Notes under the pieces: generated by a model
What the model was told of the DNA's origin: nothing
What the model saw: only the letters and a program-made list of their open reading frames with translations
Database searches by the model: none
Translations under genes and position numbers: made by a program
Origin: Chlorobiota bacterium
Lineage (GTDB): Bacteria; Bacteroidota; Ignavibacteria; Kapaibacteriales; NICIL-2
Reading direction: 5' to 3'
Length of the DNA stretch: 64,000 nt
NCBI GenBank assembly: GCA_044228285.1
Contig: JBGAVD010000006.1
Location: 66,077 to 130,076, forward strand
Shown here: piece by piece, positions 1 through 64,000 of the stretch
Layout of the letters: each line of letters begins with the position of its first letter
Numbering within the stretch: the stretch's first letter is position 1

Positions 1-3000
1 TGTGGGTTTTTGACTTGCCAATTTCCACGATACCAAACTCCGTATTCGTAGCAGTATTTGGTTGAAGTAAGCCATCTGCTATGACGTTACTGTTTCCATA
101 GATCACTACGCTTGCTGTTGCTGCGACTGCGTTTCCTTCAATGCTGAAACTGTAGTCTGTTTGTTGATCGTCGTTACTGATCACGCGAACAATAGCCTGA
201 TGTTTGCCCAAGCGAGTTGGCTCAAACTCAATGTTCAGCACTTGACTTTGTGCGGCGTTCAGCTGGTTTGAGCTTAGAGAACTGAGACTGAAGGCTGCTG
301 CATCGGCACCTTCCAAACTGATAGATTGAACACGGAGAGGTGTTTTGCCAGCATTAACTACGAGGAACGAGTTTATTACTTGCTTTCCGAGAACAACAGT
401 ACCGAAGTCTGTATTGTCTGTTCCAGAAACTGTGCGTCGACCATTAGGAACAACCTTGTAGTTACCTTTAACAACGAGGGTTCGCTGAACGCCAGTGCCT
501 TGAACGCCAAAGCTATACAGCGCTTCATCAAAGTCGTTCGAGTTGATCGTGAGTTGAGCGCTCCGGATACTCACGTCGAGTGCAGTGAATTGAACGATGA
601 CTTCTTGATAACTGTTCTTCGCTATGCGAAGTGGGAAGCTCACATTGCCAGCGATACTAAATTCTGAGTTTGCTGCTCCAGTGAAGGTAATGGACTTCAC
701 TTGTAAGTCCGTGCCACCAGTATTGTAGATGACATAGCGACGAAGACTAGACTGACCAACCACCACTTCACCAAAGTCTGTATTGTTCAAAGTCTGTGGC
801 TGGTTGCTGTTGCGAACGATGTCGATGTTGTTGCCCTTAACACTGATCTCTGCACTTGTTGCGAGAGTTGTTGGATTCGTCATTACTAAGAGTTGTCCGC
901 CTTCTACAACATCGCCAGGAATGGAGTAATGCGCTTGGCTTGTTACGATAAACTTGCCCGCTCCTAGAATATTCTGAACATCGATGATCCCGGATGACTC
1001 CTCGTCTTGGGTCAGATATCGTGACCCGCCTGCAATGAATCGCGTGGTATCATGTTGAGCCAAGAGTGTCAGTTCATCATTGGCAATTGTGTATTGCCAA
1101 AACTTTCCATTATGCGCGTTGTTGCCAACGTCTTCTTGGAGAAGAATGTGGCCATAGTTGTCGATACAAAGATTGTCGAGCATTTTTTGTCCTTCTGTTC
1201 CATCCAACACAGCAGTAATCGTTCCGCCTTGTTCAGGCTTAGAGATATCTTGGAAACGAAGACGCCACAGGCGACTAGGCGCGCTAAAGGAGTTTGTCGT
1301 CGCGAAATAGAAGTCGTTTGGACTAGAAGGATCCCACGCACCATCTTCTGGTCGCAAGAAGGTTGTTACACCACGTTGATTACTAATGGTATTAAGAGCA
1401 ACGCCATTTGTGTCACGTATAAATCCAAGATCAATCAACGAGAAACTTGTGTTTGGGCTGGTCACGAATGAGCTCTGCTCAGCTACCATACCATTCACAC
1501 CAACGCCATACAGCTTGCCATTTGTTAAGCCTGCTTTATCGATCTCAGTGCCCGCATTGGTCTTGTTTCCAACGTAGACATACACCTGACCTGGAGTGGA
1601 GTCATCAAGACCGACGACGATGGTTTTATCAGCCACCACTGGACAAGCCAGGATATTCTCACAACTGTATTTACCTAGGAAAGGCAGCTCATAGGTAGTA
1701 CCACTGTTCACTCCACTAGCGATGTGCGCAAAAAGGCGTCCATTATCTCCTGCTTCTTCGCCGTTGAGGAAGAGTCGCTCTGAAGTTCCATTGCCGCTAG
1801 CAGCGTTGAAAAATGCACTTTGTGGCGCAAGATCTGACGAACAGAATCTTGAGAAGCTTGCAAGAGGTGAAGGATTAGATGAATTGTAGGTAGTATAACC
1901 TGTAGGACCCCACAGCTTTACATTGCGGATAAGATCTGATGCGGAAACGACCGATAAGTCGTTCTTGTTTATAACCCACTTAGACACAAATGCTCCGTTA
2001 CTTCCGTGTGCACGTGTAACGCCTAAGCCAGCGGAAATTTCATGACTCACGAGCAAGGTGAATGTTCCATTGTTATTATCGAAAGCTCCGAGGCCGTCAG
2101 GCAAACCGATCATTTTATAGCCACCAGCTACAACATCACCTGTGGTAACGATTGCGTTGAATTGTACGCCTGGAGCCAATGGGCTCAAGAATGGAGTCTG
2201 CGAGCTGCTTGGACCTGCACCTAGGGCTGAGGCATAGCTATCTGGATTGAACATCTGCAACAGCTGACCGCCTTCTACTGCTTCTCCTGGTATTGGGTAG
2301 TGCGCCTGATCGACGAGAAGAAACTGTCCAGGGCCAAGGATACTTTGCATGTCGATGACACCAGATGCCTCTTCGTCTTGCGTCAGGAAGTTCACGCCGC
2401 CTGCAATGAAGCGATTGCCATCGTGCTGCGCCAATAGCTTTAATGAATCTGTTGCGACTGTGTACTGCCATACTTTGCCGTTGTGCACGTTGTTACCAAC
2501 GTCCTCTTGAAGAAGGATGTGTCCGTAGTTATCCATACACATGTTATCTAACATCTTGACACCTTCCGTGCCATCGATCACAGCCGTAATTGTTCCGCCT
2601 GCTTCTGGACTATCAACATTGTTGAAGCGTAGTCTCCACACTCTGCTGGGACTGCTGAAGGAGTTTGTGGTGTTGAAGTAGAAGTCTCTAGGGTTTGAAG
2701 GATCCCATGCACCGTCTTCCGGGCGTAAGAATGTTGTGACACCCTTGACATTGCTCATTGTATTTAGAGCAGCACCTGTAGAATCACGAACTACACCCAA
2801 GTCTACGAGCCTGAACGTTGTATTGGCACCAGGAATAGAACTGCTTGATTCTGCACTCATGCCACTAACCGCTACACCATAGAGGCGACCATTGGTGTAA
2901 CCTGCGCGATCAATCTCTGTACCTTCTTTGGTCTTAGTACCAATGTAGAAGTACACTTGGCCAGGAGTAGAATCATCGAGTCCTGCAACAACTGTTTTAT

Positions 3001-6000
3001 CGCTTTGCATTGGACGAGCGAGAAGGTTTTCGCAACTGTACTTGCCGAATGTTGGCAGCTCATAGGTCGTTCCGGCCATAGGTCCAGTCACGATATGCGC
3101 AAACATGCGTCCGTTGTCGCCTGCTTCCTCACCATTCATGAAAATGCGCTCTTGGGTTCCGTTTCCACTTGCTGGATTGTAGAGAGCGAGTGGCGTAGGG
3201 AGATCTGCAGAACAGAATCGTGAGAATGATGCCAATGGCGATGGGTTAGACATGCTGAACGTTGTGTAGGACTTGCCATTCCAAAGATTGACATTGCGGA
3301 TGAGATCGGATCCACTTTGGACACTGAGGTTGGATTTGTTGATTATCCACTTAGACACAAAAGCACCATTGCTTCCGTGAGCGCGAACTGCTCCTAGTCC
3401 TGCATTAATCTCATGAGTCATGAGAAGAGTAAACGTACCATCATTGTTGTCGAACGCACCTAAGCCATCAGGCAGACCGGTCAGTCGATACCCGTTCTTT
3501 GCTGGGTCTTGAACCGTCAACAAAGACGAGAATGAAACTGCAGGTGCGACTGGTGTGAGGTATGGTGTTTGTGAGGAACTAGCCTTCGTGCCAAACGCGC
3601 CATTGTAGGAGTCAGGATTTGTAAGAACTAAGAGTTGTCCGCCTTCAACTGCTGCACCTGGGATGGCATAATGTCCTTGCGCAGCAAGGATGAACATACC
3701 TGGTCCAAGAATACTCTGCATATCAATAATCCCAGAGCTTTCCTCATCTTGTGTAAGGTAGTTCGAACCACCAGATACAAATCGTGTACTATCATGTTGC
3801 GCAATAACCTTCAGAGAATCCGTTGCGATGGTGTACTGCCAAACCTTTCCATTGTGAACATTGTTCCCAACATCCTCTTGTAAAAGGATGTGTCCGCTCT
3901 TATCGATCACCATGTTGTCGAGCATGCGAATGCCTTCGGTACCATCGAGAACTGCGGTGATTGTACCACCGAGTTCAGGATTAGCAAGCGATGTAAAACG
4001 CAGGCGCCAGAGACGGCTAGGTGCAGAGAACGAGTTTGTTGTGTTGAAGTAGAAGTCCAGTGGATTGGATGGATCCCAAGCTCCGTCTTCTGGACGCAGG
4101 AATCGTGTTACATTTTTCGCGGTGCTCAACGCATTGATTGCTGTGCCAGTAGAATCGCGAAGTACTCCCAGATCAACCATCGTGAATTCCGTGTTGGGGG
4201 CAGGAGCTGTCGCACTGATTTCACTTGGTAAATCCTTCACAGAAATACCATAGACACGTCCATTCGTTAATCCAGCTTTGTCGATTTCGGTGCCGGTTGA
4301 GACTTTCGTTCCAACATAGACATACACTTGACCAGGTGTTGAATCATCTAGTCCAACCACCACTGTTTTATCAGCTTGGACTGGCCGAGCTAACAAGTTC
4401 TCGCAGCTGTACTTTCCTAAATGAGGAAGTTCGTAACTGTTTCCGGCATTTGGACCAGACGCAATGTGTGCAAAGAGACGCCCGTTGTCGCCTGCTTCTT
4501 CACCATTCAAGAACAGCTTCTCTTGTGTTCCCAATCCATTGAGAGGATTGTAGAAGGCATTGGTTGGTGGTAGATCTGCAGCACAAAAACGATTGAAGGC
4601 TGCTAAACTTGATGGGTTTGAAGCATTGTATGTTGTGTATGAGCTGCCATTCCACAACATCACATTCTTAATGAGATCCGAACCGCTAATGACACGCAAG
4701 TCACTTTTGTTGATGACCCATTTTGAGACAAAGGCACCGACAGATCCGTGAGCGTGCACAGCACCAGAGGAGCCACCCATCTCATGATTCACTAACAATG
4801 TAAATGTGCCGTCATTGTTATCAAAGGCACCCAAACCATCAGGCAGACCAGCTAACATGTAACCCCCAATACTGTCTTGCACAGTTAGGATCGATGTAAG
4901 CTTCACTCCGTTTGCAAGTGGAGTCATATATGGCGTTTTCAAAGTGGAAACACCCGTAATGAGGTCATAACCGAAGTCAAACGAATGCATCGCATTCGCA
5001 GATCCGGAGGAGTAGATCTTGACTTGTGAAATGTCGTTCGCCTGAATGTTGTATTGAATTGTACCAACACTCGTCTGTGCAGGAATCACAAAGGTATATG
5101 TCGAACCACTAATCGCTGGAACCAGTGAAACCAGGATACCGCCATTTACTCTGTAATTAAGCAGTGCATTCGTAACGGCTGCGTTGTCTTTAATGGTAGC
5201 CACAATAGTGAATGGACCATTAGAGTTGGTAGATACCAGTGGTGTGTGCTCAATCGTAGGATTAACCTGAATGTCATAGCTCGCACGAACAGTCGTTGGG
5301 TTTGCGGGTGTAGCATTCTGATATGCAGCTGGAGTCATCACAGCATCGCGACCCATACTCTTCACGTTAACGCGATTCGACGCGTACACATTTACTACAG
5401 TATAGCCGAAGTAGGCGTTTGGTGCGCTTTGGAAGAGAGACTCAACCAAGCTTCCACCGTTACCAGCAATAATTTGCCAGGTTTCTGCAGGATGAGGTTG
5501 AATGCTATCAGCGCAGTGAACGTGAGCAGAGAAGAACGCATCGACTTGATGTGCCTCAAAAGCGTTCCATAAGCTGTCGCGTTGAGCTGGATTCACTTCC
5601 AAACCATCGGCAGTGCTCTTAAAGTGTCCGGTGTATGCAGGCTTGTGCCCAATGGCGAAGACGTGTCGTACACCATTAGCGCGAGCTTTCATGATGTCGT
5701 TCGTAGCCCACTTGTATGAGGCAATCCCATCACGACCAACAGGGTCGGTGTTGAGAATAACGAAGTGATCGTTCTTGTAATCGAAGGAATAACTGAGCTT
5801 TGATTGATCGGTTGTGAGACTGTCGCTACCAGGAAGCAGACCCGTAATGGTTGGTCCGTTGTTTCCTGCCAGATAGTCATACATAACGCGTTGGAATGTA
5901 CGCTCAGCGGCAACAAATGATTTCTTACCAGCTGCCTTGTTCTGTGTTTCGTGATTCCCAGGGATGGCAACCAAAGTGACTGGGAGCGACGCTAAAGGAG

Positions 6001-7615
6001 ATGCTTTGTACAGACTCAACCAATTGCTGAGTTGTGATGCGAGCTTTACCGTATCTGCTTCATAGCCAAGAACCATGTCGCCAGCGAAGAAGAGATACTT
6101 CGGTAGTGGATTCATTGCTGCCAATTCCGAGAACATACGGTTAAGTTGGTAGACGTTCGCGGTGGAAGGATTGCCTACAGAATCAACATCTTCGACGCGG
6201 TTACATCCAACTACAACAAATGAGTAGTCGAGTCCGGGTGCTGAAGTTGCTTGCGACATAAAAGCGGGCCGAACAAACTTTGGAATCTTGTTCGCACCTC
6301 TCAACAAAAAGGTCACAACGTGACAAGGCAAGTTGGTAGCACTTGCTACACCGTTCTCTGCTGGACAGGTTAGGGCATAGTCATTGTCGTTACAGATCGC
6401 AATTGTACTATCATTAATAATCGACAAGCCTTCGGCTTTGTCGTAGCTGCTTGGCCATCCATTTGCAAGCAGATCCATGAACAGGGTCTTGCGCACGGCA
6501 ACAAGACCCTTTGATGCCATGCCGACGGAGTCGACGAGTGCTTCAAGTGTTTGTGTTCCGTATAAACCAGAATGGACTGGAGTTGCAGCAGCAATGTTTA
6601 TCAGATACATGCGCTTGATGTCGGTTGTACCGCGAGCTGCAGCCTCAAGAACCAGAAAGGTGCTGTCATTGATTGCAGCCATATCACCAGTCTTCCAATC
6701 CTTCAAACGAATCTGATTTGATCCGCTTCCAATAATACCATCATTGAGGTAGGCAAACATGCGTGTGGCACCGCTTGAAGGGTCGATCTCGAGAAGTCGA
6801 TGGATGCGACTAGCTTCACCAACGGTGACTGTTGGGTACAACAAAGGACTTTGAATAAGCGCATAGATCTTTCCATTTGGCGTCATGCAAATACTCTCAA
6901 AGCCGCGGTTGTTCTTGCGATATCCAAACACGGTGTCGATAGCGAAGTCTTCTGGCTGTGAGCCTGCAAGCTGTGCGTAAGGAGTGTAGCGCTTCAACAC
7001 CATACCATCAGGATTCACTTTCCAGATGCAGGCTCCTCCTTCATCGCAAAGCCAAAAGTTACCGTCTTTGTCAACAAGAATACCTTCTGAATCCACGCCC
7101 CAGACATCCTTCGCTGCCAGTTTGGAAGCGTAGTTTGCACAGTTGAGAACGGTATCCGTTGATGGCATCTCAGCAGCGGTGCTACCAAATCCTGTAGGAT
7201 TCAGCAAGCCAGAAGCTGGTGCCCCGCCTGGTCGACGTAGAACAATGGTCTGAAGAATTTGAACAGAGTCCCCGCTCAATCTCACGCGATGAATTTTTGG
7301 CGCGTAGTTCGGGAAGGCGTACATTTTGTCGTAGGTTGGTGTACAACCTACAGGATTCGCCTTACCACAATCGATGTTTGGTCCTCGATCGGAAACCACC
7401 CAATATTCAGTGCCATTGGTATTTGGAATGACACACATACCAGAGAAGCCACCCTCTCGAACGGCTATTCCCTGGTGGGTACCAATGGGAGCGGAGTACT
7501 TATTGGTATAGTCCTTGAGCTTTGTGATTTGCGCGTGGACAGTGCCTGTTGTAGCCACAAGAAAAATCGCAAGGGCATAAAGAACCATCCGATGCAAGAC
7601 AAAAAAGCGTTTCAT
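1..7615 (-). CDS. Giant secreted multi-phosphatase (3'-partial, >2538 aa): signal peptide + phytase-like propeller + metallophosphoesterase + 3x PhoX-like + Ig-like (choice-of-anchor D-type) repeats
   Basis: Manual translation from ATG 7615 gives MKRFFVLHRMVLYALAIFLVATTGTVHA-QITK. The same frame is still open at position 2 (..NTEFGIVEIGKSKTH). It is absent from the ORF track because there is no stop in the window. Motifs: GGFSG/SDRGPN/DSEG/NRGFE/KAEG/NDNDY (phytase-like, ~7470-6375); AGDMV/PGNHE/GHKP/AHVH (metallophosphoesterase, ~6230-5300); three copies of HE/RFC/NGEE/CEN/RPEDG/LDN/QED; then TDFG/TEFG-containing Ig-like repeats below ~860. Confidence 0.9.
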   Translation of the reverse strand, partial: MKRFFVLHRMVLYALAIFLVATTGTVHAQITKLKDYTNKYSAPIGTHQGIAVREGGFSGMCVIPNTNGTEYWVVSDRGPNIDCGKANPVGCTPTYDKMYAFPNYAPKIHRVRLSGDSVQILQTIVLRRPGGAPASGLLNPTGFGSTAAEMPSTDTVLNCANYASKLAAKDVWGVDSEGILVDKDGNFWLCDEGGACIWKVNPDGMVLKRYTPYAQLAGSQPEDFAIDTVFGYRKNNRGFESICMTPNGKIYALIQSPLLYPTVTVGEASRIHRLLEIDPSSGATRMFAYLNDGIIGSGSNQIRLKDWKTGDMAAINDSTFLVLEAAARGTTDIKRMYLINIAAATPVHSGLYGTQTLEALVDSVGMASKGLVAVRKTLFMDLLANGWPSSYDKAEGLSIINDSTIAICNDNDYALTCPAENGVASATNLPCHVVTFLLRGANKIPKFVRPAFMSQATSAPGLDYSFVVVGCNRVEDVDSVGNPSTANVYQLNRMFSELAAMNPLPKYLFFAGDMVLGYEADTVKLASQLSNWLSLYKASPLASLPVTLVAIPGNHETQNKAAGKKSFVAAERTFQRVMYDYLAGNNGPTITGLLPGSDSLTTDQSKLSYSFDYKNDHFVILNTDPVGRDGIASYKWATNDIMKARANGVRHVFAIGHKPAYTGHFKSTADGLEVNPAQRDSLWNAFEAHQVDAFFSAHVHCADSIQPHPAETWQIIAGNGGSLVESLFQSAPNAYFGYTVVNVYASNRVNVKSMGRDAVMTPAAYQNATPANPTTVRASYDIQVNPTIEHTPLVSTNSNGPFTIVATIKDNAAVTNALLNYRVNGGILVSLVPAISGSTYTFVIPAQTSVGTIQYNIQANDISQVKIYSSGSANAMHSFDFGYDLITGVSTLKTPYMTPLANGVKLTSILTVQDSIGGYMLAGLPDGLGAFDNNDGTFTLLVNHEMGGSSGAVHAHGSVGAFVSKWVINKSDLRVISGSDLIKNVMLWNGSSYTTYNASNPSSLAAFNRFCAADLPPTNAFYNPLNGLGTQEKLFLNGEEAGDNGRLFAHIASGPNAGNSYELPHLGKYSCENLLARPVQADKTVVVGLDDSTPGQVYVYVGTKVSTGTEIDKAGLTNGRVYGISVKDLPSEISATAPAPNTEFTMVDLGVLRDSTGTAINALSTAKNVTRFLRPEDGAWDPSNPLDFYFNTTNSFSAPSRLWRLRFTSLANPELGGTITAVLDGTEGIRMLDNMVIDKSGHILLQEDVGNNVHNGKVWQYTIATDSLKVIAQHDSTRFVSGGSNYLTQDEESSGIIDMQSILGPGMFILAAQGHYAIPGAAVEGGQLLVLTNPDSYNGAFGTKASSSQTPYLTPVAPAVSFSSLLTVQDPAKNGYRLTGLPDGLGAFDNNDGTFTLLMTHEINAGLGAVRAHGSNGAFVSKWIINKSNLSVQSGSDLIRNVNLWNGKSYTTFSMSNPSPLASFSRFCSADLPTPLALYNPASGNGTQERIFMNGEEAGDNGRMFAHIVTGPMAGTTYELPTFGKYSCENLLARPMQSDKTVVAGLDDSTPGQVYFYIGTKTKEGTEIDRAGYTNGRLYGVAVSGMSAESSSSIPGANTTFRLVDLGVVRDSTGAALNTMSNVKGVTTFLRPEDGAWDPSNPRDFYFNTTNSFSSPSRVWRLRFNNVDSPEAGGTITAVIDGTEGVKMLDNMCMDNYGHILLQEDVGNNVHNGKVWQYTVATDSLKLLAQHDGNRFIAGGVNFLTQDEEASGVIDMQSILGPGQFLLVDQAHYPIPGEAVEGGQLLQMFNPDSYASALGAGPSSSQTPFLSPLAPGVQFNAIVTTGDVVAGGYKMIGLPDGLGAFDNNNGTFTLLVSHEISAGLGVTRAHGSNGAFVSKWVINKNDLSVVSASDLIRNVKLWGPTGYTTYNSSNPSPLASFSRFCSSDLAPQSAFFNAASGNGTSERLFLNGEEAGDNGRLFAHIASGVNSGTTYELPFLGKYSCENILACPVVADKTIVVGLDDSTPGQVYVYVGNKTNAGTEIDKAGLTNGKLYGVGVNGMVAEQSSFVTSPNTSFSLIDLGFIRDTNGVALNTISNQRGVTTFLRPEDGAWDPSSPNDFYFATTNSFSAPSRLWRLRFQDISKPEQGGTITAVLDGTEGQKMLDNLCIDNYGHILLQEDVGNNAHNGKFWQYTIANDELTLLAQHDTTRFIAGGSRYLTQDEESSGIIDVQNILGAGKFIVTSQAHYSIPGDVVEGGQLLVMTNPTTLATSAEISVKGNNIDIVRNSNQPQTLNNTDFGEVVVGQSSLRRYVIYNTGGTDLQVKSITFTGAANSEFSIAGNVSFPLRIAKNSYQEVIVQFTALDVSIRSAQLTINSNDFDEALYSFGVQGTGVQRTLVVKGNYKVVPNGRRTVSGTDNTDFGTVVLGKQVINSFLVVNAGKTPLRVQSISLEGADAAAFSLSSLSSNQLNAAQSQVLNIEFEPTRLGKHQAIVRVISNDDQQTDYSFSIEGNAVAATASVVIYGNSNVIADGLLQPNTATNTEFGIVEIGKSKTH
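880..4960 (-). repeat. Intragenic tandem triplication of a PhoX-like domain, period 1371 bp (457 aa)
   Basis: Sequence encoding RPEDGAWDP lies at ~4071, ~2700 and ~1329 (spacing 1371 and 1371). LPDGLGAFDNN, GAFVSKW, NGEEAGDNGR and QEDVGNN recur with the same period, with many synonymous differences. Confidence 0.9.
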
Positions 7616-7813
7616 AGTGAAATGATATGGTTGTGAAGAGTCAGCTGTCGATGCCTGAGAAAAAGTTGCGCGACCTTGTTGTTGCCTTGAAAACATAGCT
7701 GAGTTGCCAGCCATCCGTCCACTCGCAGCATTTCGCACAGGAACTTTCTGTTGTCTTCAAAACTATTCTTCCACTATTGCCTCACTGTTCCTTCACTTTT
7801 ACGATTCAGTATG

Positions 7814-7869
7814 CTAGGAAACAACTAGGTAATACTTTTGTTGCGAGAGCATAACATTTGTTTACCTAG
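7814..7869. promoter_or_regulatory. Candidate OmpR/PhoB-type (Pho-box-like) sites upstream of the giant phosphatase
   Basis: 11-bp direct repeat CTAGGAAACAA/CTAGGTAATAC (7814-7835) plus an inverted copy TTTACCTAG (7861-7869), in the divergent intergenic region. Confidence 0.35.
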
Positions 7870-7983
7870 ACAATCTTCAAGCTGTCTAAACCCACAACCC
7901 GCAGAACTCTATTCACGCACTGCAGGTACTCTTTGGCTCAGGCTCAACTGTCCTCTTACACTTCATTTACAGAAAACGCGCTT

Positions 7984-8406
7984 ATGTCATCTCAAACCTT
8001 AGTGATTCTTTTTGATGGTGATTGCGCTTTCTGTTCAGGTTGGGTGCGTTTTCTCGCGGAGAGAGATCCACACAAGAGATTTCGATTCCTCTCTTTGCAA
8101 TCGCCCTCAGCAGCTTCGCTGCTTCAGGCAGAGCATGTACCAGAAGGCGTTGACTCTATCGTAGTCTGGTCAGAGAACAGGCTTTACATTGAATCCGAAG
8201 CAGTGCTCCGCATTGCAAAGGAGCTTGGGTTTCCGTGGAAGGTTGTGGTGCTGGGACGCGTGGTCCCTCGTGCGTTGAGAGATCTGCTCTATAGGTGGGT
8301 TGCACGACATCGACACTCTCTTTCGAGCTTTGGCGCGAGCTGCGTCATCAATGACCCAGCTGTGCGTTCACGACTAATCAATGATCTATCCGAAGTATCC
8401 CTCTGA
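7984..8406 (+). CDS. DCC1-like thiol-disulfide oxidoreductase (DUF393 family)
   Basis: ILFDGDCAFC (DxxCxxC), LQS, DSIV, RDLLYRWVARHR. ATG at 7984 preferred over TTG at 7933. Confidence 0.9.
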   Translation: MSSQTLVILFDGDCAFCSGWVRFLAERDPHKRFRFLSLQSPSAASLLQAEHVPEGVDSIVVWSENRLYIESEAVLRIAKELGFPWKVVVLGRVVPRALRDLLYRWVARHRHSLSSFGASCVINDPAVRSRLINDLSEVSL

Positions 8407-8409
8407 CAA

Positions 8410-8440
8410 AACAGGTGCAAGGCGAAGCCTTGCACCTGTT
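8410..8440. terminator. Hairpin between convergent genes, probable intrinsic terminator
   Basis: AACAGGTGCAAGGC-GAA-GCCTTGCACCTGTT, a perfect 14-bp stem flanked by A runs. Confidence 0.7.
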
Positions 8441-8510
8441 AAAAAAATCTCCTGAAGATATACCACTTCGAGCGTAGATCAACCTGATCTTGCCACGACA
8501 CTTATCAACC

Positions 8511-11500
8511 TTAGTGAACAACCAAGACGCTCTTGCGAAGTATGGTGTTTGCCTTGTGGAGTTCAAGTTGATACATCCCTGACTGTAGCTCCGTTGTCGA
8601 TAGTGTTGCATGGCCAGCGTGTACATCAAGTAAGTGCACGAGACGCCCCATCATGTCATACATACGCAGACTGCATGGCTGAAGCTCATTGCACAGAACT
8701 GTTATCATATCATTTGCTGGCTGAGGAAGTACATACCATTCTGCTTGTTTCTCTGGAGTAGCAACTGGTAGTGGTGATGAGCCGACAGTAGCCAAGACAT
8801 ACTGAGCGGTAGCTGAGCTATCTGCGCCAAACAAGACGGAGCGTTGCATGCTGTCTGCAGCAACGCCGCGACCTGCTGCTAACCAATTGTTACGATGCTC
8901 ATTGCTTGCGCGACGATACAATCTGAATTGTGTAGCATCATGTTGATCTGCATCCGAGATCTCACCAACGCGTAGGAAGCGAATGGAGTCGATGTCCAGC
9001 GCTTTGTTTGCGGGGTAAGCATGAATGATCCAGTAGACTGGTGAACGACGGATTAGTCCGCTTGGCAAGGAGTCAGGCGGCGATTCTAAGCGACTCACCA
9101 CTATGTGTTGTGAGAGTCCAGATGTGCGATAGATCGTTGCTCCTGAAGCAAAGTCGTGCACACCACTGAGCATTGGCGCTTGACTACTCATACCACGTCC
9201 AACTGGTGCGGTGGAGCGTACCAAGACAGCTCCTGAGTTGTCGGCATGTGCTGTGCCATAACGACTATAGATGCGAGTTGGATCCGCTTCGTTAAACTGA
9301 TAGTAGGCAACTGGTGGCTCAAGCTGAGGGAGGTTGTCCAAACTCGTTCCCTGCTCATAGAGCAAGTGCATACGTGCTCGAACTTCCGAGCTATCAAGGA
9401 CGCGGTTAAAGATTTGCAGCTCCTCGATCTGTCCGCGGTAGTTTCCACCTTGACCTGGCAGACCTCCTCCAATCTCCCACGGTGTTGCGCTCAGATCAAA
9501 ATGCTCGAAGTCTGCCGACGCATTCGTGTAGGCCCAAGGCACACCATTAGCGTAGAGTGTTACTCGATCTTTCGCAACCGTTATCGCCACATGCACCCAT
9601 TCTTGCACGGGAAGGTTGAAGGCAGAGGTCAATTGATAGGGCACGTTCTTCCAATAGAAGGTCAGATTGGTATTAGCACGATAGCCTTGGAAGGAGAAGC
9701 CAAAGGAGAAGCCGACATCACTTGCCCAGTTGGAGAGAATCTGTGAGAATGAGCTTTGAATGGTATCAAGCTTCAACCAACAACACACGCTGAGTCCGCT
9801 GTGTTTTTTGAGTTGAGGGATCGCAGCGATGCTGAGCATATCGTTCTTCGCACCCAGGTCTGCTGCTTTGTCTGCAACGCTATCAACTCCACAGATCGAA
9901 GGCAGTACTTGTACCATAGCGCTTATAGTCTTGGAGCTCTTGCCATAGTCGTTCGAGACCTCCAAGCTCACTGCATACGAACCTGGCTTCGAGTAAATCA
10001 CCTTCGGATTCTGAATCGTGCTATCGCTTACATAGATAGCACCAGGGAAGGACCAATGCCAGCGTGCATTTGCGCGTTCCAGCACAGAGTAATCATCAAA
10101 GTAGAAGGTATCACGTTCACAGGCTGTAAAGCGCTTGTCAACGCAAGGTTGTGCTTCTGGCTTCGAGTGTTCATAGAGAGGAGCTTCCCATATACCCAGG
10201 GTTGAACCTGTGCGCAGTTTGTTATCACGATAGAAGGCCTTCATACCACGTGTGAACAGTGCGTATGGCAGACCACTGCCATGCAGTTCCCAATCGCTCA
10301 TATCGGCATTGCGATAGAAGACTCGACCATTGTGCGAAGCGAGGTACACACCTTCGTTTGTTCCGTGTTGCATGATAAGGTCTGAAACACCATATGCTCC
10401 AATCGTAGGCGTGGTCATGTTCTTCCAGCTGTTTCCGCCGTCGCTGGTTCGGAAAACAACATTCGATGGTCGACCATTCAAGAGCACGGCATAGAGAATG
10501 TTCTCGTTTGAAGAGCTGAGACTAATGCGCATAACGCGTCGTTGGCCTCCGCTTGTTCCCGGGAAGGGCTTGAGTTCTGTCCACGTTAGACCCTCATCAA
10601 CAGTCTTCCATATTTTTCCATCCTGCATTGCATTACTTCTCTGCGACACATACATCACTTTGGGATTAGAGCGAGAAATCTCAATGTGTTGAATGACAGC
10701 TCCATTATCAGGCGAGCTCCACACTTTGGAGTAGCTACGAGCGTTGTTTACACTTCGATAAAGGGAATTCGACGAGCCAATCCAAACGGTTGAGGCGCAG
10801 CGCGGATCCCACACCATTTGACTGTACTCCATTGGATAATAGCTTTCATTTGGGAACATACCTACGCTGAAGGAAGACGTGCGGCCAGCGTTATCTATAG
10901 GCAAGTCAACTCCACCGATATCAGAGTGGTAGGTGTGTCGGGCGTTCATTGGGTTGACATATCCAGTGGCCGCTTCGCCGCCACCGAGACGAAAGAAGCT
11001 ACTGCCGTAACCTTCTCTCCAAGCGGTATTTCCATTATGGTAACGTCCGCCAACCATCACATCCTCATTCCATCCACAATCAAAGCCCCAGAAGTCGGCA
11101 CCGTTCAGACCAGACGTACGTACATCCCAGTTTTTATCGAAGAGGTCGTTGGAGTAGTTGAAACCACCATCAGTGGCGACATAACAATCAGCACCCATGC
11201 ATTTCATTTCCTGGATGTCAGGGTGCAGAGAAAAGGTACCTGTATAACCACCGATAGCAACCGGAAACGTGTTCGCCCCATCGCTTGAGCGATAGGCTGT
11301 TGTAGTTCCAACGATGACCAAATTCGCGTCGATGTGCGATGCAGCGATGCTCAAATCATAGTAGCCCTGTCCATTGCTCATGCGCAGCGTATCCGTGTTA
11401 CCGCGAGCGCTCACCCGCCAATGTTCGCCGGCATCATCGGAACGGAGGATGTAGGGTCGGGACGAGTCGCCGAGTAAGACCGCATAAATGCGTTGTGGAT

Positions 11501-12491
11501 CTGCAGGGCTCACTGTCATACGTCCAGCTCCCTCAGTACCAACATTCGTCAGCCAACCGTTAGCACGTATGCTGAAATTCAAACCACCATCTACAGATTT
11601 CCAGAATTCATAATGCTTGCCACTGGCATCAATGCGAAGGGTGTACACTTCATTGTGGTTTGCTGCATTGCTCTCGAGTTCGCAGCAGGTTCTATCGAGG
11701 GTTTTCGACCAGGTTGCACCTGCATCGCTACTGCGATAGAAGCCTTGGTTTGTTGCGGCGTAGAGAATTGTCGGCTGGTTCGCATGGACTTCTATATCAT
11801 ACACCCACAAGTTCGCCTGTTTCCAAATGGAGGTCCATGTTGTACCGCCATCAGCCGTCTTCACAACCCCACCATTGATACCAACATACACGACATTAGG
11901 ATTGCTCGGGTGTATAGCAACCGCTTCTGAGTTCGAGTATATACCTGGTTCAAGTTGCTGCCATTGCTGACCCTTATTTGTTGACTTAAAGAAACCTCCG
12001 GTTTCACTCACTGCATAGAGAATGGAGGGATTGCTTTTTGAAATATCAAAAGCATAGACGTTGCATTGCCAAGGCAAGAGCTTCGGTGGACTCGTTGAAC
12101 TCGCAGGTTGATAGGTTTCCATGGGACCCAGTGGCTTCCATTGGACACCTGCTGTTGGGCTCAGTCGTTGCTTTTCGCGCAGAACTGGAAGTGCAGAGGT
12201 CTCAGGCTGCTCGCGCAGAACTCCATCCGTCTGTATATAAGGCAGTGCCAAGCGTCGAAGACGTTTGTAGTACTTGGTATAGTTGTCTTTGACAAAAGGG
12301 TGCGAAGCATAAAAGGCTTCATAGGCACTATCGACTTTCCATATGTTCAGTGGTGTGGCGTACAGATGTCTGGTCCACTCTGGCGCACCATCTTGCTGCT
12401 TTGGCACATTGAGTGGTGCAATGAACTGTGCAGAAGCCATGAATGAACTCAGCACAAGTGTGAACAACAGAACTATCCGAAAGTGTTTCAT
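8511..12491 (-). CDS. Secreted BNR/Asp-box beta-propeller (VPS10/GH74-like) protein with PKD, LamG-like domain and T9SS C-terminal domain
   Basis: Signal peptide ..MASA-Q; many SxDGGxxW Asp-boxes; WHWSFPG..NPKVIYSKPGSYAVSL (PKD); WVHVAIT..LYANG..GQIEELQIFNRVL (LamG); C-terminal PQPAND..YDMMGR..GMY..VLVVH. Confidence 0.85.
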   Translation of the reverse strand: MKHFRIVLLFTLVLSSFMASAQFIAPLNVPKQQDGAPEWTRHLYATPLNIWKVDSAYEAFYASHPFVKDNYTKYYKRLRRLALPYIQTDGVLREQPETSALPVLREKQRLSPTAGVQWKPLGPMETYQPASSTSPPKLLPWQCNVYAFDISKSNPSILYAVSETGGFFKSTNKGQQWQQLEPGIYSNSEAVAIHPSNPNVVYVGINGGVVKTADGGTTWTSIWKQANLWVYDIEVHANQPTILYAATNQGFYRSSDAGATWSKTLDRTCCELESNAANHNEVYTLRIDASGKHYEFWKSVDGGLNFSIRANGWLTNVGTEGAGRMTVSPADPQRIYAVLLGDSSRPYILRSDDAGEHWRVSARGNTDTLRMSNGQGYYDLSIAASHIDANLVIVGTTTAYRSSDGANTFPVAIGGYTGTFSLHPDIQEMKCMGADCYVATDGGFNYSNDLFDKNWDVRTSGLNGADFWGFDCGWNEDVMVGGRYHNGNTAWREGYGSSFFRLGGGEAATGYVNPMNARHTYHSDIGGVDLPIDNAGRTSSFSVGMFPNESYYPMEYSQMVWDPRCASTVWIGSSNSLYRSVNNARSYSKVWSSPDNGAVIQHIEISRSNPKVMYVSQRSNAMQDGKIWKTVDEGLTWTELKPFPGTSGGQRRVMRISLSSSNENILYAVLLNGRPSNVVFRTSDGGNSWKNMTTPTIGAYGVSDLIMQHGTNEGVYLASHNGRVFYRNADMSDWELHGSGLPYALFTRGMKAFYRDNKLRTGSTLGIWEAPLYEHSKPEAQPCVDKRFTACERDTFYFDDYSVLERANARWHWSFPGAIYVSDSTIQNPKVIYSKPGSYAVSLEVSNDYGKSSKTISAMVQVLPSICGVDSVADKAADLGAKNDMLSIAAIPQLKKHSGLSVCCWLKLDTIQSSFSQILSNWASDVGFSFGFSFQGYRANTNLTFYWKNVPYQLTSAFNLPVQEWVHVAITVAKDRVTLYANGVPWAYTNASADFEHFDLSATPWEIGGGLPGQGGNYRGQIEELQIFNRVLDSSEVRARMHLLYEQGTSLDNLPQLEPPVAYYQFNEADPTRIYSRYGTAHADNSGAVLVRSTAPVGRGMSSQAPMLSGVHDFASGATIYRTSGLSQHIVVSRLESPPDSLPSGLIRRSPVYWIIHAYPANKALDIDSIRFLRVGEISDADQHDATQFRLYRRASNEHRNNWLAAGRGVAADSMQRSVLFGADSSATAQYVLATVGSSPLPVATPEKQAEWYVLPQPANDMITVLCNELQPCSLRMYDMMGRLVHLLDVHAGHATLSTTELQSGMYQLELHKANTILRKSVLVVH

Positions 12492-12605
12492 CCTATCCCC
12501 TTTTCTTGGTGAAGCGGCAAAATACTGAAGACTGAGGGTACGTTGGATGTGAGGCTACTGCGGTCGGCGCTCTGAGATGGATTTTCCAGTCTACAGCTAA
12601 CGAGT

Positions 12606-13372
12606 CTAGCTTGTCACTGCCGTTGCCGCAACGTATCCAATAGCGTCGCGCTTGAAGAGTGCAAAGTCGTATTGCGCTTCACCGTTGAAAGTGACAAATC
12701 GCCGGTCATCCACGTAGAGTTGACCGAGGCCTGCATATTGCTCGGCTTGTTTGTCACTGCTGTTGCTTGTACCCAAGAATGTGCGGATGTTCTGGTAGTG
12801 TCGGTTAACCAGATCTTGTACCAGTTGTGACATAGGATTCTCGTTTCGCAATGCAAACAGTGCATTCCGTATCTCGTTTTGCTCCTCGATGAGCAAGCTG
12901 TACTAGCTTTCTGACATGCTGAGCTAAGCCTTCTCGGATTGCTCAACTTAGCGGTTTCGGTATTCCTCTACGGCTTCGTCGCGTATCGCTTGTGCCTGGG
13001 TACAAATGAAGCCTTGATCGAGTTTATGTGGCTCCATGATAACGTGTCCTTGAAGTCGGTGAAGAGTTGGCTCAATTGCACCTAACAACGCGTTTAGTCA
13101 ATCACACTCCTGCTCAAGCCGCAGAGCATGTTGCTTTAGTGCTGTTGCGAGGTCAAACGAACATAGAGGATGCGCGCAATTTCCATTAAATGAAAATCGA
13201 GTTCCTGCTAAGAAAGAAGTTGCTGCAACCTCGAGAGCTCCTATTCACCATAAAGTCGGTAGTCAGCTAAGCTACGCGACTCCAGTTATTATCGTCTCTC
13301 CTTACCGTAAAGGTGCAGCATACGCATAATGATCCCTTTGCTATCGCCGACCTTTTGTACTGTGTATCGTAT
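12606..13372 (-). pseudogene. Decayed MerR-family (TipA/Mta-like) regulator with TipAS C-terminal domain
   Basis: The 5' part translates as RYTVQKVGDSKGIIMRMLHLYGKERR**LESRSLADYRLYGE*ELSRLQQLLS*QELDFHLMEIARI, a MerR HTH with stops. The 3' fragment VQDLVNRHY..YAGLGQLYVDDRRF..FALFKRDAI is TipAS-like. Confidence 0.8.
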
Positions 13373-13513
13373 AGTGACCGTGGTGCAATGTGACGTAAAA
13401 GACTGTGCTGAGGAGTTCGAGAGCAAGACTATTGTCTGACCTTAGGTGAGGTTCTTGAGAATAATGTGATGAAGAAAAAGGTATCGGAGGCTAGTGCTTA
13501 TGAGAGTTGTAGC

Positions 13514-13603
13514 TACCAGGTTCGCGGATCGCGCGGATGACACAGATCTGATCGGCGAATTCAGTGGCTGCCTGGTACTGCGGATACCGCAGATGACACG
13601 GAT
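13514..13603. repeat. Short REP-like element with 9-bp-period (C/T)(G/A)C(G/A)GAT motifs
   Basis: Heptamers at 13523/13532/13541 and 13579/13588/13597; TACCAGG (13514) and CCTGGTA (13571) form an inverted pair; lies just past the DUF1566 gene stop. Confidence 0.55.
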
Positions 13604-13619
13604 TTGTTACAATCTGAAC

Positions 13620-14840
13620 CTACCAGTGTAGAACGGCAAACGTCAATCTCCTACTCGTGGTTTTACTATTCAATATCAGTATGTAGATGCCGTTATTCAA
13701 GTCTCGACAATCAACACGCGATTGTGCAACGCCGTCGTATACAAGCGTTCCAAGCATATCAACGACTTGCATTTGCACGTCATTCAACTGAGTTTCATGA
13801 GGTACTACTAAGTATTCACTAGCTGGATTGGGATATACACCCATCACGCCCTGATCGCTTTGCAGCACATCAGTTCTTGAGTCACCTCCTCGCACGCAGA
13901 TCACTGCATGTTTGAGTGTCTTGGGATCATAGGAACTCAAACCGAAGGACCTCATGTCAACAAACCAGGCATTCGCGCTTTGTTTGTACTGAGCAGTGGA
14001 GGACCAGTAGCGAGTTGATAGTGTATTGACAAAGAGGTTTGTATACATGGCCGGCGCATTACGGGTACGGTCAACGATGCTGCACAGCTCTTTAACGTTT
14101 GGCAAACGCCAGTCGCTATGTCCGGCAGCCGTGAGGTTCTCTGCAGTACTCAATGCTTGCTCCCAACTGAGGGTGTCCGTCGAGAGTACCTTCTGCCACA
14201 TCAAGTCCGTTAGCTTGTCGCTGATGGTACCGTCTCCGTTGTCAACGAAGTGATCAACCACGGGAACAGCGTTGGCATCGCGCACAGCTCGCACATGAAA
14301 TTTCTTGTTACCGCCAGCACTAATCGTTTCTGTTTTCTGGTGCGCTCCGGATCCTCCTCCACTATTCGTCACCCATACTTTGTTGGCGTCGTTGTATTGT
14401 CGCTCGGAGGTCCACCAATATTCAGCAGAGGCTGCACTAAACACCGACACATCCATTGCGGGATTCAATCGATCGAGATTTACGATGCTTAGTGCCTCAA
14501 GAAGGGTTGGGAGACGCCAGTTGGTGTAGCCGGCGAGACTAAGCGTGTCGACGTATGTCTGCGCGCTCTCGACCGACATCTCACCGCCGTCTTCTCTCTG
14601 CCACATGAGTGTCGTCACGGTATCCGTCACTGTTCCATCACTATGCACTTGATAGACCGGCATGTTGATGCGATAATCACTGTCTTCACCAAAGGTTGCA
14701 GTATTATTCGTGGTCTGTCCACTATCTGGCCAACGCACCATGCTTTTGGCTACTTGCTGCGCAGAAAGGTCTAATGAGCACAGACCGAACGCTACGAGCA
14801 CTATGATAGATATTGGACGAAAGAGCTGTTGATCGAACAT
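13620..14840 (-). CDS. Secreted protein with two DUF1566 (Lcl C-terminal-like) domains and T9SS C-terminal domain
   Basis: Two copies of DGT(V/I)xD..T.LMWQ..W/V..A..GY/H.(N/D)WRLP..E..YW(W/S)S..VR; signal peptide; YPNPAS..GIYIL C-terminus. Confidence 0.88.
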   Translation of the reverse strand: MFDQQLFRPISIIVLVAFGLCSLDLSAQQVAKSMVRWPDSGQTTNNTATFGEDSDYRINMPVYQVHSDGTVTDTVTTLMWQREDGGEMSVESAQTYVDTLSLAGYTNWRLPTLLEALSIVNLDRLNPAMDVSVFSAASAEYWWTSERQYNDANKVWVTNSGGGSGAHQKTETISAGGNKKFHVRAVRDANAVPVVDHFVDNGDGTISDKLTDLMWQKVLSTDTLSWEQALSTAENLTAAGHSDWRLPNVKELCSIVDRTRNAPAMYTNLFVNTLSTRYWSSTAQYKQSANAWFVDMRSFGLSSYDPKTLKHAVICVRGGDSRTDVLQSDQGVMGVYPNPASEYLVVPHETQLNDVQMQVVDMLGTLVYDGVAQSRVDCRDLNNGIYILILNSKTTSRRLTFAVLHW

Positions 14841-14918
14841 GTTGATGCATTGGAATTAACAGTTAACAGCAGCACGGAACGCGATGCACTTTGAAAAGAC
14901 TCTTGAGAAGAAGCCCCC

Positions 14919-15530
14919 TTATATCCACAAGAGCATTGCTCGCTCTATGCACCAAAATAATGCGATGGCTGCTACAGCACTGTTTATTGGACGCAGAAGG
15001 GTTGAGGTTTCCTTGCGCAGCAGCGTCCACAACGCAAGGAGCGTCGCGCTACAGAGGATGACAACGACTTGCGCAAGTTCAACGCCAATATTGAAGCCAA
15101 CCAGTGTTGGAGCGAGCTCGCTGCCACTCAGACCTAGGTTTGCCAAACCAGTTGCAAAGCCGAGTCCGTGGAAAAGCCCAAACGCAAAGATCATCAATCC
15201 TCGCAGCCACTTCGTTGCTGACTGCGCTTCCAAAGTGGTATTGCTGAGATTCATCAGCGCAATAACAACTATGGAAAGTGCTATTATTGGCTCAACAATG
15301 TGACTGGAAACATGCACGAATCCCAATGTTGATAAAGCGAGAGTGCAGCTATGCGCAAGTGTAAAAATGGAACAGAGTACGAGACTGCTTCGCAAGCGCG
15401 CCGTCATGAGCGTCAGCGAAAGAATAAACAGTATATGATCAATGCCGCGCGGTAGCACATGCATGAATCCTTGGACAGCCGATGTTTCAAAGAGTGTTCC
15501 CATGCTATTCAATGAATAACTTCTTGACAT
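14919..15530 (-). CDS. HupE/UreJ-family membrane protein
   Basis: GFMHVL..GIDHILF, FTLAHS, VEPIIALSI, FGLFHGLGFA, GFNIGVELAQ. Overlaps the upstream gene end; the true start may be the M at ~15503. Confidence 0.9.
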   Translation of the reverse strand: MSRSYSLNSMGTLFETSAVQGFMHVLPRGIDHILFILSLTLMTARLRSSLVLCSIFTLAHSCTLALSTLGFVHVSSHIVEPIIALSIVVIALMNLSNTTLEAQSATKWLRGLMIFAFGLFHGLGFATGLANLGLSGSELAPTLVGFNIGVELAQVVVILCSATLLALWTLLRKETSTLLRPINSAVAAIALFWCIERAMLLWI

Positions 15531-17112
15531 AGGTCTTACGTACGGTGCTCAAGCAGTAGAGATACAATCCCTTGCCCAAACCGCTGAGTTCAATCTGCTC
15601 TTCGAAATTCTGTGCGCTATACACACGCTCACCTGCGCAATTGTACAAGCTCACAGATTGCACGGTAGTTGCGGGGATACTACTCCCGAGTTGTACTCGA
15701 CACCGCGCACTCGCTGGGTTTGGGAGGAGATGAAGGTCAACACTCAGGTCTTCATTGTCATCGACGCCGCTTACACTCAAGCACGGGGCCGAACTCTTAT
15801 ATGTCGAAGTTGTGGTAGAGCCATTGGGACTTATGAAGTTGAAGGTATAGTTGCCGTTAGCAGTCCATGAATAAGCAACCTTGTAAGTACCTCCGTTGAG
15901 AGTATAACTCAACGTATATCCCATCGTTCCATTCGGCGTACAATCAGTGATCACCGCACCTTTGAGCGGCGTGAGTGATGGGCGCACAGGATGCGCAGCT
16001 GCTTGTGGAACAATTTGATGCGTGGTGTCTTCAGTCACTTGTCCCACCATTGTTGCAACCATATATGGTTTTGCTTGCGTTCCATGATAGTGATATACAC
16101 CATCATTACCGAGGTGCCCGTGATTAGCATCGAGTGATTGCATCGCCGTTCCATCAGGTTCATACGCTCCATACACAGCAAAGCCATCGAGGGCAAAAGC
16201 AATGGGAAGTGTTTTTGGACTCGTGCCATACAGGTGTAATGGAGCAACGTGGTAGTGGTAATCGTCGGCGCGGCCGCAGTGCCCGCCCCAGTTATCCAAC
16301 TGCCCATCGACCAAAGCATCCACCCCTGTGTTTGTATAAGGATTAAAAATGGATATGCCATTCACCGCCAAAGCAATTGCTCCGCGCGAGAAATGATCGG
16401 CATTCACAGGAATCGGGCTCGCCGACATCACTGGGTTCAGAGGAATACTCCATGCATTGCTTCCTGTGTAGCACTGCGGTAGCGGCACTTGCTGCTGCCA
16501 ACCCGTAATGCCAGCCATCATTGGGTGCTCCGGAATACCATTGTTTTCAACGAGGTAGTATTGTGTGTTCCACGAGGTAACAAGGTGTTTTTTGTACGGC
16601 GCAAATGCGGAATCGAGAAAGGCAGTGCTAGTCTTTGATAGACGCAGCGCAACGCGTTCACGAAAGCCATAGAAGCTTGCGATGGTGGCAATTAGACCAA
16701 GCGTCAACACCAATCGACGTTGCTTGTATGAGAGCAATGTTAGTGCGAGCACAAGGGCTACGAAGACGAATCCAAGCATCTGTGCAAGGATTTGTTCATC
16801 GCTAACTTTTGCGCTACTCAGCTCCGAGTTGAATTCACGATTGATGGTTGCGATGCGTGCGTATCGCTGAAGCACATACTGCTGATCAGCATCGCAGAGA
16901 TCACTGAGTTGTACTCGTTGAATATGCGTAGCATCAATCTCTAAACTCACGTTTTGGTCTTTCAACATGAGCAGCGAGGCTTGTAGCGCTGTGCCATTGC
17001 GCAGGGTCCACGAGCGGACGGCAATCGTGCCAATGCCGGCTGTGTGGGCATGCAGGACACTACCAACGCACAGGATGGCAATGATGAGGCAGAGAGTGAA
17101 TCGAGTTTTCAT
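15505..17112 (-). CDS. YHYH-domain protein with N-terminal SHD1-like domain, two internal hydrophobic segments and T9SS C-terminal domain
   Basis: GIPEH, GAIALAVNG, DNWGGHCGRADDYHYH, FALDGFAVYG, LDANHGH..YHYHG; N-terminal RSWT..LSDLCDADQQYV; C-terminal LPNPAS..KGLY..KKLFIE. Confidence 0.88.
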   Translation of the reverse strand: MKTRFTLCLIIAILCVGSVLHAHTAGIGTIAVRSWTLRNGTALQASLLMLKDQNVSLEIDATHIQRVQLSDLCDADQQYVLQRYARIATINREFNSELSSAKVSDEQILAQMLGFVFVALVLALTLLSYKQRRLVLTLGLIATIASFYGFRERVALRLSKTSTAFLDSAFAPYKKHLVTSWNTQYYLVENNGIPEHPMMAGITGWQQQVPLPQCYTGSNAWSIPLNPVMSASPIPVNADHFSRGAIALAVNGISIFNPYTNTGVDALVDGQLDNWGGHCGRADDYHYHVAPLHLYGTSPKTLPIAFALDGFAVYGAYEPDGTAMQSLDANHGHLGNDGVYHYHGTQAKPYMVATMVGQVTEDTTHQIVPQAAAHPVRPSLTPLKGAVITDCTPNGTMGYTLSYTLNGGTYKVAYSWTANGNYTFNFISPNGSTTTSTYKSSAPCLSVSGVDDNEDLSVDLHLLPNPASARCRVQLGSSIPATTVQSVSLYNCAGERVYSAQNFEEQIELSGLGKGLYLYCLSTVRKTYVKKLFIE

Positions 17113-17222
17113 GTTCGTTCCTTAGTGTGTGCTTAGACACTCATTGTCATTGATCTTCAGCAGACTTTTCTTACGCGTGCGCGTTGTGGCGAGTTCCAAA
17201 CCGTTCAGCAGCAACAAGCCAC

Positions 17223-18983
17223 TTAGTGACGAACGATGACGGTCATGCTTTGTCGACCGGCCTTTGACGTAACAAGCTCACAGATGTAGCTGCCTTCCGG
17301 AACCGCGACGCTATTGTCGTCTGTGCCATCCCACAACATCGTGAAGTTCCCGGCATCACAACACATGTTGTTGGCAAGGGTGCAGACTAGGCGACCTTCC
17401 GTGCTGAATACTCGTACGCTCAACGATTGTGGTTCTTTGATGCTGAACTGGATATGTGCGGGACCGGCTGTTGGATTTGGGTACACGAGTTCGTCTGCAT
17501 AGTCGCTATTCCAGAGAATAGGAACGGAGCTGCTGAGCGAATCATAGCAGTTGCGCTTTCCGATGTAGTATGAAGCAGAGACGTCTTTGTTATGTCGTGT
17601 TGCGTTTTCGCTTGCGCTGAGATACGCGCGCACGTAGTCGACCTTTACGCCTTCTGAGGAAACATTCACGCGGAGGTGTCCGGCGTTCGGAAGAATCGTT
17701 CCTTCAAAGTACCCATAGTCTTTTGCTTGATTCGCAGATTGGAAGTTAGGTAAGCTCGGTTGCGGACACTCCTGATAAATCAAACAGTCCTTTTTCTGTT
17801 GTCCGAAAAAATGGTCATGTCCATGAAAGAATGCGGTAACGCGGTGTTCTGTCAATAACTCTTTAATCGGCTTGTACCAACCTGGTCTATTCGCTGCAAA
17901 TCCCTCTGTACCATCTAAGTTCTTTCCACCCCATTCATAGAAGTTTGCAAACTCTACGCCACCACGACCATTAGGATCACCGCCGATTATCTGATGAGCA
18001 AACACAAAAGTGAATGGCGATGAGTTTGCTTCCAACGTGCGTTTGAGCCAATCATATTGCACCTTACCCAGTGTCCAACGCCAGCCATGGAGTGAGTCAG
18101 GTTTAGGAGAAGTGTACCAATAGGGATCGAGTACTATGAAGAGTGCATCGCCCCAATGCCATGCGTAGTAGTTCTCGCGTTGTCCGACGAAAGGATGCAC
18201 GATGGTATCGCCAGTGTAGAAGTCATTTGGTGCGGGATTTGGGAAGAACTTCTTACGATCATTCGTTCCCCAAACCGCAACGTTTTCTGTTTTGCCATTG
18301 AGGTTCCAACCAGATTCCCCTTCGTGATTTCCCAGGCTTATATACAGCGGTACACTGTGACAGATTCCTTCGTAAAAGGAGCGCAACAGGCGGGAGCGGG
18401 AAGTTACTGTATCGTGTGTTAGCTGTCCGGCGGTGTTCTTCAACTTATCCGACATCAAGAAGTCACCAAGATCAAGCATGAAGTCCGGTTGATCATCGAG
18501 TTGGTTTTGGAGACAGCGACGATATAACGTTGAATCACTGTTTTCATCTAAGTGTGGATCGGCTTGAATGACAAAGTTGAAACTGGAACCTGCTTTGCGT
18601 GCTGTGTGGAAGGTGTGTTCCGGACGCAGCGTGCTATCACTTGCACCCGGCTTGCGATAACAAACACGATAGTAATACATCGCATCAGCTAACAAGTTCT
18701 CGAGCAAGATCTTTGTGGAACTGTCTGCCAGGGCGCTTTGCCATGCGGTTTGCGTTGTGTACGCACCACTAGTCGTGCCAAAAAGCACCTTGATTTCTGC
18801 TTCCTCGTTAAACAGACAATGGACAGTTATGCTATGATCTGTTGGTCGCGCAATCATCTCCGTATGACGCAACTTCTGCGACTGTGCAGCCTGTACGAGT
18901 ATAAGGATCATTGCGAGATAGATCACTATCGATAGCATCGAGAATGTGCTTCTTTGCTGTACCCGGCTGGTGATGGTCTTCAT
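17223..18983 (-). CDS. Secreted calcineurin-like metallophosphoesterase (FN3-like N-terminus, T9SS/FlgD-type C-terminus)
   Basis: ADPH, LGD, GNHE, FAH, HGHDH motifs; signal peptide ..AQS-Q; YPNPT..WDGTD..GSY. Confidence 0.88.
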   Translation of the reverse strand: MKTITSRVQQRSTFSMLSIVIYLAMILILVQAAQSQKLRHTEMIARPTDHSITVHCLFNEEAEIKVLFGTTSGAYTTQTAWQSALADSSTKILLENLLADAMYYYRVCYRKPGASDSTLRPEHTFHTARKAGSSFNFVIQADPHLDENSDSTLYRRCLQNQLDDQPDFMLDLGDFLMSDKLKNTAGQLTHDTVTSRSRLLRSFYEGICHSVPLYISLGNHEGESGWNLNGKTENVAVWGTNDRKKFFPNPAPNDFYTGDTIVHPFVGQRENYYAWHWGDALFIVLDPYWYTSPKPDSLHGWRWTLGKVQYDWLKRTLEANSSPFTFVFAHQIIGGDPNGRGGVEFANFYEWGGKNLDGTEGFAANRPGWYKPIKELLTEHRVTAFFHGHDHFFGQQKKDCLIYQECPQPSLPNFQSANQAKDYGYFEGTILPNAGHLRVNVSSEGVKVDYVRAYLSASENATRHNKDVSASYYIGKRNCYDSLSSSVPILWNSDYADELVYPNPTAGPAHIQFSIKEPQSLSVRVFSTEGRLVCTLANNMCCDAGNFTMLWDGTDDNSVAVPEGSYICELVTSKAGRQSMTVIVRH

Positions 18984-19006
18984 TACAGATTGTGAAAGTT
19001 GATGTA

Positions 19007-20809
19007 TTATCGCAGAATACTAATTGGTGTAACAGCGCGCTGGCGGTCGTCGATCATGGAGAGTAGATACATTCCGTTTGCAACTGCGCTTATGTCCATG
19101 AGAGAACTTATATCAGCAGCACTCACGATACCGCGAGCTACTACTTCGCCATGGATATTGTAGAGCTCGAGTTGTCGGTTGTGATTGGTTGCGTCACTAC
19201 AACGTACTTCGAGTTCATCGAGCAGTACCCGACAGCGCACGAGTGGCATTGCGTTTCTTGTGTATCCGTCAACACGTGTTGTGCGATGTTGCACTGTATA
19301 GCTATGGGCTACTTCTCGATTATGATGTATGCCAGAAATAGTATCGGCGGGAAGGTATGCGCGTACAAAATCGACTGTAGCTGATGTTGGATTCACGTCA
19401 ACCCGGATATGGCCTGTTCCGTCGAGCGTAAGGCCTTTGTATGCATCTGCATTTGCCAGCACACCTATGGTGTAGGTTGAATCGGCTGGCATTGGTACTT
19501 CTTGATAGACAATCCCGTCGAGTTCTTCGCGAGCGTAGAGGTGGTCGTGTCCTTGAAAGAAGATGTTCACGCCATATTTCACCATGAGTTGGTGGATGGG
19601 CATATCCCAGCCTGGACGCATCGTGTCGAATTTCCACTTTCCATTATCATAGCCACCCCATTCGAATCCCGGAGCTACAGCGATACCACCACGACCTTGT
19701 CCGCGGTTGTGGTGACAGAACACAAATTTGTGCGCTGCACTTGAGCCGGCAAGAGTTTGCTTGAGCCAGTCGTACTGAACTTTGCCGAGCGACCAATCCC
19801 AGTTCGTCGGTTTCTCGTTGACATCGCAATCACGATAGACGTCAAGCACCACAAAGAGTGCGTCGCCCCAGGTCCATGCGTAGTAGTTCGCTGGGAGGTC
19901 AATGCCAAAACCTTCCGAGACAGCATTGCCAGTGTAAAAGTTGTTGGGCATTGGATTTGGGTAATAGTATTTGCGCCAAAGCGTACCGTAGACGGCAATG
20001 TTGTTCGGCGGGTTTTGTTTGAGGTAGTAGCCGTTTTCTCCTTCGTGATTGCCGAGGCACACATAGAACGGCATGGAATGACATACAGCGCTCAAGTATT
20101 GCACATAGTCTTTGTGCAACGCTTTCATGTCGTCACTGGTGGTAGTAGTTGGCGTATGATCGTCACCGAAAATATCGCCGAGGCTTAACAGAAAGTCGGC
20201 GGAGTCGCGCGCTTCGTTGTCAAGCGTAATCTTATACATATCTCGCACACCTTTTTTGTCGTAGAGGTGTTCATCTGCTTCCACAAGAAAGCGGAACGAG
20301 GAGCCAGGACGACGCTGAGTGTGAAAGGTGTATTCACTCGTCGAGCTGTAGTTGCTTGAACCGTGGGTGGCGTAGTGAATTTGATAGAAGTATCGTGTGT
20401 CTGGTTTGAGATTAGTGAAAAGAACCAAATCCGGAACGTTTGCCAAACTGGCTCGAGGAGGAATAGTGTCGGTGTATGTGCCGGCTTTGAGACCGTACAC
20501 ACATTCAAAGTCCATTGCTTGTGAGAACAGCACACTGGCAGTTACTGTGTTATCGGTCGGACGACCAAGGATGATCATTGGAGCTTGGGCGTCGAGCTGT
20601 ACCGTGTTCGCAAAGAAAACCATACAGAATGTACCAAGTAGTTTAGCGACGGTGTACAGAATATCGAGTTGTTGCTTCTGTGCGCGTAGAGCAAGAGCCA
20701 TAGCGAAAAGGATAGGTTTGGAAGTTGAGTCTGTGGATAAGACGACATTTCTGAATGCATCTGGCGCACTGTGCGACATTTTTCTTTTCAGCGACTCATA
20801 CAGCACCAC
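19007..20809 (-). CDS. Second, paralogous secreted metallophosphoesterase with T9SS-like C-terminus
   Basis: ADEH, LGD, GNHE, FCH, QGHDH; shares NYYAW.WGDALF.VLD and W.LGKVQYDWLK.TL with its neighbour. The true start is probably downstream (e.g. M at 20701). Confidence 0.85.
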   Translation of the reverse strand: MVLYESLKRKMSHSAPDAFRNVVLSTDSTSKPILFAMALALRAQKQQLDILYTVAKLLGTFCMVFFANTVQLDAQAPMIILGRPTDNTVTASVLFSQAMDFECVYGLKAGTYTDTIPPRASLANVPDLVLFTNLKPDTRYFYQIHYATHGSSNYSSTSEYTFHTQRRPGSSFRFLVEADEHLYDKKGVRDMYKITLDNEARDSADFLLSLGDIFGDDHTPTTTTSDDMKALHKDYVQYLSAVCHSMPFYVCLGNHEGENGYYLKQNPPNNIAVYGTLWRKYYYPNPMPNNFYTGNAVSEGFGIDLPANYYAWTWGDALFVVLDVYRDCDVNEKPTNWDWSLGKVQYDWLKQTLAGSSAAHKFVFCHHNRGQGRGGIAVAPGFEWGGYDNGKWKFDTMRPGWDMPIHQLMVKYGVNIFFQGHDHLYAREELDGIVYQEVPMPADSTYTIGVLANADAYKGLTLDGTGHIRVDVNPTSATVDFVRAYLPADTISGIHHNREVAHSYTVQHRTTRVDGYTRNAMPLVRCRVLLDELEVRCSDATNHNRQLELYNIHGEVVARGIVSAADISSLMDISAVANGMYLLSMIDDRQRAVTPISILR

Positions 20810-20886
20810 TCAAGGAGAATTCGCGGTAACACATATAGCTGGCAGTGCTACGTCCCTCTGCTTTTCAGCTGCGCATCATGTGCGAT

Positions 20887-22134
20887 TCACTCTCCAGTCT
20901 CCACAACAAGCTTCTTGCTGATCCACTCATGTGCGTTTAGTAGAAGTACATAGTATATACCTGGGACCGTTTGCGGAAGAGTAACGGTGGTGAAATCACG
21001 ATCCAAATCAAGGACTATCTGACCGAGCATATTGACTATGACTAGTCGCTGCATATCCGCGACGGCATTGCGATCCTTGAACTCTAAGCAAAATTCTCGG
21101 CGTGTTGGATTCGGAATGATTCGGAGCTTGTCTCCGTCAGTGGCATCATGTACTGAGGAACTGGCAATGCCTATCATCTTCCGCACAATGACCAGGTTGT
21201 CGAGTATGACATTGGTGCTCCATATGAACTCTGCGTCGTGAGTGGCGTCATCAAAGACTTGCGTGAAGTTGGTATAGGCAGGCTTATTGTCAACTCCAAT
21301 CTCAGCATTGGTATATGTTGTTGCGTCTGGCCATTGTGTGGCATCAAAGTCAGAGCTCATCCAGTTGGTAGGCACAGGCCAATGAAGCGCATAGAACTGC
21401 GAGCCATTGGCGACGTCTTGAGTGCTGCAGTTGTTGGAGAGTCGGAGGTTGGCGACTTCAGTTGGGCACGTAAGATCGCTAATAGGTGATGTATAAAAGG
21501 TCTGTGCTTTCCAGCTCGCATCCGTGATATCAATCACTGCATTTGAAGCATCTTTGAACGCGGCAACTATTCCCCCATCTCCATAGTGATAGGCAAAGCC
21601 ATTGCTATTTTCTGCTCCTAAGCCCAAGTGCTCCTCCCAATCAACGAGTAACAGCGCTACCAGAAATGGCTTACGAACGCGGAAGCGCACGATGCTTGAG
21701 TTGAATTGTGTGTAAGGAACTCTGTCTTTGCCAATTGCCACACCATTGACATACATTTCAAAGTAGTTGTCCGCAAAGATGAAGGCGGTGATGACTTCGC
21801 CATCTGGATCGACAGTGATTATATCCGTTCCATCAAGTGAATTCAACGCAGCACTAACATTTGCAAAGGTTTTACCAGTGCAACTATTGTGCAAGTCAGA
21901 GGCAAAAGGAAAGCCAGGATCGGTGAAATGCGTGGCCGCTGGGACTGTCCATACGGTTTTGTCGAGTGCGACAATTGAGCCAACACCACCAATACGACCA
22001 CCAGCGCAGTTGTATAAGTTTGCTGTCTCAGTCGTTGCTAAGCCCTGCGACACCGAAGCACTTCCTTTGTATTGGGCTTGAGTTGCGAAGCAACTCAAGA
22101 GCAGAGCAAGTCCTATGAGTAGTATTCGATGCAT
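20887..22134 (-). CDS. Secreted Cys/Asp-rich beta-sandwich protein of unknown function with T9SS C-terminal domain
   Basis: Start at 22134 gives the signal peptide MHRILLIGLALLLSCFATQA-Q; FADNYFEMYVNG; IPNPT..NMLGQ..GIYYV..KKLVVE. Confidence 0.8.
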   Translation of the reverse strand: MHRILLIGLALLLSCFATQAQYKGSASVSQGLATTETANLYNCAGGRIGGVGSIVALDKTVWTVPAATHFTDPGFPFASDLHNSCTGKTFANVSAALNSLDGTDIITVDPDGEVITAFIFADNYFEMYVNGVAIGKDRVPYTQFNSSIVRFRVRKPFLVALLLVDWEEHLGLGAENSNGFAYHYGDGGIVAAFKDASNAVIDITDASWKAQTFYTSPISDLTCPTEVANLRLSNNCSTQDVANGSQFYALHWPVPTNWMSSDFDATQWPDATTYTNAEIGVDNKPAYTNFTQVFDDATHDAEFIWSTNVILDNLVIVRKMIGIASSSVHDATDGDKLRIIPNPTRREFCLEFKDRNAVADMQRLVIVNMLGQIVLDLDRDFTTVTLPQTVPGIYYVLLLNAHEWISKKLVVETGE

Positions 22135-22162
22135 GCGTTGAGTCCTCGCTGTAAAGCAATAG

Positions 22163-22789
22163 TTAGTGAGGAGCGTTGTTCGGACGATCGTCACGTGGAC
22201 GTTCGTTGTCGTCTTGACGACCTGGCGGACGACCATCACTGCGACGACGTCGATCGTCACGTCCCCCATAGCCTCGCTTGCCATGTCGCGGATTCGGTCG
22301 AAAGTAGTCGCGAATATCTTTCACGAGTCTTTCAAACTTCTTCGCTTGTTCTTTTGTACAGATTTCTTTGAAGGCCTTGGCTTGATCGTAGCGTAGCATT
22401 TCCATTGCATACTCATTGTCGGCCACGCGTCGAGCCAATGCTTGCACAAGAGCATCATCTGTTGAGGCATGGAACATCGATGCATTCATGGAGTCGCGCT
22501 CATCGCGGATGTGTTGTGAAAGCTCACGTTCCTTTATGCGAAAGTCAGCGCGCAATTGTTCTATTCGTCGACATTGGTCATCTGTGAGATTCAGTTCAGA
22601 CTTGAGCACATCAGAAAGCTCAGCTTTTTCCTCGGTCGCAGGACGTTGCTCTTCGCGTTGAAGTTGCGCACTCGGCACATCATTGTGTTTCCATTCTTGC
22701 CATACTATTGCCCCAACAATGCAAGCATTAATCAGGACCAAGGCCATGACTAAGCGGAGTAATGTTCGATTTTGTTGAATAATATCCAT
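22163..22789 (-). CDS. Spy/CpxP/ZraP-like periplasmic (heavy-metal sensor-type) protein
   Basis: N-terminal TM; LNLTDDQ and ICTKEQ (LTxxQ motifs); helical; low-complexity RD/GRPP tail. Confidence 0.8.
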   Translation of the reverse strand: MDIIQQNRTLLRLVMALVLINACIVGAIVWQEWKHNDVPSAQLQREEQRPATEEKAELSDVLKSELNLTDDQCRRIEQLRADFRIKERELSQHIRDERDSMNASMFHASTDDALVQALARRVADNEYAMEMLRYDQAKAFKEICTKEQAKKFERLVKDIRDYFRPNPRHGKRGYGGRDDRRRRSDGRPPGRQDDNERPRDDRPNNAPH

Positions 22790-22800
22790 AGAGCTCTACA

Positions 22801-23121
22801 TCAGTGTGATTGAATAAGGAACTCTTTAGCAATAGCGGAGTAGGCTGCAGCCTGTGCTTCTGTGTAGTCCGGCGTTGAAGGCGCATCATGCCGTAACACT
22901 TGCTTTGCGGCCCATATGTTCGCGATGACCACCAGGCAGAGACTCAAGTTGGTCAGCAACGCACGAGTTTGCGACGGCTTGCGCGAACTCCTCTCCTGTG
23001 CACGTTGAAGCAGCGTCGAAGTCCATTCGTCACGCACAGCCAAGCTTGGTAACTGCTCGAATTCTTCCAAGCTTTCGCGCAGAAGTTGTTTGTTGATCGT
23101 AGTGTGTTTTGAGTGTTTCAT
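22801..23121 (-). CDS. Small single-TM protein, putative anti-sigma factor
   Basis: Directly downstream of the ECF sigma; cytoplasmic N-terminus, one TM (LLTNLSLCLVVIANIWAA). Confidence 0.65.
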   Translation of the reverse strand: MKHSKHTTINKQLLRESLEEFEQLPSLAVRDEWTSTLLQRAQERSSRKPSQTRALLTNLSLCLVVIANIWAAKQVLRHDAPSTPDYTEAQAAAYSAIAKEFLIQSH

Positions 23122-23136
23122 GAGAGTCTTAGTGTA

Positions 23137-23165
23137 TTGGACGATTAATTAAGATAGAACTAGCG
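23137..23165 (-). promoter_or_regulatory. Candidate ECF-type promoter for the downstream operon
   Basis: CGCTAG-N16-CGTCCAA immediately after the sigma stop codon; a CGTC -10 element is typical of ECF promoters. Confidence 0.3.
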
Positions 23166-23167
23166 CT

Positions 23168-23761
23168 CTACGAATCGTTGCTGAGAACTTTTCGCAATTC
23201 GCTACTCAATTTCTGCTTCGCCCGATAAATCATTGAGTCCACTGCTACAGTTGTAGTCTTCATGATTTCCGCGATTTCTTGGCTTGTACATCCTTCTATT
23301 TTGCTCAAGCTGAATGCCACGCGCTGGTTGTCGGGTAGCGTATTGAGTAGTTTCTCCAGTGCTTTCATTCGTTCGGCTTCGCGGAGAGTGGCATCGGCTG
23401 CGGGACCGCCGGGAAGGCTATCGCTCAGCTCGTCAACCGACAAAAACTTCGTAAATGCCTCGAAGCGTTTGGCACGCTTCCGTCTTTTTAGCTCATCCAG
23501 TGAGCGACTTACAGCTATGCGGTACAGCCAGGTAGACAGCTTTGAATCTCCGCGAAAACTGTCTATAGATTGCAGCACTTCGATAAACACTTCCTGCGCT
23601 ACATCCTCTGCATCTTGCTGGTTCAACAACATCCGGTAGCAGGTGTTTATCACGGAACGCGCATGCAGACGCAACAACTCAGCATAGGCTGCGTTATTCG
23701 CTCGCTTCAATTCACGTACAAGTACCGCTTCTTCTATCATTGAAACATCTGTAACAGGCAA
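23168..23761 (-). CDS. ECF RNA polymerase sigma-70 factor
   Basis: DAEDVAQEVF, FRGDSKLSTWLYRIA (region 2); LPDNQR..EIAEIM..VDSMIYRAK (region 4). Confidence 0.95.
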   Translation of the reverse strand: MPVTDVSMIEEAVLVRELKRANNAAYAELLRLHARSVINTCYRMLLNQQDAEDVAQEVFIEVLQSIDSFRGDSKLSTWLYRIAVSRSLDELKRRKRAKRFEAFTKFLSVDELSDSLPGGPAADATLREAERMKALEKLLNTLPDNQRVAFSLSKIEGCTSQEIAEIMKTTTVAVDSMIYRAKQKLSSELRKVLSNDS

Positions 23762-23827
23762 GCATCTCTACCGCCTTATCTCAAGAGTCTATTTCTTACA
23801 CGCGCGCTCCGCGTATGTCGGATTATA

Positions 23828-23856
23828 GGAACAAAAAACATGGCTTTTGGTTACAG
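23828..23856 (-). promoter_or_regulatory. Candidate ECF promoter TGTAAC-N16-TGTT upstream of the sigma gene
   Basis: Minus strand CTGTAACCAAAAGCCATGTTTTTTGTTCC; the same geometry recurs at 63967-63995. Confidence 0.45.
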
Positions 23857-23874
23857 CCGATGAGAGCTAGGCTG

Positions 23875-24527
23875 CTACGAAGCGAGTTGTGGTAGAAGTT
23901 CAAGCACTTTCAGCGGCTTCTCGGCAATGAGTTCCACGCCATGCTCGCGTAGTACGTCCGCGCTTCCATAGATATAGCTCCCTCCGATAGCAGCCATAGT
24001 CTGGGCACGCGCCCTAAGCGCATCATTCTTCTTTTCACCAAACATAACGCACGAGCTGCTATGCAGCGAGTGCAATGAAAGAACTTCTCTGATGACCTCT
24101 GCTTTGTGGTGCGGGTGTTATCGATGTTACTGACGACCACTTCGCGGAACGAGTGACGCAAGCCAAAGTGCAGCAGCATCTGTGCACAAAAGACTGTTGG
24201 CTTTGAACTTGCCAAGTAGATGTTGTGTCCGGCTATGCTCAACAGTTCACGTAACTTCGGAATGCCGTCATACACAAGGTTTTCAAAGAGCACGAGCTCA
24301 TACTAATACTCGCTCTAATACTCGACGGCGGTGTTGCCTTGCTCAAGGCTCAGATGGTGGCATAGCAGAAAGGAGTCAAGTAGTGGAAGTGCTATGAACT
24401 GCCGCAACTCTTCTGGTCGCCGATCTTCAATTCCCATCTTCCCAACTGCATAACACACGGAGTTGATGAAGCCCTCTTTTGGGTTGGTCAAGTTTCCATC
24501 AAGATCGAACAACAACGGACGAGTCAC
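23875..24527 (-). pseudogene. Disrupted HAD-superfamily hydrolase (Gph/5'-nucleotidase-like)
   Basis: LLFDLDGNL motif I; two in-frame TAG stops (AVEY*SEY*YELVLFEN); ASSKP; frameshift near 24100 before KAEVIREVL; motif IV decayed (MFGEKKND). Confidence 0.85.
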
Positions 24528-25846
24528 GATTTAGTCGTGCCTCCCGAGATACGCATCAGACGCTCGCATATCTGCGTTTTAGCTACCGGATGCTTGCACA
24601 CATCTACTGCTCTCTGCAAGCAACGAAGTTGTTCGCTACTCCCTTCCTCCTGTAGTTCCGCTTCAACCAGATAGCTATAGTGGTCGTTGAGAACAAGCTT
24701 CTCTTGACGGAGTTTTTCGAGTGCCGCTTTTGCTATCGTATTTCCTTGTACCTTGGAGAGAGCGAGGATGCGATTGAGTGCGACAAGTGGGCTCTTTTTC
24801 TGAAGCAGTAGAAGGTCATAGAGAGCCAGGATATTCTGCCATTTTTCTGGACTGTCGACATGTTGGGTATGCCAGTAGGCAATGGTGGCTTCGAGATGGA
24901 AGTCGCTGAGCTGCGAACCTTGCGAGGCATGATGTAGATACCAGACGCCTCGTTGAATGAGTTCTGCATCCCACAAGGATGGATCTTGTTGCGCATACAG
25001 AATCAACTCTGCAGTCGCGCTGCGACGTGCCGCGAAGCGAGACGACTGAAAGCACATCAGCGCGTAGAGTGCATGCACTGATGGACTGTTACCTAGCTTG
25101 TGCTTCATCAGGAGTTCCACAAGATGCATGGCTTCTGCGCAGAGGTCTTCACGCAGAATAGCGTCGTTGCTTTCGGAGTAATATCCTTCGCTGAAGAGGA
25201 GGTACAAAGTTGTACAGACAGTATGCAGGCGTGTTGCTAACTCTGTATTGGAGGGTAAGGTGATACTAATATCGCTGTCTCTGAGAATCGCCTTTCCGCG
25301 TCTTAGTCGACGTTCAACCGCATCTGTGCTACTCAAGAGAGCTGTTGCTATTTCTGCGGCATTGAGTCCGCAAAGCAGCCTCAACGACAACGCGATCTGC
25401 GTTGCTTCTGGTAAACGTGGATGACAGCATACAAAGAGCATTGAGAGCTCGGCATCGAGAATCTGCTCGTCTGACCAATCCCAGATTTCGTTTGTGTGTA
25501 GGTCTTGGTTAAGACTCTCTTGCACGAGTTGCGGAGCAACTCGTTGTTGAAAGACAGTCTGTCGAAGCCATGCATTCGTCGCCAAGTTCTTTGCTACAGT
25601 GTACAACCATGCAGTTGGTTGAGGCGGAAGACCCTGGTAGGTCCAGCGTTCCAAGGCCCGAAGAAAAACCTCGCTGACGATATCTTCAGCGAGGTCCATG
25701 TACTCTGCTCCATAGCGTCTGCACAACATTGCGCAGATCCGCCGCGACTCCGTACGAAACAAGTGCGGTATTAATTCCGGGACCGCTGAAGTTTGAGCTG
25801 TCGCGGATGACGCTGCAACCGAAAGATGATGCTTAGTGGACTCCAT
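24524..25846 (-). CDS. ECF sigma factor with long C-terminal extension (ECF42-like)
   Basis: AEDIVSEVF..WLYTVAKN; MLFVCCHPRL; LYLLFSEGY; QDPSLWD; W..IL.LYD.L..SPLVALNR; translationally coupled to the YCII gene. Confidence 0.88.
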   Translation of the reverse strand: MESTKHHLSVAASSATAQTSAVPELIPHLFRTESRRICAMLCRRYGAEYMDLAEDIVSEVFLRALERWTYQGLPPQPTAWLYTVAKNLATNAWLRQTVFQQRVAPQLVQESLNQDLHTNEIWDWSDEQILDAELSMLFVCCHPRLPEATQIALSLRLLCGLNAAEIATALLSSTDAVERRLRRGKAILRDSDISITLPSNTELATRLHTVCTTLYLLFSEGYYSESNDAILREDLCAEAMHLVELLMKHKLGNSPSVHALYALMCFQSSRFAARRSATAELILYAQQDPSLWDAELIQRGVWYLHHASQGSQLSDFHLEATIAYWHTQHVDSPEKWQNILALYDLLLLQKKSPLVALNRILALSKVQGNTIAKAALEKLRQEKLVLNDHYSYLVEAELQEEGSSEQLRCLQRAVDVCKHPVAKTQICERLMRISGGTTKS

Positions 25847-26186
25847 CGTCGGCCGCAATGAGACGCACTTCGACGGTGTTGCCCATACCTTGGAGCACCG
25901 GACATCCCTTAGCATGTTCCGCTGCTTCATCGACTGTTGCACAACGCACAACAATGTAGCCGCCAATGGTTTCCTTGATATCACCAAATGGCCCGTTAGT
26001 CACGGTCTTGTCAGAATGCACCACTCGCGCTTCACTTTGTGGCAAACCACAGCCTCGCACAAAAGCGTTCTGCGCTGCTATGCCTGCAATCCAATCCATG
26101 GTCTGTTGCATCCAGACTTGCATCTGTTCTGGTGAAGCAATCTTAGAACCGTCTTCGTGACGAAAAATCAACATATACTCATTCAT
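25833..26186 (-). CDS. YCII/DGPF-family protein
   Basis: VTNGPFGDIKETIGGY, A..CP, VEVR; typical partner of ECF42-type sigma factors. Confidence 0.9.
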   Translation of the reverse strand: MNEYMLIFRHEDGSKIASPEQMQVWMQQTMDWIAGIAAQNAFVRGCGLPQSEARVVHSDKTVTNGPFGDIKETIGGYIVVRCATVDEAAEHAKGCPVLQGMGNTVEVRLIAADDGVH

Positions 26187-26505
26187 AAGTGGTGTAGGTA
26201 AGTGGATAGTACAGAAGCATAACAGTTGAAGTGGCTAAAAGCGGACACCTCGCTGCAAAATACTTTTCTCAACCCAGCTACGGAGTCTCGAGTTGCTAAG
26301 CCCCACCTGAGGCATACAACGCACCCGAGGGCAAAGGGAGAGCTTTGGAGCCAACCGGGTTGTGGCGTAGGAGGCAGTAGGACTGCTGGAGGCGAACAAA
26401 AATTTCAAGATGTTCGCTTGAGAACTCAGTTTGAATGTATGAGACCTCTTATTAGCTCCATAGCATAGCATCTGTATTGGACTGTAGCAGCTCTATATTT
26501 GCACG

Positions 26506-28182
26506 GTGAAACAACACTTGGAACAACGGCCACTTCTTGGACTATTGGGTATAGGTCTGGCGTGGACTCTGCTGCATCTTTTAAGTTGGCAAAGTGCCAA
26601 TTGGTCATTTGGTGACGACTTCGCCTATGGCGGTCCGGTGCAGCGCATGCTACAAACGGCGGAAATGCACTATACGGACTGGAGCAGCATGACCTTGGTG
26701 TTGCAAGTGTGGATGGGTGCTGCGGTTTCCATGCTCTTTGGTTTCTCCTATGATCACCTTCGCATCTTGAGCATGCTCCTGCAGCTTAGCGCGGTGTGCG
26801 CACTCTATCTTAGTGCGTTGCGACTGGGCATTCGCGCCATCTATGCGCTCTTCGCCGCAGTGTTGCTGCTCTTTCATCCGCTTTTTGTTGAACTGAGTCT
26901 GTGCTTTGATACCGACGTGCCTTTCTTAGGACTCTTCCTCTGGTCAGTGTTCTTCTTTCTCCGTTACCTACAAAGCCAACGCAGCGTTGACTTCATTTTT
27001 GCACAGCTCTTTTGTGTGGCTTCGTTTTATATACGCGACTTAGCAGTCATTCTGCCTCCTGCATTTGCCCTGGCAATACTTGTCCGCAGAGGTATAACCA
27101 CGCGTACTCTCATCAGCGCCTTTAGCAGCATCGCACTCATTGCCCTCGCCTACTTTGCCTGGCGCTGGTGGTTGGTGCACTATCACGGTTTGCCAGCGAA
27201 CATAGATTTTAGTCGTCAGCGTATGATCGAGACGTGGACCAACCCGCTGGCTTTAGCTTCAGCCTATGCACGCAATATTGTGTATGCCAGTAGTTACTTA
27301 GGCCTTGCGCTTCTGCCTCTCAGCGCTGCCTTTGCTCTGGGAGTATGGCGACAAAGTGCCATGCTATCACGGGTCGTTGCTATCTTCTTCTTCCTGATTA
27401 CCAGCACGGCTGTTCTAGTTAGTCCAGCTGCTTTTGAGCATTCTGTTGAGCAAATACTCAATCCCTTTGTGCCTTATGCTGATTTGCCAACAGTACACAC
27501 ACTAGCTTCGGCCGCAGTTCCAATGCCTGCATCGTGGCAACTAGTCTGTATGCTGCTTATCGGATGCATATCCACTGCTATCGTCGTGTTAGCTTTTCTT
27601 CCATCGCTGAGCCGACAGGAGGTACCTGCAGACATCACAGAGCGCAGCACTCATCTCTTCCTGCTAAGTGCAAGCATTGTATATGTCGTACTCATCTTTT
27701 CACAGTGGATTCTGAATCGTTACTACGTAGCAGTGCTCCCTCTGCTTCTCCTGCTGATCGTCCATCAACTTAAGCGACGGCACATCCACATACTTCCTTC
27801 TCAGCGCTGGCTTGTTGTCGCGTTGAGTGTTGTCTTTGTGTACCTAGGTCTTGCCAATGGCCACGACTTCATGCTGCATCAGAACGCGGCGGTGCGTATG
27901 TATCACTATGCTGAGGATGAGCTCAAACTCAAGCCTACGCAGGTAGATGGTGGCTTTAGTTATAACTCGTTACGACTCTACGACCACAATTATGTCGCCC
28001 CCAAGCACAAAAACTGGTGGTGGGTGCATGACGACGAGTACGTTATTAGCGAAGCGCCACTTGTTGGCATGCAAGAAATCTATCGCATTCAGTACCATCG
28101 TTGGTTACCCCCAGGCTATACAGCGGCAATCATTTTACAGCGAAATAGCAGAGAAAAACCATCTTCTGTTGTCCCACGCTAA
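26506..28182 (+). CDS. GT-C fold membrane glycosyltransferase (family 39/ArnT-like)
   Basis: DDFAY after the first TM, TDVPF, many TMs, NRYY, VDGGF. Confidence 0.75.
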   Translation: MKQHLEQRPLLGLLGIGLAWTLLHLLSWQSANWSFGDDFAYGGPVQRMLQTAEMHYTDWSSMTLVLQVWMGAAVSMLFGFSYDHLRILSMLLQLSAVCALYLSALRLGIRAIYALFAAVLLLFHPLFVELSLCFDTDVPFLGLFLWSVFFFLRYLQSQRSVDFIFAQLFCVASFYIRDLAVILPPAFALAILVRRGITTRTLISAFSSIALIALAYFAWRWWLVHYHGLPANIDFSRQRMIETWTNPLALASAYARNIVYASSYLGLALLPLSAAFALGVWRQSAMLSRVVAIFFFLITSTAVLVSPAAFEHSVEQILNPFVPYADLPTVHTLASAAVPMPASWQLVCMLLIGCISTAIVVLAFLPSLSRQEVPADITERSTHLFLLSASIVYVVLIFSQWILNRYYVAVLPLLLLLIVHQLKRRHIHILPSQRWLVVALSVVFVYLGLANGHDFMLHQNAAVRMYHYAEDELKLKPTQVDGGFSYNSLRLYDHNYVAPKHKNWWWVHDDEYVISEAPLVGMQEIYRIQYHRWLPPGYTAAIILQRNSREKPSSVVPR

Positions 28183-28526
28183 AAAAGTTTGCGCGCTCCA
28201 GAATTCACAGCTACATTGCGCCAGAGTCGCAAACAATCGGGGACAAAAGTTTGCGCACAGGGGAACAGCATCAACAGCCAGCAGGATCTCATTCACGAAG
28301 AACGTATCAAACCGAAGCACTTCCGCGCTTGGGTTGAATACTGTTTGCGAAGGATATGATCCCACGCGTTTCCAACTCTATTAGGCGTTTTATACTCGAC
28401 TAGTTTGTCAGCAAACAGCTCCAAGGCTGGACCTTTGATGAGAACATGAGAGTTTACAGTACATTTTCACATGGATAGTGAGCGATCCCCAATCCCCAAC
28501 AGAGGATTCTACATGGATTGTACCAG

Positions 28527-28555
28527 AAAGCGCAGCCTAGGCTGCGCTTTTTTTT
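28527..28555 (+). terminator. Rho-independent terminator
   Basis: AAAGCGCAGC-CTAG-GCTGCGCTTT ending in a T8 run. Confidence 0.85.
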
Positions 28556-28886
28556 CAATGAGTAGTCAACAGAGCTCTGCGCACAGAATCAGGAGTGGAG
28601 TGTATTCGCTCTTGCCATCAATACACAAACAATACGTATAGTTGAGAATATGCACGTATTGCATGGGTCTCTTTTGCTTTTTGAATTTATCGCTCCATAG
28701 ATAATGACATACGACAGTGGTCAGCTTGAGATTGCAGTCACGACGGTGTACTGGTCGAAGAATTAGCATCATTACTCCGCCTTCTATCCACCGCTCTTTT
28801 TTTAAACACCCTCCCTCACTTCGTTCTTCTCGTTCCTCTTTCATGTAGTTTTGCAGGATCTCTATTATTTCTTGGGACGATATTCC

Positions 28887-31154
28887 ATGACACTACGCAT
28901 ATTCTTTCTCGCATTATTCACTTTTATTTCTACATCGATTCACATTCGAGCGACAGAGTTAGGCGTAGTAGAGTCACACGATTCCTTATATCAAGAACTA
29001 ACACACTTGCAGATTGATGCAGAAAAATGTCTGAATGTAAAAGGTCTGAGCATACAACGCGACGCAGGCATCATCACCTTAGATGAGGGCAGCATCGTGT
29101 TTTCAAAGCCTCTCTTTGGACAAGTCTGCTTTGCAGTGTTCATCGGCTCCGGTCGTTTTCAGATGAAACCTCCAACGAATATTGAGCAAGATCAACTGCA
29201 GCGTCTCACTGGCTCACGCACCGTCGACTCGCGAATTAGCTCACTAGTGATGGTGTATTCAGATACTACTTTTCAATCTTTAAGTTCGAACGCACGATTC
29301 ACCACCATCGAAAAACCAGATGCCTACCAGAGTTTATTGAATGAAGGTCTGAAGTATGTGTATAATTCTGAAGATAGAAGCGTTAGCCATAATCTCTTTG
29401 CGAATATTCTTGATGCACGTACGGACGACTATTTCAGTGTGCTCATGAATCGCAGTGATAAAGCGAGCATGCTGTACCTCATTGACCCCTTACGTGCTGA
29501 GCAAGTGTGCTACTATCTTGTTCCGAAGCGAACAACAGACGCCATCAGAGTAGAGCTTGTTTGTCAGTTCTTTCGAGCCGAGGAGTACAAGAAAGGGCCT
29601 GACTTTGCTGCGATCCGCGATCCATTTATGTTGAAGCATTACACGCTTGATTGCAGCATAGCCGCTAATCTTGCCTTCAATGCCAAAGCAAGCGTCGTGC
29701 TCCAGTCTAGAACTTCGGGGCGCCGTTGGGTACACTTCGATATATCAACCGTCCTCCACGTAGATTCAGTGCGTTTAGCGGGCAAGGCTATCGAGTCAAT
29801 AGCCATGAGTGGAGAGTTCTGGATACAATTACCAAAGGCATCTGATCCCAGTATGGAGGTGCCCTTGGAAATTTTTTATCATGGAGACATCTTCTTACGT
29901 CAAGGAGATTTTATATTCATGAAGTTCGGTTCGAATCTCTGGTATCCTCATGTGCAAAGCGGAGGACGTTTCACTTTCGACCTTACCTTTCACACAGCAT
30001 CTACCTTTAAATTCTTGAGCGCAGGCAAACTCGTGGATGATAAAACCGAGGATGGCGTTCGCACATCTCATTGGGTCATCGACCAACCCCAGATACACAC
30101 CTCATTCTCTATCGGCGTTTTTAAGGAGATAAAAATTGAGGAGAAGGGAATTCCAAATGTGAGTGTGATGTATGGTCGCGGGGCAAAGTACTCTGAAGAA
30201 GTTGCGGGCGATTTAAAAACATCACTGTTGTACTATACCAGCTTGTATGGTCCTCCCCCAACGGATCACATTGATGCTGCAGAGATCTACGCTTATCACG
30301 GCCAGGCATTCCCAGGCTTTCTACACTTGTCCTTCATAACATTTCGTACAGGTGAAAACTCCGGAAACCAAGAGTCGTTCGTGGCTCATGAAGTAGCGCA
30401 CCAGTGGTGGGGCGGCGGCCTTGCATGGTCGAACTACCATGATCAATGGATGAGTGAAGCATTCGCTGAATATAGTAGCCTGATGTATATGCAGGCGGTA
30501 TTGAAAGACAACAAGCGTTTCTTTAAACGTCTTGAGGAATACAAGGAGAGTATCGTTAACAACAGAAAGAGCTTTCTAGGCACTGGTCTTGAAGCTGCCC
30601 CTATTTGGTTAGGTAGTCGAACGGTAACGAGTGAGGTCAATGCACAAGATTACACGCTTATTATCTACCGCAAAGGAGCATGGATTATGCACATGCTCAG
30701 AAACCTCATGATGGATTTCGATACCTTCAGTGATAGTACCTACTTGGCAATGATGCAGGATTACTACAAAACCTATAGAGGCAAAGACCCAACCACTGCA
30801 GATTTCAAAGCCATGGTAGACAAGCACATGAAGCAGGACATGAGCTGGTTTTTCAACAATTGGGTATATGGCAGCAAAGTCCCTTCCTACACCTTCGCTT
30901 GGAAAAGTGAAAAGCAGCCAGATGGACAGTACAAAGTGCGCATTCGCATGAAACAACGCGATGTGCCCCCTGAATTCAGCATGATCATGCCCTTAAAGCT
31001 CAATTTTGGCGATAATGGTACGGCAATCCTCAGAACCGTTCTCAGTGGTGAAAGCGCGGAGTTCGATTTACCCCTTTTGCCTTACGATCCAGAGAAGATT
31101 GAATTCAATCCCTACAGTTCCGTGCTTTGCTCTCTCGAAACTGAGCGCTGGTAA
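28887..31154 (+). CDS. M1-family zinc aminopeptidase (gluzincin), exported
   Basis: AHEVAHQWWG, WMSEAFAEY, IYRKGA; signal peptide from ATG 28887. Confidence 0.88.
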   Translation: MTLRIFFLALFTFISTSIHIRATELGVVESHDSLYQELTHLQIDAEKCLNVKGLSIQRDAGIITLDEGSIVFSKPLFGQVCFAVFIGSGRFQMKPPTNIEQDQLQRLTGSRTVDSRISSLVMVYSDTTFQSLSSNARFTTIEKPDAYQSLLNEGLKYVYNSEDRSVSHNLFANILDARTDDYFSVLMNRSDKASMLYLIDPLRAEQVCYYLVPKRTTDAIRVELVCQFFRAEEYKKGPDFAAIRDPFMLKHYTLDCSIAANLAFNAKASVVLQSRTSGRRWVHFDISTVLHVDSVRLAGKAIESIAMSGEFWIQLPKASDPSMEVPLEIFYHGDIFLRQGDFIFMKFGSNLWYPHVQSGGRFTFDLTFHTASTFKFLSAGKLVDDKTEDGVRTSHWVIDQPQIHTSFSIGVFKEIKIEEKGIPNVSVMYGRGAKYSEEVAGDLKTSLLYYTSLYGPPPTDHIDAAEIYAYHGQAFPGFLHLSFITFRTGENSGNQESFVAHEVAHQWWGGGLAWSNYHDQWMSEAFAEYSSLMYMQAVLKDNKRFFKRLEEYKESIVNNRKSFLGTGLEAAPIWLGSRTVTSEVNAQDYTLIIYRKGAWIMHMLRNLMMDFDTFSDSTYLAMMQDYYKTYRGKDPTTADFKAMVDKHMKQDMSWFFNNWVYGSKVPSYTFAWKSEKQPDGQYKVRIRMKQRDVPPEFSMIMPLKLNFGDNGTAILRTVLSGESAEFDLPLLPYDPEKIEFNPYSSVLCSLETERW

Positions 31155-31280
31155 GCTGGTTGTACGCGCGCCGAGCTTCGTATCTTTGTATTCGGCTTGA
31201 AATCAGGTCGCATAATTCCAGGCCCTTACACAAGGACTTGGCGAAGATATTGTCCCTTAGCTACACTACTTAGGTCTCCT

Positions 31281-32153
31281 ATGAAAAGCATGACCGGCTT
31301 CTCCAAAGCCCAAATCAATGAACACGGCATCTCGACGAATGTTGAAATTCGCAGCGTCAACGGACGCTACTTAGAGCTTTCGTGCAAAATGCCAAAAAAC
31401 CTACAGCACAAAGAGTTGGAGCTGCGCGATATGGTGAAGCAAGCTCTTGAACGCGGCTCCGTTTCAGTTTTTGTGAAAGTGGACTCCACCAGCAAAACTG
31501 CATCTGTCGTCAACAGCGAAAAAGCCGCTGCTTACCACGCCTCACTCGAAGCTCTACGCAAGAAGCTGCACATCGACACACCTGTATCGGTTTCTGACCT
31601 CTTGAGTATACCAGACGTCATGGGTCAGGATGAAGAAGACGATAAAGAAGCGGAAATGCAGTGGAAGATTGTTGCGAAAGCACTCAAAGCTGCGTTAACC
31701 GCTCTCGATACCATGCGCAAGAATGAAGGCAAAGAGATCATCAAGGACATGCGTGCTCGCATGAAAACAATTGAAACAACCCTCGACACCATCGAGGAAA
31801 CAGGTATGAAGCGCATTCCTGAAGAACGCGAACGTCTTCGTGCTCGCGTTGCTCAATTGTTTGAAGCAGATGAGATCGACGAGCAACGTCTTCAACTCGA
31901 GATCGTATTACTAGCTGATAAGCTCGACATCTCAGAAGAATGCGTACGCCTTCGTTCACACATCAAGTTCATGAACGACGCCTTCCGCACGGGCGAGGGT
32001 AATGGACGTCAAATGAACTTTATGCTCCAAGAAATGAATCGTGAAGTCAACACCATTGGCTCCAAAGCAAACGATGCGAACATTGCTCGCATGGTAGTTG
32101 GAGTAAAAGACGAACTCGAACGTATTCGCGAACAAGTACAGAATGTAGAGTAG
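31281..32153 (+). CDS. yicC: YicC/YloC-family endoribonuclease
   Basis: MKSMTGF, EIRSVNGRYLE, DISEECVRL, QEMNREVNTIGSK, REQVQNVE; adjacent to gmk. Confidence 0.95.
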   Translation: MKSMTGFSKAQINEHGISTNVEIRSVNGRYLELSCKMPKNLQHKELELRDMVKQALERGSVSVFVKVDSTSKTASVVNSEKAAAYHASLEALRKKLHIDTPVSVSDLLSIPDVMGQDEEDDKEAEMQWKIVAKALKAALTALDTMRKNEGKEIIKDMRARMKTIETTLDTIEETGMKRIPEERERLRARVAQLFEADEIDEQRLQLEIVLLADKLDISEECVRLRSHIKFMNDAFRTGEGNGRQMNFMLQEMNREVNTIGSKANDANIARMVVGVKDELERIREQVQNVE

Positions 32154-32359
32154 TCTCTAATCTCTGTAGCCCTGAACTTCGAAGCCTTGTCTGTACCCAG
32201 GCAAGGCTTCCTGCAATACAGTTGACTCTATGAAAATAGATCTGCCAGAGTCTTCTTCTTCACCCGCAGGCTTCGCCTGCGCTTCACTCCTCAGATCCTT
32301 GCATCTGATATCGGCATCATAGAGAAAGCTCTTAGAAAGCACTTAGTCAGCACACATTC

Positions 32360-32950
32360 TTGAACCCGACGAAACCGAAGGAAAGCCTAGTTGTGAAGAA
32401 GCACTTAATCGTTCTCTCCGCGCCTTCTGGTGCCGGTAAAACTACCGTCGCCCGACACCTCCTGCGAACATTCCCAAGCTGGCGCTTTTCCGTGTCGGCC
32501 ACCACCCGCAGCATGCGCCCAGGTGAAGTTCACGGAAAAGACTACTTCTTTTTAAGCAGAGAAGAATTCGTACACCGAGTTGGTTCTGGCGACATGATAG
32601 AGTACGAAGAGATCTTCGGAAACCTCTACGGCACCCTGCGCTCAGAGGTCCAACGCAGCATCGATTCCGGACAAACCATTCTGTTTGACGTAGACGTAAA
32701 AGGAGCAATCTCACTGCGCCACGCATTTCCAGACGATACCCTTCTCATCTTCATAGCCCCACCAAACCAAGAAGTTCTTGAACAGCGCCTACGCTCTCGC
32801 AGCACAGAAAGCGAAGAACAACTCTCGCTCCGTCTAGAACGCGCCGAAATGGAAATGTCACTCCTCCATGAATTCGACGTCAGCATCATCAACGATGACC
32901 TACACGAAACACTAACAAAAGCCGAAGACGCAGTCCGAGGTTTCTACTAA
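32360..32950 (+). CDS. gmk: Guanylate kinase
   Basis: SAPSGAGKTT, SVSATTR..RPGE..GKDYFF, YGT, DVDVKGA. The start may be GTG 32393. Confidence 0.96.
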   Translation: MNPTKPKESLVVKKHLIVLSAPSGAGKTTVARHLLRTFPSWRFSVSATTRSMRPGEVHGKDYFFLSREEFVHRVGSGDMIEYEEIFGNLYGTLRSEVQRSIDSGQTILFDVDVKGAISLRHAFPDDTLLIFIAPPNQEVLEQRLRSRSTESEEQLSLRLERAEMEMSLLHEFDVSIINDDLHETLTKAEDAVRGFY

Positions 32951-33000
32951 GCATTTGCTCGCATTGCTACGGCATCTATGTTAAGTCGCTAGTGCAGAAA

Positions 33001-33650
33001 GCGCAAACAAAAACAAAGCCCCAAAGGGGCGCATTATCTCAGGGCAGCTCACCGCAAAGCGGTGGGCTGTCGTGCGTAATGTGCAAACAAAAGAGAAGCC
33101 CCAAAGGGGCGCATTATCTCAGGGCAGCTCACCGCAAAGCGGTGGGCTGTCGTGCGTAATGTGCAAACAAAAGAGAAGCCCCGATGGGGCGCATTATCTC
33201 AGGGCAGTCCCGAGCAACGCTCGGGGTTGTCATACCCAAAGCGTAGAAAACAGAAAAGCCCCGAAGGGGCGCATTATCTCAGGGCAGTCCCGAGCAACGC
33301 TCGGGACTGCTACACTCGTAACGCTGGCTGTCGCACGTATAGCGCAAACAAACGAAAAGCCCCGAAGGGGCGCTTTAACTCAGGGCAGCTCACCGCAACG
33401 CGGTGGGCTGTCGTGCGTAATGCGCAAACAAACGAGAAGCCCCAAAGGGGCGTATTAACTCAGGGCAGTCCCGAGCAACGCTCGGGGCTGTCATACGCAA
33501 AGCGTAGAAAACAGAAAAGCCCCGAAGGGGCGCATTATCTCAGGGCAGCTCACCGCAACGCGGTGGGCTGTCGTGCAAGCAGCGCATAGATACGAAAAGC
33601 CCCGAAGGGGCGCATTATCTCAGGGCAGTCCCGAGCAACGCTCGGGGCTG
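33001..33650 (+). repeat. Head-to-tail array of eight ~80-bp multi-hairpin REP-like units
   Basis: AAGCCCC(G/A)A(A/T)GGGGCG starts at 33017, 33097, 33177, 33257, 33358, 33438, 33518 and 33598. Each is followed by the linker ATTATCTCAGGG and a second hairpin in two alleles. Confidence 0.92.
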
Positions 33651-34870
33651 TTGTACTAAAGACGACAGCTGTCGTTCTGAATCCACGGCTATTGCTCCAA
33701 AAGACAAGGGCTGTCCAACTATAAACAATGGCCGTTATACAATCGACGAGCGCTGTCGTTCTGAATCCACGGCTGTTGCACCATACGAGGGCTGTCGTAA
33801 TATAAAACGTGGGCTGTCCAACTATAAACAATGACCGTTATACAATAGACGAGCGCTGTCGTTCTGAATCCACGGCTGTTGTACCATACGAGGGCTGTCG
33901 TAATATAAAACGTGGGCTGTCCAACTATAAACAATGGCCGTTATACTATAGACGAGCGCTGTCGATCTGAATCCACGGCTGTTGTACCATACGAGGGCTG
34001 TCGTAATATAAAACGTGGGCTGTCCAACTATAAACAATGACCGTTATACAATAGACGAGGACTGTCGTTCTAAATCCACGGATGTTGTATTCAACGTGGG
34101 CTGTCCAACTGTAAACGATGGTCGTTAAACAATAGACGAGGACCGTCATTCTGAATCCACGGATGTTGTATTAAACGTGGCCTGTCCAACTGTAAACGAT
34201 GGCCATTATACAATAGACGAGGACTGTCCTTCTAAATCCACGGATGTTGTATTAAACGTGGGCTGTCCAACTTCAAACGATGGCCGTTATACAATAGACG
34301 AGGATTGTCGTTCTGAATCCACGGATGTTGTATTAAACGTGAGCTGTCCAACTGTAAACGATGGCCATTATACAATAGACGAGGACTGTCGTTCTAAATC
34401 CACGGATGTTGTATTCAACGTGGGCTGTCCAACTATAAACAATGGCCATTATACAATAGACGAGCGCTGTCGTTCTGAATCGACGGCTGTTGTACCATAC
34501 GAGGGCTGTCGTAACATAAGACAAGGGCTGTCCAACTATAAACAATGGCCGTTATACAATAGACGAGCGCTGTCGTTCTGAATCCACGGCTGTTGTACCA
34601 TACGAGGGCTGTCGTAACATAAATCAAGGGCTGTCCAACTATAAACGAGGGCCGTTATACAATAAACGAGGACTGTCGTTCTGAAACCACGGATGTTGTA
34701 TTAAACAAGGACTGTCCAACTATAAACGATGGCCTTTATACAATCGACGATGGCTCTCGTACTGAAACCGAGGACTGGCTATGCTACATCGACGGCCGTT
34801 ATACTGTATCCATAACTGTTATACGCGAGGGCTGGTTACACCAATAACGCTGGCTGTCGAACTAACCGAG
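33651..34870. repeat. Higher-order tandem repeat of 103-bp and 81-bp units built from ~21-bp modules
   Basis: CTGTCGTTCT(G/A)AATCCACGG-like anchors at 33669, 33753, 33856, 33959, 34062, 34143, 34224, 34305, 34386, 34467, 34570, 34673 and 34754 (gaps 84,103,103,103,81,81,81,81,81,103,103,81), decaying to ~34870. Confidence 0.92.
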
Positions 34871-34924
34871 CACCAATAACAATCCCAACATCAAAAATCC
34901 AAAACCTCCCCAACAAATCTCACC

Positions 34925-37225
34925 CTACATCACCCTCATCCCCTGCACCTGCGGTGCAAAGGTCGAACCCTGTGCCAATCGCTTCCACACACCTTCCAAC
35001 TCACGAATAACCTCTTCGCGGTTCTGCATAAGAGCATGTTCCACCCCTCTACTGAGCTGCTCACGGAATTGCAACAGAATAAGCGACGAGGCCAATTGTG
35101 GTGAGAGCGCATTGCGCAACTCTCGAAGCTCAGGTACTAATCGATCAACAAAGCCATCAAGGGCAGACTGTTCCTGTTCCTTGCGGTGTTCAAGGAGGAT
35201 GAATGGCTGGAGCGACTTCTCGAGCAGCGATAACTCGCTCTGCGCTGGAACGAGGCGCGCAAAGATGAGACCCAACTCATCTTGCATCTCCCGTGTATCA
35301 TCAAACACTTCCACCCGCTGCTCATCGGTGCGATGTGCCTTGGCTCGCGAGTGTAAGTTCTTCATCCTGTCTTTCTGCAATTGAATAAACTCGCGAAGCT
35401 CTGCAATACGCTCCTGAGCTACTTCAACATGGACTTGGGAATGCTGTACTTCGTCGAGCACCGTATTGCGACGACGCTGCATCAGTCTATCAGCAATACT
35501 CTGCGTGTTACTGATCTGCACTTCGCTTTGGGTTTTTACAATGCTGTCGAGCGCTGCGCGCGAGGCTTGTAATGAGCGCACTGTGTCAGGACACATATAC
35601 TCCAACATGGTGCGCTGGGTAGCATCGCACTCAAACCAGAAACGACGACCCTTTATCTGCGCATCACGAAGCATGGCCTCAATCCAACCGCTGGCAACAG
35701 CTGTGGAGCTATGCTTTGATAACAAACTACGTTCGTCTTCAACTGTCGTCCACCAATCACGGAATACTGCGCGCGCCTGACGTGGACTGAGCACGGAGTC
35801 CCGACTCAACGCCGACACAAACTCCTCACGAAGCTGTGGCAATGAGGTTTCCGGCATAAGAAGCAGCGGCGACACCGCGCTCCACCATGCAGCAAAAGCA
35901 TAGTGCGTACGAATCTCTGCATTCTTCAGCGTCGGTGCGGACGACACCGCTACGCGTACAAGAGCGTGGTCATGAAAGGTAGGCCGAAAGAAATCATTGC
36001 GCTTGCTCTTCTGGAAGAACGAGTGAATGTCCAAGCCGCGCTGAATCATCTGCGAGTCTAGCTCAACAAACTGTGTTGTGCTTAGAGCTCCAGGATAACT
36101 GTCGCGCTGGTATGCAAAGAGAGGCGCTGTTGTGCGCATCCCTGGCAGTACACGGGAGGAGCTAAGGATGTCGCTGCGATGCAACACTCGACAATGATTG
36201 CCGTTGTTCGCAAACTGATCTCGCGCTTCAATGATGCTTTCTATGCTGAGTCCGTCGAGGCTCGGACCATCCTGCGCGTCCATGTGGTCATAAAACAACA
36301 CACGGTGACGTCGCTCTACACTCTTGCGACCACGAAGTATCATGATATGCCAGGTTGGACGTAGATGTCCGTGCAGACTAATCACACTATCCAACACATC
36401 TCGCTCTAGGAGTAAGGACATGTCGGCACGACGTAACTGTTGCACTACCTCATCGGTCATGAGGACAGCCGCCACACTATGCTCAGCCATACATCGAAGA
36501 ATACCTGAGAACGACGGCGGAGCATCTCGCCGCTCCACAAAAATGCGATCAAACAAACGAGCAGTTTTATGCGCTTCAAAGGCACGTCCCCACTCTTGGA
36601 ACTCAAGCTGCAAATCACAGAGTACTGCAAGCAAACTGGTTAAGCGCAATGCAAAGGGATCAGCATCCTCCGCTCGTAATCGAATCTTACGAGGTAGAAC
36701 ACTCATGTGCTGTTCTTCCGTGACGCTTCTCTGCGCTACTGCAGCACGCAATCCACTACCGCAGCCCACATCCAGAACCGAGGCTCCAGCGTTAAGCGGA
36801 ATGAGCGCAGGAAAGAGTGTTGCAAGAAAAGAGGATTCTCGAAGGTCGGCATGCTGGAGCACAAAGGCTTCTGCTGCACGAGCAACTAATGCTTGGTCAT
36901 CACAACGCAGAGTATGCAGAGCACTGAGTACGGATCGAACAACGCCAGGCTCAATGCGGTGTCCGGCAGGGTCACGCTCAAACGAAACATCAGCACTCAA
37001 GCCTTGGAGCAAAGGGTTAGTGCGCTCAGCAGCACGTAAGGCATTGTGCAAATTCGAGGCAAGTGCGCTGAGCGATTGTTGTGCGGGAGGAAGCAGGCGA
37101 GCTCGTTGCAGACACAACAGAGCAAGGATGTGCGAGCGAAAGTCGACACCATGCGCAGCTTCGCCTAGCATTTCTAAAGCTGCGTTACATTCTCGGAGAA
37201 TATCGGTTGGTGTTGACACACTCAT
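34925..37225 (-). CDS. Divergent type I R-M HsdM-like protein with SAM motif I but no recognisable NPPF/Y motif; coiled-coil C-terminus
   Basis: HsdM_N-like ILALLCLQR..ERTNPLLQGL..F; VLDVGCGSG; FDRIFVE where FD.V..NPPF is expected; LLERDVLDSVISL; RVLFYD; heptad-rich region at ~560-700. Confidence 0.6.
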   Translation of the reverse strand: MSVSTPTDILRECNAALEMLGEAAHGVDFRSHILALLCLQRARLLPPAQQSLSALASNLHNALRAAERTNPLLQGLSADVSFERDPAGHRIEPGVVRSVLSALHTLRCDDQALVARAAEAFVLQHADLRESSFLATLFPALIPLNAGASVLDVGCGSGLRAAVAQRSVTEEQHMSVLPRKIRLRAEDADPFALRLTSLLAVLCDLQLEFQEWGRAFEAHKTARLFDRIFVERRDAPPSFSGILRCMAEHSVAAVLMTDEVVQQLRRADMSLLLERDVLDSVISLHGHLRPTWHIMILRGRKSVERRHRVLFYDHMDAQDGPSLDGLSIESIIEARDQFANNGNHCRVLHRSDILSSSRVLPGMRTTAPLFAYQRDSYPGALSTTQFVELDSQMIQRGLDIHSFFQKSKRNDFFRPTFHDHALVRVAVSSAPTLKNAEIRTHYAFAAWWSAVSPLLLMPETSLPQLREEFVSALSRDSVLSPRQARAVFRDWWTTVEDERSLLSKHSSTAVASGWIEAMLRDAQIKGRRFWFECDATQRTMLEYMCPDTVRSLQASRAALDSIVKTQSEVQISNTQSIADRLMQRRRNTVLDEVQHSQVHVEVAQERIAELREFIQLQKDRMKNLHSRAKAHRTDEQRVEVFDDTREMQDELGLIFARLVPAQSELSLLEKSLQPFILLEHRKEQEQSALDGFVDRLVPELRELRNALSPQLASSLILLQFREQLSRGVEHALMQNREEVIRELEGVWKRLAQGSTFAPQVQGMRVM

Positions 37226-37699
37226 GGTTCTGCTGCTGCGATGAAATCGTCGTGTTATGACTCAACTGCGTATGCATCCATGCTCCCCCTATTGCAGGGA
37301 TCCGTCCTGAACTGCAAGATAAAACAAAAGTCGAGTGCCAGACCTGCGCAGAACTACCGATGCCTGCTTCTAGGACGCTATTTGAGGAGATTCAGGTCTC
37401 TCTGATCCGAGCTGCAAGTCAGAAAGCCTGCTCCGACAGCCCACTACAAAGCACGAAGAGGGGCAATGGCAACGAACGAACTGAGCGCTTGCGCGACCAG
37501 ACGGCCAACTCAACTGGTCAGCGCTGACTGTAGCTGTTCGGGGATCTCAGCCGAAAAATCCGTAGTTCTGCCTACTCTATTCCCCTGCCAAACGTCCGAT
37601 ACTTGCACAAACGCTCAGCGTCGCCGACGTATTTTTGTGCGCTGTCGGTTTAGCAGCACTTTTCATCCCTTCTGACCAAAATCGAAATCAGTCCATAGA

Positions 37700-38752
37700 A
37701 TGCATCAAAACGCTTCAATATTCATAGCCGGTCACCGAGGTATGGTGGGCAGTGCAATTCTTCGCAGACTCAGTGCTGAAGGATATAGCTCTCTCATGAC
37801 AGCGTCACGTCAAGAGCTCAACCTCATCGACCAACAGGCATGTCTGAATTTCTTCCGCACACACAAACCTGAATATGTCTTCTTAGCGGCAGCGCGAGTT
37901 GGAGGTATTCATGCGAACAATACGTTTCGAGCAGAGTTCTTTTATGAGAACCTGATGATTGCAGCGAATGTGATCGAAGCGGCGCATCAAGTTGGCTGTA
38001 CGAAACTCATCAACTTAGGGTCGTCGTGCATTTATCCCAAGCTTGCCGAGCAGCCCTTACAAGAATCATCGCTCTTAACAGGCGCCCTGGAATCAACCAA
38101 TGAACCTTATGCCGTAGCAAAAATTGCAGCGGTGAAGATGTGTCGGTATTACAAAGAGCAGTACGGCAGCGAGTTTCTCTCGCTCATGCCAACAAACCTC
38201 TATGGTCCGAACGACAACTACAACCTCGAAAGCTCTCACGTTCTACCCGCACTCATCCGAAAGTTCACGCTCGCACAGTACTTGCGCTCACAACGCTATG
38301 ATCGTATACGCGCAAACTTGCAAGCAGAGGATTTAGGATTTGGATGCGATCGCAGCCAGGAGTGGTCGGATAATGAACTGAAGGACTTACTCGCAGCGCG
38401 CGGCATTCACGCCGACCAGGTTTCGCTCTGGGGCAGCGGTGCCGTGTATCGTGAGTTCTTGCATGCAGATGATGTTGCCGATGCAGCGCTCTTCTTTATG
38501 AAGTCGATCTCGGCCCACGATGCTGGTGAAATCGTCAACATCGGCACCGGTAAAGACGGCACCATCCGCGAACTCGCCAGCATGATTGCTAGCCTCGTCG
38601 GCTACGATGGTTCCATCAGCTTCGACCCTTCGCAACCCGATGGCACCCCACGCAAGTTGCTCGACGTCTCCAAAGCCAATAGCCTTGGATGGAAAGCAAA
38701 AATCTCATTAGAGCAAGGTCTGCACTCGGTGATCTCTGCCTACATGGCCTAG
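37700..38752 (+). CDS. fcl: GDP-L-fucose synthase
   Basis: [63 protein letters not shown]. Confidence 0.96.
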
Positions 38753-39006
38753 TCACACACTCGCGCCAAGCCGGTTGCTGTCATCTCGCACAGTCATCTC
38801 ACAAGTCTTCATCTTCAAGCTCCGCACTTCGTGCTCCGACGGTTCTTCGCAGTCGAGCGATGAACTGTACGGCTTGAGGATACACCAACATTGTAGCTAC
38901 AATCATAACCTGCACGCGAGTAGAAGCATTTCTCGGCAAATAGTGCAAGCCTACGTTTGTAAGGGTTCTCAAAAGCTAAGCGTAGGTCTGAGACGCATTA
39001 AAACGA

Positions 39007-40146
39007 CTACGCACAGACTAAGGCAGCCGCTTGAGCGCCGATATCAGAACCAATGGCGACACCCATCCCGTTACAACCAAATCCCACAACAACGTTGGGA
39101 CTGATATGTTGTACGATAGGCGACTTATCGGATTGAAATCCCATGATGCCAGCCCAGCGCATATCAACCTCGAAGGCAACGCCGGGGAGAATCACCGTAC
39201 GCAAGTACTCATCCAGATTGTTTTGCATCTGCTCAGTCGTTTGAAACTCTGCAGTAGTTTCTCCTTCGATATCCAGATTACGTCCGCCACCAAACAGCAC
39301 ACGCGTACCAACATTGCGGAAGTAGTAGAAGCCTTCATCAAAGTGGAAGACACCACGAAATCGCAGATCGGGAATAGGATGTGTGATGAGGACTTGTCCG
39401 CGGGCAGGTTGTATCGGCAGACCACCCATCAAAAGCAGTGCAAGCGCATTAGTACAGAGTACAACCCTCTCCGCGCGAAAGCGAATCGTGTCGTTGAGAA
39501 TATGACGTCGCACCTCAAGCTCTACGCCACTACTTCGTTCATGTACCTGTTGAACATCAGCACCAGTGATGATCCGTACACCCTTCGCGGCTGCGAGCAA
39601 CGACAAATTCTTCATCGCCATACCACTATTGATACTGCCTTCATGCGGTGTAGCAACAATGTGCTCAACCTTGCTCTGACTAAAACCAAAACGGCTGACT
39701 AGTGAGTCGTCAAGCTGAAAATACTCTGACCCAAACATCGGTTGCATAATCTGGTTCATCGCATCGAGACTATTGAGCGCAGCACTCGTATCGCCCCAAA
39801 GCAGTTCATAACCACCAACCATGTCCAAACCCAGCTTCTCGTCACCCAAGCGATGTCGCAACAGATCAAGTCCCCGCTTCCGTTGCGCAATCACCCGCGT
39901 CGCGGCCTCCTCACCCATTACCCGCACATCCTGGAGTATTTCTGTCAAGCTTCCATAGCAAGCAAAACCAGCATTCTTTGTACTGGCGCCCGCGGGCAAG
40001 ATCTCACGCTCAAGGATCACAACATCATAGTCCGGATGTAATTCCTTAATGCTTATCGCTGTTGATAATCCAATGATCCCTGAGCCAACAACAGCAATAG
40101 TCGATTGCAATAACTCTTCTCGTTCCCAGTATGAAAGTGTAGACAT
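39007..40146 (-). CDS. FAD-dependent oxidoreductase (DAO/PuuB-like)
   Basis: VVGSGIIG, GASTKNAGF, PARGQV, WAGIMG, NGMGVA. Confidence 0.88.
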   Translation of the reverse strand: MSTLSYWEREELLQSTIAVVGSGIIGLSTAISIKELHPDYDVVILEREILPAGASTKNAGFACYGSLTEILQDVRVMGEEAATRVIAQRKRGLDLLRHRLGDEKLGLDMVGGYELLWGDTSAALNSLDAMNQIMQPMFGSEYFQLDDSLVSRFGFSQSKVEHIVATPHEGSINSGMAMKNLSLLAAAKGVRIITGADVQQVHERSSGVELEVRRHILNDTIRFRAERVVLCTNALALLLMGGLPIQPARGQVLITHPIPDLRFRGVFHFDEGFYYFRNVGTRVLFGGGRNLDIEGETTAEFQTTEQMQNNLDEYLRTVILPGVAFEVDMRWAGIMGFQSDKSPIVQHISPNVVVGFGCNGMGVAIGSDIGAQAAALVCA

Positions 40147-40242
40147 TTCGTGTTCTTGAATCTGATTCTTGTTGAGAATATCTGTCTTTGTTGTGATTTA
40201 CAAGATAAAGACAGTGAGTGGTGTGTACACACGGTTTTGAGC

Positions 40243-40581
40243 TCACACCCGGTCGCTGAGCGCAGTCACCCTTCGACTCCGCTCAGGGTCCTTTTCGTGA
40301 CTCCGCTCTGAAACATAAACAACGCTCGCTCACACTCGGTCGCTGAGCGGAGCCGAAGCGCGGTTGCGCTTACCCTCGTGTGGATCGCAACGGCCCTTCG
40401 ACTCCGCTCAGGGACCACCCTTCGACTCCGCTCAGGGTCCTTTCCGTGACTCCGCTCTGAAACATAAACGACACTCGCTCACACCCGGTCGCTGAGCGGA
40501 GCCGAAGCATGGTCCCTGAGCGGAGTCGAAGGGTGGTTGCTGAGCGGAGCCGAAGCATGGTTGCTGAGCGGAGCCGAAGCA
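40243..40581. repeat. Cluster of about nine REP copies (CTTCGACTCCGCTCAG / CTGAGCGGAGCCGAAG) in both orientations
   Basis: Copies at ~40270, 40395 and 40419 (forward) and ~40256 (partial), 40342, 40492, 40516, 40540 and 40564 (reverse; last four at a 24-bp period). A ~90-bp block is duplicated. The cluster abuts the dnaX stop codon. Confidence 0.88.
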
Positions 40582-42576
40582 CTAATTACTCTGCAACGGA
40601 ATCTTCTTAGCTGAGAAAAGCTCCACCAAACTCTTCTCGATGGGAAGTCGATCAGACGCGGTGCTGTTAGAGGAGAGGCTTGTACTGGCATCCGAGGCAG
40701 CCAAGGCTGCAGCGCTACTTGGCGAAGCTGTGGTGTTTGCTGAGGATGATGTTGGTGCAGCGGGAGTGCTTGCACTAAGGTCACTTGAATCGCTGTCGGA
40801 TTCTGCGACCTGTTCATGGATGTTTTGGGTGTGTACCACACGAACGCGGACGCTTGAGCCGAAGAACTTTTCGAATTGAGTTCCGAGTGGAGCGCGGCGC
40901 GCGTTGATGTCGTCGCACATAAACTTCTCAGAATTTAGCACGAGAATCTCGCCATCGAAGAAACGTACACTGCATACTTCTTTTGAGTTGAAGCTGAGCT
41001 TGATGGCTGCCAAACTTGGAGGAAAAGACTTCAAGAACTCTGCCCAGCCTGCTTGGAGTACGGAGGAGGATATCTGTGGTCCTTCTACGAAGGACTGAGC
41101 AACCTCGGCATCAATTGCCTGTTGTACTCGGGCTTGAGCACTTAAGGACTTGGGATCAATGGCCGACTTCTGATTTGTACTCATCGACGTCTTAGAGCCT
41201 GAGCTTGTTGGCGCAGAAGAGCTTTGTGAGGCTGAAAAACGACTGCTTTCGCGAGGTGCATCGGCGCTAGAGCTGCGCGAAGGTGTTGATGCGAGCGGCG
41301 TTGATTGAAAAACTGCTGGCGAGGAGGCAGCTGCAGATGCAGTGTTTCGTGCTGCGCTTGGTGGACTTGGCATGGTTGCGTGCACTGGCGCACTCAACAT
41401 TCCTATCTTAGAGCCGTTTTTTTTTAAGTCCCGAACTTCAGCCAGGAGTTGCGAAATCTCTACTGTTGAGTCCATCGATGCCAGTTGCGTCAGCAACAAC
41501 TCCAGTCGAAATCTGGGCTGCGCGGAAAAGCGCAATTGCGCATCTGTCGTGTTGATCATGGTCATGATACGCAAAACATCCGCTTGCTTAAAGTTCTTGG
41601 CGGCGTTGCGATAGCGTTCAATTGAAGCGGACGATGATTCGATGACGCTTGTTTGCCCAGTGGCAATGATGCTGAGGATATTGCGGAAGTGCTCGGTGAG
41701 CCCGCTTAAACACTCATGAATATCATATCCACGACTTATGAGCTGCTTCACTAAGTCAAACATGGTTGCCGAGTCATGTGCAGTGACAGCATCGCTGATC
41801 TGAAAAAAGAACTCTTCGTCGATCAGATGTAAGGCGTTGGCTAGATCGGCAATGACAATGTTCTCTCCACAAAAGGCTCGCACTTGGTCGAAGATACTCT
41901 GCGAATCACGCATGGAACCGTCACCCTTTTTGGCAATGGCAACGAGTGATGCTTCGTCGATCGAAACCTTCTCTGCTTCAGCAATGTGCGCGAGGTGTTT
42001 GACGATATCGTCGATTTGCATGCGACGAAAATCGAAGCGCTGGCAGCGGCTGACGATGGTTGCTGGGACTTTCTGTGACTCCGTTGTTGCGAACATGAAC
42101 AACAAGTGCGGAGGTGGCTCTTCTAAGGTCTTGAGTAAGGCGTTGAATGCTGAGGTCGACAACATGTGCACCTCATCGATGATATACATCTTGTAGCGTC
42201 CATGCACCGGAGGATACTTCGCGTTCTCTCGCAATTTTCGAATGTCATCCACGGAATTGTTCGATGCTCCGTCTATCTCGATAACATCAAGCGAACGACC
42301 ACCAAGTATGTCCCGACACGAATCACATTCGTTACAGGGCTCAACACCGTTTTTGGCATTTGTACAATTCAATGCGCGAGCAAAAATGCGCGCCGTTGTG
42401 GTCTTCCCCACTCCACGTGGACCACAAAACAAATAGGCATGATGGACTCGACCGCTCAGAAGAGCGTTTGATAGCGTCGTTGAGATATGCTCCTGACCTA
42501 CGACCTCAGAAAAGAGCTGAGGACGCCATTTGCGAGCAGTGACAACAAACGAGTCTATGCGTTCTTGGTCAGCCAT
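40582..42576 (-). CDS. dnaX: DNA polymerase III subunit gamma/tau
   Basis: ARKWRPQ.F..VVGQEH, GPRGVGKTT, CxxC zinc module, EIDGASNN, IIDEVHMLS, SRCQRF; Ser/Ala/Pro-rich linker. Confidence 0.97.
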   Translation of the reverse strand: MADQERIDSFVVTARKWRPQLFSEVVGQEHISTTLSNALLSGRVHHAYLFCGPRGVGKTTTARIFARALNCTNAKNGVEPCNECDSCRDILGGRSLDVIEIDGASNNSVDDIRKLRENAKYPPVHGRYKMYIIDEVHMLSTSAFNALLKTLEEPPPHLLFMFATTESQKVPATIVSRCQRFDFRRMQIDDIVKHLAHIAEAEKVSIDEASLVAIAKKGDGSMRDSQSIFDQVRAFCGENIVIADLANALHLIDEEFFFQISDAVTAHDSATMFDLVKQLISRGYDIHECLSGLTEHFRNILSIIATGQTSVIESSSASIERYRNAAKNFKQADVLRIMTMINTTDAQLRFSAQPRFRLELLLTQLASMDSTVEISQLLAEVRDLKKNGSKIGMLSAPVHATMPSPPSAARNTASAAASSPAVFQSTPLASTPSRSSSADAPRESSRFSASQSSSAPTSSGSKTSMSTNQKSAIDPKSLSAQARVQQAIDAEVAQSFVEGPQISSSVLQAGWAEFLKSFPPSLAAIKLSFNSKEVCSVRFFDGEILVLNSEKFMCDDINARRAPLGTQFEKFFGSSVRVRVVHTQNIHEQVAESDSDSSDLSASTPAAPTSSSANTTASPSSAAALAASDASTSLSSNSTASDRLPIEKSLVELFSAKKIPLQSN
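41417..41425 (-). other. A9 homopolymer in dnaX, candidate slippage site producing a gamma subunit
   Basis: Coding strand GAC TTA AAA AAA AAC GGC TCT AAG ATA G at codons ~383-391; both shifted frames stop within a few codons. Confidence 0.65.
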
Positions 42577-42995
42577 GATGGTAGATGATGAAAGGAGCTC
42601 TTAAGGTGGATAGCGTTGCAATTTCAGGAAAAAAGTTGATGCGGGAGAGCGAAAAGGCGGAGTGTGGAGAACCGAGAGGCTCGCGGAGGATTGCAGCTAT
42701 GTGCTTCTCCTTTCTAAGGCCTAAGAGAATAAAGATTTGCGCAGTCCTGGACGATATACTCTCTATGCCGCAGGCCGCTAGTTATGAGGGACGAAAAGTC
42801 CTTTTTCGAGGCTATCCAGGCCGGTGAGCTCAGACTCAGTAACCGACAATTCAGCTAGGATTTCTTTCAATTTCACCACAACGCTGTGTTTTCGCATCAC
42901 CATAAAATAGCCAGCTCTCTCATTGTGCTGCTTTGCTGCGGTTTGATCGCTATGCTTGGTCTGCTCGTTGCGCCCGATCAAAACTCCTCTGCCTC

Positions 42996-44387
42996 TCAAG
43001 CTACCAGAATGGGCTTGACGTTCACAAACTCCCGAATGCCGAAAGCTGATAGCTCTCGTCCCCATCCTGAATCCTTCACGCCACCAAAAGGAAAACGGGG
43101 ATCGGATTTTACGAAGTCGTTGACGAAGCAACACCCGGCATCCAGAGACAACGCAACGCGTTCCGCTCGCACGGTATCTGAGCTAAACACCGCTGAAGCT
43201 AAGCCATAAGAACTGCGATTCGCTAACTCGATAAGCTCTTCTTCGTTTCGGGCATGAATGATTGCTGCTGCCGGACCAAACAACTCTTCGTCGAATGCTG
43301 GCATTCCTGGTTGCACTCCGCTGATAACCGAAGGATAGTAGTATGCAGCCTGTAACTCCTCTGCCTTTCCCTTACCGCCCTCAAGAAGTACACGAGCCCC
43401 AGCTTGCACGCTGCGAGTAACTTGATCCACTAGTGCATCGCGTAGATCAAGTCTGGCCATGGGACCCACAGTTGTGCTGGCATCAAGTGGATTTCCAACA
43501 ATGGCCTTTTGCATTTCAGCTACGAAGGCTTCTTCAAACTGCTTCGCTACGGACGACATCACAATAAACCGCTTTGCAGAAACGCAGCTTTGTCCGGCGT
43601 TAATGAGTCGAGAGGTTGCACAAATGCGCGCCGCTGCTTCTACATCACAATCATCCAGAACACAGTAGGCGTCACTACCACCCAACTCCAAGACGCTTTT
43701 CTTTAGGGCATGTCCGGCGAGAGCCGCCACTGCACGTCCACCTCTGGTACTCCCCGTAAAGGTCACTGCCGACACAGATGGGTGTTGAATAACACGAGCT
43801 GCTTGCTCAACGCTTGCAAGGATAGTCACAAACTCCCCAGAATTCATCCCAGCTTCCTCGAAGAGTCGTTGGATCATCAGTGCACACCCGCCTACCTCTG
43901 GCGAGTGCTTGAGGATCACTGTATTCCCAGCCATCATTGCAGGCACAGCCGCTCGTATAACTTGCCAGAAGGGAAAATTCCAGGGCATGATTGCAAAGAG
44001 AAGCCCCAACGCTTGAAAGTGTATTCTCGAACTCTGGTACTCAGTCTCAACACCCATCGGCGCTAAGACTTGAATTGCCTCGTGCGCCATGTACTCGCAG
44101 CACTGCGCACACTTCAGCATCTCTGCCCTCCCCTGCGCTAGCGGCTTTCCCATCTCAGCAGCCATAAGCAGCGCTGCTTCCTCTACGTGGGCACGGAGTA
44201 TATGCGCAAGACGCTGAAAGTAGATGGCTCGGAGCTCGATCTCTGTTGAACGCCATACTCGCTGTGCCTCGAAGCAAGCTTGCACTCGCTCTTCAATTTG
44301 AGCCTCGCTGTAGAAAGCATACTCAGCAATACACTCAAGAGTTGCTGGGTTGATTGATCGTTGATGAAGGGTAGTGGTCGAGCTCAT
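42996..44387 (-). CDS. NAD(P)-dependent succinate-semialdehyde dehydrogenase-like aldehyde dehydrogenase (GabD1/Sad type)
   Basis: SINPAT, IMPWNFPFWQV.R, TGST, LELGGSD, NAGQSCVSAKRF, EELFGP, FGGVKDSG.GREL. Confidence 0.9.
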   Translation of the reverse strand: MSSTTTLHQRSINPATLECIAEYAFYSEAQIEERVQACFEAQRVWRSTEIELRAIYFQRLAHILRAHVEEAALLMAAEMGKPLAQGRAEMLKCAQCCEYMAHEAIQVLAPMGVETEYQSSRIHFQALGLLFAIMPWNFPFWQVIRAAVPAMMAGNTVILKHSPEVGGCALMIQRLFEEAGMNSGEFVTILASVEQAARVIQHPSVSAVTFTGSTRGGRAVAALAGHALKKSVLELGGSDAYCVLDDCDVEAAARICATSRLINAGQSCVSAKRFIVMSSVAKQFEEAFVAEMQKAIVGNPLDASTTVGPMARLDLRDALVDQVTRSVQAGARVLLEGGKGKAEELQAAYYYPSVISGVQPGMPAFDEELFGPAAAIIHARNEEELIELANRSSYGLASAVFSSDTVRAERVALSLDAGCCFVNDFVKSDPRFPFGGVKDSGWGRELSAFGIREFVNVKPILVA

Positions 44388-44878
44388 AATACACGCAGTG
44401 TGAGTTTGTGAGTGATGATCATTCAGACATCACTGAAACAGAACAGAACAGAACCAGAGTCAATCAAATGCTGCAGATGCAGTTCTGAGCATCCTGAAGC
44501 GCATTGACATTTGCTGGAACTTGCTTCGTTGTTCATTGGAGTACTCGCAGTAGAATCGTTTACTCTGCAAGCCAAAATATGATGGACCTTGCATATGTCT
44601 CATGAGTTACTGATTCATACCTGGAAATTCATTTTCTCTTAGACGATACAGATTCTACTTGGACAATGGTGCTTGGTACATAGATCCTTCATCGAACAAG
44701 TTCAAGACAAGTTCAAGACAAGTCCACAACATTCACCTACCCGTATGGAGTGCTGCTTGCAGCACATGAGCGCAATGAGTCAGGCTGAGAGCGATTGCAC
44801 ATAAAGGTCTGGAAGCATTGTAGACATTTGGAAGTTGATGAAGCTCCGTGGCGGCGCAGCCGCCGCGAGTATTATGAC

Positions 44879-45535
44879 TTATGCAAGATCATCAGGTTTG
44901 GCATCATCTTCTTGCAGCTGTCGAAAGAGTTCTCGCATGGGTTCGATATGGCGGATGAAGAATATCAGACAGATCAGCCAGACCATGGCTTTGAACTGGA
45001 AGAGATTGACGTTTGGGACCAACATTGTTTTTTCGAGGAGCATTGCGGGGGTGGTGTAGAGCAGAAGTGCCAGACCAAGGATTCCGCTGATGCTGCCTAC
45101 GTGTACATCGCGACGAATAATGATGTACCCCGTGAGGTACATGAGAAGCCAGAGGATCATGGGGAGTGGGTTAAGGGCGAGGCTTACGCCAACGCCTGAG
45201 GCCAGACCGCGGCCACCGTGAAATTTGAAGAAGATATTAAAGCAATGTCCAAACACCACAAACACGCCCGCCATGGCAACGCCAAAGAAATCAGCGCCAA
45301 GGAGCAAGGCAATTTTGACGGCAGCGAAGCCTTTGAGGGCGTCAAGAATCGTGACAACGATACCTACCCATTTCTTGCCGCTGACGTCATAGCTGTTCAT
45401 GGCACCCATGTTGCCTGTGCCTTCGGTGCGTATGTCTTTTCCAGCGGCGAGGCGGACAACCAGCCATGAATTAGGGATGCAACCCAGGAAATAGGCGATG
45501 ATGGCACAGAGGAAAGAGAGCAGGTCGATGGTCAT
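44879..45535 (-). CDS. plsY: Glycerol-3-phosphate acyltransferase
   Basis: YFLGCIP, DIRTEGTGNMGAMN, DALKG, GH.F.IF.KF.GGRG, RH. Confidence 0.92.
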   Translation of the reverse strand: MTIDLLSFLCAIIAYFLGCIPNSWLVVRLAAGKDIRTEGTGNMGAMNSYDVSGKKWVGIVVTILDALKGFAAVKIALLLGADFFGVAMAGVFVVFGHCFNIFFKFHGGRGLASGVGVSLALNPLPMILWLLMYLTGYIIIRRDVHVGSISGILGLALLLYTTPAMLLEKTMLVPNVNLFQFKAMVWLICLIFFIRHIEPMRELFRQLQEDDAKPDDLA

Positions 45536-45550
45536 GGGAGAAAACGCAAG

Positions 45551-45580
45551 CTTAGTTCATTCTTAATTCATTCTTAACTT
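45551..45580. promoter_or_regulatory. Triple 11-bp direct repeat, OmpR-family (PmrA/PhoP/PhoB-like) binding site candidate
   Basis: CTTAGTTCATT CTTAATTCATT CTTAACTT in the 76-bp divergent gap between plsY and the ArnT-like gene. Confidence 0.55.
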
Positions 45581-45611
45581 CCCGCAAATTACGTTCTGGG
45601 GAAGTCCGATC

Positions 45612-47477
45612 ATGTCTCGTAATCCAGCCACCGATGTTTTAAGTCACAACGCACTACTGATTCTCATCAGTTGTTCGCTCTTGTATTTCATCACTCTGGG
45701 CGCGCGCGAAGTCCAGCCCTACGAAGAAGCATACAACGCCACGAGGGCTCGAGCGGTGATTGAGCATAATACGTGGTGGGATCAGAGCAACTATTCTTTG
45801 GGTGGTGTGGTAACGGCAGCTAAGCCGCCACTGAGTGTTTGGGCACAGTCCTTTTTTATGAAGCCTATGCACATGACACCCATGTCCGTTCGCCTCTTCA
45901 GCACCCTGTGTGCAGTTGGATCGCTCTTCCTCATGTACCTCATTGCATGCAGCGTGCTTCCGAGAAAGACAGCGATTCTTTCGGTGGCTTTATTGAGTTC
46001 TACGTTGGTGTGGAATCACTTTGCCAGACTCGGTACAGGCGATATCGTGCACGCTTGCTTTACTCTCTTGTGTTTGTATGCACTTCTTCAAGCCAGACGT
46101 GAGGGCGATCCCTTCCGACGCTTGCTATACATTGGCTTGTACGCGCTATCACTTGCAGCAGCAATCGAGACAGATCTCATTGCCTCCATCATTCCTCTAG
46201 GCTTTCTTGTACTCCTTTGGTTGCAAACTCTGGCACTACGACTTACTCCTCTCGATCAAGACGCCTTGCTCAACGCCTTCGCGGCGCTCCATCCGGATGA
46301 ACAAAAGAATAAGAGTCTGCGTCTTCAATTTCTGGTGGCAGCTGCAATTGCGCTCTGTTGCTCGCTTCCCTGGTATGTGCACATGGCAACTGCCCATGGA
46401 TCTACTTTCTGGTCATCGCTATTTCATCCACTCGCTGGCGCTGATGCGAGCTGGTCGTTTCCGGCAAGCCCCTACTACATCAACGCTCTTCTCATAGCGC
46501 AACCTATAGCCTTCTTTGCATTTGTGTGGTTAGGAGTTTGGATAAAGGAAGGTCGCAAAGTGTTTGCCCATTCCTTCGATGTGAGCATTGAGCTTGTGCT
46601 CGCTTTGTGGTTTGTGCTGAGTGTGGTGGTCATTTCACTCTTGCCCTTGAAGCAGGGCAGCAGTGTTGTGTATATGGTTGCGCCGGCAATTCTGCTCAGT
46701 CTGCGCGGACTTGATGTGCTCATGCAGAACTGGTCACGAAAAAAGCAGGGCATTACTCTTCTCTTTCTTGCCTTGATTGTTGTCATCTGGTCATCAGCTT
46801 ATCCACTTCGTAGCAGTGTACAAGACCTGTTTCAACTACATTTCAATATTACTGCATTGGCATTTGTTCTGCTTGTACTCGTGCTGATGTTGTCGGCATT
46901 GAAGTTCAACACCGAGCGTCGCTTCAGTGTTAACGTCATCATTCACCGACTCTTTATGTCGGTCATACCTATCGTGCTTGTTCTACGTATTGCGGCACTC
47001 AATGTGTGGTCGATCGACGAAGCACGTCGAGGAGCGCAGAAAACTGGCAAGTGGCTGCATGATTCAGAAGTCCACGACTTTATCATTCTGGCACATCCTG
47101 AGCAAGAGAACGACAGCCTATGTTCTCAGCTTTCGTGGTACACACAGGGTTGGGCTGGCTGGCCAGGAACGAAAACTACCAGTCCATGGAAAGAGCGCTA
47201 CGGTACAAGCTATGCGCGAATAACAGATTTGCAACATGATGATGTTGCCATTGCATGGTTAGAGAACGTGAATCAGCCGATAGTGTATGTACGTCCTGCG
47301 GACGATAGTCTTGCAGCTCGTGAAGAGCGGGTACTTGCCAGCATGCACACCCGACGTTTGGAGACACCAGCCTATTCTATTTTTTCACGTCGAAGCTATT
47401 CGGGTACTCTTGAAGATCTTGAGTCGGAAGCCGCACTACAGCGAGATCCGGCTAAGGTGTTTGCGCATCATCGTTAG
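45612..47477 (+). CDS. ArnT-family (GT83-like) membrane glycosyltransferase
   Basis: YEEAY after TM1, KPPL..W, VRLFS, R...D, PWYV..HG..F; multiple TMs. Confidence 0.8.
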   Translation: MSRNPATDVLSHNALLILISCSLLYFITLGAREVQPYEEAYNATRARAVIEHNTWWDQSNYSLGGVVTAAKPPLSVWAQSFFMKPMHMTPMSVRLFSTLCAVGSLFLMYLIACSVLPRKTAILSVALLSSTLVWNHFARLGTGDIVHACFTLLCLYALLQARREGDPFRRLLYIGLYALSLAAAIETDLIASIIPLGFLVLLWLQTLALRLTPLDQDALLNAFAALHPDEQKNKSLRLQFLVAAAIALCCSLPWYVHMATAHGSTFWSSLFHPLAGADASWSFPASPYYINALLIAQPIAFFAFVWLGVWIKEGRKVFAHSFDVSIELVLALWFVLSVVVISLLPLKQGSSVVYMVAPAILLSLRGLDVLMQNWSRKKQGITLLFLALIVVIWSSAYPLRSSVQDLFQLHFNITALAFVLLVLVLMLSALKFNTERRFSVNVIIHRLFMSVIPIVLVLRIAALNVWSIDEARRGAQKTGKWLHDSEVHDFIILAHPEQENDSLCSQLSWYTQGWAGWPGTKTTSPWKERYGTSYARITDLQHDDVAIAWLENVNQPIVYVRPADDSLAAREERVLASMHTRRLETPAYSIFSRRSYSGTLEDLESEAALQRDPAKVFAHHR

Positions 47478-47533
47478 CTTTCGGCTCGTGAGCTGTAGTT
47501 TTGTAGCAAACTAATCCACTAGCCGAAGAAATT

Positions 47534-48655
47534 GTGTCTGTTGTTGAATCCCTTGCCCGTTTGGACGCTCAGCTACGTCCCTTCATGATGCACGCACCTG
47601 CATCCTGGACAACCGCGTTCTATTCACGCACCAGACCTCGTTTTATTAAAGCCTTTGCCGCGGAACGTCCAAAAGCCTACATCCCTCAGCCCAAGTGGTC
47701 GCAGGAGCTATGGGGCCTGACCTTTCGCAGTCCAATCTTCAACGCTGCGGGAATGTTCAAGAATGGCGAAGGCTATGAAGTTGTTGCTGCGCAGGGAGCT
47801 GGCGCCTATCTCAGTGGCACTACAACTGCGCGGGCAAGAATGGGTAACACCAAGCGTGGCATAACGCATCCTTTTGTACCCTATCCAGGGAGTGGTAGCG
47901 CATCGAATTGGATGGGATTGCCGAATCGTGGACATGCGGTGGTTGCAAATGTCTTATCACGCGTCAACAAGGTTCCGGGCTGTCCAATGGGAGCCAGTCT
48001 CAGTTCCGACCCAGAACAGCAAGGATTAGAAGCTTTGGGTTCACTCGTAGAAGGAATGAGTCAGTACGAGCAAGCGGGTGTTGACTTCATGGAGTTGAAT
48101 GAGAGTTGTCCGAACGTTGTAGCCCCCGGACACCAAGCGCGCATGGATGAGCTCGACCCTTCGCTCATTGAGCGTTTAGAGTATGTAGCACAGAACTTTT
48201 TGAAGAAGCGCACACGACCTTTGCCCTTGATTGTGAAGCTCTCGAACGATACCAATCCAGACTTGATACCAGCCCTTGTGGACCTCTTGTGCACTCTTGG
48301 TTTTGACGGCATCAATCTTGGCAACACCTCCATTCAGTATGAGCGACACGCTCCTTCGTTTGTAGAATCTGAGCGTGGTGTCTTTCGTTACTTTCGTGAG
48401 AACTTCGGTGGCGGGCTTAGTGGTCGTGTCCTCCACGATTCTTCACTAGAACTCTCGAGGGCTGCGGCGCAGCATGCTGCGCGCAGCATGAAGAATAGTC
48501 AGTTTCATGTGATTCGGTGCGGTGGTATTGAAAGTCTGGAAGATGTCCAACAATCTCAAGCCGCGGGCATCGCACTCTGTGAGTGGTATACTGGTTACTT
48601 TGAGCGCTTCGCCCAGAATGGTCATCAGCTGTACCAACGATTCCTTGGCGACTAA
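47534..48655 (+). CDS. pyrD: Dihydroorotate dehydrogenase, divergent
   Basis: AAGMFKNG, GTTT..R.GN, NWMGLPN.G, ELNESCPN, VKLS.D, GNT, GGLSG, CGGI, YTG. Confidence 0.82.
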   Translation: MSVVESLARLDAQLRPFMMHAPASWTTAFYSRTRPRFIKAFAAERPKAYIPQPKWSQELWGLTFRSPIFNAAGMFKNGEGYEVVAAQGAGAYLSGTTTARARMGNTKRGITHPFVPYPGSGSASNWMGLPNRGHAVVANVLSRVNKVPGCPMGASLSSDPEQQGLEALGSLVEGMSQYEQAGVDFMELNESCPNVVAPGHQARMDELDPSLIERLEYVAQNFLKKRTRPLPLIVKLSNDTNPDLIPALVDLLCTLGFDGINLGNTSIQYERHAPSFVESERGVFRYFRENFGGGLSGRVLHDSSLELSRAAAQHAARSMKNSQFHVIRCGGIESLEDVQQSQAAGIALCEWYTGYFERFAQNGHQLYQRFLGD

Positions 48656-48784
48656 AGAAGGTACTTTTTTGCGCTTCACGCTATCTCGGGCGCACGCTTT
48701 GGGGCGTTCTTAGGTAGCACCTGTCAAAGTCTCATTTCGGAGCCTCGTACAAGCTTCGCTTCACTTTTCCCTTTGAGTTTTAGT

Positions 48785-49072
48785 ATGCAGAAGTTGCGAT
48801 TGTTCAGTCCAGCCCAAATTTTCGTCCTCCTCATTCTTGTGGCTGGAATCACTTTACTCTACGTCAACAATGTGGTACGAGTAAATCAGTTGTTAGCTGA
48901 GATCAAGACCCTTGAGTACTCACGCGATTCTCTCATTTCCTCCACGAACCTCTTGCGCAACGAAGTTTTCCGCCTTGAAAGCAGCGATCGTATCAATCGC
49001 ATTGCGCGAGAAAACATTGGACTAACCCAGCCGGCATCCGCGCCAATCGTGATTGAGCGCAAGAAAGAATAG
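48785..49072 (+). CDS. ftsL: Cell division protein FtsL-like
   Basis: Single TM, coiled coil, L.S.DRI..IA...GL..P; upstream of the class B PBP. Confidence 0.75.
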   Translation: MQKLRLFSPAQIFVLLILVAGITLLYVNNVVRVNQLLAEIKTLEYSRDSLISSTNLLRNEVFRLESSDRINRIARENIGLTQPASAPIVIERKKE

Positions 49073-49575
49073 CAACGCGAAGGAGCACAGAAAAGCGTAG
49101 TAGATGTGCCCAGAGCACTATTCAACTCGCAGTGCATAAGTTCACTTTCGCTTAGGTCGTGAATTCATGAACGACCTTTCAACCCCGTGTACCAACTGGC
49201 TTCACCTCGACCTTTGGCTATCCTCTTACACTAGAGCTTTCCAGTAAATTATCTCGACAGTAGACTTCGATTCAGCTCAAAGCTCTGTCTCCACGCAGAT
49301 TTGTGACCGAATTCTTCGTTTCAGAGTACCCATCACTCGTGTTGTCAGCTTGTCGGCTGCACACTCTGTTCTATTTTTGCCATGCAGCAGTCACTCTTCG
49401 TAGCTCTGGGCTATCGTATCCTTCGTGTGAAGAGTACGAGCAATGCAGCAGCTATCGATCTACATTTCAATCTCAAAGCGTAATGGCACCGACCCTAAAG
49501 CACAGGCACTGCTAGTAGAGCAGAGCGTTTAGGGTAGTGGGTGGTATGCGCTCATCTTTTGTTTCCGTCGACACT

Positions 49576-51708
49576 ATGAATGCACAGGATCTTGGCGATC
49601 GTGCGTCTGCGTACAAGCCATGGCGATTACGTTTTATGGCAATCTTCTTCTTCGTTGGCTTTGTGGCTGTACTTGTGAAGTTGTTTGTTGTGCAGATTAT
49701 TAAGGGTCCGGAGTACCGTGAGCGAGCGCGCAAGCAGTATGAAGCGCGCGTCGATTTACGTCCAACACGCGGTTTAATCCTCGATCGACAAGGTCGCACC
49801 ATCGCCTCAACCATTCAAAGTGTTTCCTACGCGGTCGACCCAAAGATGCTAGAAAACCCCGAGCGCATCTGCACTCTTTTAGAGTTGGTGTGCGGCATCA
49901 AGCGTGAGGTGTTGATGGCGAAGATTCAGGCGAATAGAGACAAGAACTTTGTGTGGTTGGCGCGTGGCTATACCTTAAGCTCAGCCACTGCAGCCCTTGA
50001 TTCCATTAACGATGCAGGATTCATCCGTCTAGCCGAGCCTAAGCGCAATTACCTCTATGGTTCGCTGGCAGCTCAGCTTGTGGGTTGTACGAATGTTGAC
50101 AACAAGGGTTTGGCGGGTTTAGAGTTGGCTTACGATAGTCTCCTTCACGGTGAGTCTGGCTTTGAGATTATGCAACGAGACGGTCGTGGACGTCTGCGTC
50201 AAGTCATCGGTGCAAGCACCAAGGCAGCGCGCAATGGCTATTCGTTGGAGCTCACCATCGACGCTGAACTGCAGAGCATAGTGGAGCAAGAACTCTTGCG
50301 CGGCATGCAGAGTGCGGGAGCACAAAGTGCTATGGCTATAGCCCTCAACCCGCACACCGCAGAGATTCTTGCGATGGCATCGTATCCCACCTACAACCCG
50401 AACTCACTTCAAGAGTCGACGCCTGATGCAATGCGTATGCGGGGTATCACCGACATGTACGAGCCTGGCTCAACCTTTAAGCTGATTACTGCGGCAATGG
50501 CTATCGACAATCATCTTGTGGAGCCGAACAGTCAGGTAGATGGAATGGGCGGTATCATGACACTCAAGGACGGCACGATTGTGCGCGACCATGAGGCGCT
50601 CGGTATTTGTACCCTGGAACAAGCATTAGAGAAGTCGAGCAACATTGTCTTCGGGAATCTGGCGCGGTCCATCCCCGACGCCACCTTTTACAAATACACC
50701 CGCGATTTTGGTTTTGGTATTCCTATTGGATTTGATTTGAGTGGAGAGGCTCGAGGCATTTTAAAGACGCCAAAAGAGTACGACTATAGCACCAAGCTCT
50801 TTATGGGCTATGGGTATCAGCTTGCTGCAACTGCGTTGCAGCTTGCGAATGCGTATGCTACGGTGGCGAACGACGGACAGATGATGAAGCCGTACATCGT
50901 GCGCGGCATTCTTGATCAACACAATGCTCGAGTGAAAGAGTTTCGTCCACAGAAGATCCGTCAAGTCATCTCCAAAGAAAGCGCTCGCACACTGTCTAAT
51001 CTCTTCTGCTCCGTCGTAGAACGCGGAACTGGTATGGAAGCGCGCATTCAAGGCTTGCGTATTGCAGGGAAGACCGGCACAGCGCAGCAGCTTGTGGAGG
51101 GCAAGTACAACAAAGAGGCCTACACTGCATCCTTCATTGGCTACTATCCGGCGGATTCAGCAGAGATGGTAGTGTTGGTGATGTTGGATCGTCCAAAAAC
51201 CGACATCTACGGTGGACGCACCGCTGCACCAATTTTTCGCAACATCGTACAGCGCATTCTCTCCACCCCTTCCGTGAACGAGAATTTTCCCGCGTTGGCA
51301 CGTCTTGCAAAGTCTCAAGTCCCATCAGACAGCGTCAGCGTCCCCGACCTTCGAGGAATGCAATGGACACAAGCAGAACAACTCATCCACGAAAAAGGTC
51401 TACGTCTTGATCGAGGAAATGAGGAAGGAGTCATTGCCCGACAACAGCCAGTAGCCGGCTCACGGGTGATCCGAGGCACAACGCTAAGCATAGAGTACAG
51501 TACCGAGACAGGTCCCATCGCCAGCGATAGTACTCGTACACTTCTTGACAAACAACTCGACGTTCGAGGTCTCAGCCTACGCAGAGCCGTTGCCATTCTC
51601 CATGCCAACAACATCATCGTCCGCGTACAAGGCAGTGGACGGGTGCGCTCGCAAGAGTGGTCTACCCAGAAAAAACAACGTTACTGCACTCTCCACTGTA
51701 GCAACTAG
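49576..51708 (+). CDS. ftsI: Class B penicillin-binding protein with PASTA domains
   Basis: RG.I.DR, G..GLE, EPGSTFK (SxxK), KSSN, GKTGTAQ; C-terminal VPDLRG and DVRGLS PASTA repeats. Confidence 0.92.
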   Translation: MNAQDLGDRASAYKPWRLRFMAIFFFVGFVAVLVKLFVVQIIKGPEYRERARKQYEARVDLRPTRGLILDRQGRTIASTIQSVSYAVDPKMLENPERICTLLELVCGIKREVLMAKIQANRDKNFVWLARGYTLSSATAALDSINDAGFIRLAEPKRNYLYGSLAAQLVGCTNVDNKGLAGLELAYDSLLHGESGFEIMQRDGRGRLRQVIGASTKAARNGYSLELTIDAELQSIVEQELLRGMQSAGAQSAMAIALNPHTAEILAMASYPTYNPNSLQESTPDAMRMRGITDMYEPGSTFKLITAAMAIDNHLVEPNSQVDGMGGIMTLKDGTIVRDHEALGICTLEQALEKSSNIVFGNLARSIPDATFYKYTRDFGFGIPIGFDLSGEARGILKTPKEYDYSTKLFMGYGYQLAATALQLANAYATVANDGQMMKPYIVRGILDQHNARVKEFRPQKIRQVISKESARTLSNLFCSVVERGTGMEARIQGLRIAGKTGTAQQLVEGKYNKEAYTASFIGYYPADSAEMVVLVMLDRPKTDIYGGRTAAPIFRNIVQRILSTPSVNENFPALARLAKSQVPSDSVSVPDLRGMQWTQAEQLIHEKGLRLDRGNEEGVIARQQPVAGSRVIRGTTLSIEYSTETGPIASDSTRTLLDKQLDVRGLSLRRAVAILHANNIIVRVQGSGRVRSQEWSTQKKQRYCTLHCSN

Positions 51709-51918
51709 TAGTGTTAATTAGGTGAACCGAAGTCGAGCAGGAGTGCCTCTATGCGTACACATTACTCCCATGAGCGCGTATAGAAAGTGTCACTTTAAAT
51801 TTGATTTGCAGCATTCTTCAGGGTTTCTGAACTTGTGACACGCTTTGCTGCATCCTTCTTCCTTCAGCTGCGTAGTATCAGGGGACAACAGTATTCTTCA
51901 TTTTATCTAAGGGGTTTT

Positions 51919-52335
51919 ATGAATGCAACAAACAATCCGCCTATTCCGCGGGAGTTTGCGGTCTACGACGTAGTGATGTGCATCATTTTAAGCATCATCA
52001 CTTGCGGAATTTATTCACTTGTTTGGCAGAATCGTCAGTTTAGAATTATCAACGCATGGCTGGGTCGTGAAGAATACAACTTCTGGATGTGGCTGGGTCT
52101 CAGCCTCATTACCTGTGGTATTTATGCCATCTACATTGAATACAAATTTGCGAAGTCAATCAACGACATTCAACGTGCCAACGGTTTTCCATTTTCGGAG
52201 AACTTGCCTGTCTTAGCGATTATCCTCTCACTCATCGGCGGAAGTATTGTCGTATACGCCATCGAGCAATCTGAAATCAATCGCTGGTACTCACTTCCAG
52301 ATTCTCCAGGACCTGCAGGAACATTGACGGCCTAA
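51919..52335 (+). CDS. DUF4234-like membrane protein
   Basis: Two LS(I/L)ITCGIY motifs; Q.EIN at the end. Confidence 0.75.
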   Translation: MNATNNPPIPREFAVYDVVMCIILSIITCGIYSLVWQNRQFRIINAWLGREEYNFWMWLGLSLITCGIYAIYIEYKFAKSINDIQRANGFPFSENLPVLAIILSLIGGSIVVYAIEQSEINRWYSLPDSPGPAGTLTA

Positions 52336-52339
52336 GTTC

Positions 52340-52705
52340 ATGAGAAGTCGATCGCACTTCCCTTTTGTTATCATCGCTGCATGCTTCGCATGCGCTTTGC
52401 TCTTTGTGATAGATCCCAGTGAGCACACACTGATTCCGTGTGTGTTTCACAAAGTGACAGGTTATGAGTGCGCGGGTTGCGGTATGACCCGCGCCACTCA
52501 TCATCTTCTCCACGCAGAGTGGCAGCGCGCGTGGTTCTTCAATCCCCTCTCTTTCGCTATCCTACCCTCATTCGCATACTTCTTCGTACATCGCTACTTC
52601 CATCTCTTCCATCAGCGAAAACTCCCTCGTATCCAAGACTACCCGCTGCTCAACAAACTCTTCGCCATTGCGATAGTTGTGTTCATGGTTTGGCGGAATA
52701 TGTAG
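52340..52705 (+). CDS. DUF2752-family membrane protein
   Basis: PCVFHKVTGYECAGCGMTRA..L..W..A..FNPL, terminal RN. Confidence 0.88.
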   Translation: MRSRSHFPFVIIAACFACALLFVIDPSEHTLIPCVFHKVTGYECAGCGMTRATHHLLHAEWQRAWFFNPLSFAILPSFAYFFVHRYFHLFHQRKLPRIQDYPLLNKLFAIAIVVFMVWRNM

Positions 52706-52715
52706 AGCACGATCC

Positions 52716-52810
52716 TGAGGGTCTCAGCGCAGCTGAGGCTCTCAATGTGGCTAGCAGATGTGGCAAGCAGATGCGCAACCATTAGGGCCTCAGCTCCGCT
52801 GAGACCCTCA
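52716..52810. repeat. Long inverted repeat (REP-like pair) between convergent genes
   Basis: TGAGGGTCTCAGCGCAGCTGAGGC ... GCCTCAGCTCCGCTGAGACCCTCA (23/24 complementary); each arm is itself a CTCAGC/GCTGAG hairpin. Confidence 0.8.
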
Positions 52811-52872
52811 CGCAATGCGACACGCGAGGCTCTACGGACCTCGACGTTTATGTGTTTAGAGCGTGCTCCGCC

Positions 52873-53586
52873 CTACAGCAGTTGCCTCTCCGCCAAGCTT
52901 GTGTAACTCTCGCCTGCTATAATGATATGATCCAGGAGTTTGATGTCGATGATTGCACCAGACTCGCGCAGCTGTTTGGTGATGGCTAGGTCTTCGCGTG
53001 ACGGTTCGGTGTTGCCGCTGGGATGGTTGTGCAGCACGATGATGCTTGCAGCGCTTTCGCTGATGGCGCAGCGGAAGACTTCGCGGGGGTGGACGATGCT
53101 GGCGTTGAGGGAGCCTTCGCTGACGATGACTTCTCGGAAGACTTGATTTGCGGAGTTCATGAGGAGTACACGAAAGGACTCTTTGAGCAGACCTCGTAGA
53201 CGTGGAATGTAGTAGAGTGCAACGTCTTTGGCGGATCGAATGACTTGTCGGGAACTGAAGGGCGCGCTTTCAACTCTGCGACTCAACTCGAATGCAGCAC
53301 TGAGTGTGAGCGCCTTGGCTTGTCCTATGCCTTTCACGGATGCTAACTCGCTACTGTCACGATGAAGCAATTGATTGAGCTCACCGAATTTGCTGAGGAG
53401 TTCGCGAGCGGTGTCGACGGCCGACATCCCACGCGTGCCAGTACCGAGGAGTATTGCAAGGAGTTCGGTGTCGGAGAGTGTCTTTGACCCATGCGCCATC
53501 ATGCGCTCACGAGGTCGTTCGTCCTCACGCCATTCTCGTATGGAACGAAATGCAGAGGAGCTTTCACTATCAGGATATTCTTTCAT
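52873..53586 (-). CDS. radC: RadC (UPF0758, JAB domain) protein
   Basis: ERPRER, LSDTELLAILL.TG, GIGQAKA, VHPREVF, HNHPSG..EPS.ED, LDHIII. Start taken at MKEYPD. Confidence 0.93.
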   Translation of the reverse strand: MKEYPDSESSSAFRSIREWREDERPRERMMAHGSKTLSDTELLAILLGTGTRGMSAVDTARELLSKFGELNQLLHRDSSELASVKGIGQAKALTLSAAFELSRRVESAPFSSRQVIRSAKDVALYYIPRLRGLLKESFRVLLMNSANQVFREVIVSEGSLNASIVHPREVFRCAISESAASIIVLHNHPSGNTEPSREDLAITKQLRESGAIIDIKLLDHIIIAGESYTSLAERQLL

Positions 53587-53889
53587 CGCGTGTATGGGAA
53601 TAAGGAAACATGAGCACAAGCGCTCGCTGCACAAGAAACTTCTTTCAAAGCTTTGCGTCAGATCCCACACATGAGTTCGGCAAGTTGCATCGCAATACTC
53701 TTCCTAAACAAGGCAAGATGCGCTTTGGTACAAAGATCGATTGTGGTGAAAGTGGACATCTCGCCGACATAAAAAAGCAAATCAATAAGCCGCCTATTGA
53801 AGGCGCTATCACACACGCGTTGATGACCGTCTTGAGGAGAGCGCCGCCGCAGGCGGCAGGCGTTGAGGAAGAGACTTTTGATGAGGGAT

Positions 53890-53922
53890 AAAAAAAAACT
53901 CCCGACTTGCGTAGGGAGTTTT
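53890..53922 (-). terminator. Rho-independent terminator after the CADD gene
   Basis: AAAACTCCC..GGGAGTTTT stem; the A9 run on + gives a U-tract on -. Confidence 0.75.
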
Positions 53923-53960
53923 AAAAGAATGTGTTGCTAGTGCAGGCTTCAGACTGATGA

Positions 53961-54641
53961 TCAGTTCGAACACCATTTTTCGTACACACCATCGAGCAAT
54001 AGGTTGATTGCATCGGCAGCTTCGCGAGCTGAGTCCAGAGCGCGAACTTGCTGTTCTTCTGTACGACAGATGCGAAGAAGGGCATCGCGAGTGACTTCGC
54101 GGTGGATTTCGTCAGCGTGTTCGTGCACGGCGAAGAAAATCAGGGCGTCTTCGTTATCCATGTTGTAGTGTTTTTTCAGACCATCGATTTTGGTGGTCGA
54201 GACTTCAGGGATTTGTGACTCGTACGCGTAGAGTGCGGCCAGGCCAACAGCAGGGTTGTCATTCTTCGACAAAGTCTTCAGAATGCGTACCGACTCTTTG
54301 GTATGTGGCAGATACTCACGTGTTTGGATGTCTTCTTCCTTAAGGTCCAGTGATTTTGCAAAGCGGCGCCAGAGAGCGGGGTGATTACCCTCTCCGTGCT
54401 CTTCTTCCATGAGATTTTCGAGAAGCATTTGGCGAACTTCCATGTCTTCAGCACAAGCCGCATGCGTAGCACTCACATAGGTTGGGAAATGCCAAACCTG
54501 ATGGTAGTACTCTTGCGCGTACTCGCGGAGCATATCTTTGGTCAAGGTACCATGGTTCCACATCTGATAAAAAGGATGTTGGAGCATGTGACGCTCGTTA
54601 ATAATGGCGTCGAGTTGGTCAAGAAACTCTTTGTCAGTCAT
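53961..54641 (-). CDS. CADD-family (TenA/PqqC-like) putative self-sacrificing p-aminobenzoate synthase
   Basis: MLQHPFYQMW, YAQEYY, ENLMEEE..NHP.LW, ALYAYESQIP, TKIDGL, FAVHEHADEIH. Confidence 0.85.
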   Translation of the reverse strand: MTDKEFLDQLDAIINERHMLQHPFYQMWNHGTLTKDMLREYAQEYYHQVWHFPTYVSATHAACAEDMEVRQMLLENLMEEEHGEGNHPALWRRFAKSLDLKEEDIQTREYLPHTKESVRILKTLSKNDNPAVGLAALYAYESQIPEVSTTKIDGLKKHYNMDNEDALIFFAVHEHADEIHREVTRDALLRICRTEEQQVRALDSAREAADAINLLLDGVYEKWCSN

Positions 54642-54779
54642 GAGTGAGTCCTCTCAGATTGATGGTTTTGTGGATTCAATTGTAAGCAATTTCAGCAATT
54701 TGCCGTTCGTGGACTGCAAAACTACAGAGATTTCCTATTTTCGTCTGAGATTTTTCAACAACGAGTACCTGGCCTCATC

Positions 54780-55073
54780 ATGGAAATGATGGATAATGAC
54801 ACCCTTGAACTTCAAGAAAGTATCGTTGAGGAGCTTGCAACCGACACTTTATCGGCGAAATGCATCCTTTTTGACGATGATTGGCATACTTTTGAAGAAG
54901 TGATCGATCAGATCGTCAAGGCCACCAAGTGTTCGAAGGAACGGGCAGAGCGCCACACCATGGAAGTGCATTACAACGGCAAATCAATTGTCTACACCGG
55001 AGATCTGGGCCGATGCCTTAGCGTCAGCTCCATTCTTGAAGAGATTTCCCTTCGTACGAACGTTGAGTGCTAA
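54780..55073 (+). CDS. clpS: ATP-dependent Clp protease adaptor ClpS
   Basis: ILFDDDWHTFEEVI, A...T.EVH..GKS.V. Confidence 0.82.
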   Translation: MEMMDNDTLELQESIVEELATDTLSAKCILFDDDWHTFEEVIDQIVKATKCSKERAERHTMEVHYNGKSIVYTGDLGRCLSVSSILEEISLRTNVEC

Positions 55074-55129
55074 AGCCGTAGCTTTCCCCCGCAGTATTCG
55101 CACTACTGCAGCACTTTTCGCAAACATCC

Positions 55130-55972
55130 ATGCCATACAGTGAACGGCAGCAACACATTGCCAGGCTCATCGCAGAGCGTGGGAATCTTTCTACTGTTGA
55201 GTACCTGCTCCGCATCAGCCCCGATCAACGCGAGGTTGATGGCCAACAATGGCAGGACCTGGTCAACGCCGATCCTCAACGCTTCCACATGTTCATTCCT
55301 CAATGGAATCAACGGAACTCCTGGCTGCTCTTCGCCATTCAGGCCGATACGCACATGGCTGTTATCGACTACCTGACGGTTGTGCGCGACCTGCTGGCGC
55401 GGAAGCTGGTAACGGTGTTGCCCGACCCTAAGCGACACGTCCGCCCGGCTGCCATCGTGAGCTCGATCAATCCTCCGTCGGTAAGCGAACGCGACCAATC
55501 CGCGCTGGAAATTGATGCCCTGCTGCAAACAACTAGCGAGCTGCTCAACCTGGCTATCTATACCGAACGTGTGTATGCGCTGCCTTCACTCAATGACTTT
55601 ATCAGCCATAACTTTCAAAGCACCGAAGAGCGCTCTCTGGTTACGAACTCGTCGAGTCAACAGCAACAATTGCGTACACTCAGCCGACTCTCCTACGCAA
55701 CCATCGCCATTGCCACGCTCTTCGTTATAGCCCTCATCGTGGCTCTGTTCCTGCATTGTCGCCATTGTGGCACTCACGACTCTCAGTGCCAATATCATCA
55801 CTCTGAGTCTGCGCCTGCGCTCAGCAGCCAACCTTCTACGCTCCCGCGCTCTGTTGAGTCGGCACCGTTGATCGTACATGACACCCTCGTTATCCATGAC
55901 ACGGTCAGCACGCCAAAACAGAACCAAAAGAAGAAGAAGAAACGGCGCCGCTATATCGATATGAGCGAATAA
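55130..55972 (+). CDS. Hypothetical single-TM protein
   Basis: 280-aa ORF following clpS; one TM, His/Cys patch, VHDTLVIHDT, Lys-rich tail. Confidence 0.6.
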   Translation: MPYSERQQHIARLIAERGNLSTVEYLLRISPDQREVDGQQWQDLVNADPQRFHMFIPQWNQRNSWLLFAIQADTHMAVIDYLTVVRDLLARKLVTVLPDPKRHVRPAAIVSSINPPSVSERDQSALEIDALLQTTSELLNLAIYTERVYALPSLNDFISHNFQSTEERSLVTNSSSQQQQLRTLSRLSYATIAIATLFVIALIVALFLHCRHCGTHDSQCQYHHSESAPALSSQPSTLPRSVESAPLIVHDTLVIHDTVSTPKQNQKKKKKRRRYIDMSE

Positions 55973-56364
55973 ACTCAAAAGCTGTAGCGCGCGGTCTTTT
56001 GATGTGAGCTTGTATTCTCTGTCGTAGTCCCCTTTTGCCACGAACAAGGACGGTCGCGCTTTGCCTTGATGGTATTGCGTCAGGAGATTTTTCTTACACG
56101 AGCGCCGCTGCGCGTCGCACGGGCCTCCTGCTCTCTCCAGGCCTCGTCGGAATCCCCGGCCTAGGCTGTCCCTTCCGTATATTGCCTGCAATTGTCTTGA
56201 CCCGAACTACGTCTCTCAGTAGAGCTAGGAGCTCAGAATGCTCTTGGCTTGAGTATACAGGGTTTTTGGTCAAGAATACAGACATCAACTTCGCTGGCAA
56301 CTCCGTTTAAACGTCTTCGCATCGACGTTTAGCTCTGAGTACAAACGGCTCATCAACGCGCACT

Positions 56365-59300
56365 ATGAAAATTGGACACTACGAATTCCATCGTCCGGCA
56401 GCTCGCTCTTTGCGAGCTCAGGCGACGCGTCTTCGCAGTCTGGCGCGCTTTATCATGTGGTCGATTATTGTTGCCTTTTCCCTGCTCTTTGTGCTCGGAA
56501 TCACCACTGCCGTTGTGGTACAAACAGATTGGTTCCACCGCTGGGCTGCAGAGAAACTCACTGCTGTGCTCTCCGACGAACTTGAAGCTAAGCTCGAGTT
56601 CCGCTCCATTCGTTTTAATCTGTTCAAAGGCATTGAGCTGGACTCAGTGCATCTCAGTACTCGTGGCGATACCGTGCTCTCAGCCAGCTCCTTACGCTTG
56701 AGGTATGAACTAGAGCCGCTGTTGATCAGACATATCGTGATCAGCGAGGTACAGCTGCTGGATGCCAACATACGCTTACTACGAAGCAAGCAGGATAGCA
56801 CCTGGAATGTGGATCATATCGTAAAACCTAGTCCTGACGATCCCAATAAGAAGCCTCTGGATTGGGGAATAACCGTGCGCAATGTTGCGCTGCTTAATGC
56901 GCGAGTGCGCGTATGCGACTCACTCTCTTTCGAACCCATTGAGAACCGTCTGCACTATACTCGCCTGGACCTCGACTCTGTGAATCTTCGCATGTCGGCA
57001 ACCTTGAATCTGGCAGCGAAGCAGTATGCTGTGAGTATCGACGATCTGCAGTGTATTGAACACCGATGCGCTTTGCACATCGAGCATTTGCGCTGCGCGG
57101 CAGAAATAGACTCATCGCACATTGCGCTACGAAATCTGCGGTTCATGACTCCGGGTTCAAACTTTCATCTTCATGGAAGCATAGACTCGACCAACGTCTT
57201 CGATTCTACAACGGACCTCGCAACACGTCCACTCAACTTGCACATCGAGCCTTCGAAGCTCATGGCGCATGATATCAACTTGTTCCTACCGCCAGACTTC
57301 TCGCTCGGAGCAGATTTCGAACTACATTCTACGGTGAGCGGCAACCTCAATGTCATGCACTTTGATGTTGATCGTGTGCAGACGCAGAATACTGAGTTGC
57401 ACGGCAGCTATACCATGCACAACGTAGCCAATGCACGACCTTTCATATACGAGGTAGAGTTACAACACTCGTCGGCAAACTTCTCAGACATCCGACGAGC
57501 ACTCCCCACTCTAAAGATGGGTGAGATTGCCTTCCTCGATCATTTGCGCTTGGATCAGACTCGAGTGTACGGAACCAAAGATTCGATAGCTGCGATAGTG
57601 GGAGTGCAAGGAGACTTCGGACAAGTGCAAGGCACGGTTGGACTACTGACGCGTGAGAAACTTGTCTATAACGCTGAGCTCGATGTTCAGTCATTCGATA
57701 CCTATCCATTCACACAGAAGTATAGTCAGGCGAGTCGTTTAAACGGACACCTCAGCCTTGACGGCAGTGGAACCACACTCGATGATCTGCAGGCACAACT
57801 GGGCTTACATCTCAATCACTCGTCGTTCGGCGGTAAAGACATCTCCAGTTTGCAACTCAATGCATCTATGCTGGCAAAAGTGTTGACTGTAGACACCCTG
57901 GATGTACGATTTCCTTTAAGCGCAGCAGACAGCACTGTTGGCTACAGCGCAGCAGATCAGCGAGAGCTACGCTTGAAAGGTGCACTTGACCTCAATGATG
58001 TGACCATGCCTGCCTACAGTGTGCAAGCCCGTACGCAACTTATGCCCTTGGCACAGCTAGTGGGCGACAACAACCTGCCACAGTCGTTTAGTGCAGACAT
58101 AAAATGCAATGGAGTTGGTTTTCATCCGGATAGTCTTCAAGTGGATTTGCAGACCGACGTCACCGACTTCATTCTCACAGATGGCGCTTTGTTCCCCTTC
58201 AAGCTCTCTGCAAAACTGAGTAGAAGTGATGCACAGCATCGACACTTAGAATTGCATTCAGACTTTGCTGATGCCAACGTTGACGGACGTTATCGTTTAG
58301 GAACAGCATGGTCAGTATTTCTTGTGCACATTGGCATGCTTGACAAGTATGTACGCAATCACTATGCGAAGGCACAGAGCGACAGTGCATCGTTCAAGCC
58401 AATGCTGCCGTATAGCTTGCCAGATGATACTCTTGACTTGAAGTACAATCTCAAAGTTCGAGGTATGGCCGCTATCGCACCATTTATCAAAGGCGTTCGA
58501 TTGGATGCGCGCGGCAATATCAGTGGATCTATTTCTGGGACGCCAAGTTGTTATCAATTCGTTGTCGACACGGCTAGGGTTCGTCGCTTCAGTATGCGCA
58601 TCGATCAGGACTTTGTGTACTCACAGCCTATTACGATGTCATTGCATATGCAAACAGAGAACATGACATCTCAGCCCTTTATCGAACAGGCGATACTCAA
58701 CATACGCTGTGATAGCGTGCTACGCATAAACACCACAAGATTTGTTGTCCCAAGATTCAACATCACCATCCTCGACGACCATGCTCGGTTCATGCTTTCA
58801 ACACGCATGGAGAATCACATTCCTCTCTATGCTCGCGGAAGTATGCATAACGAAGGAAACATTTACCGCGTCAATCTCGATTCACTCTATGCCGGTTGGA
58901 GTCGCTCGCTAGCATTTCGCACCACTCATCCGGCGCATTTGCTCATGAGTCCGCAGGGAGTTCGTGTTGACAGCTTGAGCCTGCAGTACATTGGAGGGGA
59001 GGATCGAATTTCGTTGAGCGGGCTTTTCAATTCCAACTCCTTCGATCACATGAAGGTCGACCTTCGTCAATTCGATGTAGAAACACTCAAGAAGATTCCT
59101 GAGCTTGTTTCGGTAAACGCATTGCAGATGTTAGGTGGAGTTGTTGATAGTCTTAGCGTTGATATTCACGGCAAGTACAGTGCCCCACGCTTTGAGGTAC
59201 AAGGAAGAATGATGGACATGCGCTACAATGATGTCCCCATTGGCGTGCAATCTCTGCAGGGAAGTTATGACGGGAAGAACATTCGTGCGACCTCGACTGT

Positions 59301-60957
59301 GATTGCGCACATGGGTGATAGCGTTAAAACATTGGATTTGAATGTCAATGCAATGCCGCTGAGTATTGCATTGTCGCCAATGAAGATGTCTATGCGCGAC
59401 AATGAACATGTCGACATCACCATTGCCGCAGCAAAGCTCAGCTTAGCGGCGGTTTCGCCCTTCGTCCCAGGCATCTCCAATCTCGACGGAAAAGCTGATG
59501 CGCAGATGCGTATAAGTGGTACAACACCAGACAAAATCGACTATAGCGGAAACGTAACCTTTGACAACGCTTCCTTTGTTGTGCCTGCTACGAAGATTTG
59601 GTACACAGCAGGTGGACGCTTGAGCTTAAAGAACACCACGGTCAATCTCGATTCCATTCGCATAAAGAATGTTGAATCGGATCTACCTGGGGGAGCAGCC
59701 GATGTAACAGGTCTCATGCGTATTCGCGGCTTTACCATCCGGGATTTAGACATCTACGCGCAAGTCAGCAAGCGCGATAAGTTCTTGGTGATGAGTGAAG
59801 CGACCGCGGGTGCAAGCGACTTCATGTATGGTCGGACAACCATCTCAACGCAGGACAACGACCGAGGTCGTACGCAACGTCGTCTCCACTTTCACGGCAC
59901 ACCAGATAGACCTTTGCTTGAAGGTTTCGTTATGATCGAGGACGCGGATATCAAGTTTCCTCCAACGATCGATCGCACAACTCGAACGTCGACAATGCAG
60001 TACGTTCGTACAGGCAACAACTACCGATTGACAGAAGTAATAACCAAGGCACCAAGCACTGATACGACGATTGGCGACTTGCCTCCTGAAGAACCCATCA
60101 TGAAGCGCAACGAGCAGAAGCTTGAGAAATCCTTCGTTGATATACTGTACACCTCTGTGGATTGTAAGATCGAGAACTTCATGACCGTGCAGATGGACTT
60201 TGGTTTGAATGACCAGATGGTTGCGATTGTTCGTCAGGAGAATCCAAGAGACGCAATGCGCTTTATTCGCGACGGCTCCAGGTCGACTTCATTAAAGTCT
60301 GACCTCATTATTGATCCTGCCACTACCTATAAGTTCTACTCAAACTTTATCGCCGAAGGTACGATGAACATTGATGGTCCGATCGATAACCCTCGACTCA
60401 ACATCAAAGCATCCATGACCAGCGACCGTGTGGTCAATGACCGGAAGAGTACATACAAGGTAGAGTTGACGATAACCGGCACAAAAAAGAAGCCCATTGT
60501 TACGATGAACTATTACATTGATGGTCGCCTCAACGAGGGCGCAGTTACTGATGATGAGCGCACAACAAACGCCTTGCTCCTTACCATGTTTGGCTTTACA
60601 CAGTCAGAACTGGGCGGAAGCAGTAATCTTGGCAATGATGTAGGAAACAAGCTCGCTTCTTCACCTGTTGGTGTAATCTTCAACAAGGTACTTCAAGGAA
60701 GTGTTATCAAGAATGTGAACATCGACTTAAACGGGGGCGTTGCTGACCTTTCGCAAGCACATGTGAAGGTCACGGCCGCCATTTTTCCTGGCACAGCTCT
60801 CACGCTTGGGGGCACCCTCTCGGATCCAACCGTAACCTTCACGTACCCAATAACGGCCAATACCAGTGCGAGCCTCATGCGAGCCACTACCCCAGGCGCA
60901 TCTGCTACACGTCAGCAAAAAAACTGGGAGTTAAAGTATGGAGTGCACATTCCGTAA
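56365..60957 (+). CDS. tamB: TamB/AsmA-like (DUF490) translocation and assembly module protein
   Basis: N-terminal TM anchor, QTDWF, long beta-taco-like sequence, G..DNPRLNIKA, C-terminal aromatic beta strand; 1530 aa. Confidence 0.78.
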   Translation: MKIGHYEFHRPAARSLRAQATRLRSLARFIMWSIIVAFSLLFVLGITTAVVVQTDWFHRWAAEKLTAVLSDELEAKLEFRSIRFNLFKGIELDSVHLSTRGDTVLSASSLRLRYELEPLLIRHIVISEVQLLDANIRLLRSKQDSTWNVDHIVKPSPDDPNKKPLDWGITVRNVALLNARVRVCDSLSFEPIENRLHYTRLDLDSVNLRMSATLNLAAKQYAVSIDDLQCIEHRCALHIEHLRCAAEIDSSHIALRNLRFMTPGSNFHLHGSIDSTNVFDSTTDLATRPLNLHIEPSKLMAHDINLFLPPDFSLGADFELHSTVSGNLNVMHFDVDRVQTQNTELHGSYTMHNVANARPFIYEVELQHSSANFSDIRRALPTLKMGEIAFLDHLRLDQTRVYGTKDSIAAIVGVQGDFGQVQGTVGLLTREKLVYNAELDVQSFDTYPFTQKYSQASRLNGHLSLDGSGTTLDDLQAQLGLHLNHSSFGGKDISSLQLNASMLAKVLTVDTLDVRFPLSAADSTVGYSAADQRELRLKGALDLNDVTMPAYSVQARTQLMPLAQLVGDNNLPQSFSADIKCNGVGFHPDSLQVDLQTDVTDFILTDGALFPFKLSAKLSRSDAQHRHLELHSDFADANVDGRYRLGTAWSVFLVHIGMLDKYVRNHYAKAQSDSASFKPMLPYSLPDDTLDLKYNLKVRGMAAIAPFIKGVRLDARGNISGSISGTPSCYQFVVDTARVRRFSMRIDQDFVYSQPITMSLHMQTENMTSQPFIEQAILNIRCDSVLRINTTRFVVPRFNITILDDHARFMLSTRMENHIPLYARGSMHNEGNIYRVNLDSLYAGWSRSLAFRTTHPAHLLMSPQGVRVDSLSLQYIGGEDRISLSGLFNSNSFDHMKVDLRQFDVETLKKIPELVSVNALQMLGGVVDSLSVDIHGKYSAPRFEVQGRMMDMRYNDVPIGVQSLQGSYDGKNIRATSTVIAHMGDSVKTLDLNVNAMPLSIALSPMKMSMRDNEHVDITIAAAKLSLAAVSPFVPGISNLDGKADAQMRISGTTPDKIDYSGNVTFDNASFVVPATKIWYTAGGRLSLKNTTVNLDSIRIKNVESDLPGGAADVTGLMRIRGFTIRDLDIYAQVSKRDKFLVMSEATAGASDFMYGRTTISTQDNDRGRTQRRLHFHGTPDRPLLEGFVMIEDADIKFPPTIDRTTRTSTMQYVRTGNNYRLTEVITKAPSTDTTIGDLPPEEPIMKRNEQKLEKSFVDILYTSVDCKIENFMTVQMDFGLNDQMVAIVRQENPRDAMRFIRDGSRSTSLKSDLIIDPATTYKFYSNFIAEGTMNIDGPIDNPRLNIKASMTSDRVVNDRKSTYKVELTITGTKKKPIVTMNYYIDGRLNEGAVTDDERTTNALLLTMFGFTQSELGGSSNLGNDVGNKLASSPVGVIFNKVLQGSVIKNVNIDLNGGVADLSQAHVKVTAAIFPGTALTLGGTLSDPTVTFTYPITANTSASLMRATTPGASATRQQKNWELKYGVHIP

Positions 60958-61260
60958 TAGTCGGTCTGATTGTCGAACCCAATCTCGAGTGTGGGTTCAA
61001 TTCCTCTTAGTGACTTTCGCATTTCCCTCTTCGATCTGACAATCGGCAGCGTTACCGAACTATAGTGTTCAGCTCCCTTGAATTGATCCAAACCACTCCC
61101 TTCGCAGACAGGCAGCACCTTCGTTTTCGGCTGAAAAGACTTGCTCTATAAACGATTATTCACTTTTGTCTTTGTCTCTCAACAAAAAGTGTTGATTTTG
61201 CGGAACACTATCGGTCAGGGCACTGGTCCTGATAGACTCTCCACCAATTTTTGCACGGCA

Positions 61261-63357
61261 ATGATCCATCGCTACCTCTTTGGTCTCTTTGTTTTCTTCT
61301 GCAGTCTCCCACTTCTTCACTCTGCCAACGTACCAAAAGACGTATCTGTTCCGCTCATCGCAACCGTGACCAACACTGGAACCTTACGCGTTGAACTTAA
61401 ATGGCCTGCAGACAAGAACAGTCTAGGCTACACCATCCTCCGCAAGCAAAAGGACGAGGCATCGTTCAACACGATGGAGGAACTCGGGGGCATGGATTCA
61501 ATGTGGATCGACACCGACATCCTTGAAGGCATTGGCTATGAGTATGCAATCTCAAAGGTATTGATCAAGGACACGCTCAATGCTTATGGTTTTGTCGCCG
61601 CTGGCTGGAAGGTAGCCGTTGACGCTTCGCATGGACACATGCTGTTGTTGGTCGACAAGACTGTTCATGCAAGTTTGGGTACTGAAGTGAAACGTCTTGC
61701 CCAAGACCTTTGGAACGAAGGCTGGTATGTTCAGATCAAGGAAGCACCGCGTGCGCCAACCTTCGATAGCGCTGCGGTTCGTGCAACAAAAGACATTGTG
61801 CGTGAGTGGTACAACACACTCAATGGTGAACCTGCTTACCTCTTCATCATCGGTAGAGTACCAGTTCCTTACTCGGGAATGGTCTACATGGGTAAGTCCT
61901 ATCCTGGTCCAGACGGTCACGGAGAGCATAGTGGTGCTTGGGCGGCTGACAGCTACTATTCATGTATGATCGATGATAACTTATGGACCGATGACATCAC
62001 CAATACAGTAGGTGCGTATCCAGACAACAAGAATTTTCCCAATGATGGTCGTTTCGATAACATGTTTGTGCCTGGCAGCTTTGATATCAAAGTAGGTCGT
62101 GTGGATTTGTATAACATGGGTCTCTTTTACCACGACAGCACCGGCAGTGGTGCTTCGCGCAAGGTTGATTCTCTTGCCTCGGAGATCCACCTCATACGGA
62201 ACTATCTGGATCGCAATCACGCATATCGCACAAATGCGTTTAAGCTGCCATGGCGCGGTTTGATTGACGACAACTTTGGTGGATATGGCGAGCAGTTTGC
62301 GCGTTGCGCATGGATGGCATACCCTGCTCTCTTAGGCGCTAATTCGGCAGTTGAACGCGACTATATCACAACACTGGATACGGCAGGATACTTGTGGTCT
62401 TATGGTTGCGGTGGTGGTGGCAGCGACTTTCAATCGGCTGGAGGAGTAGGAACCTCGACCGATATTTCCAAGAAGAAACTCAACACGGTTTTCTCCATGC
62501 TCTTTGGCTCCTACTTCGGCGATTGGGATAAGGCTAACAACCTCCTCCGCGCACCGTTGGCGGTCAGCCCAGGAGCGCTTACCAATTGTTGGGCTGGACG
62601 TCCGTACTGGTACTTCCAACAAATGGCACTTGGAGAAACGATTGGAACCTGTTATCAGATTTCGGCGAACAATGACAACACCTATCCCTCTGGAATTTAT
62701 CCTCGTGGCGTGCACATTGCCTTGATGGGTGATCCTTCCCTCCGTATGAGTTACGGCACTGTTGGTGTGGCACAAAATCTGTCAGTCAAGCAAGTTGCCG
62801 CTCCAACCAAAGGTGTACAGCTTAGTTGGTCTGCACCAGCGGGAACCGAAGTAGTTGGATACTATGTGTACAAGCAGAATGCAGATGCTGCCGTTGTGCC
62901 ACTGAATGGCGGAGCGATGATCAATGAAACCAGTTTTCTGGATGAGCAGTTAACCGACGGAGTTGTGCGCTATATCGTACGTACTGTTGGCGTACTCACA
63001 TCAAGTTCGGGAAGCTTCAATGAACTCAGTGCCCCATTGGAACAAAGCTTAACCGTTTCTAGCGTTGAAGATCAGAGCAATGCAAGCACTCAGCTTCGTT
63101 GTTATCCAAATCCAGCGCAGAACTCATGTGCTGTGGAATTAAATCTTCAATCATCCGCTGCTGTTAGCGTCAGCCTCTACAACAGCAATGGCGCGCTTAT
63201 TCGTCGTCTGGAGTCGTCATGGCTTTCAGCAGGCGAACAACATTTAGTCTGGGATCTCTCGGACGACGCTGGCAATCGCGTTGCCGATGGCGTCTATGTA
63301 CTCCAGGTTCGCATTGGAGCCGAGTTGCTCGTAAAGAAATTGAGTATTGTACACTAG
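61261..63357 (+). CDS. Secreted FN3 + peptidase C25 (gingipain)-like fold protein with T9SS C-terminal domain
   Basis: Signal peptide from ATG 61261; FN3-like LKW..YTILRK..DT..YEY; LFIIGRVP, AD.YY, VGRVD, LMGDPSL; YPNPA..WD..G..GVY..KKL. Confidence 0.72.
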   Translation: MIHRYLFGLFVFFCSLPLLHSANVPKDVSVPLIATVTNTGTLRVELKWPADKNSLGYTILRKQKDEASFNTMEELGGMDSMWIDTDILEGIGYEYAISKVLIKDTLNAYGFVAAGWKVAVDASHGHMLLLVDKTVHASLGTEVKRLAQDLWNEGWYVQIKEAPRAPTFDSAAVRATKDIVREWYNTLNGEPAYLFIIGRVPVPYSGMVYMGKSYPGPDGHGEHSGAWAADSYYSCMIDDNLWTDDITNTVGAYPDNKNFPNDGRFDNMFVPGSFDIKVGRVDLYNMGLFYHDSTGSGASRKVDSLASEIHLIRNYLDRNHAYRTNAFKLPWRGLIDDNFGGYGEQFARCAWMAYPALLGANSAVERDYITTLDTAGYLWSYGCGGGGSDFQSAGGVGTSTDISKKKLNTVFSMLFGSYFGDWDKANNLLRAPLAVSPGALTNCWAGRPYWYFQQMALGETIGTCYQISANNDNTYPSGIYPRGVHIALMGDPSLRMSYGTVGVAQNLSVKQVAAPTKGVQLSWSAPAGTEVVGYYVYKQNADAAVVPLNGGAMINETSFLDEQLTDGVVRYIVRTVGVLTSSSGSFNELSAPLEQSLTVSSVEDQSNASTQLRCYPNPAQNSCAVELNLQSSAAVSVSLYNSNGALIRRLESSWLSAGEQHLVWDLSDDAGNRVADGVYVLQVRIGAELLVKKLSIVH

Positions 63358-63381
63358 AACACACAACATTGCCTAACAGCC

Positions 63382-63915
63382 ATGAGCGAAAACACCGAAG
63401 ATCTGCAGTATCCTATTGGTCGTTTTAAACGTCCGGAACTCGTTCAAAGCTCCGACCGTGAGGGTTGGATTCAGGCAATTGAAGACTTGCCACAAAGCCT
63501 GCGTGCCTGCACGCAGGCTTTGCAAGAGCATCAGTTTGATGCTTGTTATCGTCCAGGCAGTTGGACAGTTCGTCAGGTGATCCATCACTTGGCTGATAGT
63601 CACATGAACGCTTCGATACGCTTTCGATTAGCACTCACCGAAGATGCACCCGTGGTCAAACCGTACCTTGAAGCTGCATGGGCTACTCTGCCAGACGCCA
63701 GTAGTCTGGATGTTCGCAGCTCCTTAGATATTCTGAGTGGTCTGCACGAGCGCTGGGTCTACCTTATGCGATCAATGACCGACGAGCAATGGATGCGCAG
63801 CTTTGTGAACCCACAGTATGGGGATCGTCCATCAAGCTTACATAACACCGCGGCCTTGTATGCATGGCATTCCAAGCACCATTTAGCCCATGTTATCCGC
63901 GCCACGGCGCTCTAA
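63382..63915 (+). CDS. YfiT/BstA-family (DinB superfamily) thiol transferase
   Basis: LQYPIG, YRPGSWTVRQVIHHLADSH, KPY.E..WA, LH.RW, YAWHSKHHLAH. Confidence 0.9.
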   Translation: MSENTEDLQYPIGRFKRPELVQSSDREGWIQAIEDLPQSLRACTQALQEHQFDACYRPGSWTVRQVIHHLADSHMNASIRFRLALTEDAPVVKPYLEAAWATLPDASSLDVRSSLDILSGLHERWVYLMRSMTDEQWMRSFVNPQYGDRPSSLHNTAALYAWHSKHHLAHVIRATAL

Positions 63916-63966
63916 TAGACCTACATGAGCTAAGCTCAGGTACTATAGACGTTTATCGCCCTTCCC

Positions 63967-63995
63967 CTGTAACCAATTCGGTATGCCTGTGTTGC
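63967..63995 (+). promoter_or_regulatory. Candidate ECF promoter TGTAAC-N16-TGTT for a gene beyond the window
   Basis: CTGTAACCAATTCGGTATGCCTGTGTTGC; same first 10 nt and spacing as the site at 23856-23828. Confidence 0.4.
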
Positions 63996-64000
63996 TACCT

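Follow-up and report, generated by a model that had tools for sequence, protein, structure and literature searches.

The left end of the window, which is the whole 64-kb stretch of DNA that was analysed (G000:C5:66077-130076), is occupied by one very large gene on the minus strand. When open ends are allowed in the ORF listing, a frame free of stops extends through positions 2..7738 (2579 aa, 3' end open). Extension of the contig by 12 kb to the left (stretch L003) places the stop codon 541 bases to the left of the first window position (L003 11459-11461), and translation from ATG 7615 to this stop yields a protein of 2718 aa, referred to here as P0002. The part of the gene inside the window, as given by the ORF listing and translation, covers positions 1..7615 of the minus strand (residues 1-2538 of 2718), and all features described below lie on that strand. 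The preliminary description of this DNA had proposed a minus-strand ORF of more than 2500 aa, running from ATG 7615 off the window edge and missing from the ORF track. This is borne out: the frame is stop-free from ATG 7615 to its end, with neither the in-frame stop nor the frameshift that was looked for, and its absence from the track agrees with the fact that edge-crossing ORFs are listed only with open ends allowed. ATG 7615 is taken as the start, rather than the upstream GTG 7738, because the onset of the first domain (residue 30) agrees with that in the orthologue P0003 (residue 25).

Full-length counterparts of 2718 and 2721 aa occur in two other genomes and cover 100% of P0002. These orthologues, P0003 and P0004, share 71% and 68% identity with it and have the same domain order, which argues strongly against an assembly artefact or a gene in decay as the origin of the long frame, whether through mis-joined tandem repeats or through a true interruption. 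Such an origin is suggested by the 66% mutual identity of the three PhoX-like repeats at the DNA level, a value that is nevertheless too low for assembly to collapse them. It is also suggested by the breaks of the Logan contigs of run X1 within the gene, at ~3813-3867, 5007-5028 and 6733-6795; however, the contigs of this run, which is possibly the source of the assembly, cover 30 of 30 bins in long pieces without differences. The third point in its favour is a set of 1-2-base deletions at 1183, 4057, 4519 and 7294 in contigs of run X2, from the same sample, but these contigs have a depth below 6, the deletions are absent from X1 and X3, and such differences may be errors. Run X3 represents a strain variant with substitutions only, and 37 of the 40 differences listed (of 100) are synonymous in frame, suggesting purifying selection on the gene. 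An artefact or a decaying gene is therefore extremely improbable, and the existence of a 2718-aa secreted protein with five predicted phosphate-ester-cleaving domains on one chain is confirmed.

The protein begins with a predicted Sec-type signal peptide (residues 1-28, MKRFF...TVHA, followed by Q; 7532..7615). Read by eye, the sequence starting at ATG 7615, MKRFFVLHRMVLYALAIFLVATTGTVHA with Q next, contains no Cys, and so no lipobox Cys, and no twin Arg. Canonical PhoX proteins of the same phylum, in contrast, start with SRR/SRK-xFLK-type motifs, which supports the earlier proposal of export by Sec and not by Tat. At the other end of the chain, NF012200 matches in three stretches (E 9e-49, 164.5 bits against a cut-off of 45), corresponding to three copies of a choice-of-anchor-D Ig-like domain in which an NTxFG motif recurs every 123 residues. 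Copies 1 and 2 (approximately residues 2262-2507; 95..832) are assigned through NF012200, PF22544 and related families. The third copy (residues 2508 to ~2625, with its best NF012200 stretch at 2502-2609) starts at 1..94, and its remainder lies outside the window. The expectation of at least three Ig-like stalk repeats thus agrees with the copies found.

The last feature of the chain is a T9SS type-A C-terminal domain (residues 2640-2711 of 2718; L003 11483-11698, outside the window). Display by this secretion system had been suggested as probable, and the result is divided. On the one hand, the tail stands at the true, extreme C-terminus and covers nearly the whole profile, and the genome encodes SprA (625 and 243 bits in one frame, cut-off 200) and PorU (832 bits, cut-off 420). 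On the other hand, both tail models stay just under their cut-offs, with 21.3 bits against 23 for TIGR04183 and 25 against 27 for PF18962 (profile positions 3-74 of 75). PF18962 is present in the precomputed domain list for P0002 and most of its relatives, and three genes neighbouring the ORF carry it above the cut-off. Additionally, PorU is adjoined by a PorV-like gene, whose pieces reach 167.8 and 77.7 bits, below the cut-off of 250.

The first domain after the signal peptide (residues 30-457; 6245..7528) matches the Pfam profile PF13449, named "phytase-like", with E 2.1e-43 and 149.7 bits against a cut-off of 27.6. The match extends over the full profile (positions 4-284 of 284), in line with the phytase-like domain first described here, and it is the sole match to that family in the genome. 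An N-terminal position is shared by 114 of 122 homologous PF13449 domains. "Phytase-like" is to be read as a name only, because no solved or characterised PF13449 member was found in the open-access literature searched or by a PDB sequence search, which returned chance matches only (E 0.27); phytase activity is not implied by it. Comparison by hhalign gave a probability of 5.7% against the PhoX-like repeat family and 17.7% against canonical PhoX, and the domain is taken as unrelated to them. A beta-propeller phytase (PF02333) was considered for this domain and gave no match at E<=0.1, and an ESM Atlas feature search provided weak leads below 0.8 (DUF3616, DUF6929, apyrase), which were set aside.

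The second domain (residues 455-785; 5261..6253) is a Cys-variant metallophosphoesterase resembling purple acid phosphatases (PAPs), assigned by PF00149, an AF2 model and Foldseek. PF00149 scores 37.3 bits against a cut-off of 21.5, and the modelled fold (pLDDT 87.8) agrees with the calcineurin-like metallophosphoesterase predicted earlier. A Foldseek search of the PDB returned 234 matches at E<=0.001; all top matches listed are metallophosphoesterases, with SMPDL3A, PAPs, PhoD and GpdQ at E 3e-12 to 1e-9. The motifs are G-C471-N-R, G-D513-xxx-G-Y518, G-N554-H-E, G-H656-K-P and H698-x-H700. The PF00149 match begins at profile position 16 and therefore misses motif I, which is canonically D-x-H in metallophosphoesterases and is replaced here by the non-canonical G-C-N-R, with C471 placed directly after beta-1 in the model. 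GCNR occurs in 9 of 9 fused homologues. In stand-alone homologues, the motif-I column holds Cys in 39 of 43 sequences and Asp in the other four, with an invariant Arg, and motifs II-V (GD, GNHE, H, HxH) are invariant in all 43.

PAPs bind their metals through seven ligands, D, D, Y, N, H, H and H. The domain does not match the full set, since the first Asp is Cys471 and the Tyr spacing differs; the other five (Asp, Asn and three His) are present. The Tyr lies five residues past the Asp (D-x4-Y), as against three in PAPs (D-x2-Y), and the column equivalent to Y518 holds Tyr in 41 of 43 homologues, with one His and one Phe. Because of this spacing and incomplete conservation, a tyrosinate ligand is uncertain. 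When a profile of the metallophosphoesterase family is searched against the PDB, PAPs are detected at E 2.3e-6, with the match confined to the C-terminal half.

The closest parallel for motif I is offered by PhoD. According to the PhoD paper (PMC4223295), Asp and Tyr occupy the Fe3+ site of PAPs, Cys180 of PhoD replaces the Fe3+-binding Asp, and Cys and Asp alternate among PhoD subfamilies. PhoD of Bacillus subtilis (2yeq; E 1.3e-10, Foldseek rank 27) has a metallophosphoesterase fold in common with the model of the P0002 domain, and both share the Cys in place of the Fe3+-binding Asp and a Cys/Asp split among relatives. The two differ in that the P0002 domain gives no PF09423 match at E<=0.1 and, judging by its motifs, would keep a PAP-like Asn/His second site, whereas PhoD uses calcium sites. 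No curated NCBIfam model matches the Cys-variant domain, and searches of the open-access literature brought up no description of a Cys-type PAP-like enzyme. The metallophosphoesterase is followed by a putative beta domain of ~105 aa without family (residues 786-890; 4946..5260), delimited by the gaps between domains and giving no match in Pfam or NCBIfam. It stands directly after the metallophosphoesterase in 8 of 8 fused homologues listed and is possibly an Ig-like spacer.

The centre of the protein consists of three tandem propeller repeats of ~456 aa each, with 68-70% mutual identity. Repeat 1 (residues 891-1346; 3578..4945; C1011, D1091, R1174) is assigned by PF05787 and hhalign, repeat 2 (residues 1347-1803; 2207..3577; C1468, D1548, R1631) by AF2, Foldseek, VIA and hhalign, and repeat 3 (residues 1804-2254; 854..2206; C1925, D2005, R2088) by PF05787. 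The PF05787 scores are 35.4, 31.3 and 36.6 bits for repeats 1-3 against a cut-off of 24, with partial matches over profile positions ~232-366 or 232-472 of 515. The AF2 model of repeat 2 is a six-bladed propeller (pLDDT 96.4, pTM 0.94) for which Foldseek places Pseudomonas PhoX 4a9v on top at E 2.6e-16, the next match being at 5e-7. With VIA, repeat 2 aligns to PhoX over 385 residues (Z 27.1, rmsd 3.3), and generic six-bladed propellers reach Z ~25-25.5 over ~275-278 residues, so that the margin in Z is small. Three PhoX-like domains had been claimed for this protein, and the check for HMM or structural matches to PhoX propellers found both kinds: PF05787 above its cut-off, a PhoX-type fold, and the Cys, Asp and Arg kept in each repeat.

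At the sequence level the relationship is distant, with an identity to PhoX of 11-14%. A PDB search with one repeat gave no match at E<=1, and a search with the repeat-family profile returned no PhoX, the match obtained being a chance one to arginine kinase (E 1.5). Profile comparison by hhalign, on the other hand, aligns the repeat family over 363 columns to the canonical PhoX, of Tat type, from this phylum (probability 98.1%, E 9.6e-14), with the NHE, Cys, GEE, EN, DD, RPE, DN and ED motifs in register. Cys179 is an active-site residue of PhoX, and its position agrees with the check on the D292/R385 numbering. C179, D292 and R385, the three residues compared out of the ten of the PhoX active site, align with an invariant Cys, Asp and Arg in all three repeats. 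D292 and R385 are named as active-site residues of PhoX (PMC11098088). Many charged residues and one Cys are invariant in 37 family members, which are 46-70% identical to repeat 2, and these invariant residues fall on PhoX active-site motifs. The His of the PhoX H-E-N motif is replaced by Cys in the P0002 repeats and by Trp in the family consensus.

PhoX of Pseudomonas fluorescens (4a9v, 3zwu, 4amf; PF05787/COG3211) is the best structural match: like the modelled repeat it is a six-bladed propeller, and its NHE, EE, EN, DN and ED motifs, together with the Cys, Asp and Arg, are conserved in the P0002 repeats. The two differ in size (~590 aa for PhoX, ~456 aa for a repeat) and in setting, since PhoX is one stand-alone Tat-exported enzyme and P0002 carries three tandem internal copies in a Sec/T9SS protein. 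Judging by these residues, the repeats may use Fe and Ca as PhoX does. Different cofactor needs had been suggested for the domains of this protein, and they may be less mixed than supposed, with a Cys at the Fe3+ position of the metallophosphoesterase as in PhoD. The alternation of Cys and Asp at motif I fits a metal-ligand role. From the PhoD-like Cys it follows that iron-thiolate chemistry is possibly common to four of the five domains, which may use thiolate-bound iron.

Large proteins of this kind are widespread. The search for relatives gave 501 proteins of 1494-4757 aa, many of them automatically named "secreted PhoX family phosphatase". Among the best 120 of these 501, 84 combine PF13449 with two PhoX-like repeats, and the five-domain form is represented by three, P0002 included. 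The large Bacteroidota relatives have the same modules, order and T9SS tail as P0002; unlike P0002, most lack a metallophosphoesterase and have one or two PhoX-like repeats instead of three. The impression that this architecture is unusual needs correction: the class itself is common in databases and the five-domain form rare. The open-access literature searched yielded no characterised member and no description of the PhoX-like/phytase-like/choice-of-anchor/T9SS arrangement.

The PhoX-like module alone is found in 2091 cluster representatives at E<=0.001, including hundreds of large Bacteroidota T9SS proteins and cyanobacterial RTX giants. In the latter, it is combined with PhoD, 5'-nucleotidase, EEP and RTX domains beside a PhoA-RTX gene, company that favours a link with phosphorus. 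Cultured carriers are Niastella vici, where the module adjoins FecR, TonB-dependent receptor and SusD genes, as well as Taibaiella helva, Taibaiella koreensis and Ferruginibacter paludis. In a quick tree, the tandem copies of a given protein group together in at least nine further proteins sampled, pointing to independent amplification or gene conversion.

Two described systems come near to the repeats. Fjoh_2478 of Flavobacterium johnsoniae is a divergent PhoX-like lipoprotein that is Sec-exported, located at the outer surface and encoded beside a MauG-like neighbour (PMC8115612, PMC8812569). It is the only experimentally studied Bacteroidota PhoX-like enzyme found in the literature searched and probably belongs to a different clade from the P0002 repeats. 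In relatives from the same taxonomic order (L020, L021), genes for PF05787 proteins have a MauG-like gene behind them; these proteins escape the repeat profile (E 0.03-0.26), this genome has no gene of that type, and no MauG-like gene stands beside the ORF. Psip1 of marine picocyanobacteria, a PhoX-like phosphatase with an Fe/Ca propeller, lacks a Tat signal; fusions to a phytase-like domain and multi-copy ORFs were noted for it (PMC11098088). It is likened to the repeats by description, not by sequence: Psip1 was reported without a conserved-domain match (PMC11098088), whereas the P0002 repeats score above the PF05787 cut-off.

The surroundings of the gene and its occurrence in sequencing runs add some observations. 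No pst or pho gene lies within the 64-kb window. The 895-bp upstream region has no Rfam match at E<=0.1, two sigma-70-like sites where 1.0 is expected, and no terminator-like site, and is uninformative. More than half of this DNA is present in three runs of one sample only, and the remaining runs contain small shares (for instance, 7 of 30 bins covered in X5). The runs containing it are labelled bioreactor, sludge, wastewater or freshwater, which is a weak habitat hint; no RNA run is among those listed.

Taken together, P0002 is most likely a T9SS cargo that serves as a surface or released array of phosphoester hydrolases, a reading held with moderate confidence. The chain would be exported unfolded by Sec, with folding and metal uptake of its domains following in the periplasm. 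The SprA translocon would then recognise the C-terminal sorting domain, which PorU would cleave, leaving the protein surface-anchored or released. The three choice-of-anchor-D Ig domains may form a cell-proximal stalk that holds out the five catalytic-type modules, so that organic phosphate mono- and diesters would be hydrolysed outside the cell and phosphate freed close by. In this way, the five-domain protein probably helps the cell to harvest phosphorus.

The same array could have as its main task the breakdown of extracellular polymeric phosphodiesters (extracellular DNA or RNA, teichoic acids, phospholipid head groups or polyphosphate) for carbon or nucleoside supply, biofilm remodelling or competition, and not a phosphate-starvation response. 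This is an unlikely alternative, and it overlaps the favoured reading, as extracellular phosphoester hydrolysis is predicted by both. The metallophosphoesterase model matches diesterases (SMPDL3A/B, GpdQ, Rv0805, PhoD) as well as it does PAPs, EEP nuclease/phosphatase and 5'-nucleotidase domains occur as fusion partners in relatives, and tandem catalytic modules are suited to polymers. The lack of pho and pst genes near the ORF and the bioreactor-, sludge- or wastewater-labelled habitats, which are not obviously phosphate-poor, point in the same direction. Nevertheless, PhoX, which among solved structures stands closest to three of the five domains, is a phosphomonoesterase (PMC8812569). Moreover, Table 1 of PMC9846622 gives a "phytase-like" protein and an adjacent metallophosphoesterase of Nodularia as induced by phosphorus limitation, which speaks for a role in phosphorus nutrition.

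In a more distant alternative, P0002 would be a large adhesin or lectin-like protein of the cell surface, with the propellers and the metallophosphoesterase as non-catalytic binding modules. T9SS adhesins indeed frequently contain beta-propellers and Ig-like repeats, the Z score of generic six-bladed propellers comes near that of PhoX (25.5 against 27.1), the metallophosphoesterase deviates from the canonical form in motif I, and PF13449 is a family without proven activity. The conservation of residues makes this quite improbable: the charged residues and the Cys that are invariant in the 37 family members, on PhoX active-site motifs, are kept by all three repeats; all 43 homologues of the metallophosphoesterase retain the metal-ligand motifs II-V unchanged, and the alternation of Cys with Asp is consistent with a metal ligand.

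If P0002 is an array of phosphoester hydrolases, its modules may also act together. It is possible, though we regard it as rather doubtful, that two undescribed enzyme clades, the Sec/T9SS PhoX-like Fe/Ca propellers and a PAP-like metallophosphoesterase with a PhoD-type Cys, form one all-iron-thiolate cascade. Polymeric or caged organophosphates would first be opened by the metallophosphoesterase, acting as a diesterase, and by the PF13449 module; removal of the phosphate would then fall to three non-redundant PhoX-like monoesterases. With its Cys in place of Asp, the metallophosphoesterase would provide a second, independent, non-PhoD case of thiolate-bound Fe3+ at a PAP-type site. If the tandem copies reflect amplification, multivalent catalysis on a stalk would have been selected in its own right.

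When the phosphorus cycle of microbes is surveyed, the genes counted are phoA, phoD, phoX as well as pafA. The PhoX-like module may be missed, as its matches to the PhoX model are partial and score 31-37 bits, and it has no NCBIfam model; a search of NCBIfam gave 0 families for the PF13449, metallophosphoesterase and PhoX-like repeat domain types. If active as Fe/Ca phosphatases, the modules would represent a sizeable extracellular phosphatase class that is under-counted. Should the cascade be true, iron would limit much of the activity of extracellular phosphatases in environmental Bacteroidota and in some cyanobacteria, and present phoA/phoD/phoX gene surveys would overlook this activity. 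In active proteins of this kind, iron demand would be multiplied by the number of copies per chain, and the release of phosphorus would therefore be tied to iron supply.

The frame of P0002, the 2718-residue protein under study, is the single minus-strand frame at window 2..7738 in an ORF listing with open ends, and it has no overlapping ORF of comparable size. The preliminary description of one open frame running from ATG 7615 off the window edge proved correct: the in-window translation contains no stop codon, and in the contig extended by 12 kb to the left (L003) the frame terminates at L003 11459, 541 bases past window base 1, giving 2718 residues from that ATG. In two further assemblies, a protein of 2718 residues and one of 2721 residues each cover 100% of P0002, with identities of 71% and 68%. 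Their domain order is the same, and their first domain starts at residue 25 or 34, compared with 30 in P0002. These lengths, the domain order and the position of the first domain support ATG 7615 as the start and speak for an intact assembly. Contigs of the public sequencing run X1, a possible source of this DNA, span 30/30 bins, and their long pieces have 0 differences. A strain variant in a second run, X3, differs by substitutions only; among 40 differences listed, beyond which 60 more exist, 36 affect the third base of a codon and 37 are synonymous when read in the P0002 frame. Low-depth contigs of X2, from the same sample as X1, carry four deletions of 1-2 bases (window 1183, 4057, 4519 and 7294), none of which is present in X1 or X3. 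These are probably errors, real frameshifted variants being a lesser possibility.

The protein begins, after the ATG, with MKRFFVLHRMVLYALAIFLVATTGTVHA, followed by Q, a segment that opens with basic residues, continues into a hydrophobic core and closes with a small-x-small cleavage site. Inspection of this region revealed no twin arginine and no cysteine, and we read residues 1-28 as a Sec signal peptide. At the opposite end, a putative T9SS type-A sorting domain (residues 2640-2711) scores 21.3 bits against a cut-off of 23 and 25 bits against a cut-off of 27. Profile searches show that SprA and PorU are encoded in the same genome, with a PorV-like gene adjoining PorU and scoring just below the model cut-off, and PF18962 is above its cut-off in three genes neighbouring that of P0002.

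Upstream of the P0002 gene lies an unusually long gap of 895 bp (window 7616-8510), where no Rfam match was found and promoter and terminator signals do not rise above chance; it includes a candidate plus-strand ORF of 157 aa (window 7933-8406). T9SS cargo genes with PF18962 above cut-off follow in a row (window 8511-17112, minus strand), encoding a BNR/sortilin, LamG and PKD protein (1326 aa), an Lcl_C protein (406 aa) and a YHYH protein (535 aa), and a HupE/UreJ membrane protein is encoded between them. Downstream, to the left of the window, a plus-strand nitrous-oxide reductase cluster (L003:2019-9482) comprises, in order, a NosZ-type propeller protein, NosL, NosD, an ABC ATPase, an ABC-2 permease and NnrS, after which come one fasciclin and one TPR protein.

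Within P0002, residues 30-457 match the full profile of PF13449, annotated as 'phytase-like', with 149.7 bits, and at the profile level this membership is solid. Sequence searches found no solved structure for this domain, literature searches found no functional paper on it, and profile comparison detected no kinship with the PhoX-like repeat. Indirect hints to its function may come from cyanobacterial reports, matched by protein name: in Nodularia, a 'phytase-like' protein and an adjacent metallophosphoesterase are described as induced under P limitation (PMC9846622), and in Synechococcus exoproteomes such a protein is described as increasing alongside alkaline phosphatases (PMC4949707). The metallophosphoesterase domain follows, and then a linker-region domain (residues 786-890) for which no Pfam or NCBIfam family was found. 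Three tandem repeats (residues 891-1346, 1347-1803 and 1804-2254), 68-70% identical in pairs, precede three choice-of-anchor-D Ig-like domains at about residues 2262-2625 (NF012200, 164.5 bits). The PF13449, Cys-type metallophosphoesterase and PhoX-like families occur in this genome only in the P0002 gene. Elsewhere it encodes one PhoD-like and one PF01663 gene, and a profile search of the genome found no PhoA.

The metallophosphoesterase domain (residues 455-785) matches PF00149 with 37.3 bits, the match beginning only at profile position 16. Motif I reads G-C-N-R in 9/9 fused homologues. Among 43 stand-alone or fused relatives, the motif-I position is occupied by Cys in 39 and by Asp in 4, the Arg is invariant, and so are the GD, GNHE, GHKP and HxH motifs across all 43. 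In the structural model (pLDDT 87.8), the Cys lies directly behind the first strand, which is the motif I site of the fold. Foldseek confirms the fold with no preferred subfamily (SMPDL3A, 3.4e-12; purple acid phosphatases, PAPs, ~2e-11; PhoD, 1.3e-10; GpdQ and Rv0805 also matched), and the family profile matched PAPs in the PDB at E 2.3e-6. According to one structural report, PhoD and PAPs differ in their Fe3+ ligands solely by Cys for Asp, and the PhoD family consists of a Cys and an Asp subfamily (PMC4223295). The same alternation is found here and speaks for C471 as a metal ligand. PhoD identity itself is ruled out because PF09423 is not matched. Judging from its motifs, the Asn/His second site looks PAP-like, whereas the candidate tyrosinate, Y518, is spaced differently and varies among the relatives.

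Two more minus-strand metallophosphoesterases, of 586 aa (window 17223-18983) and 600 aa (window 19007-20809), have a canonical D-x-H first motif and weak T9SS-tail matches. Compared with the Cys-type domain (hhalign probability 86%, E 5e-6), they are another subfamily. Just past these genes, the minus-strand region at window 22163-25987 encodes a periplasmic protein of the metal-resistance/LTXXQ type along with an ECF sigma factor and another sigma-70-type protein, the latter with DUF6596. Minus-strand ORFs of 465 aa (window 20887-22284) and 766 aa (window 34925-37225) gave no Pfam match within the thresholds applied.

Each of the three repeats passes the PF05787 cut-off with part of the profile matched, and searches of the PDB by sequence alone did not reach the solved PhoX structures. 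Built from 37 aligned family members, the AlphaFold2 model of repeat 2 is a confident six-bladed propeller (pLDDT 96.4, pTM 0.94). Its top Foldseek match is Pseudomonas fluorescens PhoX (E 2.6e-16), the runner-up being nine orders of magnitude weaker. In VIA-align, PhoX reaches Z 27.1 over 385 residues; generic propellers follow closely at Z 25.5, but with only ~275 residues aligned. Canonical PF05787 proteins were drawn from same-phylum genomes, five of them starting with a Tat-type SRR/SRK-xFLK motif, and an alignment of six matched the repeat family with a profile-profile probability of 98.1% (E 9.6e-14, 363 columns). PhoX numbering, transferred through one canonical protein aligned to PDB PhoX chains, places D292 at the second Asp of G-D-D, R385 at the Arg of R-P-E, and position 179, which we take to be an active-site residue, at the Cys of N-C-A. 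D292 and R385 are reported among the PhoX active-site residues (PMC11098088), and a thiolate is reported as Fe3+ ligand (PMC4223295). All three, out of a ten-residue list, align to positions that are invariant throughout the repeat family, and every repeat of P0002 retains them (C1011/1468/1925, D1091/1548/2005, R1174/1631/2088). The NHE, EE, EN, DN and ED motifs are likewise in register; in the H-E-N motif, by contrast, the His of PhoX is Cys in P0002 and Trp in the family consensus. Fold, profile and conserved Cys/Asp/Arg thus bear out the PhoX-like nature proposed earlier for the repeats.

The best-supported reading, and a likely one, is that P0002 is an array of phosphoester hydrolases which Sec and T9SS export would display on a stalk. 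The main rival retains the same enzymology and assigns it another purpose, the breakdown of polymeric phosphodiesters independently of phosphate starvation; this seems rather unlikely. A non-catalytic adhesin is improbable, since the ligand sets are conserved, and an artefactual frame is very improbable given the synonymous pattern of variation. The hydrolase array agrees largely with the preliminary description, apart from two points. The cofactor needs, earlier considered different, may converge on iron, given C471 at motif I and the Cys of the PhoX-like repeats. Moreover, to judge from sequence searches, this class of architecture is common in databases.

A whole-protein search (7999 candidates scored) yielded 501 relatives of 1494-4757 aa at E<=0.001. 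The 120 best matches, P0002 included, were scored with the analysis's own profiles, in a sample that the length filter skews toward multi-repeat forms. PF13449 is combined with two repeats in 84, with one in 20 and with three in eight; the P0002 form, with PF13449, metallophosphoesterase and three repeats, occurs in three. Metallophosphoesterase with three repeats occurs in two, and metallophosphoesterase with two repeats, three repeats alone, and PF13449 with metallophosphoesterase and one repeat in one each. The repeat itself has 2091 relatives at E<=0.001 among 1.84 billion cluster representatives, both stand-alone proteins of ~500-800 aa and multi-domain proteins. In a rapidly built tree of 56 repeat domains, taken from 25 chosen proteins, with SH-aLRT as the only support measure, the repeats of P0002 and its two orthologues cluster by position (support 89-95). 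The triplication is therefore older than their split, and all three copies were kept. Repeats cluster within their own protein in at least nine others, which indicates independent duplication or gene conversion. In two same-order genomes, the gene for a PF05787 protein of ~620-630 aa precedes one for a MauG-like di-haem peroxidase (L020:1330-4415, L021:1018-4095), a pairing also described for Fjoh_2478/2477 of Flavobacterium johnsoniae (PMC8115612, PMC8812569). The repeat profile does not detect this clade, and a search of the P0002 genome found no member of it.

A module survey in named organisms confirmed 596/616 matched stretches, of which the best 80 were retained. In Niastella vici, a 705-aa PhoX-like module protein with a T9SS tail adjoins FecR, TonB-dependent receptor and SusD genes. 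Pseudanabaena encodes a 3249-aa protein (L046:2974-12723) with EEP, 5'-nucleotidase, PF13449, PhoX-like, cadherin and RTX domains, and Dolichospermum a 3849-aa protein (L052:1180-17900) with EEP, PhoD and RTX, followed by the gene of a 1466-aa PhoA-RTX protein. Across the two cyanobacterial giants, the repertoire extends to PF13449 or SdiA-regulated propellers and cadherin/Calx-beta. On the domain content of these fusions, the multi-phosphoesterase mega-protein is a recurring design, coupled to different secretion systems.

Follow-up and report, generated by a model that had tools for sequence, protein, structure and literature searches.

Organization of the gene cluster

The window, which is the whole stretch of 64,000 nucleotides analysed from a Chlorobiota bacterium, contains nine open reading frames that all lie on the minus strand, mostly with short gaps between them, and both their coordinates and their Pfam matches bear out the description given in a first-pass annotation of nine co-oriented, closely spaced genes with the domains named below. 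The block begins with a gene (23168..23761, TTG start) for an ECF-type sigma factor of 197 residues, followed after 46 nucleotides by one for a small single-pass membrane protein of 106 residues (22801..23121), a candidate anti-sigma factor, and after a further 11 nucleotides by one for a membrane-anchored LTXXQ (Spy/CpxP/ZraP-like) periplasmic protein of 208 residues (22163..22789). The fourth gene (20887..22134) encodes a secreted protein, here called beta, of 415 residues if translated from the ATG at 22134; that start leaves 28 nucleotides behind the LTXXQ gene, and the longest beta frame, from 22284, overlaps it. Two metallophosphoesterase paralogues follow: PE1 (19007..20701, 564 residues), which lies 185 nucleotides from beta with its ATG at 20701 or 77 nucleotides with a GTG at 20809, to which its frame extends, and, after another 23 nucleotides, PE2 (17223..18983, 586 residues). 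A spacer of 110 nucleotides separates PE2 from the gene for a long YHYH protein, YHYHL (15505..17112, 535 residues), and directly 3' of that lies one for a stand-alone HupE_UreJ_2 (PF13795) membrane permease (14919..15503), of 194 residues from an ATG at 15503 that leaves a gap of 1 nucleotide; its frame reaches another ATG at 15530, from which the two genes would overlap by 26. The block closes, 78 nucleotides further on, with a gene (13620..14840) for a secreted protein of 406 residues that carries two DUF1566/Lcl_C domains and a tail of the type IX secretion system (T9SS) type. Some 390 nucleotides 3' of this last gene, a consensus scan placed a terminator-like hairpin on the same strand (13216..13232), a weak call from a scan that returned 6 sites in the region against 11.7 expected from shuffles.

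Five of the products had been credited with T9SS-type C-termini. All five (beta, PE1, PE2, YHYHL and the DUF1566 protein) indeed match Por_Secre_tail at E<=2e-4, but only three pass a curated cut-off: the YHYHL and DUF1566 tails do so in both Pfam and TIGR04183, the beta tail does so in TIGR04183 only (24.3 against 23), and those of PE1 and PE2 fall under the cut-offs of both.

Recurrence across genomes

The cluster was compared with 80 loci from other genomes, each centred on a relative of PE2. At least two PE genes are present in 71 of these loci, YHYHL in 62, DUF1566 in 53, beta in 30, HupE_UreJ_2 in 22, the sigma factor in 11 and the LTXXQ protein in 9, with the full sigma/small-membrane-protein/LTXXQ triad found in 9. 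For the 31 loci that extend 6 kb or more to each side, the corresponding counts are 30 for two or more PE genes, 24 for YHYHL, 21 for DUF1566, 10 for beta, 11 for HupE, 7 for sigma and 5 for LTXXQ. A shared orientation is near-universal (58/59 for YHYHL and 46/47 for DUF1566 in the PE2-centred loci); with the core present in one orientation in 80 loci of other genomes, chance alone does not account for the layout. The conserved core consists of the two PEs, the long YHYH protein and the DUF1566 protein; the beta protein, the permease and the triad are accessory. The genes thus form a conserved unit that co-occurs well beyond this genome, as had been proposed, although it is this four-gene core, and not all nine genes, that is conserved.

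Of 401 genomes sampled from the phylum, 11 contain PE and 10 contain YHYHL, with both in 7, PE alone in 4 and YHYHL alone in 3; in three sampled genomes YHYHL and PE lie on separate contigs, which speaks against the reading preferred below. Genes for sulfatases, FGE-sulfatases, arylsulfotransferases and multicopper oxidases adjoin the cluster in some loci, a hint of wider or different chemistry. A literature search returned no paper describing the gene cluster.

The phosphoesterases and their associated modules

Both PE1 and PE2 match the Metallophos family (34.9 and 32.0 bits, cut-off 21.5), and neither reaches the PhoD or purple-acid-phosphatase family thresholds of Pfam, the Pur_ac_phosph_N match of PE1 standing at 22 bits, under its cut-off. 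A search with PE2 gathered 4142 relatives at E<=0.001, and no solved-structure relative of the PEs was found by sequence. The residues D142, H144, D174, N219, H220, H330, H389 and H391 are invariant across 83 PE1 and PE2 sequences, and all eight canonical metal-binding residues are kept in both paralogues. The AF2 model of PE2 (pLDDT 90.7) finds PhoD (2yeq; E 2.5e-19, TM 0.53/0.59) as its top fold match, followed by plant purple acid phosphatases, and a tree separates PE1 cleanly from PE2 (support 1.0) as an ancient clade of its own. On alignment, tree and model, PE1 and PE2 are ancient paralogues with a predicted PhoD/purple-acid-phosphatase-like fold and a complete two-metal site each; their putative phosphoesterase activity and substrate are read from ligand set and fold.

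A single chain in which a PE1 (57% identity) is followed by a PE2 (P0002) suggests that the two act as one enzyme pair. Further fusions join DUF1566 to PE2 in proteins of about 872 residues (L014, L015, L058 and L059) and beta to DUF1566 in a protein of 719 residues (L005 and L016), and PF07603 is also carried by 6 of the best 120 listed among the 4142 PE2 relatives. The DUF1566 protein itself matches Lcl_C with 176.7 bits over two stretches and Por_Secre_tail with 41.1 bits; for beta, Pfam and NCBIfam named no family beyond the T9SS tail, and the ESM Atlas returned only unnamed or T9SS-tail clusters. The fusions to PE2 and to each other mark DUF1566 and beta as candidate ligand-binding modules, and the joining of lectin-like modules to PEs favours a defined polymer as substrate over phosphate release in bulk.

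YHYHL and HupE as a candidate metal pair

The YHYH domain of YHYHL scores 49.3 bits (cut-off 25) over profile positions 2-110 of 193 only, and its Por_Secre_tail scores 34.3 bits. From its N-terminus the protein runs through a signal peptide and an invariant His to an SHD1-like domain, a hydrophobic helical hairpin, the YHYH domain, a beta domain and finally the T9SS tail. The His lies directly behind the predicted signal peptide, and in all 46 aligned sequences it follows a hydrophobic stretch and has one of the small residues A, S, G and C at -1. In the AF2 model (pLDDT 86.9) the SHD1 part matches 2hbp with Z 7.8, and the T9SS tail finds matches with Z of about 10. The permease scores 143.6 bits against HupE_UreJ_2, and four His, one Asp and two Glu are among the columns that stay invariant across its 22 aligned sequences. 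As in the window, HupE lies directly 3' of YHYHL in 9 of the 22 loci that bear it, with a gap of 0-9 nucleotides in 8 of the 9; of five genomes that have the cluster without HupE, two returned nothing at all when searched with the window HupE.

Next to the cluster, 12 of the 80 loci encode copper proteins (multicopper oxidase, MbnP/MbnH), and these neighbours, the invariant N-terminal His of YHYHL and the His-lined permease together make a metal theme plausible for the cluster. Metal binding by its YHYH protein is a prediction, as metal binding by YHYH is in the accessible text of the published work (PMC7824862; preprint 10.64898/2026.10.18.759936). According to the accessible text of Franco Cairo et al. 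2025 (PMC12537917), HupE/UreJ-2 permeases occur fused to N-terminal-His 'anglerase' domains (Ang-1 and Ang-2); these domains bind Cu(II), their best-bound metal, with Kd values of 62-74 nM, the Ang-2 type counts metallophosphatases among its gene neighbours, and those authors' reading is one of metal capture and uptake, not export.

The regulatory triad and a promoter motif

The sigma factor matches Sigma70_r2 (68.9 bits), Sigma70_r4_2 (54.6 bits) and TIGR02937 (102.5 bits), and its relatives head the cluster in 9 of the 80 loci. Pfam and NCBIfam gave no family match for the 106-residue membrane protein. All nine triad loci have an open reading frame of 90-130 residues with one transmembrane segment at the same position, sharing the motifs F[ED]xL..P..W at the N-terminus and [KR]E[LF][LF]I at the C-terminus, and this position and architecture suggest an anti-sigma role. 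The third protein has a hydrophobic N-terminal segment and matches LTXXQ (32.5 bits, cut-off 24.3) and Metal_resist (35.6 bits, cut-off 29.2); a profile of 11 relatives finds 5ihf, Spy (3oeo) and ZraP (3lay) as its best matches, CnrX is absent among the matches listed, and the conserved columns of the alignment hold no His. Judged by these matches and by the missing His, the sensor is not CnrX-like. Of the metal-type ECF triad originally proposed, the association stands, across several lineages in 9 of 80 loci, but the likeness of its sensor to CnrX does not.

An ECF-type motif, ATTAAACC-N15-[AC]GTCTAA, reaches a score of 16 or more in front of the first PE gene in 33 of 72 loci, and in 20 of 59 if held-out loci alone are counted, as compared with 10 of 2000 random windows and none of 271 regions upstream of other genes; it also lies 5' of an unlinked YHYHL gene in L021. 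The window holds no good copy (the best near the cluster scores 11.6, inside PE1, and 9.8 upstream of sigma), and the motif precedes the triad sigma gene in only two of the nine triad loci, L003 (the closest relative) and L057; the link between motif and sigma factor is consequently indirect. None of the nine triad loci has a PE-type promoter directly before PE1, a pattern to be expected of read-through into PE1 from the genes 5' of it.

Proposed function and alternative readings

These observations are best explained if the window contains one copy of a cluster that is conserved in Bacteroidota and encodes a machine for hydrolysing phosphoesters at the cell surface. The preferred reading in full, to which we assign a probability of about one half, is a phosphoesterase machine that is exported by the T9SS, served by a metal-handling pair of its own and controlled by an ECF sigma factor. 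The two PEs, functioning as one enzyme pair, would pass the inner membrane by Sec, obtain their metals in the periplasm and reach the surface via the type IX secretion system, where they would free phosphate from organic phosphoesters while DUF1566 and beta tether them to an anionic or glycan-type polymer. With its N-terminal His domain and its His-rich YHYH domain, YHYHL may retain a transition metal at the inner membrane, and the adjacent permease may move that metal, the pair being a possible two-polypeptide counterpart of the 'anglerase'-HupE/UreJ-2 fusions (PMC12537917). YHYHL combines an inner-membrane-type hairpin with an outer-membrane export tail, a combination that this model leaves unexplained. 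In this genome the block would be co-transcribed with, and controlled by, the sigma factor, which the small membrane protein would keep bound until the Spy/ZraP-like protein senses metal or envelope stress in the periplasm and the sigma factor is freed.

Three other readings bear on the same evidence. That there is no single nine-gene system, and that an envelope-stress ECF triad, a PE/YHYH/DUF1566 operon and a metal permease are mere neighbours regulated separately, is fairly unlikely. The triad is missing from 71 of the 80 loci and HupE from 58, the 110 nucleotides before YHYHL and the 77-185 before PE1 leave room for internal promoters, and the conserved motif was not found in the window. 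However, the triad adjoins the cluster in nine loci of several lineages, all of which fit read-through into PE1, the motif does precede the triad in the closest relative and in L057, and the tight spacing of HupE behind YHYHL argues that those two are coupled. An unlikely reading makes the whole a regulon for acquiring or distributing a transition metal, most likely copper, whose functional heart is the YHYH proteins, HupE, MbnP/MbnH, multicopper oxidase and thioredoxin-like proteins, with the PEs as co-regulated clients or in some other metal-linked role. A paralogous triad in the same genome (L083), its sigma factor 34% identical to that of the window, heads a canonical YHYH-MbnP-MbnH block with a gene for a TonB-dependent receptor next to it, and L013, L033 and L038 merge all these genes with the PE cluster in one co-oriented block. 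MbnP is, in the accessible text of PMC11951088, a copper-binding protein matured by MbnH, and the published N-terminal-His domains on HupE/UreJ-2 prefer Cu(II) (PMC12537917). Against this, just 12 of 80 loci combine copper genes with the PE cluster, conservation and linkage are strongest for the two PEs and YHYHL, and the canonical YHYH proteins beside MbnP/MbnH lack the N-terminal His in nine of nine cases.

The first-pass annotation had itself suggested precipitation of toxic metals as one of two purposes, the other being acquisition of a metal cofactor. On a reading as detoxification by biomineralisation, metal would induce the operon, surface PEs would release phosphate and toxic metal would precipitate outside, while YHYH, HupE, multicopper oxidase and thioredoxin-like proteins would handle the metal that enters the periplasm. 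Phosphatase-driven precipitation of metal phosphate exists in other bacteria, both PEs have an apparently complete active site, the regulatory triad includes a ZraP-like protein, and genes for multicopper oxidase, MbnP/MbnH and AhpC/TSA-like thioredoxins share the co-oriented block in 12 of 80 loci. This idea is nevertheless quite improbable: the LTXXQ protein has no conserved His, the lectin-like modules fused to the enzymes point to a defined polymer, and the nearest published HupE/UreJ-2 system is interpreted, in the accessible text, as serving uptake, not export (PMC12537917).

Comparison with known systems

The PEs share with PhoD and the purple acid phosphatases (PDB 2yeq, 3zk4, 6giz and 4dsy) a predicted two-domain plan of an N-terminal beta-sandwich and a metallophosphoesterase domain (fold matches at E 2.5e-19 to 2e-16), as well as predicted export. 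They differ in that identity is just 13-14% and the Pfam PhoD and Pur_ac_phosph_N matches stay under cut-offs, in a generic metal site (D-x-H / G-D / G-N-H-E / H / G-H-x-H) that lacks the purple-acid-phosphatase Tyr, and in their occurrence as a paralogous gene pair with T9SS-type tails.

Like the metal-sensing ECF modules of the CnrYXH type, the triad encodes together an ECF sigma factor, an anti-sigma-like protein that is very short, crosses the membrane once and has no zinc-binding motif, and, as its third member, a helical periplasmic protein anchored in the membrane. Here, unlike in CnrYXH, the sigma gene comes first and the third protein is a member of the Spy/CpxP/ZraP family without conserved His. 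The likeness to that family extends to LTXXQ motifs, Pfam matches above cut-off and profile matches to Spy and ZraP structures; the present protein differs in being anchored to the membrane by its N-terminal segment and in being the third gene of a sigma/anti-sigma module, as opposed to the target of a two-component system.

The MbnP/MbnH pair adjoins YHYH proteins and the same kind of triad in L083 of this genome and in L013, L021 and L040, whereas it lies outside the cluster of the window and partners the canonical YHYH form without the N-terminal His. As compared with the anglerase-HupE/UreJ-2 proteins, so far as the accessible text describes them (PMC12537917), the cluster likewise couples a PF13795 permease to an extracytoplasmic domain with a conserved His as predicted mature N-terminus and, as for Ang-2, has metallophosphatase genes nearby. 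Unlike in those fusions, the permease is a protein of its own, and the domain with the His, SHD1-like as opposed to the Ig-like beta-sandwich of Ang-1, sits on a separate, much larger protein, which also contains a helical hairpin, the YHYH domain and the T9SS tail.

A conserved gene block

The nine named open reading frames lie closely spaced on the minus strand, from 23761 to 13620, of a genome of 4.3 Mb (14 contigs, rated 100% complete), and searches of Pfam and NCBIfam bore out the domains ascribed to them by the first-pass annotation, namely an ECF sigma factor, an LTXXQ/Metal_resist protein, two metallophosphoesterases (Metallophos), a YHYH protein, a HupE_UreJ_2 permease and two Lcl_C (DUF1566) stretches. 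According to their Pfam matches, the genes on either side look unrelated to the block: upstream, an ECF-like sigma factor with a DUF6596 domain preceded by a YCII-domain protein (24524-26186, minus strand), and downstream, a 1326-aa BNR/LamG/PKD protein. An Rfam scan of positions 12500-24600 returned no match at E<=0.1. Inspection by eye revealed two imperfect direct copies of an element of about 40 nt, each bearing a short GC-rich hairpin, just 3' of the DUF1566 stop codon (about 13530-13610, minus strand).

The gene-neighbourhood comparison proposed in that annotation was carried out, and it established that the cluster is real and conserved across other genomes (80 loci). Of 7999 candidates scored in a protein search with the second phosphoesterase, PE2, 4142 were relatives at E<=0.001, with identities of 55-70% for most of the 120 listed. 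A scan of one genome per species located 541 stretches encoding a PE2 relative, and the best 80 were taken for comparison, each together with as much as 10 kb of flanking sequence per side. Genes were counted by tblastn with the nine window proteins and by clustering of 978 ORFs; many of the loci end at contig ends, and counts are therefore also given for the 31 loci with at least 6 kb on both sides. Two or more phosphoesterase genes were present in 71 of the 80 loci (30 of the 31), the long YHYH protein (YHYHL) in 62 (24 of 31), DUF1566 in 53 (21 of 31), the secreted protein termed beta in 30 (10 of 31), HupE_UreJ_2 in 22 (11 of 31), a related sigma factor in 11 (7 of 31) and LTXXQ in 9 (5 of 31). 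The commonest gene orders follow the pattern PE1-PE2-YHYHL-(beta)-DUF1566-(HupE), and the genes share the strand of PE2 with the single exception of L080, whose triad-YHYHL-HupE-DUF1566 half runs divergently. In a phylum sample of 401 genomes, which are kin, so that the counts are descriptive and no statistical test is claimed, phosphoesterase genes occurred in 11 and YHYHL in 10 (both in 7, phosphoesterase alone in 4, YHYHL alone in 3); the two were adjacent in 3 of the 7 genomes holding both, and in one more they shared a contig at a distance of 12 kb.

The literature searches yielded no published description of the cluster. Searches joining DUF1566 with metallophosphoesterase found nothing, those joining LTXXQ, ECF and anti-sigma found only unrelated work, and the listed matches for YHYH held nothing on the cluster.

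A distinct pair of putative phosphoesterases

Both PE1 (19007..20701) and PE2 (17223..18983) belong to the calcineurin-like metallophosphoesterases, with PF00149 scores of 34.9 and 32.0 bits against a cut-off of 21.5, and the eight canonical metal-ligand positions are invariant in an alignment of 83 sequences that spans both clades. In a tree the two proteins fall into two clean clades, with a long branch between them and a support of 1.0. The PhoD profile (PF09423) was not reached, PE2 scoring 16.3 bits against 27 and PE1 giving no match, and the Pur_ac_phosph_N profile likewise stayed under its cut-off (22 bits against 30). Purple acid phosphatases are marked by a GDxxY motif whose tyrosine binds Fe(III); at that place PE2 reads GDFLM and PE1 reads GDIFG, and the tyrosine ligand is absent.

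When the AF2 model of PE2 (pLDDT 90.7) was compared with known folds, the best match was PhoD 2yeq (E 2.5e-19, TM 0.53/0.59), followed by plant purple acid phosphatases and a phytase; this likeness of fold to PhoD is genuine, the profile score under the cut-off notwithstanding. Searches of solved structures by sequence matched only FlgD-like tails when a profile of the phosphoesterases was used, and gave nothing below E 1.5 for the catalytic part of PE2. Because the PhoD and purple acid phosphatase N-domain thresholds are missed, the tyrosine ligand is absent and no solved structure is detectable by sequence, the two proteins are called a distinct family, with a predicted PhoD- or purple acid phosphatase-like architecture, a generic two-metal site, and a putative activity and substrate.

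Export signals and fused partners

T9SS-type C-termini had been attributed to five products, and all five do match the type A sorting-domain profile (TIGR04183); the scores of YHYHL (31.4 bits), DUF1566 (34.1) and beta (24.3) exceed the curated cut-off of 23 and predict secretion, while those of PE1 (17.6) and PE2 (21.2) fall just below it. The tail of YHYHL also matched solved T9SS tails with Z 9.9-10.2. The DUF1566 protein (13620..14840) carries two Lcl_C stretches (PF07603, 176.7 bits against 34.9). For beta (20887..22134), Pfam and NCBIfam offered no family besides the T9SS tail, a search of solved structures by sequence gave nothing below E 0.9, and the ESM Atlas returned only unnamed or T9SS-tail clusters.

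Several of these products occur elsewhere as single chains. In a 1025-aa protein (P0002) PE1 is followed by PE2. Among the 120 PE2 relatives listed, 6 also contain PF07603, and four loci encode a DUF1566-PE2 protein some 872 aa long; a 719-aa beta-DUF1566 fusion is found in two more (L005 and L016). Because of these fusions, PE1, PE2, DUF1566 and beta may be argued to act in physical contact.

The long YHYH protein

YHYHL (15505..17112) scored 49.3 bits against a PF14240 cut-off of 25, yet the match covers only profile positions 2-110 of 193. The DDYHYH and YHYH motifs are invariant in an alignment of 46 sequences, and identity to the canonical YHYH copy of the same genome amounts to 39% over 105 aa; as judged from its sequence, YHYHL is a divergent YHYH subfamily. 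In two sources the YHYH family is treated as uncharacterised (PMC7824862; preprint 10.64898/2026.10.18.759936), the former predicting a zinc-dependent hydrolase and the latter, from 2026, calling it a blank-slate target.

All 46 sequences have a histidine immediately after the hydrophobic leader, and the residue before it (position -1) is always A, S, G or C; the cleavage site is predicted by rule only. The domain of about 60 residues that follows gave a middling match to the Sla1 SHD1 domain (2hbp; Z 7.8, rmsd 2.6 over 58 residues), and PF03983 was found in 4 of the 120 listed YHYHL relatives. Beyond it lie two hydrophobic helices with a Lys/Arg-rich loop, the YHYH domain, a beta domain and the T9SS tail, such that one chain combines a helical hairpin of inner-membrane type with a T9SS tail for export (15505-17112, minus strand). 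Variants lacking the hairpin occur in the two loci with the beta-DUF1566 fusion, and variants lacking the tail in five others (L053, L054, L061, L069 and L081). The first four of these have a PEBP-family gene between PE2 and YHYHL and no DUF1566 gene after it; two derive from MAGs labelled Cytophagaceae, the others from Aquirufa and Flectobacillus. Searches of solved structures by sequence matched YHYHL via its tail only, and no solved-structure match for the YHYH domain was seen in either of two fold searches; both were filled by the tail domain, and a new fold is therefore not claimed.

A predicted regulatory triad and promoter motif

The sigma factor (23168..23761; 197 aa) has regions 2 and 4 only, as expected of an ECF (group 4) protein, with 68.9 bits for Sigma70_r2, 54.6 for r4_2 and 102.5 for TIGR02937 (cut-off 42.9). 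The 106-aa protein encoded next to it (22801..23121), for which Pfam and NCBIfam hold no family, has one central hydrophobic segment and is a candidate anti-sigma factor of the short, single-pass CnrYXH type; a single-pass ORF of 90-130 aa with common end motifs lies between sigma and LTXXQ in nine of nine triad loci. The LTXXQ protein (22163..22789) is a membrane-anchored member of the Spy/CpxP/ZraP group (PF07813, 32.5 bits against 24.3; PF13801, 35.6 against 29.2). A profile of 11 LTXXQ sequences listed 5ihf, Spy and ZraP, CnrX not being listed at E<=10, and the conserved columns, inspected for a CnrX-type His/Glu/Met site, contain no histidine.

ECF-type promoters carry AAC in their first block and GTC in their second. 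A dyad search over 57 upstream regions identified the motif ATTAAACC-N15-[AC]GTCTAA, and a matrix built from 13 sites was applied with a threshold of 16. Scores of at least 16 were found upstream of the first phosphoesterase gene in 33 of 72 loci, and in 20 of 59 held-out loci; among the controls, that score was reached by 10 of 2000 windows drawn at random and by 0 of 271 regions preceding other genes. The motif also precedes an unlinked YHYHL gene (in L021) and the triad sigma gene in two loci (L003, from the closest relative, and L057), and none of the nine triad loci has it immediately in front of PE1, a pattern that fits an autoregulated ECF sigma factor driving the cluster. Near the window's own cluster no score of at least 12 and no convincing copy was found; what aligns with the L003 site is a degenerate stretch some 210-245 nt 5' of the window's sigma gene, too weak to be called a copy.

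The one window match (16.4, at 55968-56000, 365 nt before a TamB-like gene) was taken as chance. An earlier candidate, GGAAC-N15-18-CGTA, was dropped: its single match in the window, upstream of YHYHL, compares with 1.16 expected by chance, and of its 63 matches in the 80 loci none lay in intergenic DNA upstream of a cluster gene, while one lay inside an ORF upstream of a phosphoesterase gene. A 16-nt stretch (14 of 16 identical, ending GTAAGAAA) is common to the DNA upstream of sigma (23795-23827) and of YHYHL (17160-17200), both on the minus strand, and may represent either a promoter element specific to this organism or a coincidence.

Copper and sulfate neighbours

In some genomes the cluster extends upstream on the same strand into genes for a di-haem peroxidase, a T9SS multicopper oxidase, a T9SS sulfatase, a canonical YHYH protein and two AhpC/TSA-like thioredoxins, and in four loci (L013, L044, L051 and L056) the multicopper oxidase and an AhpC/TSA-like thioredoxin fall within the co-oriented phosphoesterase block. 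The window's own genome keeps such modules apart from the cluster, on contigs 8 and 9. On contig 8 (L083:7181-13471) a paralogous triad of ECF sigma factor, small transmembrane ORF and LTXXQ protein heads genes for a canonical YHYH protein (652 aa, with a weak T9SS-tail match under the cut-off), MbnP and MbnH, divergent to a cluster with a TonB-dependent receptor; on contig 9 (L097:3361-5729) a multicopper oxidase, its T9SS-tail match likewise under the cut-off, is directly followed by an AhpC/TSA-like thioredoxin. MbnP is described as a copper-binding protein matured by MbnH (PMC11951088). The contig 8 block has the look of a sister system to the window's cluster, related to copper. The presence of such modules in cluster neighbourhoods or elsewhere in the same genome lends some weight to a copper reading; such genes, however, accompany the phosphoesterase cluster in only 12 of the 80 loci.

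A T9SS sulfatase is encoded in 11 loci. In the closest relative (L003:4846-8030) genes for an FGE-sulfatase-domain protein (492 aa) and an arylsulfotransferase (560 aa) stand between beta and PE1, and in another locus (L078) two arylsulfotransferase genes precede PE1. Sulfate-ester chemistry appears to travel with the cluster.

Proposed mechanism and implications

The best-supported mechanism is that of a T9SS-exported, lectin-guided pair of putative phosphoesterases acting with a metal-handling pair, headed in this genome by the ECF triad. A more ambitious joint reading, to which we assign a probability of roughly one in five, holds that YHYHL and the stand-alone HupE_UreJ_2 permease constitute a third, two-polypeptide kind of 'anglerase' (a domain with an N-terminal histidine joined to a HupE/UreJ-2 permease), and that an ECF regulon couples metal supply to a surface phosphoesterase. 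Under this proposal the N-terminal-His SHD1 domain and the YHYH domain would capture a transition metal at the inner membrane and hand it over; that supply would be tied to a heterodimeric phosphoesterase at the surface by a single ECF regulon, with ATTAAACC-N15-AGTCTAA as its mark; and lectin-like modules would aim the enzyme at a specific phosphorylated polymer.

If true, this would amount to a metal-gated route of organic-phosphorus use made from three families of unknown function. YHYH, DUF1566 and beta, none with an established function, gain a testable context in a conserved cluster with fusions that indicate which parts may touch, and the families are large, with PE2 and YHYHL each having over 4000 relatives in the protein searches. 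The specific promoter motif provides a handle for mapping the regulon and finding its inducing signal, and the system could bear on phosphorus turnover by these bacteria, provided that its enzymes mineralise organic phosphorus at the surface of the cell.

Comparison with anglerase permeases

The permease (14919..15503) is a clear HupE_UreJ_2 protein (PF13795, 143.6 bits against 24.5). It is stand-alone in 22 of 22 sequences, beginning directly with its first membrane helix, and the columns invariant in their alignment include four histidines, one aspartate and two glutamates. Its gene directly follows YHYHL in 9 loci, 8 of which have a gap of 0-9 nt, and it follows DUF1566 in 10; PF13795 was found in none of the 120 listed YHYHL relatives. 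A complex prediction for YHYHL (residues 23-450) and HupE, run without controls, scored 0.00 against a mark of 0.32, a result that counts neither for nor against a complex.

PF13795 permeases fused to N-terminal-His domains are described in PMC12537917; the domains are reported to bind Cu(II) at 62-74 nM and are proposed by the authors to fish metal ions for the permease. Such domains are reported to feed HupE/UreJ-2 permeases in two phyla, the Ang-2 type often has metallophosphatases in its neighbourhood, and Bacteroidota are not named there for Ang-1 or Ang-2 (PMC12537917). [quoted passage not shown] The gene upstream of each fusion has a conserved His-rich stretch at its end.

Like the anglerase-HupE/UreJ-2 proteins, YHYHL has a conserved histidine as its predicted first mature residue; unlike them, its His-bearing domain is not on the permease chain. 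By this analogy the YHYHL/HupE pair of the window looks like a split version of the anglerase with a different His-bearing domain, which would extend the recent N-terminal-His/HupE/UreJ-2 discovery to a split form and a further phylum, again beside metallophosphatases.

Follow-up and report, generated by a model that had tools for sequence, protein, structure and literature searches.

Among domesticated transposases that live alongside short repeats of their own, the best known belong to the REP/RAYT system (REPtron), described in E. coli, Pseudomonas and Stenotrophomonas, which has been documented mainly for class 2 enzymes of Proteobacteria and Cyanobacteria. Classical REPs affect transcript termination and the 3' ends of mRNAs. 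Two further families are close to the locus described here. One is subclass 1.2 of the TnpA-Y1 proteins, for which the passages that Quentin, Siguier, Chandler and Fichant (2018) devote to it report no REP (PMC6006769). The other is the abundant Rfam family Acido-Lenti-1 (RF01687), which Weinberg et al. (2010) rate 'RNA? y', i.e. probably RNA; its description, in Table 1 and the header of the supplementary alignment, states no link to a Y1 gene (PMC2864571). According to a 2026 preprint, the function of this family is still unknown.

Here we analyze a 64,000-nt stretch of a Chlorobiota genome (the window, C5:66077-130076), in which the spacer between gmk and a convergent ORF is filled by two repeat arrays (Table 1). 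Array 1 is probably a local pile-up of a non-autonomous, REP-like repeat, whose partner would be a Y1 HUH (IS200-like) enzyme that is encoded elsewhere and acts on single-stranded DNA.

Table 1 Coordinates of the repeat arrays, their flanking genes and the Y1 HUH gene.
Feature	Position	Strand	Remarks
gmk (guanylate kinase)	32360..32950	+	left edge of the repeat-filled spacer
Array 1, eight head-to-tail two-hairpin units	33001..33661	+	repeat finding, alignment, model R1
Unit u1	33001-33080	+	hairpin 1 starts at 33018
Unit u2	33081-33160	+	hairpin 1 starts at 33098
Unit u3	33161-33240	+	hairpin 1 starts at 33178
Unit u4	33241-33341	+	hairpin 1 starts at 33258
Unit u5	33342-33421	+	hairpin 1 starts at 33359
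Unit u6	33422-33501	+	hairpin 1 starts at 33439
Unit u7	33502-33581	+	hairpin 1 starts at 33519
Unit u8	33582-33661	+	hairpin 1 starts at 33599
Hairpin 1, unit 1	33018..33030	+	GCCCC-NNN-GGGGC, 5 bp
Hairpin 2 version A, unit 1	33043..33071	+	also in units 2, 5 and 7
Extra ~21-nt segment of unit 4	33306..33341	+	second hairpin-2 3' foot (GGCTGTCG...) without 5' arm
Array 2	33662..34862	+	~1.2 kb of 19-22-nt sub-repeats
766-aa ORF, convergent with gmk	34925..37225	-	right edge of the spacer
Y1 HUH gene	G000:C4:9533-9982		150-aa ORF; Pfam Y1_Tnp (PF01797), 90.7 bits

The two arrays and their hairpins

A sequence-only reading had described array 1 as an 80-bp array. Eight direct units are indeed present, but only seven are 80 nt long, and the remaining one (u4) measures 101 nt because the hairpin-2 foot is repeated in it as an extra segment of ~21 nt, one instance of the 20-mer type from which array 2 is built. 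Each unit consists of a purine-rich lead, hairpin 1, a linker and hairpin 2, and model R1 matches 8/8 units with 79-90 bits. Tandem Repeats Finder reports a period of 80 at 33003-33287 (87% matches) and at 33326-33661 (77%). Since the units abut, with neither spacers nor cassettes between them, their anatomy rules out a CRISPR or integron attC array. A coding role was rejected as well, the ORFs of 128, 145 and 134 aa within the arrays being repeat artefacts that lack any Pfam match.

Hairpin 1 recurs at intervals of 80, 80, 80, 101, 80, 80 and 80 nt. It matches the pattern GCCCC-NAN-GGGGC first read for it eight times, with A as the middle base of the loop in 8/8 units. Hairpin 2 has a conserved base, GGCAG...CTGTY, and an apex in one of two versions, B being found in units 3, 4, 6 and 8; the order A,A,B,B,A,B,A,B was read correctly. 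That its stem is maintained by compensation also stands, but the stem is 13 bp rather than 11 bp long because GG...TC lengthens it, and in most units it contains two G-T pairs on the + strand. The linker follows (A/T)TTA(T/A)CTCAG and is near invariant, as had been noted: it is ATTATCTCAGGG in 6/8 units, TTTAACTCAGGG in unit 5 and ATTAACTCAGGG in unit 6. A covarying third stem, also proposed, fares poorly. This junction helix reaches its full 5 bp in just 2/7 internal junctions, is weaker in four and absent from one, and its support comes from two unit types only.

Across the helices of array 1 (18 pairs in each of 8 units), 127 pairs are Watson-Crick, 17 are G-T, and neither A-C nor other combinations occur. 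All stem imperfections (17/17) are therefore G-T on the + strand, where the sequence-only reading had called them mostly so. In the helices, G-T (or G-U) pairs outnumber A-C pairs 17:0 within the window, 88:7 over 32 copies from the same genome and 59:6 over 80 copies taken from other genomes; pair counts from alignment A3 are biased, as that alignment was fitted to a self-built model. When folded as RNA, the + strand is the better one in 6/8 units, with units 3 and 4 folding slightly better on the - strand. When folded as DNA, it is the better one in 3/3 units tried, and two window units give z values of -3.6 and -3.8. The wobble pairs single out the + strand as the folding strand, and the strand asymmetry of the units supports the earlier view that structure is selected on one strand. 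The option, put forward in that reading, of selection in the gmk read-through RNA gained no positive support. The compensatory base changes reported for the array are real once dispersed copies are included. In the resulting set of 32 copies (array units plus dispersed copies), 97.9% of the cells pair and 12/18 pairs show changes on both sides; 0/500 shuffles reach the observed values, and slid controls are 37-47% paired.

Each sub-repeat of array 2 starts with the hairpin-2 3' foot, GGCTGTY; at a higher order, five sub-repeats make up a unit of 103 nt and four a unit of 81 nt. Foot 20-mer arrays of this type are also present at 3 other loci, including one beside the unit at the Y1 gene on contig C4.

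Dispersed copies and a Y1 gene

An nhmmer search with the eight units returned 29 further copies (E<=0.01) on contigs C2, C4, C5, C7 and C8, and the window unit is spread over at least seven loci in this genome. A superfamily model gave 137 matches at E<=0.01. The statement that all units run head-to-tail is correct for the window (8/8 direct) but not beyond it, where several dispersed copies form inverted pairs with foot 20-mers on their outer sides. CAG or TAG immediately precedes hairpin 2, at which a GT[AG]G foot is missing, and GTAG stands before hairpin 1 in just 7/32 copies.

A genome search with PF01797 gave six matches, three of them strong. None of the six lies within the window, in agreement with the earlier remark that no transposase is encoded there. 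The linked Y1 gene that the sequence-only reading had proposed to look for was found on contig C4, flanked by window-type units in inverted orientation: three units (-) on the left and one (+) on the right, with hairpin 1 gene-proximal on both sides. The right-hand unit is followed by ~20 copies of a 20-mer starting with the hairpin-2 foot, and similar 19-20-mers, reversed, are present on the left. The encoded protein has the motifs DHVH, WQ and YIARQKEHH (Y...Q..HH), and its residues H55, H57, Y115, Q119, H122 and H123 do not vary among 11 sequences. Together with the dispersal of the unit, the inverted units around this gene support the suggestion that the array is REP-derived and served by a Y1/HUH enzyme.

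The other two Y1 paralogues, on contigs C6 and C7, share 38% and 46% identity with the C4 protein and are flanked by unit sub-families of their own (28 copies at 6 loci and 59 copies at 7 loci, respectively). Each paralogue's sub-family has been amplified elsewhere too, so that three paralogues correspond to three sub-families. Version A of hairpin 2 recurs in the copies that adjoin the C4 Y1 gene, and version B in copies on contigs C7 and C8. Since each version is present at other loci, array 1 is a mosaic of two sub-lineages, and the two versions, judged by these sequence matches, did not originate in place. At the orthologue of the Y1 gene in genome G005, hairpin 2 is compensated.

The association was then examined across 80 homologue loci from many phyla (39-54% identity). 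Of the R1 matches (E<=1e-4), 75/109 lie within 200 nt of gene ends, corresponding to 2.43 per kb near gene ends versus 0.107 per kb elsewhere. At least one near-gene match is present at 51/80 loci, on both sides at 16/80, while 29/80 have none at this threshold. The arrangement near the gene is mostly inverted, with 32 upstream (+) and 24 downstream (-) matches against 8 and 11. Among 40 relatives, the gene is present in 7/8 genomes with R1 matches, 28 genomes have neither, and 4/11 gene-positive relatives show no R1 match. The RF01687 model, which is Rfam's own and independent of R1, was applied to a 150-genome phylum sample, in which the gene is present in 21/28 RF01687-positive versus 46/122 negative genomes. 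Seven of the 28 positive genomes lack the gene at E<=1e-25, six of them from one genus. Among the matches listed, 20/107 RF01687 matches, spread over 10 genomes, lie <=600 nt from a listed gene copy; in one complete relative, 1 of 12 matches adjoins a gene copy. The link between repeat and Y1 gene that these sequence data point to is positional and statistical.

A proposed origin and its alternatives

From what is known of IS608 TnpA and E. coli TnpA-REP, we infer by analogy that the Y1 enzyme likely handles the two-hairpin units. When DNA becomes single-stranded, the + strand of a unit would fold, and a Y1 dimer would recognize the hairpins and the conserved linker, whose terminal YAG immediately precedes hairpin 2. 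The enzyme would cut via Y115, with a metal held by H55/H57, and would then rejoin the DNA ends. New copies would be expected to land beside old ones, because each unit would bear a recognized site, and head-to-tail arrays would result. Unequal recombination or slippage could subsequently reshuffle these arrays and so give rise to higher-order periods of 160-341 nt, and the arrays of hairpin-2 foot 20-mers may be partial products of the same copying process. If transcripts are affected, by terminator-like hairpins on the - strand or by 3'-end hairpins on the + strand, this would be a secondary matter, as it is with classical REPs. One observation points the other way: in 8/12 single-orientation arrays it is the locally C-rich strand that folds, and this 8:4 orientation by GC skew runs against the expectation from IS608, although the sample is small and the skews are weak.

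On sequence grounds the window unit is a divergent relative of RF01687, and this kinship with a described family lowers its structural novelty. The window units score 17.9-20.4 bits against a gathering threshold of 37, over the hairpin-1 half only; what aligns, with the 3' half of this model, is their linker and hairpin 1. Elsewhere in the genome, sister sub-families score up to 51.8 bits, above gathering, and the gathering score is also passed by units that adjoin Y1 genes of other phyla. We are inclined to think, with some reserve, that Acido-Lenti-1 and its long-stem relatives are not RNA genes but ssDNA substrates of subclass 1.2 Y1 HUH proteins.

Read instead as Acido-Lenti-1 has been, the units would be tandem structured sRNAs, transcribed and possibly processed to ~46-80 nt, trans-acting or protein-titrating, and the Y1 link would reflect regulation or hitch-hiking. 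We consider this unlikely, even though strong covariation and wobble asymmetry would fit a structured RNA equally well, related sub-families reach the RF01687 gathering score, Weinberg et al. (2010) give their positive mark (PMC2864571), and hairpin 1 followed by a T-rich run closes 8/8 units with a terminator-like score when the - strand is read. This terminator-like strand, which is the one used by Rfam, turns the wobble pairs into A-C mismatches, and no promoter-like site is present in array 1 (the region has 3 versus 2.9 in shuffles, all in array 2). The units also occur in both orientations, with inverted pairs on either side of a gene or short spacer, which follows the logic of DNA ends rather than of transcripts; the foot 20-mers, lacking one stem arm, are unable to fold; and the scores of the window units themselves on RF01687 are low.

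It is quite unlikely that the units are host-selected cis elements that stop or insulate transcription of the 766-aa gene (-) and protect the 3' end of the gmk mRNA (+). The site does lie between convergent genes, and the eight terminator-like sites on the - strand contribute to 9 in the region versus 3.6 +/- 2.2 in shuffles; classical REPs have comparable effects. Among single-orientation arrays (n=12), four lie between convergent, two between divergent and three between co-directional genes, and in the co-directional ones the folding strand is the sense strand in 3/3. However, 4/6 congeners do with 35-50 bp between gmk and the convergent ORF, as against the 1975 bp of this genome, and termination needs far less than eight units and 1.2 kb of foot repeats. 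The arrays between divergent genes (2/12) also speak against such a role, and the Y1 gene link is left unexplained. In G005 the gmk spacer is ~2.8 kb long and holds units of another sub-family, and the intergenic DNA of the congeners is too diverged to align for an empty-site comparison.

A plain minisatellite, in which one founder unit was expanded by slippage or unequal crossing-over without a dedicated enzyme, is very unlikely. The head-to-tail layout and the higher-order periods of 160, 261 and 341 nt (Tandem Repeats Finder also reports 181) would be expected of one. Assembled contigs from four DNA runs end within both arrays, and two metagenome contigs of low depth depart from the array as given here: one from X2 (depth 4.9) skips the 501 nt between 33092 and 33594, whereas one from X3 (depth 2.4) steps back 80 nt, both indistinguishable from assembly collapse. 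A single founder is, however, at odds with an array that mixes two hairpin-2 versions found at other loci, with dispersal of the unit, and with compensatory change that keeps the stems. Slippage probably acts on copy number without explaining origin or spread. Finally, a protein-binding DNA array (iteron- or centromere-like), in which the ~20-nt GGCTGTY sub-repeats, about two helical turns each, were the sites and the hairpins incidental, would account for the conserved heptamer, its regular 19-22-nt spacing over 1.2 kb and the similar arrays at 3 other loci, but it is most improbable, since the 20-mers occur only adjoining hairpin 2 of the window sub-family and always in 3'-foot orientation, their sequence beyond the foot varies between loci, no partition or replication gene was seen adjoining 20-mer arrays, and the stem covariation is unexplained.

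If array 1 and its relatives are indeed REP-like substrates of Y1 enzymes, Acido-Lenti-1 and subclass 1.2, two orphan families, would explain each other, and an abundant Rfam family would gain a testable function. REP-type systems would then extend to Bacteroidota, Planctomycetota, Chlamydiota, Desulfobacterota and other phyla, and to a new form of REP that has two hairpins, is YAG-tagged and head-to-tail, and leaves foot 20-mers as by-products. In practice, these repeats break short-read assemblies and yield false ORFs of 128-145 aa, and annotation pipelines will call the better-matching sub-families sRNA genes, probably on the wrong strand.

Comparison with described systems

Read on its other strand, the unit shows the two hairpins and the linker of RF01687. 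In the window units the second hairpin has 13 bp, versus ~6-8 bp in RF01687, and Rfam's entry for that family is an sRNA gene whose strand turns the wobble pairs into mismatches. A CsrA/Rsm-type sponge was considered and rejected: the match to RsmY reaches 21.4 bits versus a gathering threshold of 57, and the linker places CAGGG at a stem foot rather than a GGA in a loop.

The closest solved structures to the Y1 protein are from IS200/IS605 elements, namely IS608 TnpA (2a6m, E 3e-5) and ISDra2 TnpA (2xm3), and the three paralogues score 75.2, 67.6 and 68.8 bits on the NCBIfam model for IS200/IS605 transposases (NF033573, cut-off 55). By comparison with these enzymes, hairpin-guided chemistry on ssDNA would be common to both. 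However, the gene copies here are old paralogues (38-46%), unlike the near-identical copies of IS200/IS605. Hairpin units at the gene ends are inverted (at C4 and most homologue loci), whereas IS200/IS605 ends lie on the same strand, and the repeats, unlike those of IS200/IS605, far outnumber the genes and exist without them.

Within the TnpA-Y1 proteins, the motifs DH[IV]H, WQ and YI..Q.EHH are shared with subclass 1.2, as are a length of ~148 aa, a conserved C-terminal tail, and copies that are few and of low identity to each other, in the features that Quentin et al. (2018) list for it (PMC6006769). Compared with that part of their description, the genes here are flanked by a conserved two-hairpin repeat and have homologues in many more phyla.

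With REP/RAYT, the locus has in common a low-copy, non-IS-like Y1 HUH gene with inverted palindromic flanks, and a repeat that is also dispersed intergenically, each paralogue having its own repeat family. The strand-asymmetric, imperfect hairpins, clustered in composite arrays, recall REPs and BIMEs. By the features that define a REPtron, we find HuH with a catalytic Tyr, inverted flanks, dispersed gene-less copies and a repeat for each paralogue, but neither the Y...NP motif nor a GT[AG]G hairpin foot. Identity to a described REP family with a known RAYT, which would have reduced the novelty of the array, was not observed. The REP/RAYT enzyme belongs to class 2 (Y...NP), whereas the enzyme here is of class 1 (Y...Q..HH, subclass 1.2). 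Where a REP is one palindrome of 20-40 nt with a GT[AG]G foot, the unit here has two hairpins and a conserved linker in a core of ~55-60 nt, with YAG before hairpin 2 in place of that foot. A BIME consists of regularly spaced, alternating REPs; the eight window units are direct, and the arrays are mostly head-to-tail with periods of 68-101 nt. The foot 20-mer arrays, a feature of the window sub-family, also set it apart from REP/RAYT. The array leads to a second lineage, of class 1, in which the repeats are built differently and the range of phyla is much wider.

The repeat array beside gmk

The eight-unit array that the sequence-only reading had described after gmk is indeed present (array 1), starting directly after the gene. 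Each unit consists, in order, of a purine-rich lead, hairpin 1 (GCCCC-NAN-GGGGC), a linker and hairpin 2, and unit 4 is longer because it carries one additional ~21-nt copy of the hairpin-2 3' end, the foot. The linker, described as near invariant, is the same in six of the eight units and differs in two. The base of hairpin 2 (GGCAG...CTGTY) is constant, while its apex comes as version A or version B, each fully compensated, and these succeed one another along the array as reported (A,A,B,B,A,B,A,B); the stem measures 13 bp rather than 11. Over 18 pairs in all eight units, 127 Watson-Crick and 17 G-T pairs were counted, with no A-C pair or other mismatch; thus, the argument that G-T pairs mark the + strand is correct. 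The + strand also folds better than the - strand in six of eight units as RNA and in all three units tried as DNA. A third stem, proposed across unit junctions, forms a 5-bp helix at just two of the seven junctions, with only two unit types behind it, and is therefore treated as weak.

Positions of the features discussed (window coordinates unless a contig C or locus L is named)
Feature	Position	Strand	Details
gmk	32360-32950	+	Guanylate_kin, E 3.8e-45
Array 1	33001-33661		eight head-to-tail units, 7 x 80 nt + 1 x 101 nt
Array 2	33662-34862		19-22-nt sub-repeats, ~1.2 kb
Convergent ORF	34925-37225	-	766 aa
Y1 HUH gene	G000:C4:9533-9982		150 aa, PF01797 90.7 bits
15-nt tandem repeat	L002:980-1190 (G000:C4:9027-9236)		14 copies
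Weaker Y1_Tnp genes	C7:304730-305332; C5:27417-28214; C10:39417-40067		class 2 type
Adjoining palindromic arrays	C7:305388-305714; C5:27126-27399
Abi_2 gene	L122:3998-4960	-	321 aa, E 3.1e-57
Flavo-1 RNA match	L021:735-820	-	50.4 bits (gathering score 42)

Repeat DNA fills the whole 1975-bp spacer between gmk and the convergent ORF. Array 2 follows array 1 directly; each of its sub-repeats opens with the foot GGCTGTY, and its higher-order units measure 103 and 81 nt. The ORF, kept next to gmk in four congeners, has a weak PCMT methyltransferase match (36 residues, E 1.4e-4). The distance from gmk to a convergent gene of ~770 aa is 35-50 bp in four of six congeners (G001-G004), G006 has another neighbour at the gmk site, and the G005 spacer is ~2.8 kb long, with units of another sub-family and an Abi_2 gene. 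Given the short spacers and the unit-bearing one in G005, the repeat DNA arose by insertion and expansion, at a site hit in two species. The G005 Abi_2 (abortive-infection-like) gene lies among two-hairpin units and may be cargo between them or have entered a hot spot independently. A role of the units for the host, in termination or mRNA protection, is improbable as the main explanation and may well be a by-product; four congeners do without it.

Dispersed copies and Y1 HUH genes in the same genome

An HMM built on the eight units and run over their own genome, G000 (E ≤ 0.01), revealed 29 further copies on contigs C2, C4, C5, C7 and C8, in both orientations. A typical dispersed locus comprises foot 20-mers and a unit, both reversed, then a short spacer, a unit and foot 20-mers; at one locus, on C4, the spacer is a Y1 HUH (IS200-like) gene. 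Of 37 nhmmer matches, 32 were aligned, and those with insertions or rearranged half-units were omitted (C7:492992-493092, C8:705071-705169, C8:705231-705310, C8:705307-705386 and C2:43600-43686). Under the two-hairpin structure, 97.9% of 575 cells are paired, both-sided changes occur at 12 of 18 pairs, and G-U cells outnumber A-C cells by 88 to 7. The observed covariation values were reached by none of 500 shuffles, and a control in which the partner was shifted by 1-3 columns lowered pairing to 37-47%.

Copies beside the C4 gene have hairpin 2 in version A, and copies on C7 and C8 have it in version B. Because each version matches copies elsewhere, array 1 is a mosaic of two sub-lineages, not a single founder mutated in place. 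R1, a covariance model built from the 32 copies, gave 137 matches in G000 (E ≤ 0.01), most in head-to-tail arrays with 68-80-nt periods. Such arrays are thus the normal state of the two-hairpin element in this genome and no oddity of the gmk site. Within the repeat superfamily that is abundant in G000, array 1 is an ordinary case. This genome is unusually repeat-rich for a bacterial genome of 4.3 Mb; several unrelated palindromic families are found among its 94 tandem-repeat regions of at least 200 bp (39,655 bp in total), for example a GAGACGCGATT-CATCGCGTCTC hairpin with 80-194-nt periods and a 106-nt CTCTGCGTGA...TCACGCAGAG family. DNA runs containing the window's sequence are labelled as bioreactor and wastewater metagenomes.

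As the sequence-only reading had stated, the window contains no transposase (0 Y1 genes). A candidate for the linked Y1 or RAYT gene (a RAYT being a Y1 enzyme that serves REP repeats) for which it had suggested looking is the C4 gene, outside the window and bracketed by three - strand units on the left and one + strand unit on the right, the latter followed by ~20 copies of the foot 20-mer (TRF, 20.4 copies). Between the left units and the gene lies a 15-nt tandem repeat that overlaps spurious ORFs. The proteins of two other strong Y1 genes, on C6 and C7, share 38% and 46% identity with the C4 protein. Each gene has a two-hairpin sub-family of its own at its flanks, which is also amplified at other sites (28 copies in 6 loci and 59 in 7 loci). 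The window's sub-family numbers 29 clustered copies, likewise in 7 loci, and 11 singleton 10-mer matches are near chance expectation. DHVH, WQ, Y...Q..HH and a C-terminal DERYVWD are common to all three proteins, and H55, H57, Y115, Q119, H122 and H123 are invariant in 11 sequences from several phyla. NCBIfam names all three IS200/IS605 transposase (68-75 bits, cut-off 55), and among solved structures IS608 TnpA comes nearest (E 3e-5). Three weaker Y1_Tnp genes carry the tyrosine motifs YIHLNP, YIHQNP and YIRNNP; because two of them adjoin tandem arrays of other palindromic repeats, G000 may hold six gene-repeat pairs of two classes.

The REP-like reading is thus right, with a candidate enzyme now in hand, the C4 Y1 protein beside inverted units. 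That the units are structured sRNAs is unlikely: the terminator-like feature lies on the strand opposite that of the wobble pairs, array 1 has no promoter-like site, and the inverted bracketing of a gene follows a DNA-end logic. A plain minisatellite is highly improbable and an iteron-like binding array barely credible, as each accounts for parts of the observations only.

Gene-repeat association in other genomes and relation to RF01687

Homologues of 39-54% identity were collected in 80 loci from Bacteroidota, Planctomycetota, Ignavibacteriota, Chlamydiota, Desulfobacterota, Verrucomicrobiota and other phyla. Within 200 nt of the gene ends lie 75 of the 109 R1 matches (E ≤ 1e-4), a density of 2.43 per kb versus 0.107 per kb over the remaining locus sequence. 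At least one near match was found in 51 loci, and matches on both sides in 16. The commonest layout is upstream(+) with downstream(-) (32 and 24 matches, versus 8 and 11 for the reverse), and the C4 locus has the rarer one. Among 40 relatives of G000, seven have gene and repeat, one a single repeat match only, four the gene only and 28 neither, figures given as bare counts because kin are not independent. Six head-to-tail units follow the orthologous gene in congener G005; compared with the G000 C6 family, their hairpin 2 shows compensatory changes.

In an Rfam scan of 14 homologue loci (E ≤ 0.01), the units beside Y1 genes are RF01687 (Acido-Lenti-1), scoring up to 52.7 bits, above the gathering score of 37. 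Other G000 sub-families also exceed this threshold (34 matches, best 51.8 bits). The window units, which match over the hairpin 1 half only, are divergent long-stem relatives and not formal members, because their 17.9-20.4 bits fall below the gathering score. Rfam's strand is opposite to the one favoured by the wobble pairs; in 80 copies from other genomes G-U and A-C on the favoured strand number 59 versus 6, in an alignment whose fitting to R1 biases the count. A Flavo-1 RNA match in a locus of a Ferruginibacter MAG is at most a few hundred bases away from a gene of subclass 1.2 (a Y1 class, see below), possibly by chance.

With Rfam's own model, 28 genomes of a 150-genome phylum sample were RF01687-positive; cross-tabulated by eye, the gene occurs in 21 of these and in 46 of the 122 negatives. 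Among listed matches, 20 of 107 lie at most 600 nt from a listed gene copy, in 10 genomes. Seven positive genomes, six from one genus, are without the gene at E ≤ 1e-25, which runs against a strict one-to-one link. The six genomes of genus g53 (G051, G066, G097, G113, G142 and G169; 2.1-2.6 Mb) have 1-8 RF01687 matches each and no subclass 1.2 gene at E ≤ 1e-25; their repeats may be orphans after gene loss, or have a more divergent partner.

Proposed mechanism and known systems

The association of gene and repeat, inverted flanks, family-specific pairing, covariation and strand asymmetry are all demonstrated. The biochemistry of IS608 TnpA and of E. coli TnpA-REP is established, and the mechanism is proposed by analogy with it. 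Most likely, a Y1 dimer would bind the + strand of a unit, folded while the DNA is single-stranded, cut it and then rejoin the ends. The conserved linker would set the cut site; across phyla it closes with CAG or TAG, immediately 5' of hairpin 2. Existing units would offer the recognised site, so that new copies would land beside them, and recombination or slippage would then shape the higher-order periods. As for the foot 20-mers, which occur with the window's sub-family alone and invariably 3' of hairpin 2, they resemble the outcome of repeated partial events, the least supported step.

Weinberg et al. (2010, PMC2864571) describe Acido-Lenti-1, from Acidobacteria and Lentisphaerae, as probably an RNA. 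In the full-text literature, which leaves most subscription journals outside, no paper was found tying it, or any repeat, to subclass 1.2 genes. What makes array 1 interesting is the lead it gives to a class 1 Y1 lineage that has two-hairpin repeats of its own, which equal or are related to an Rfam family listed as of function unknown. The arrangement of units at C4 is that known for REPs around a RAYT gene, and in motifs, length and copy number the G000 Y1 proteins agree with subclass 1.2 as defined by Quentin et al. (2018, PMC6006769).
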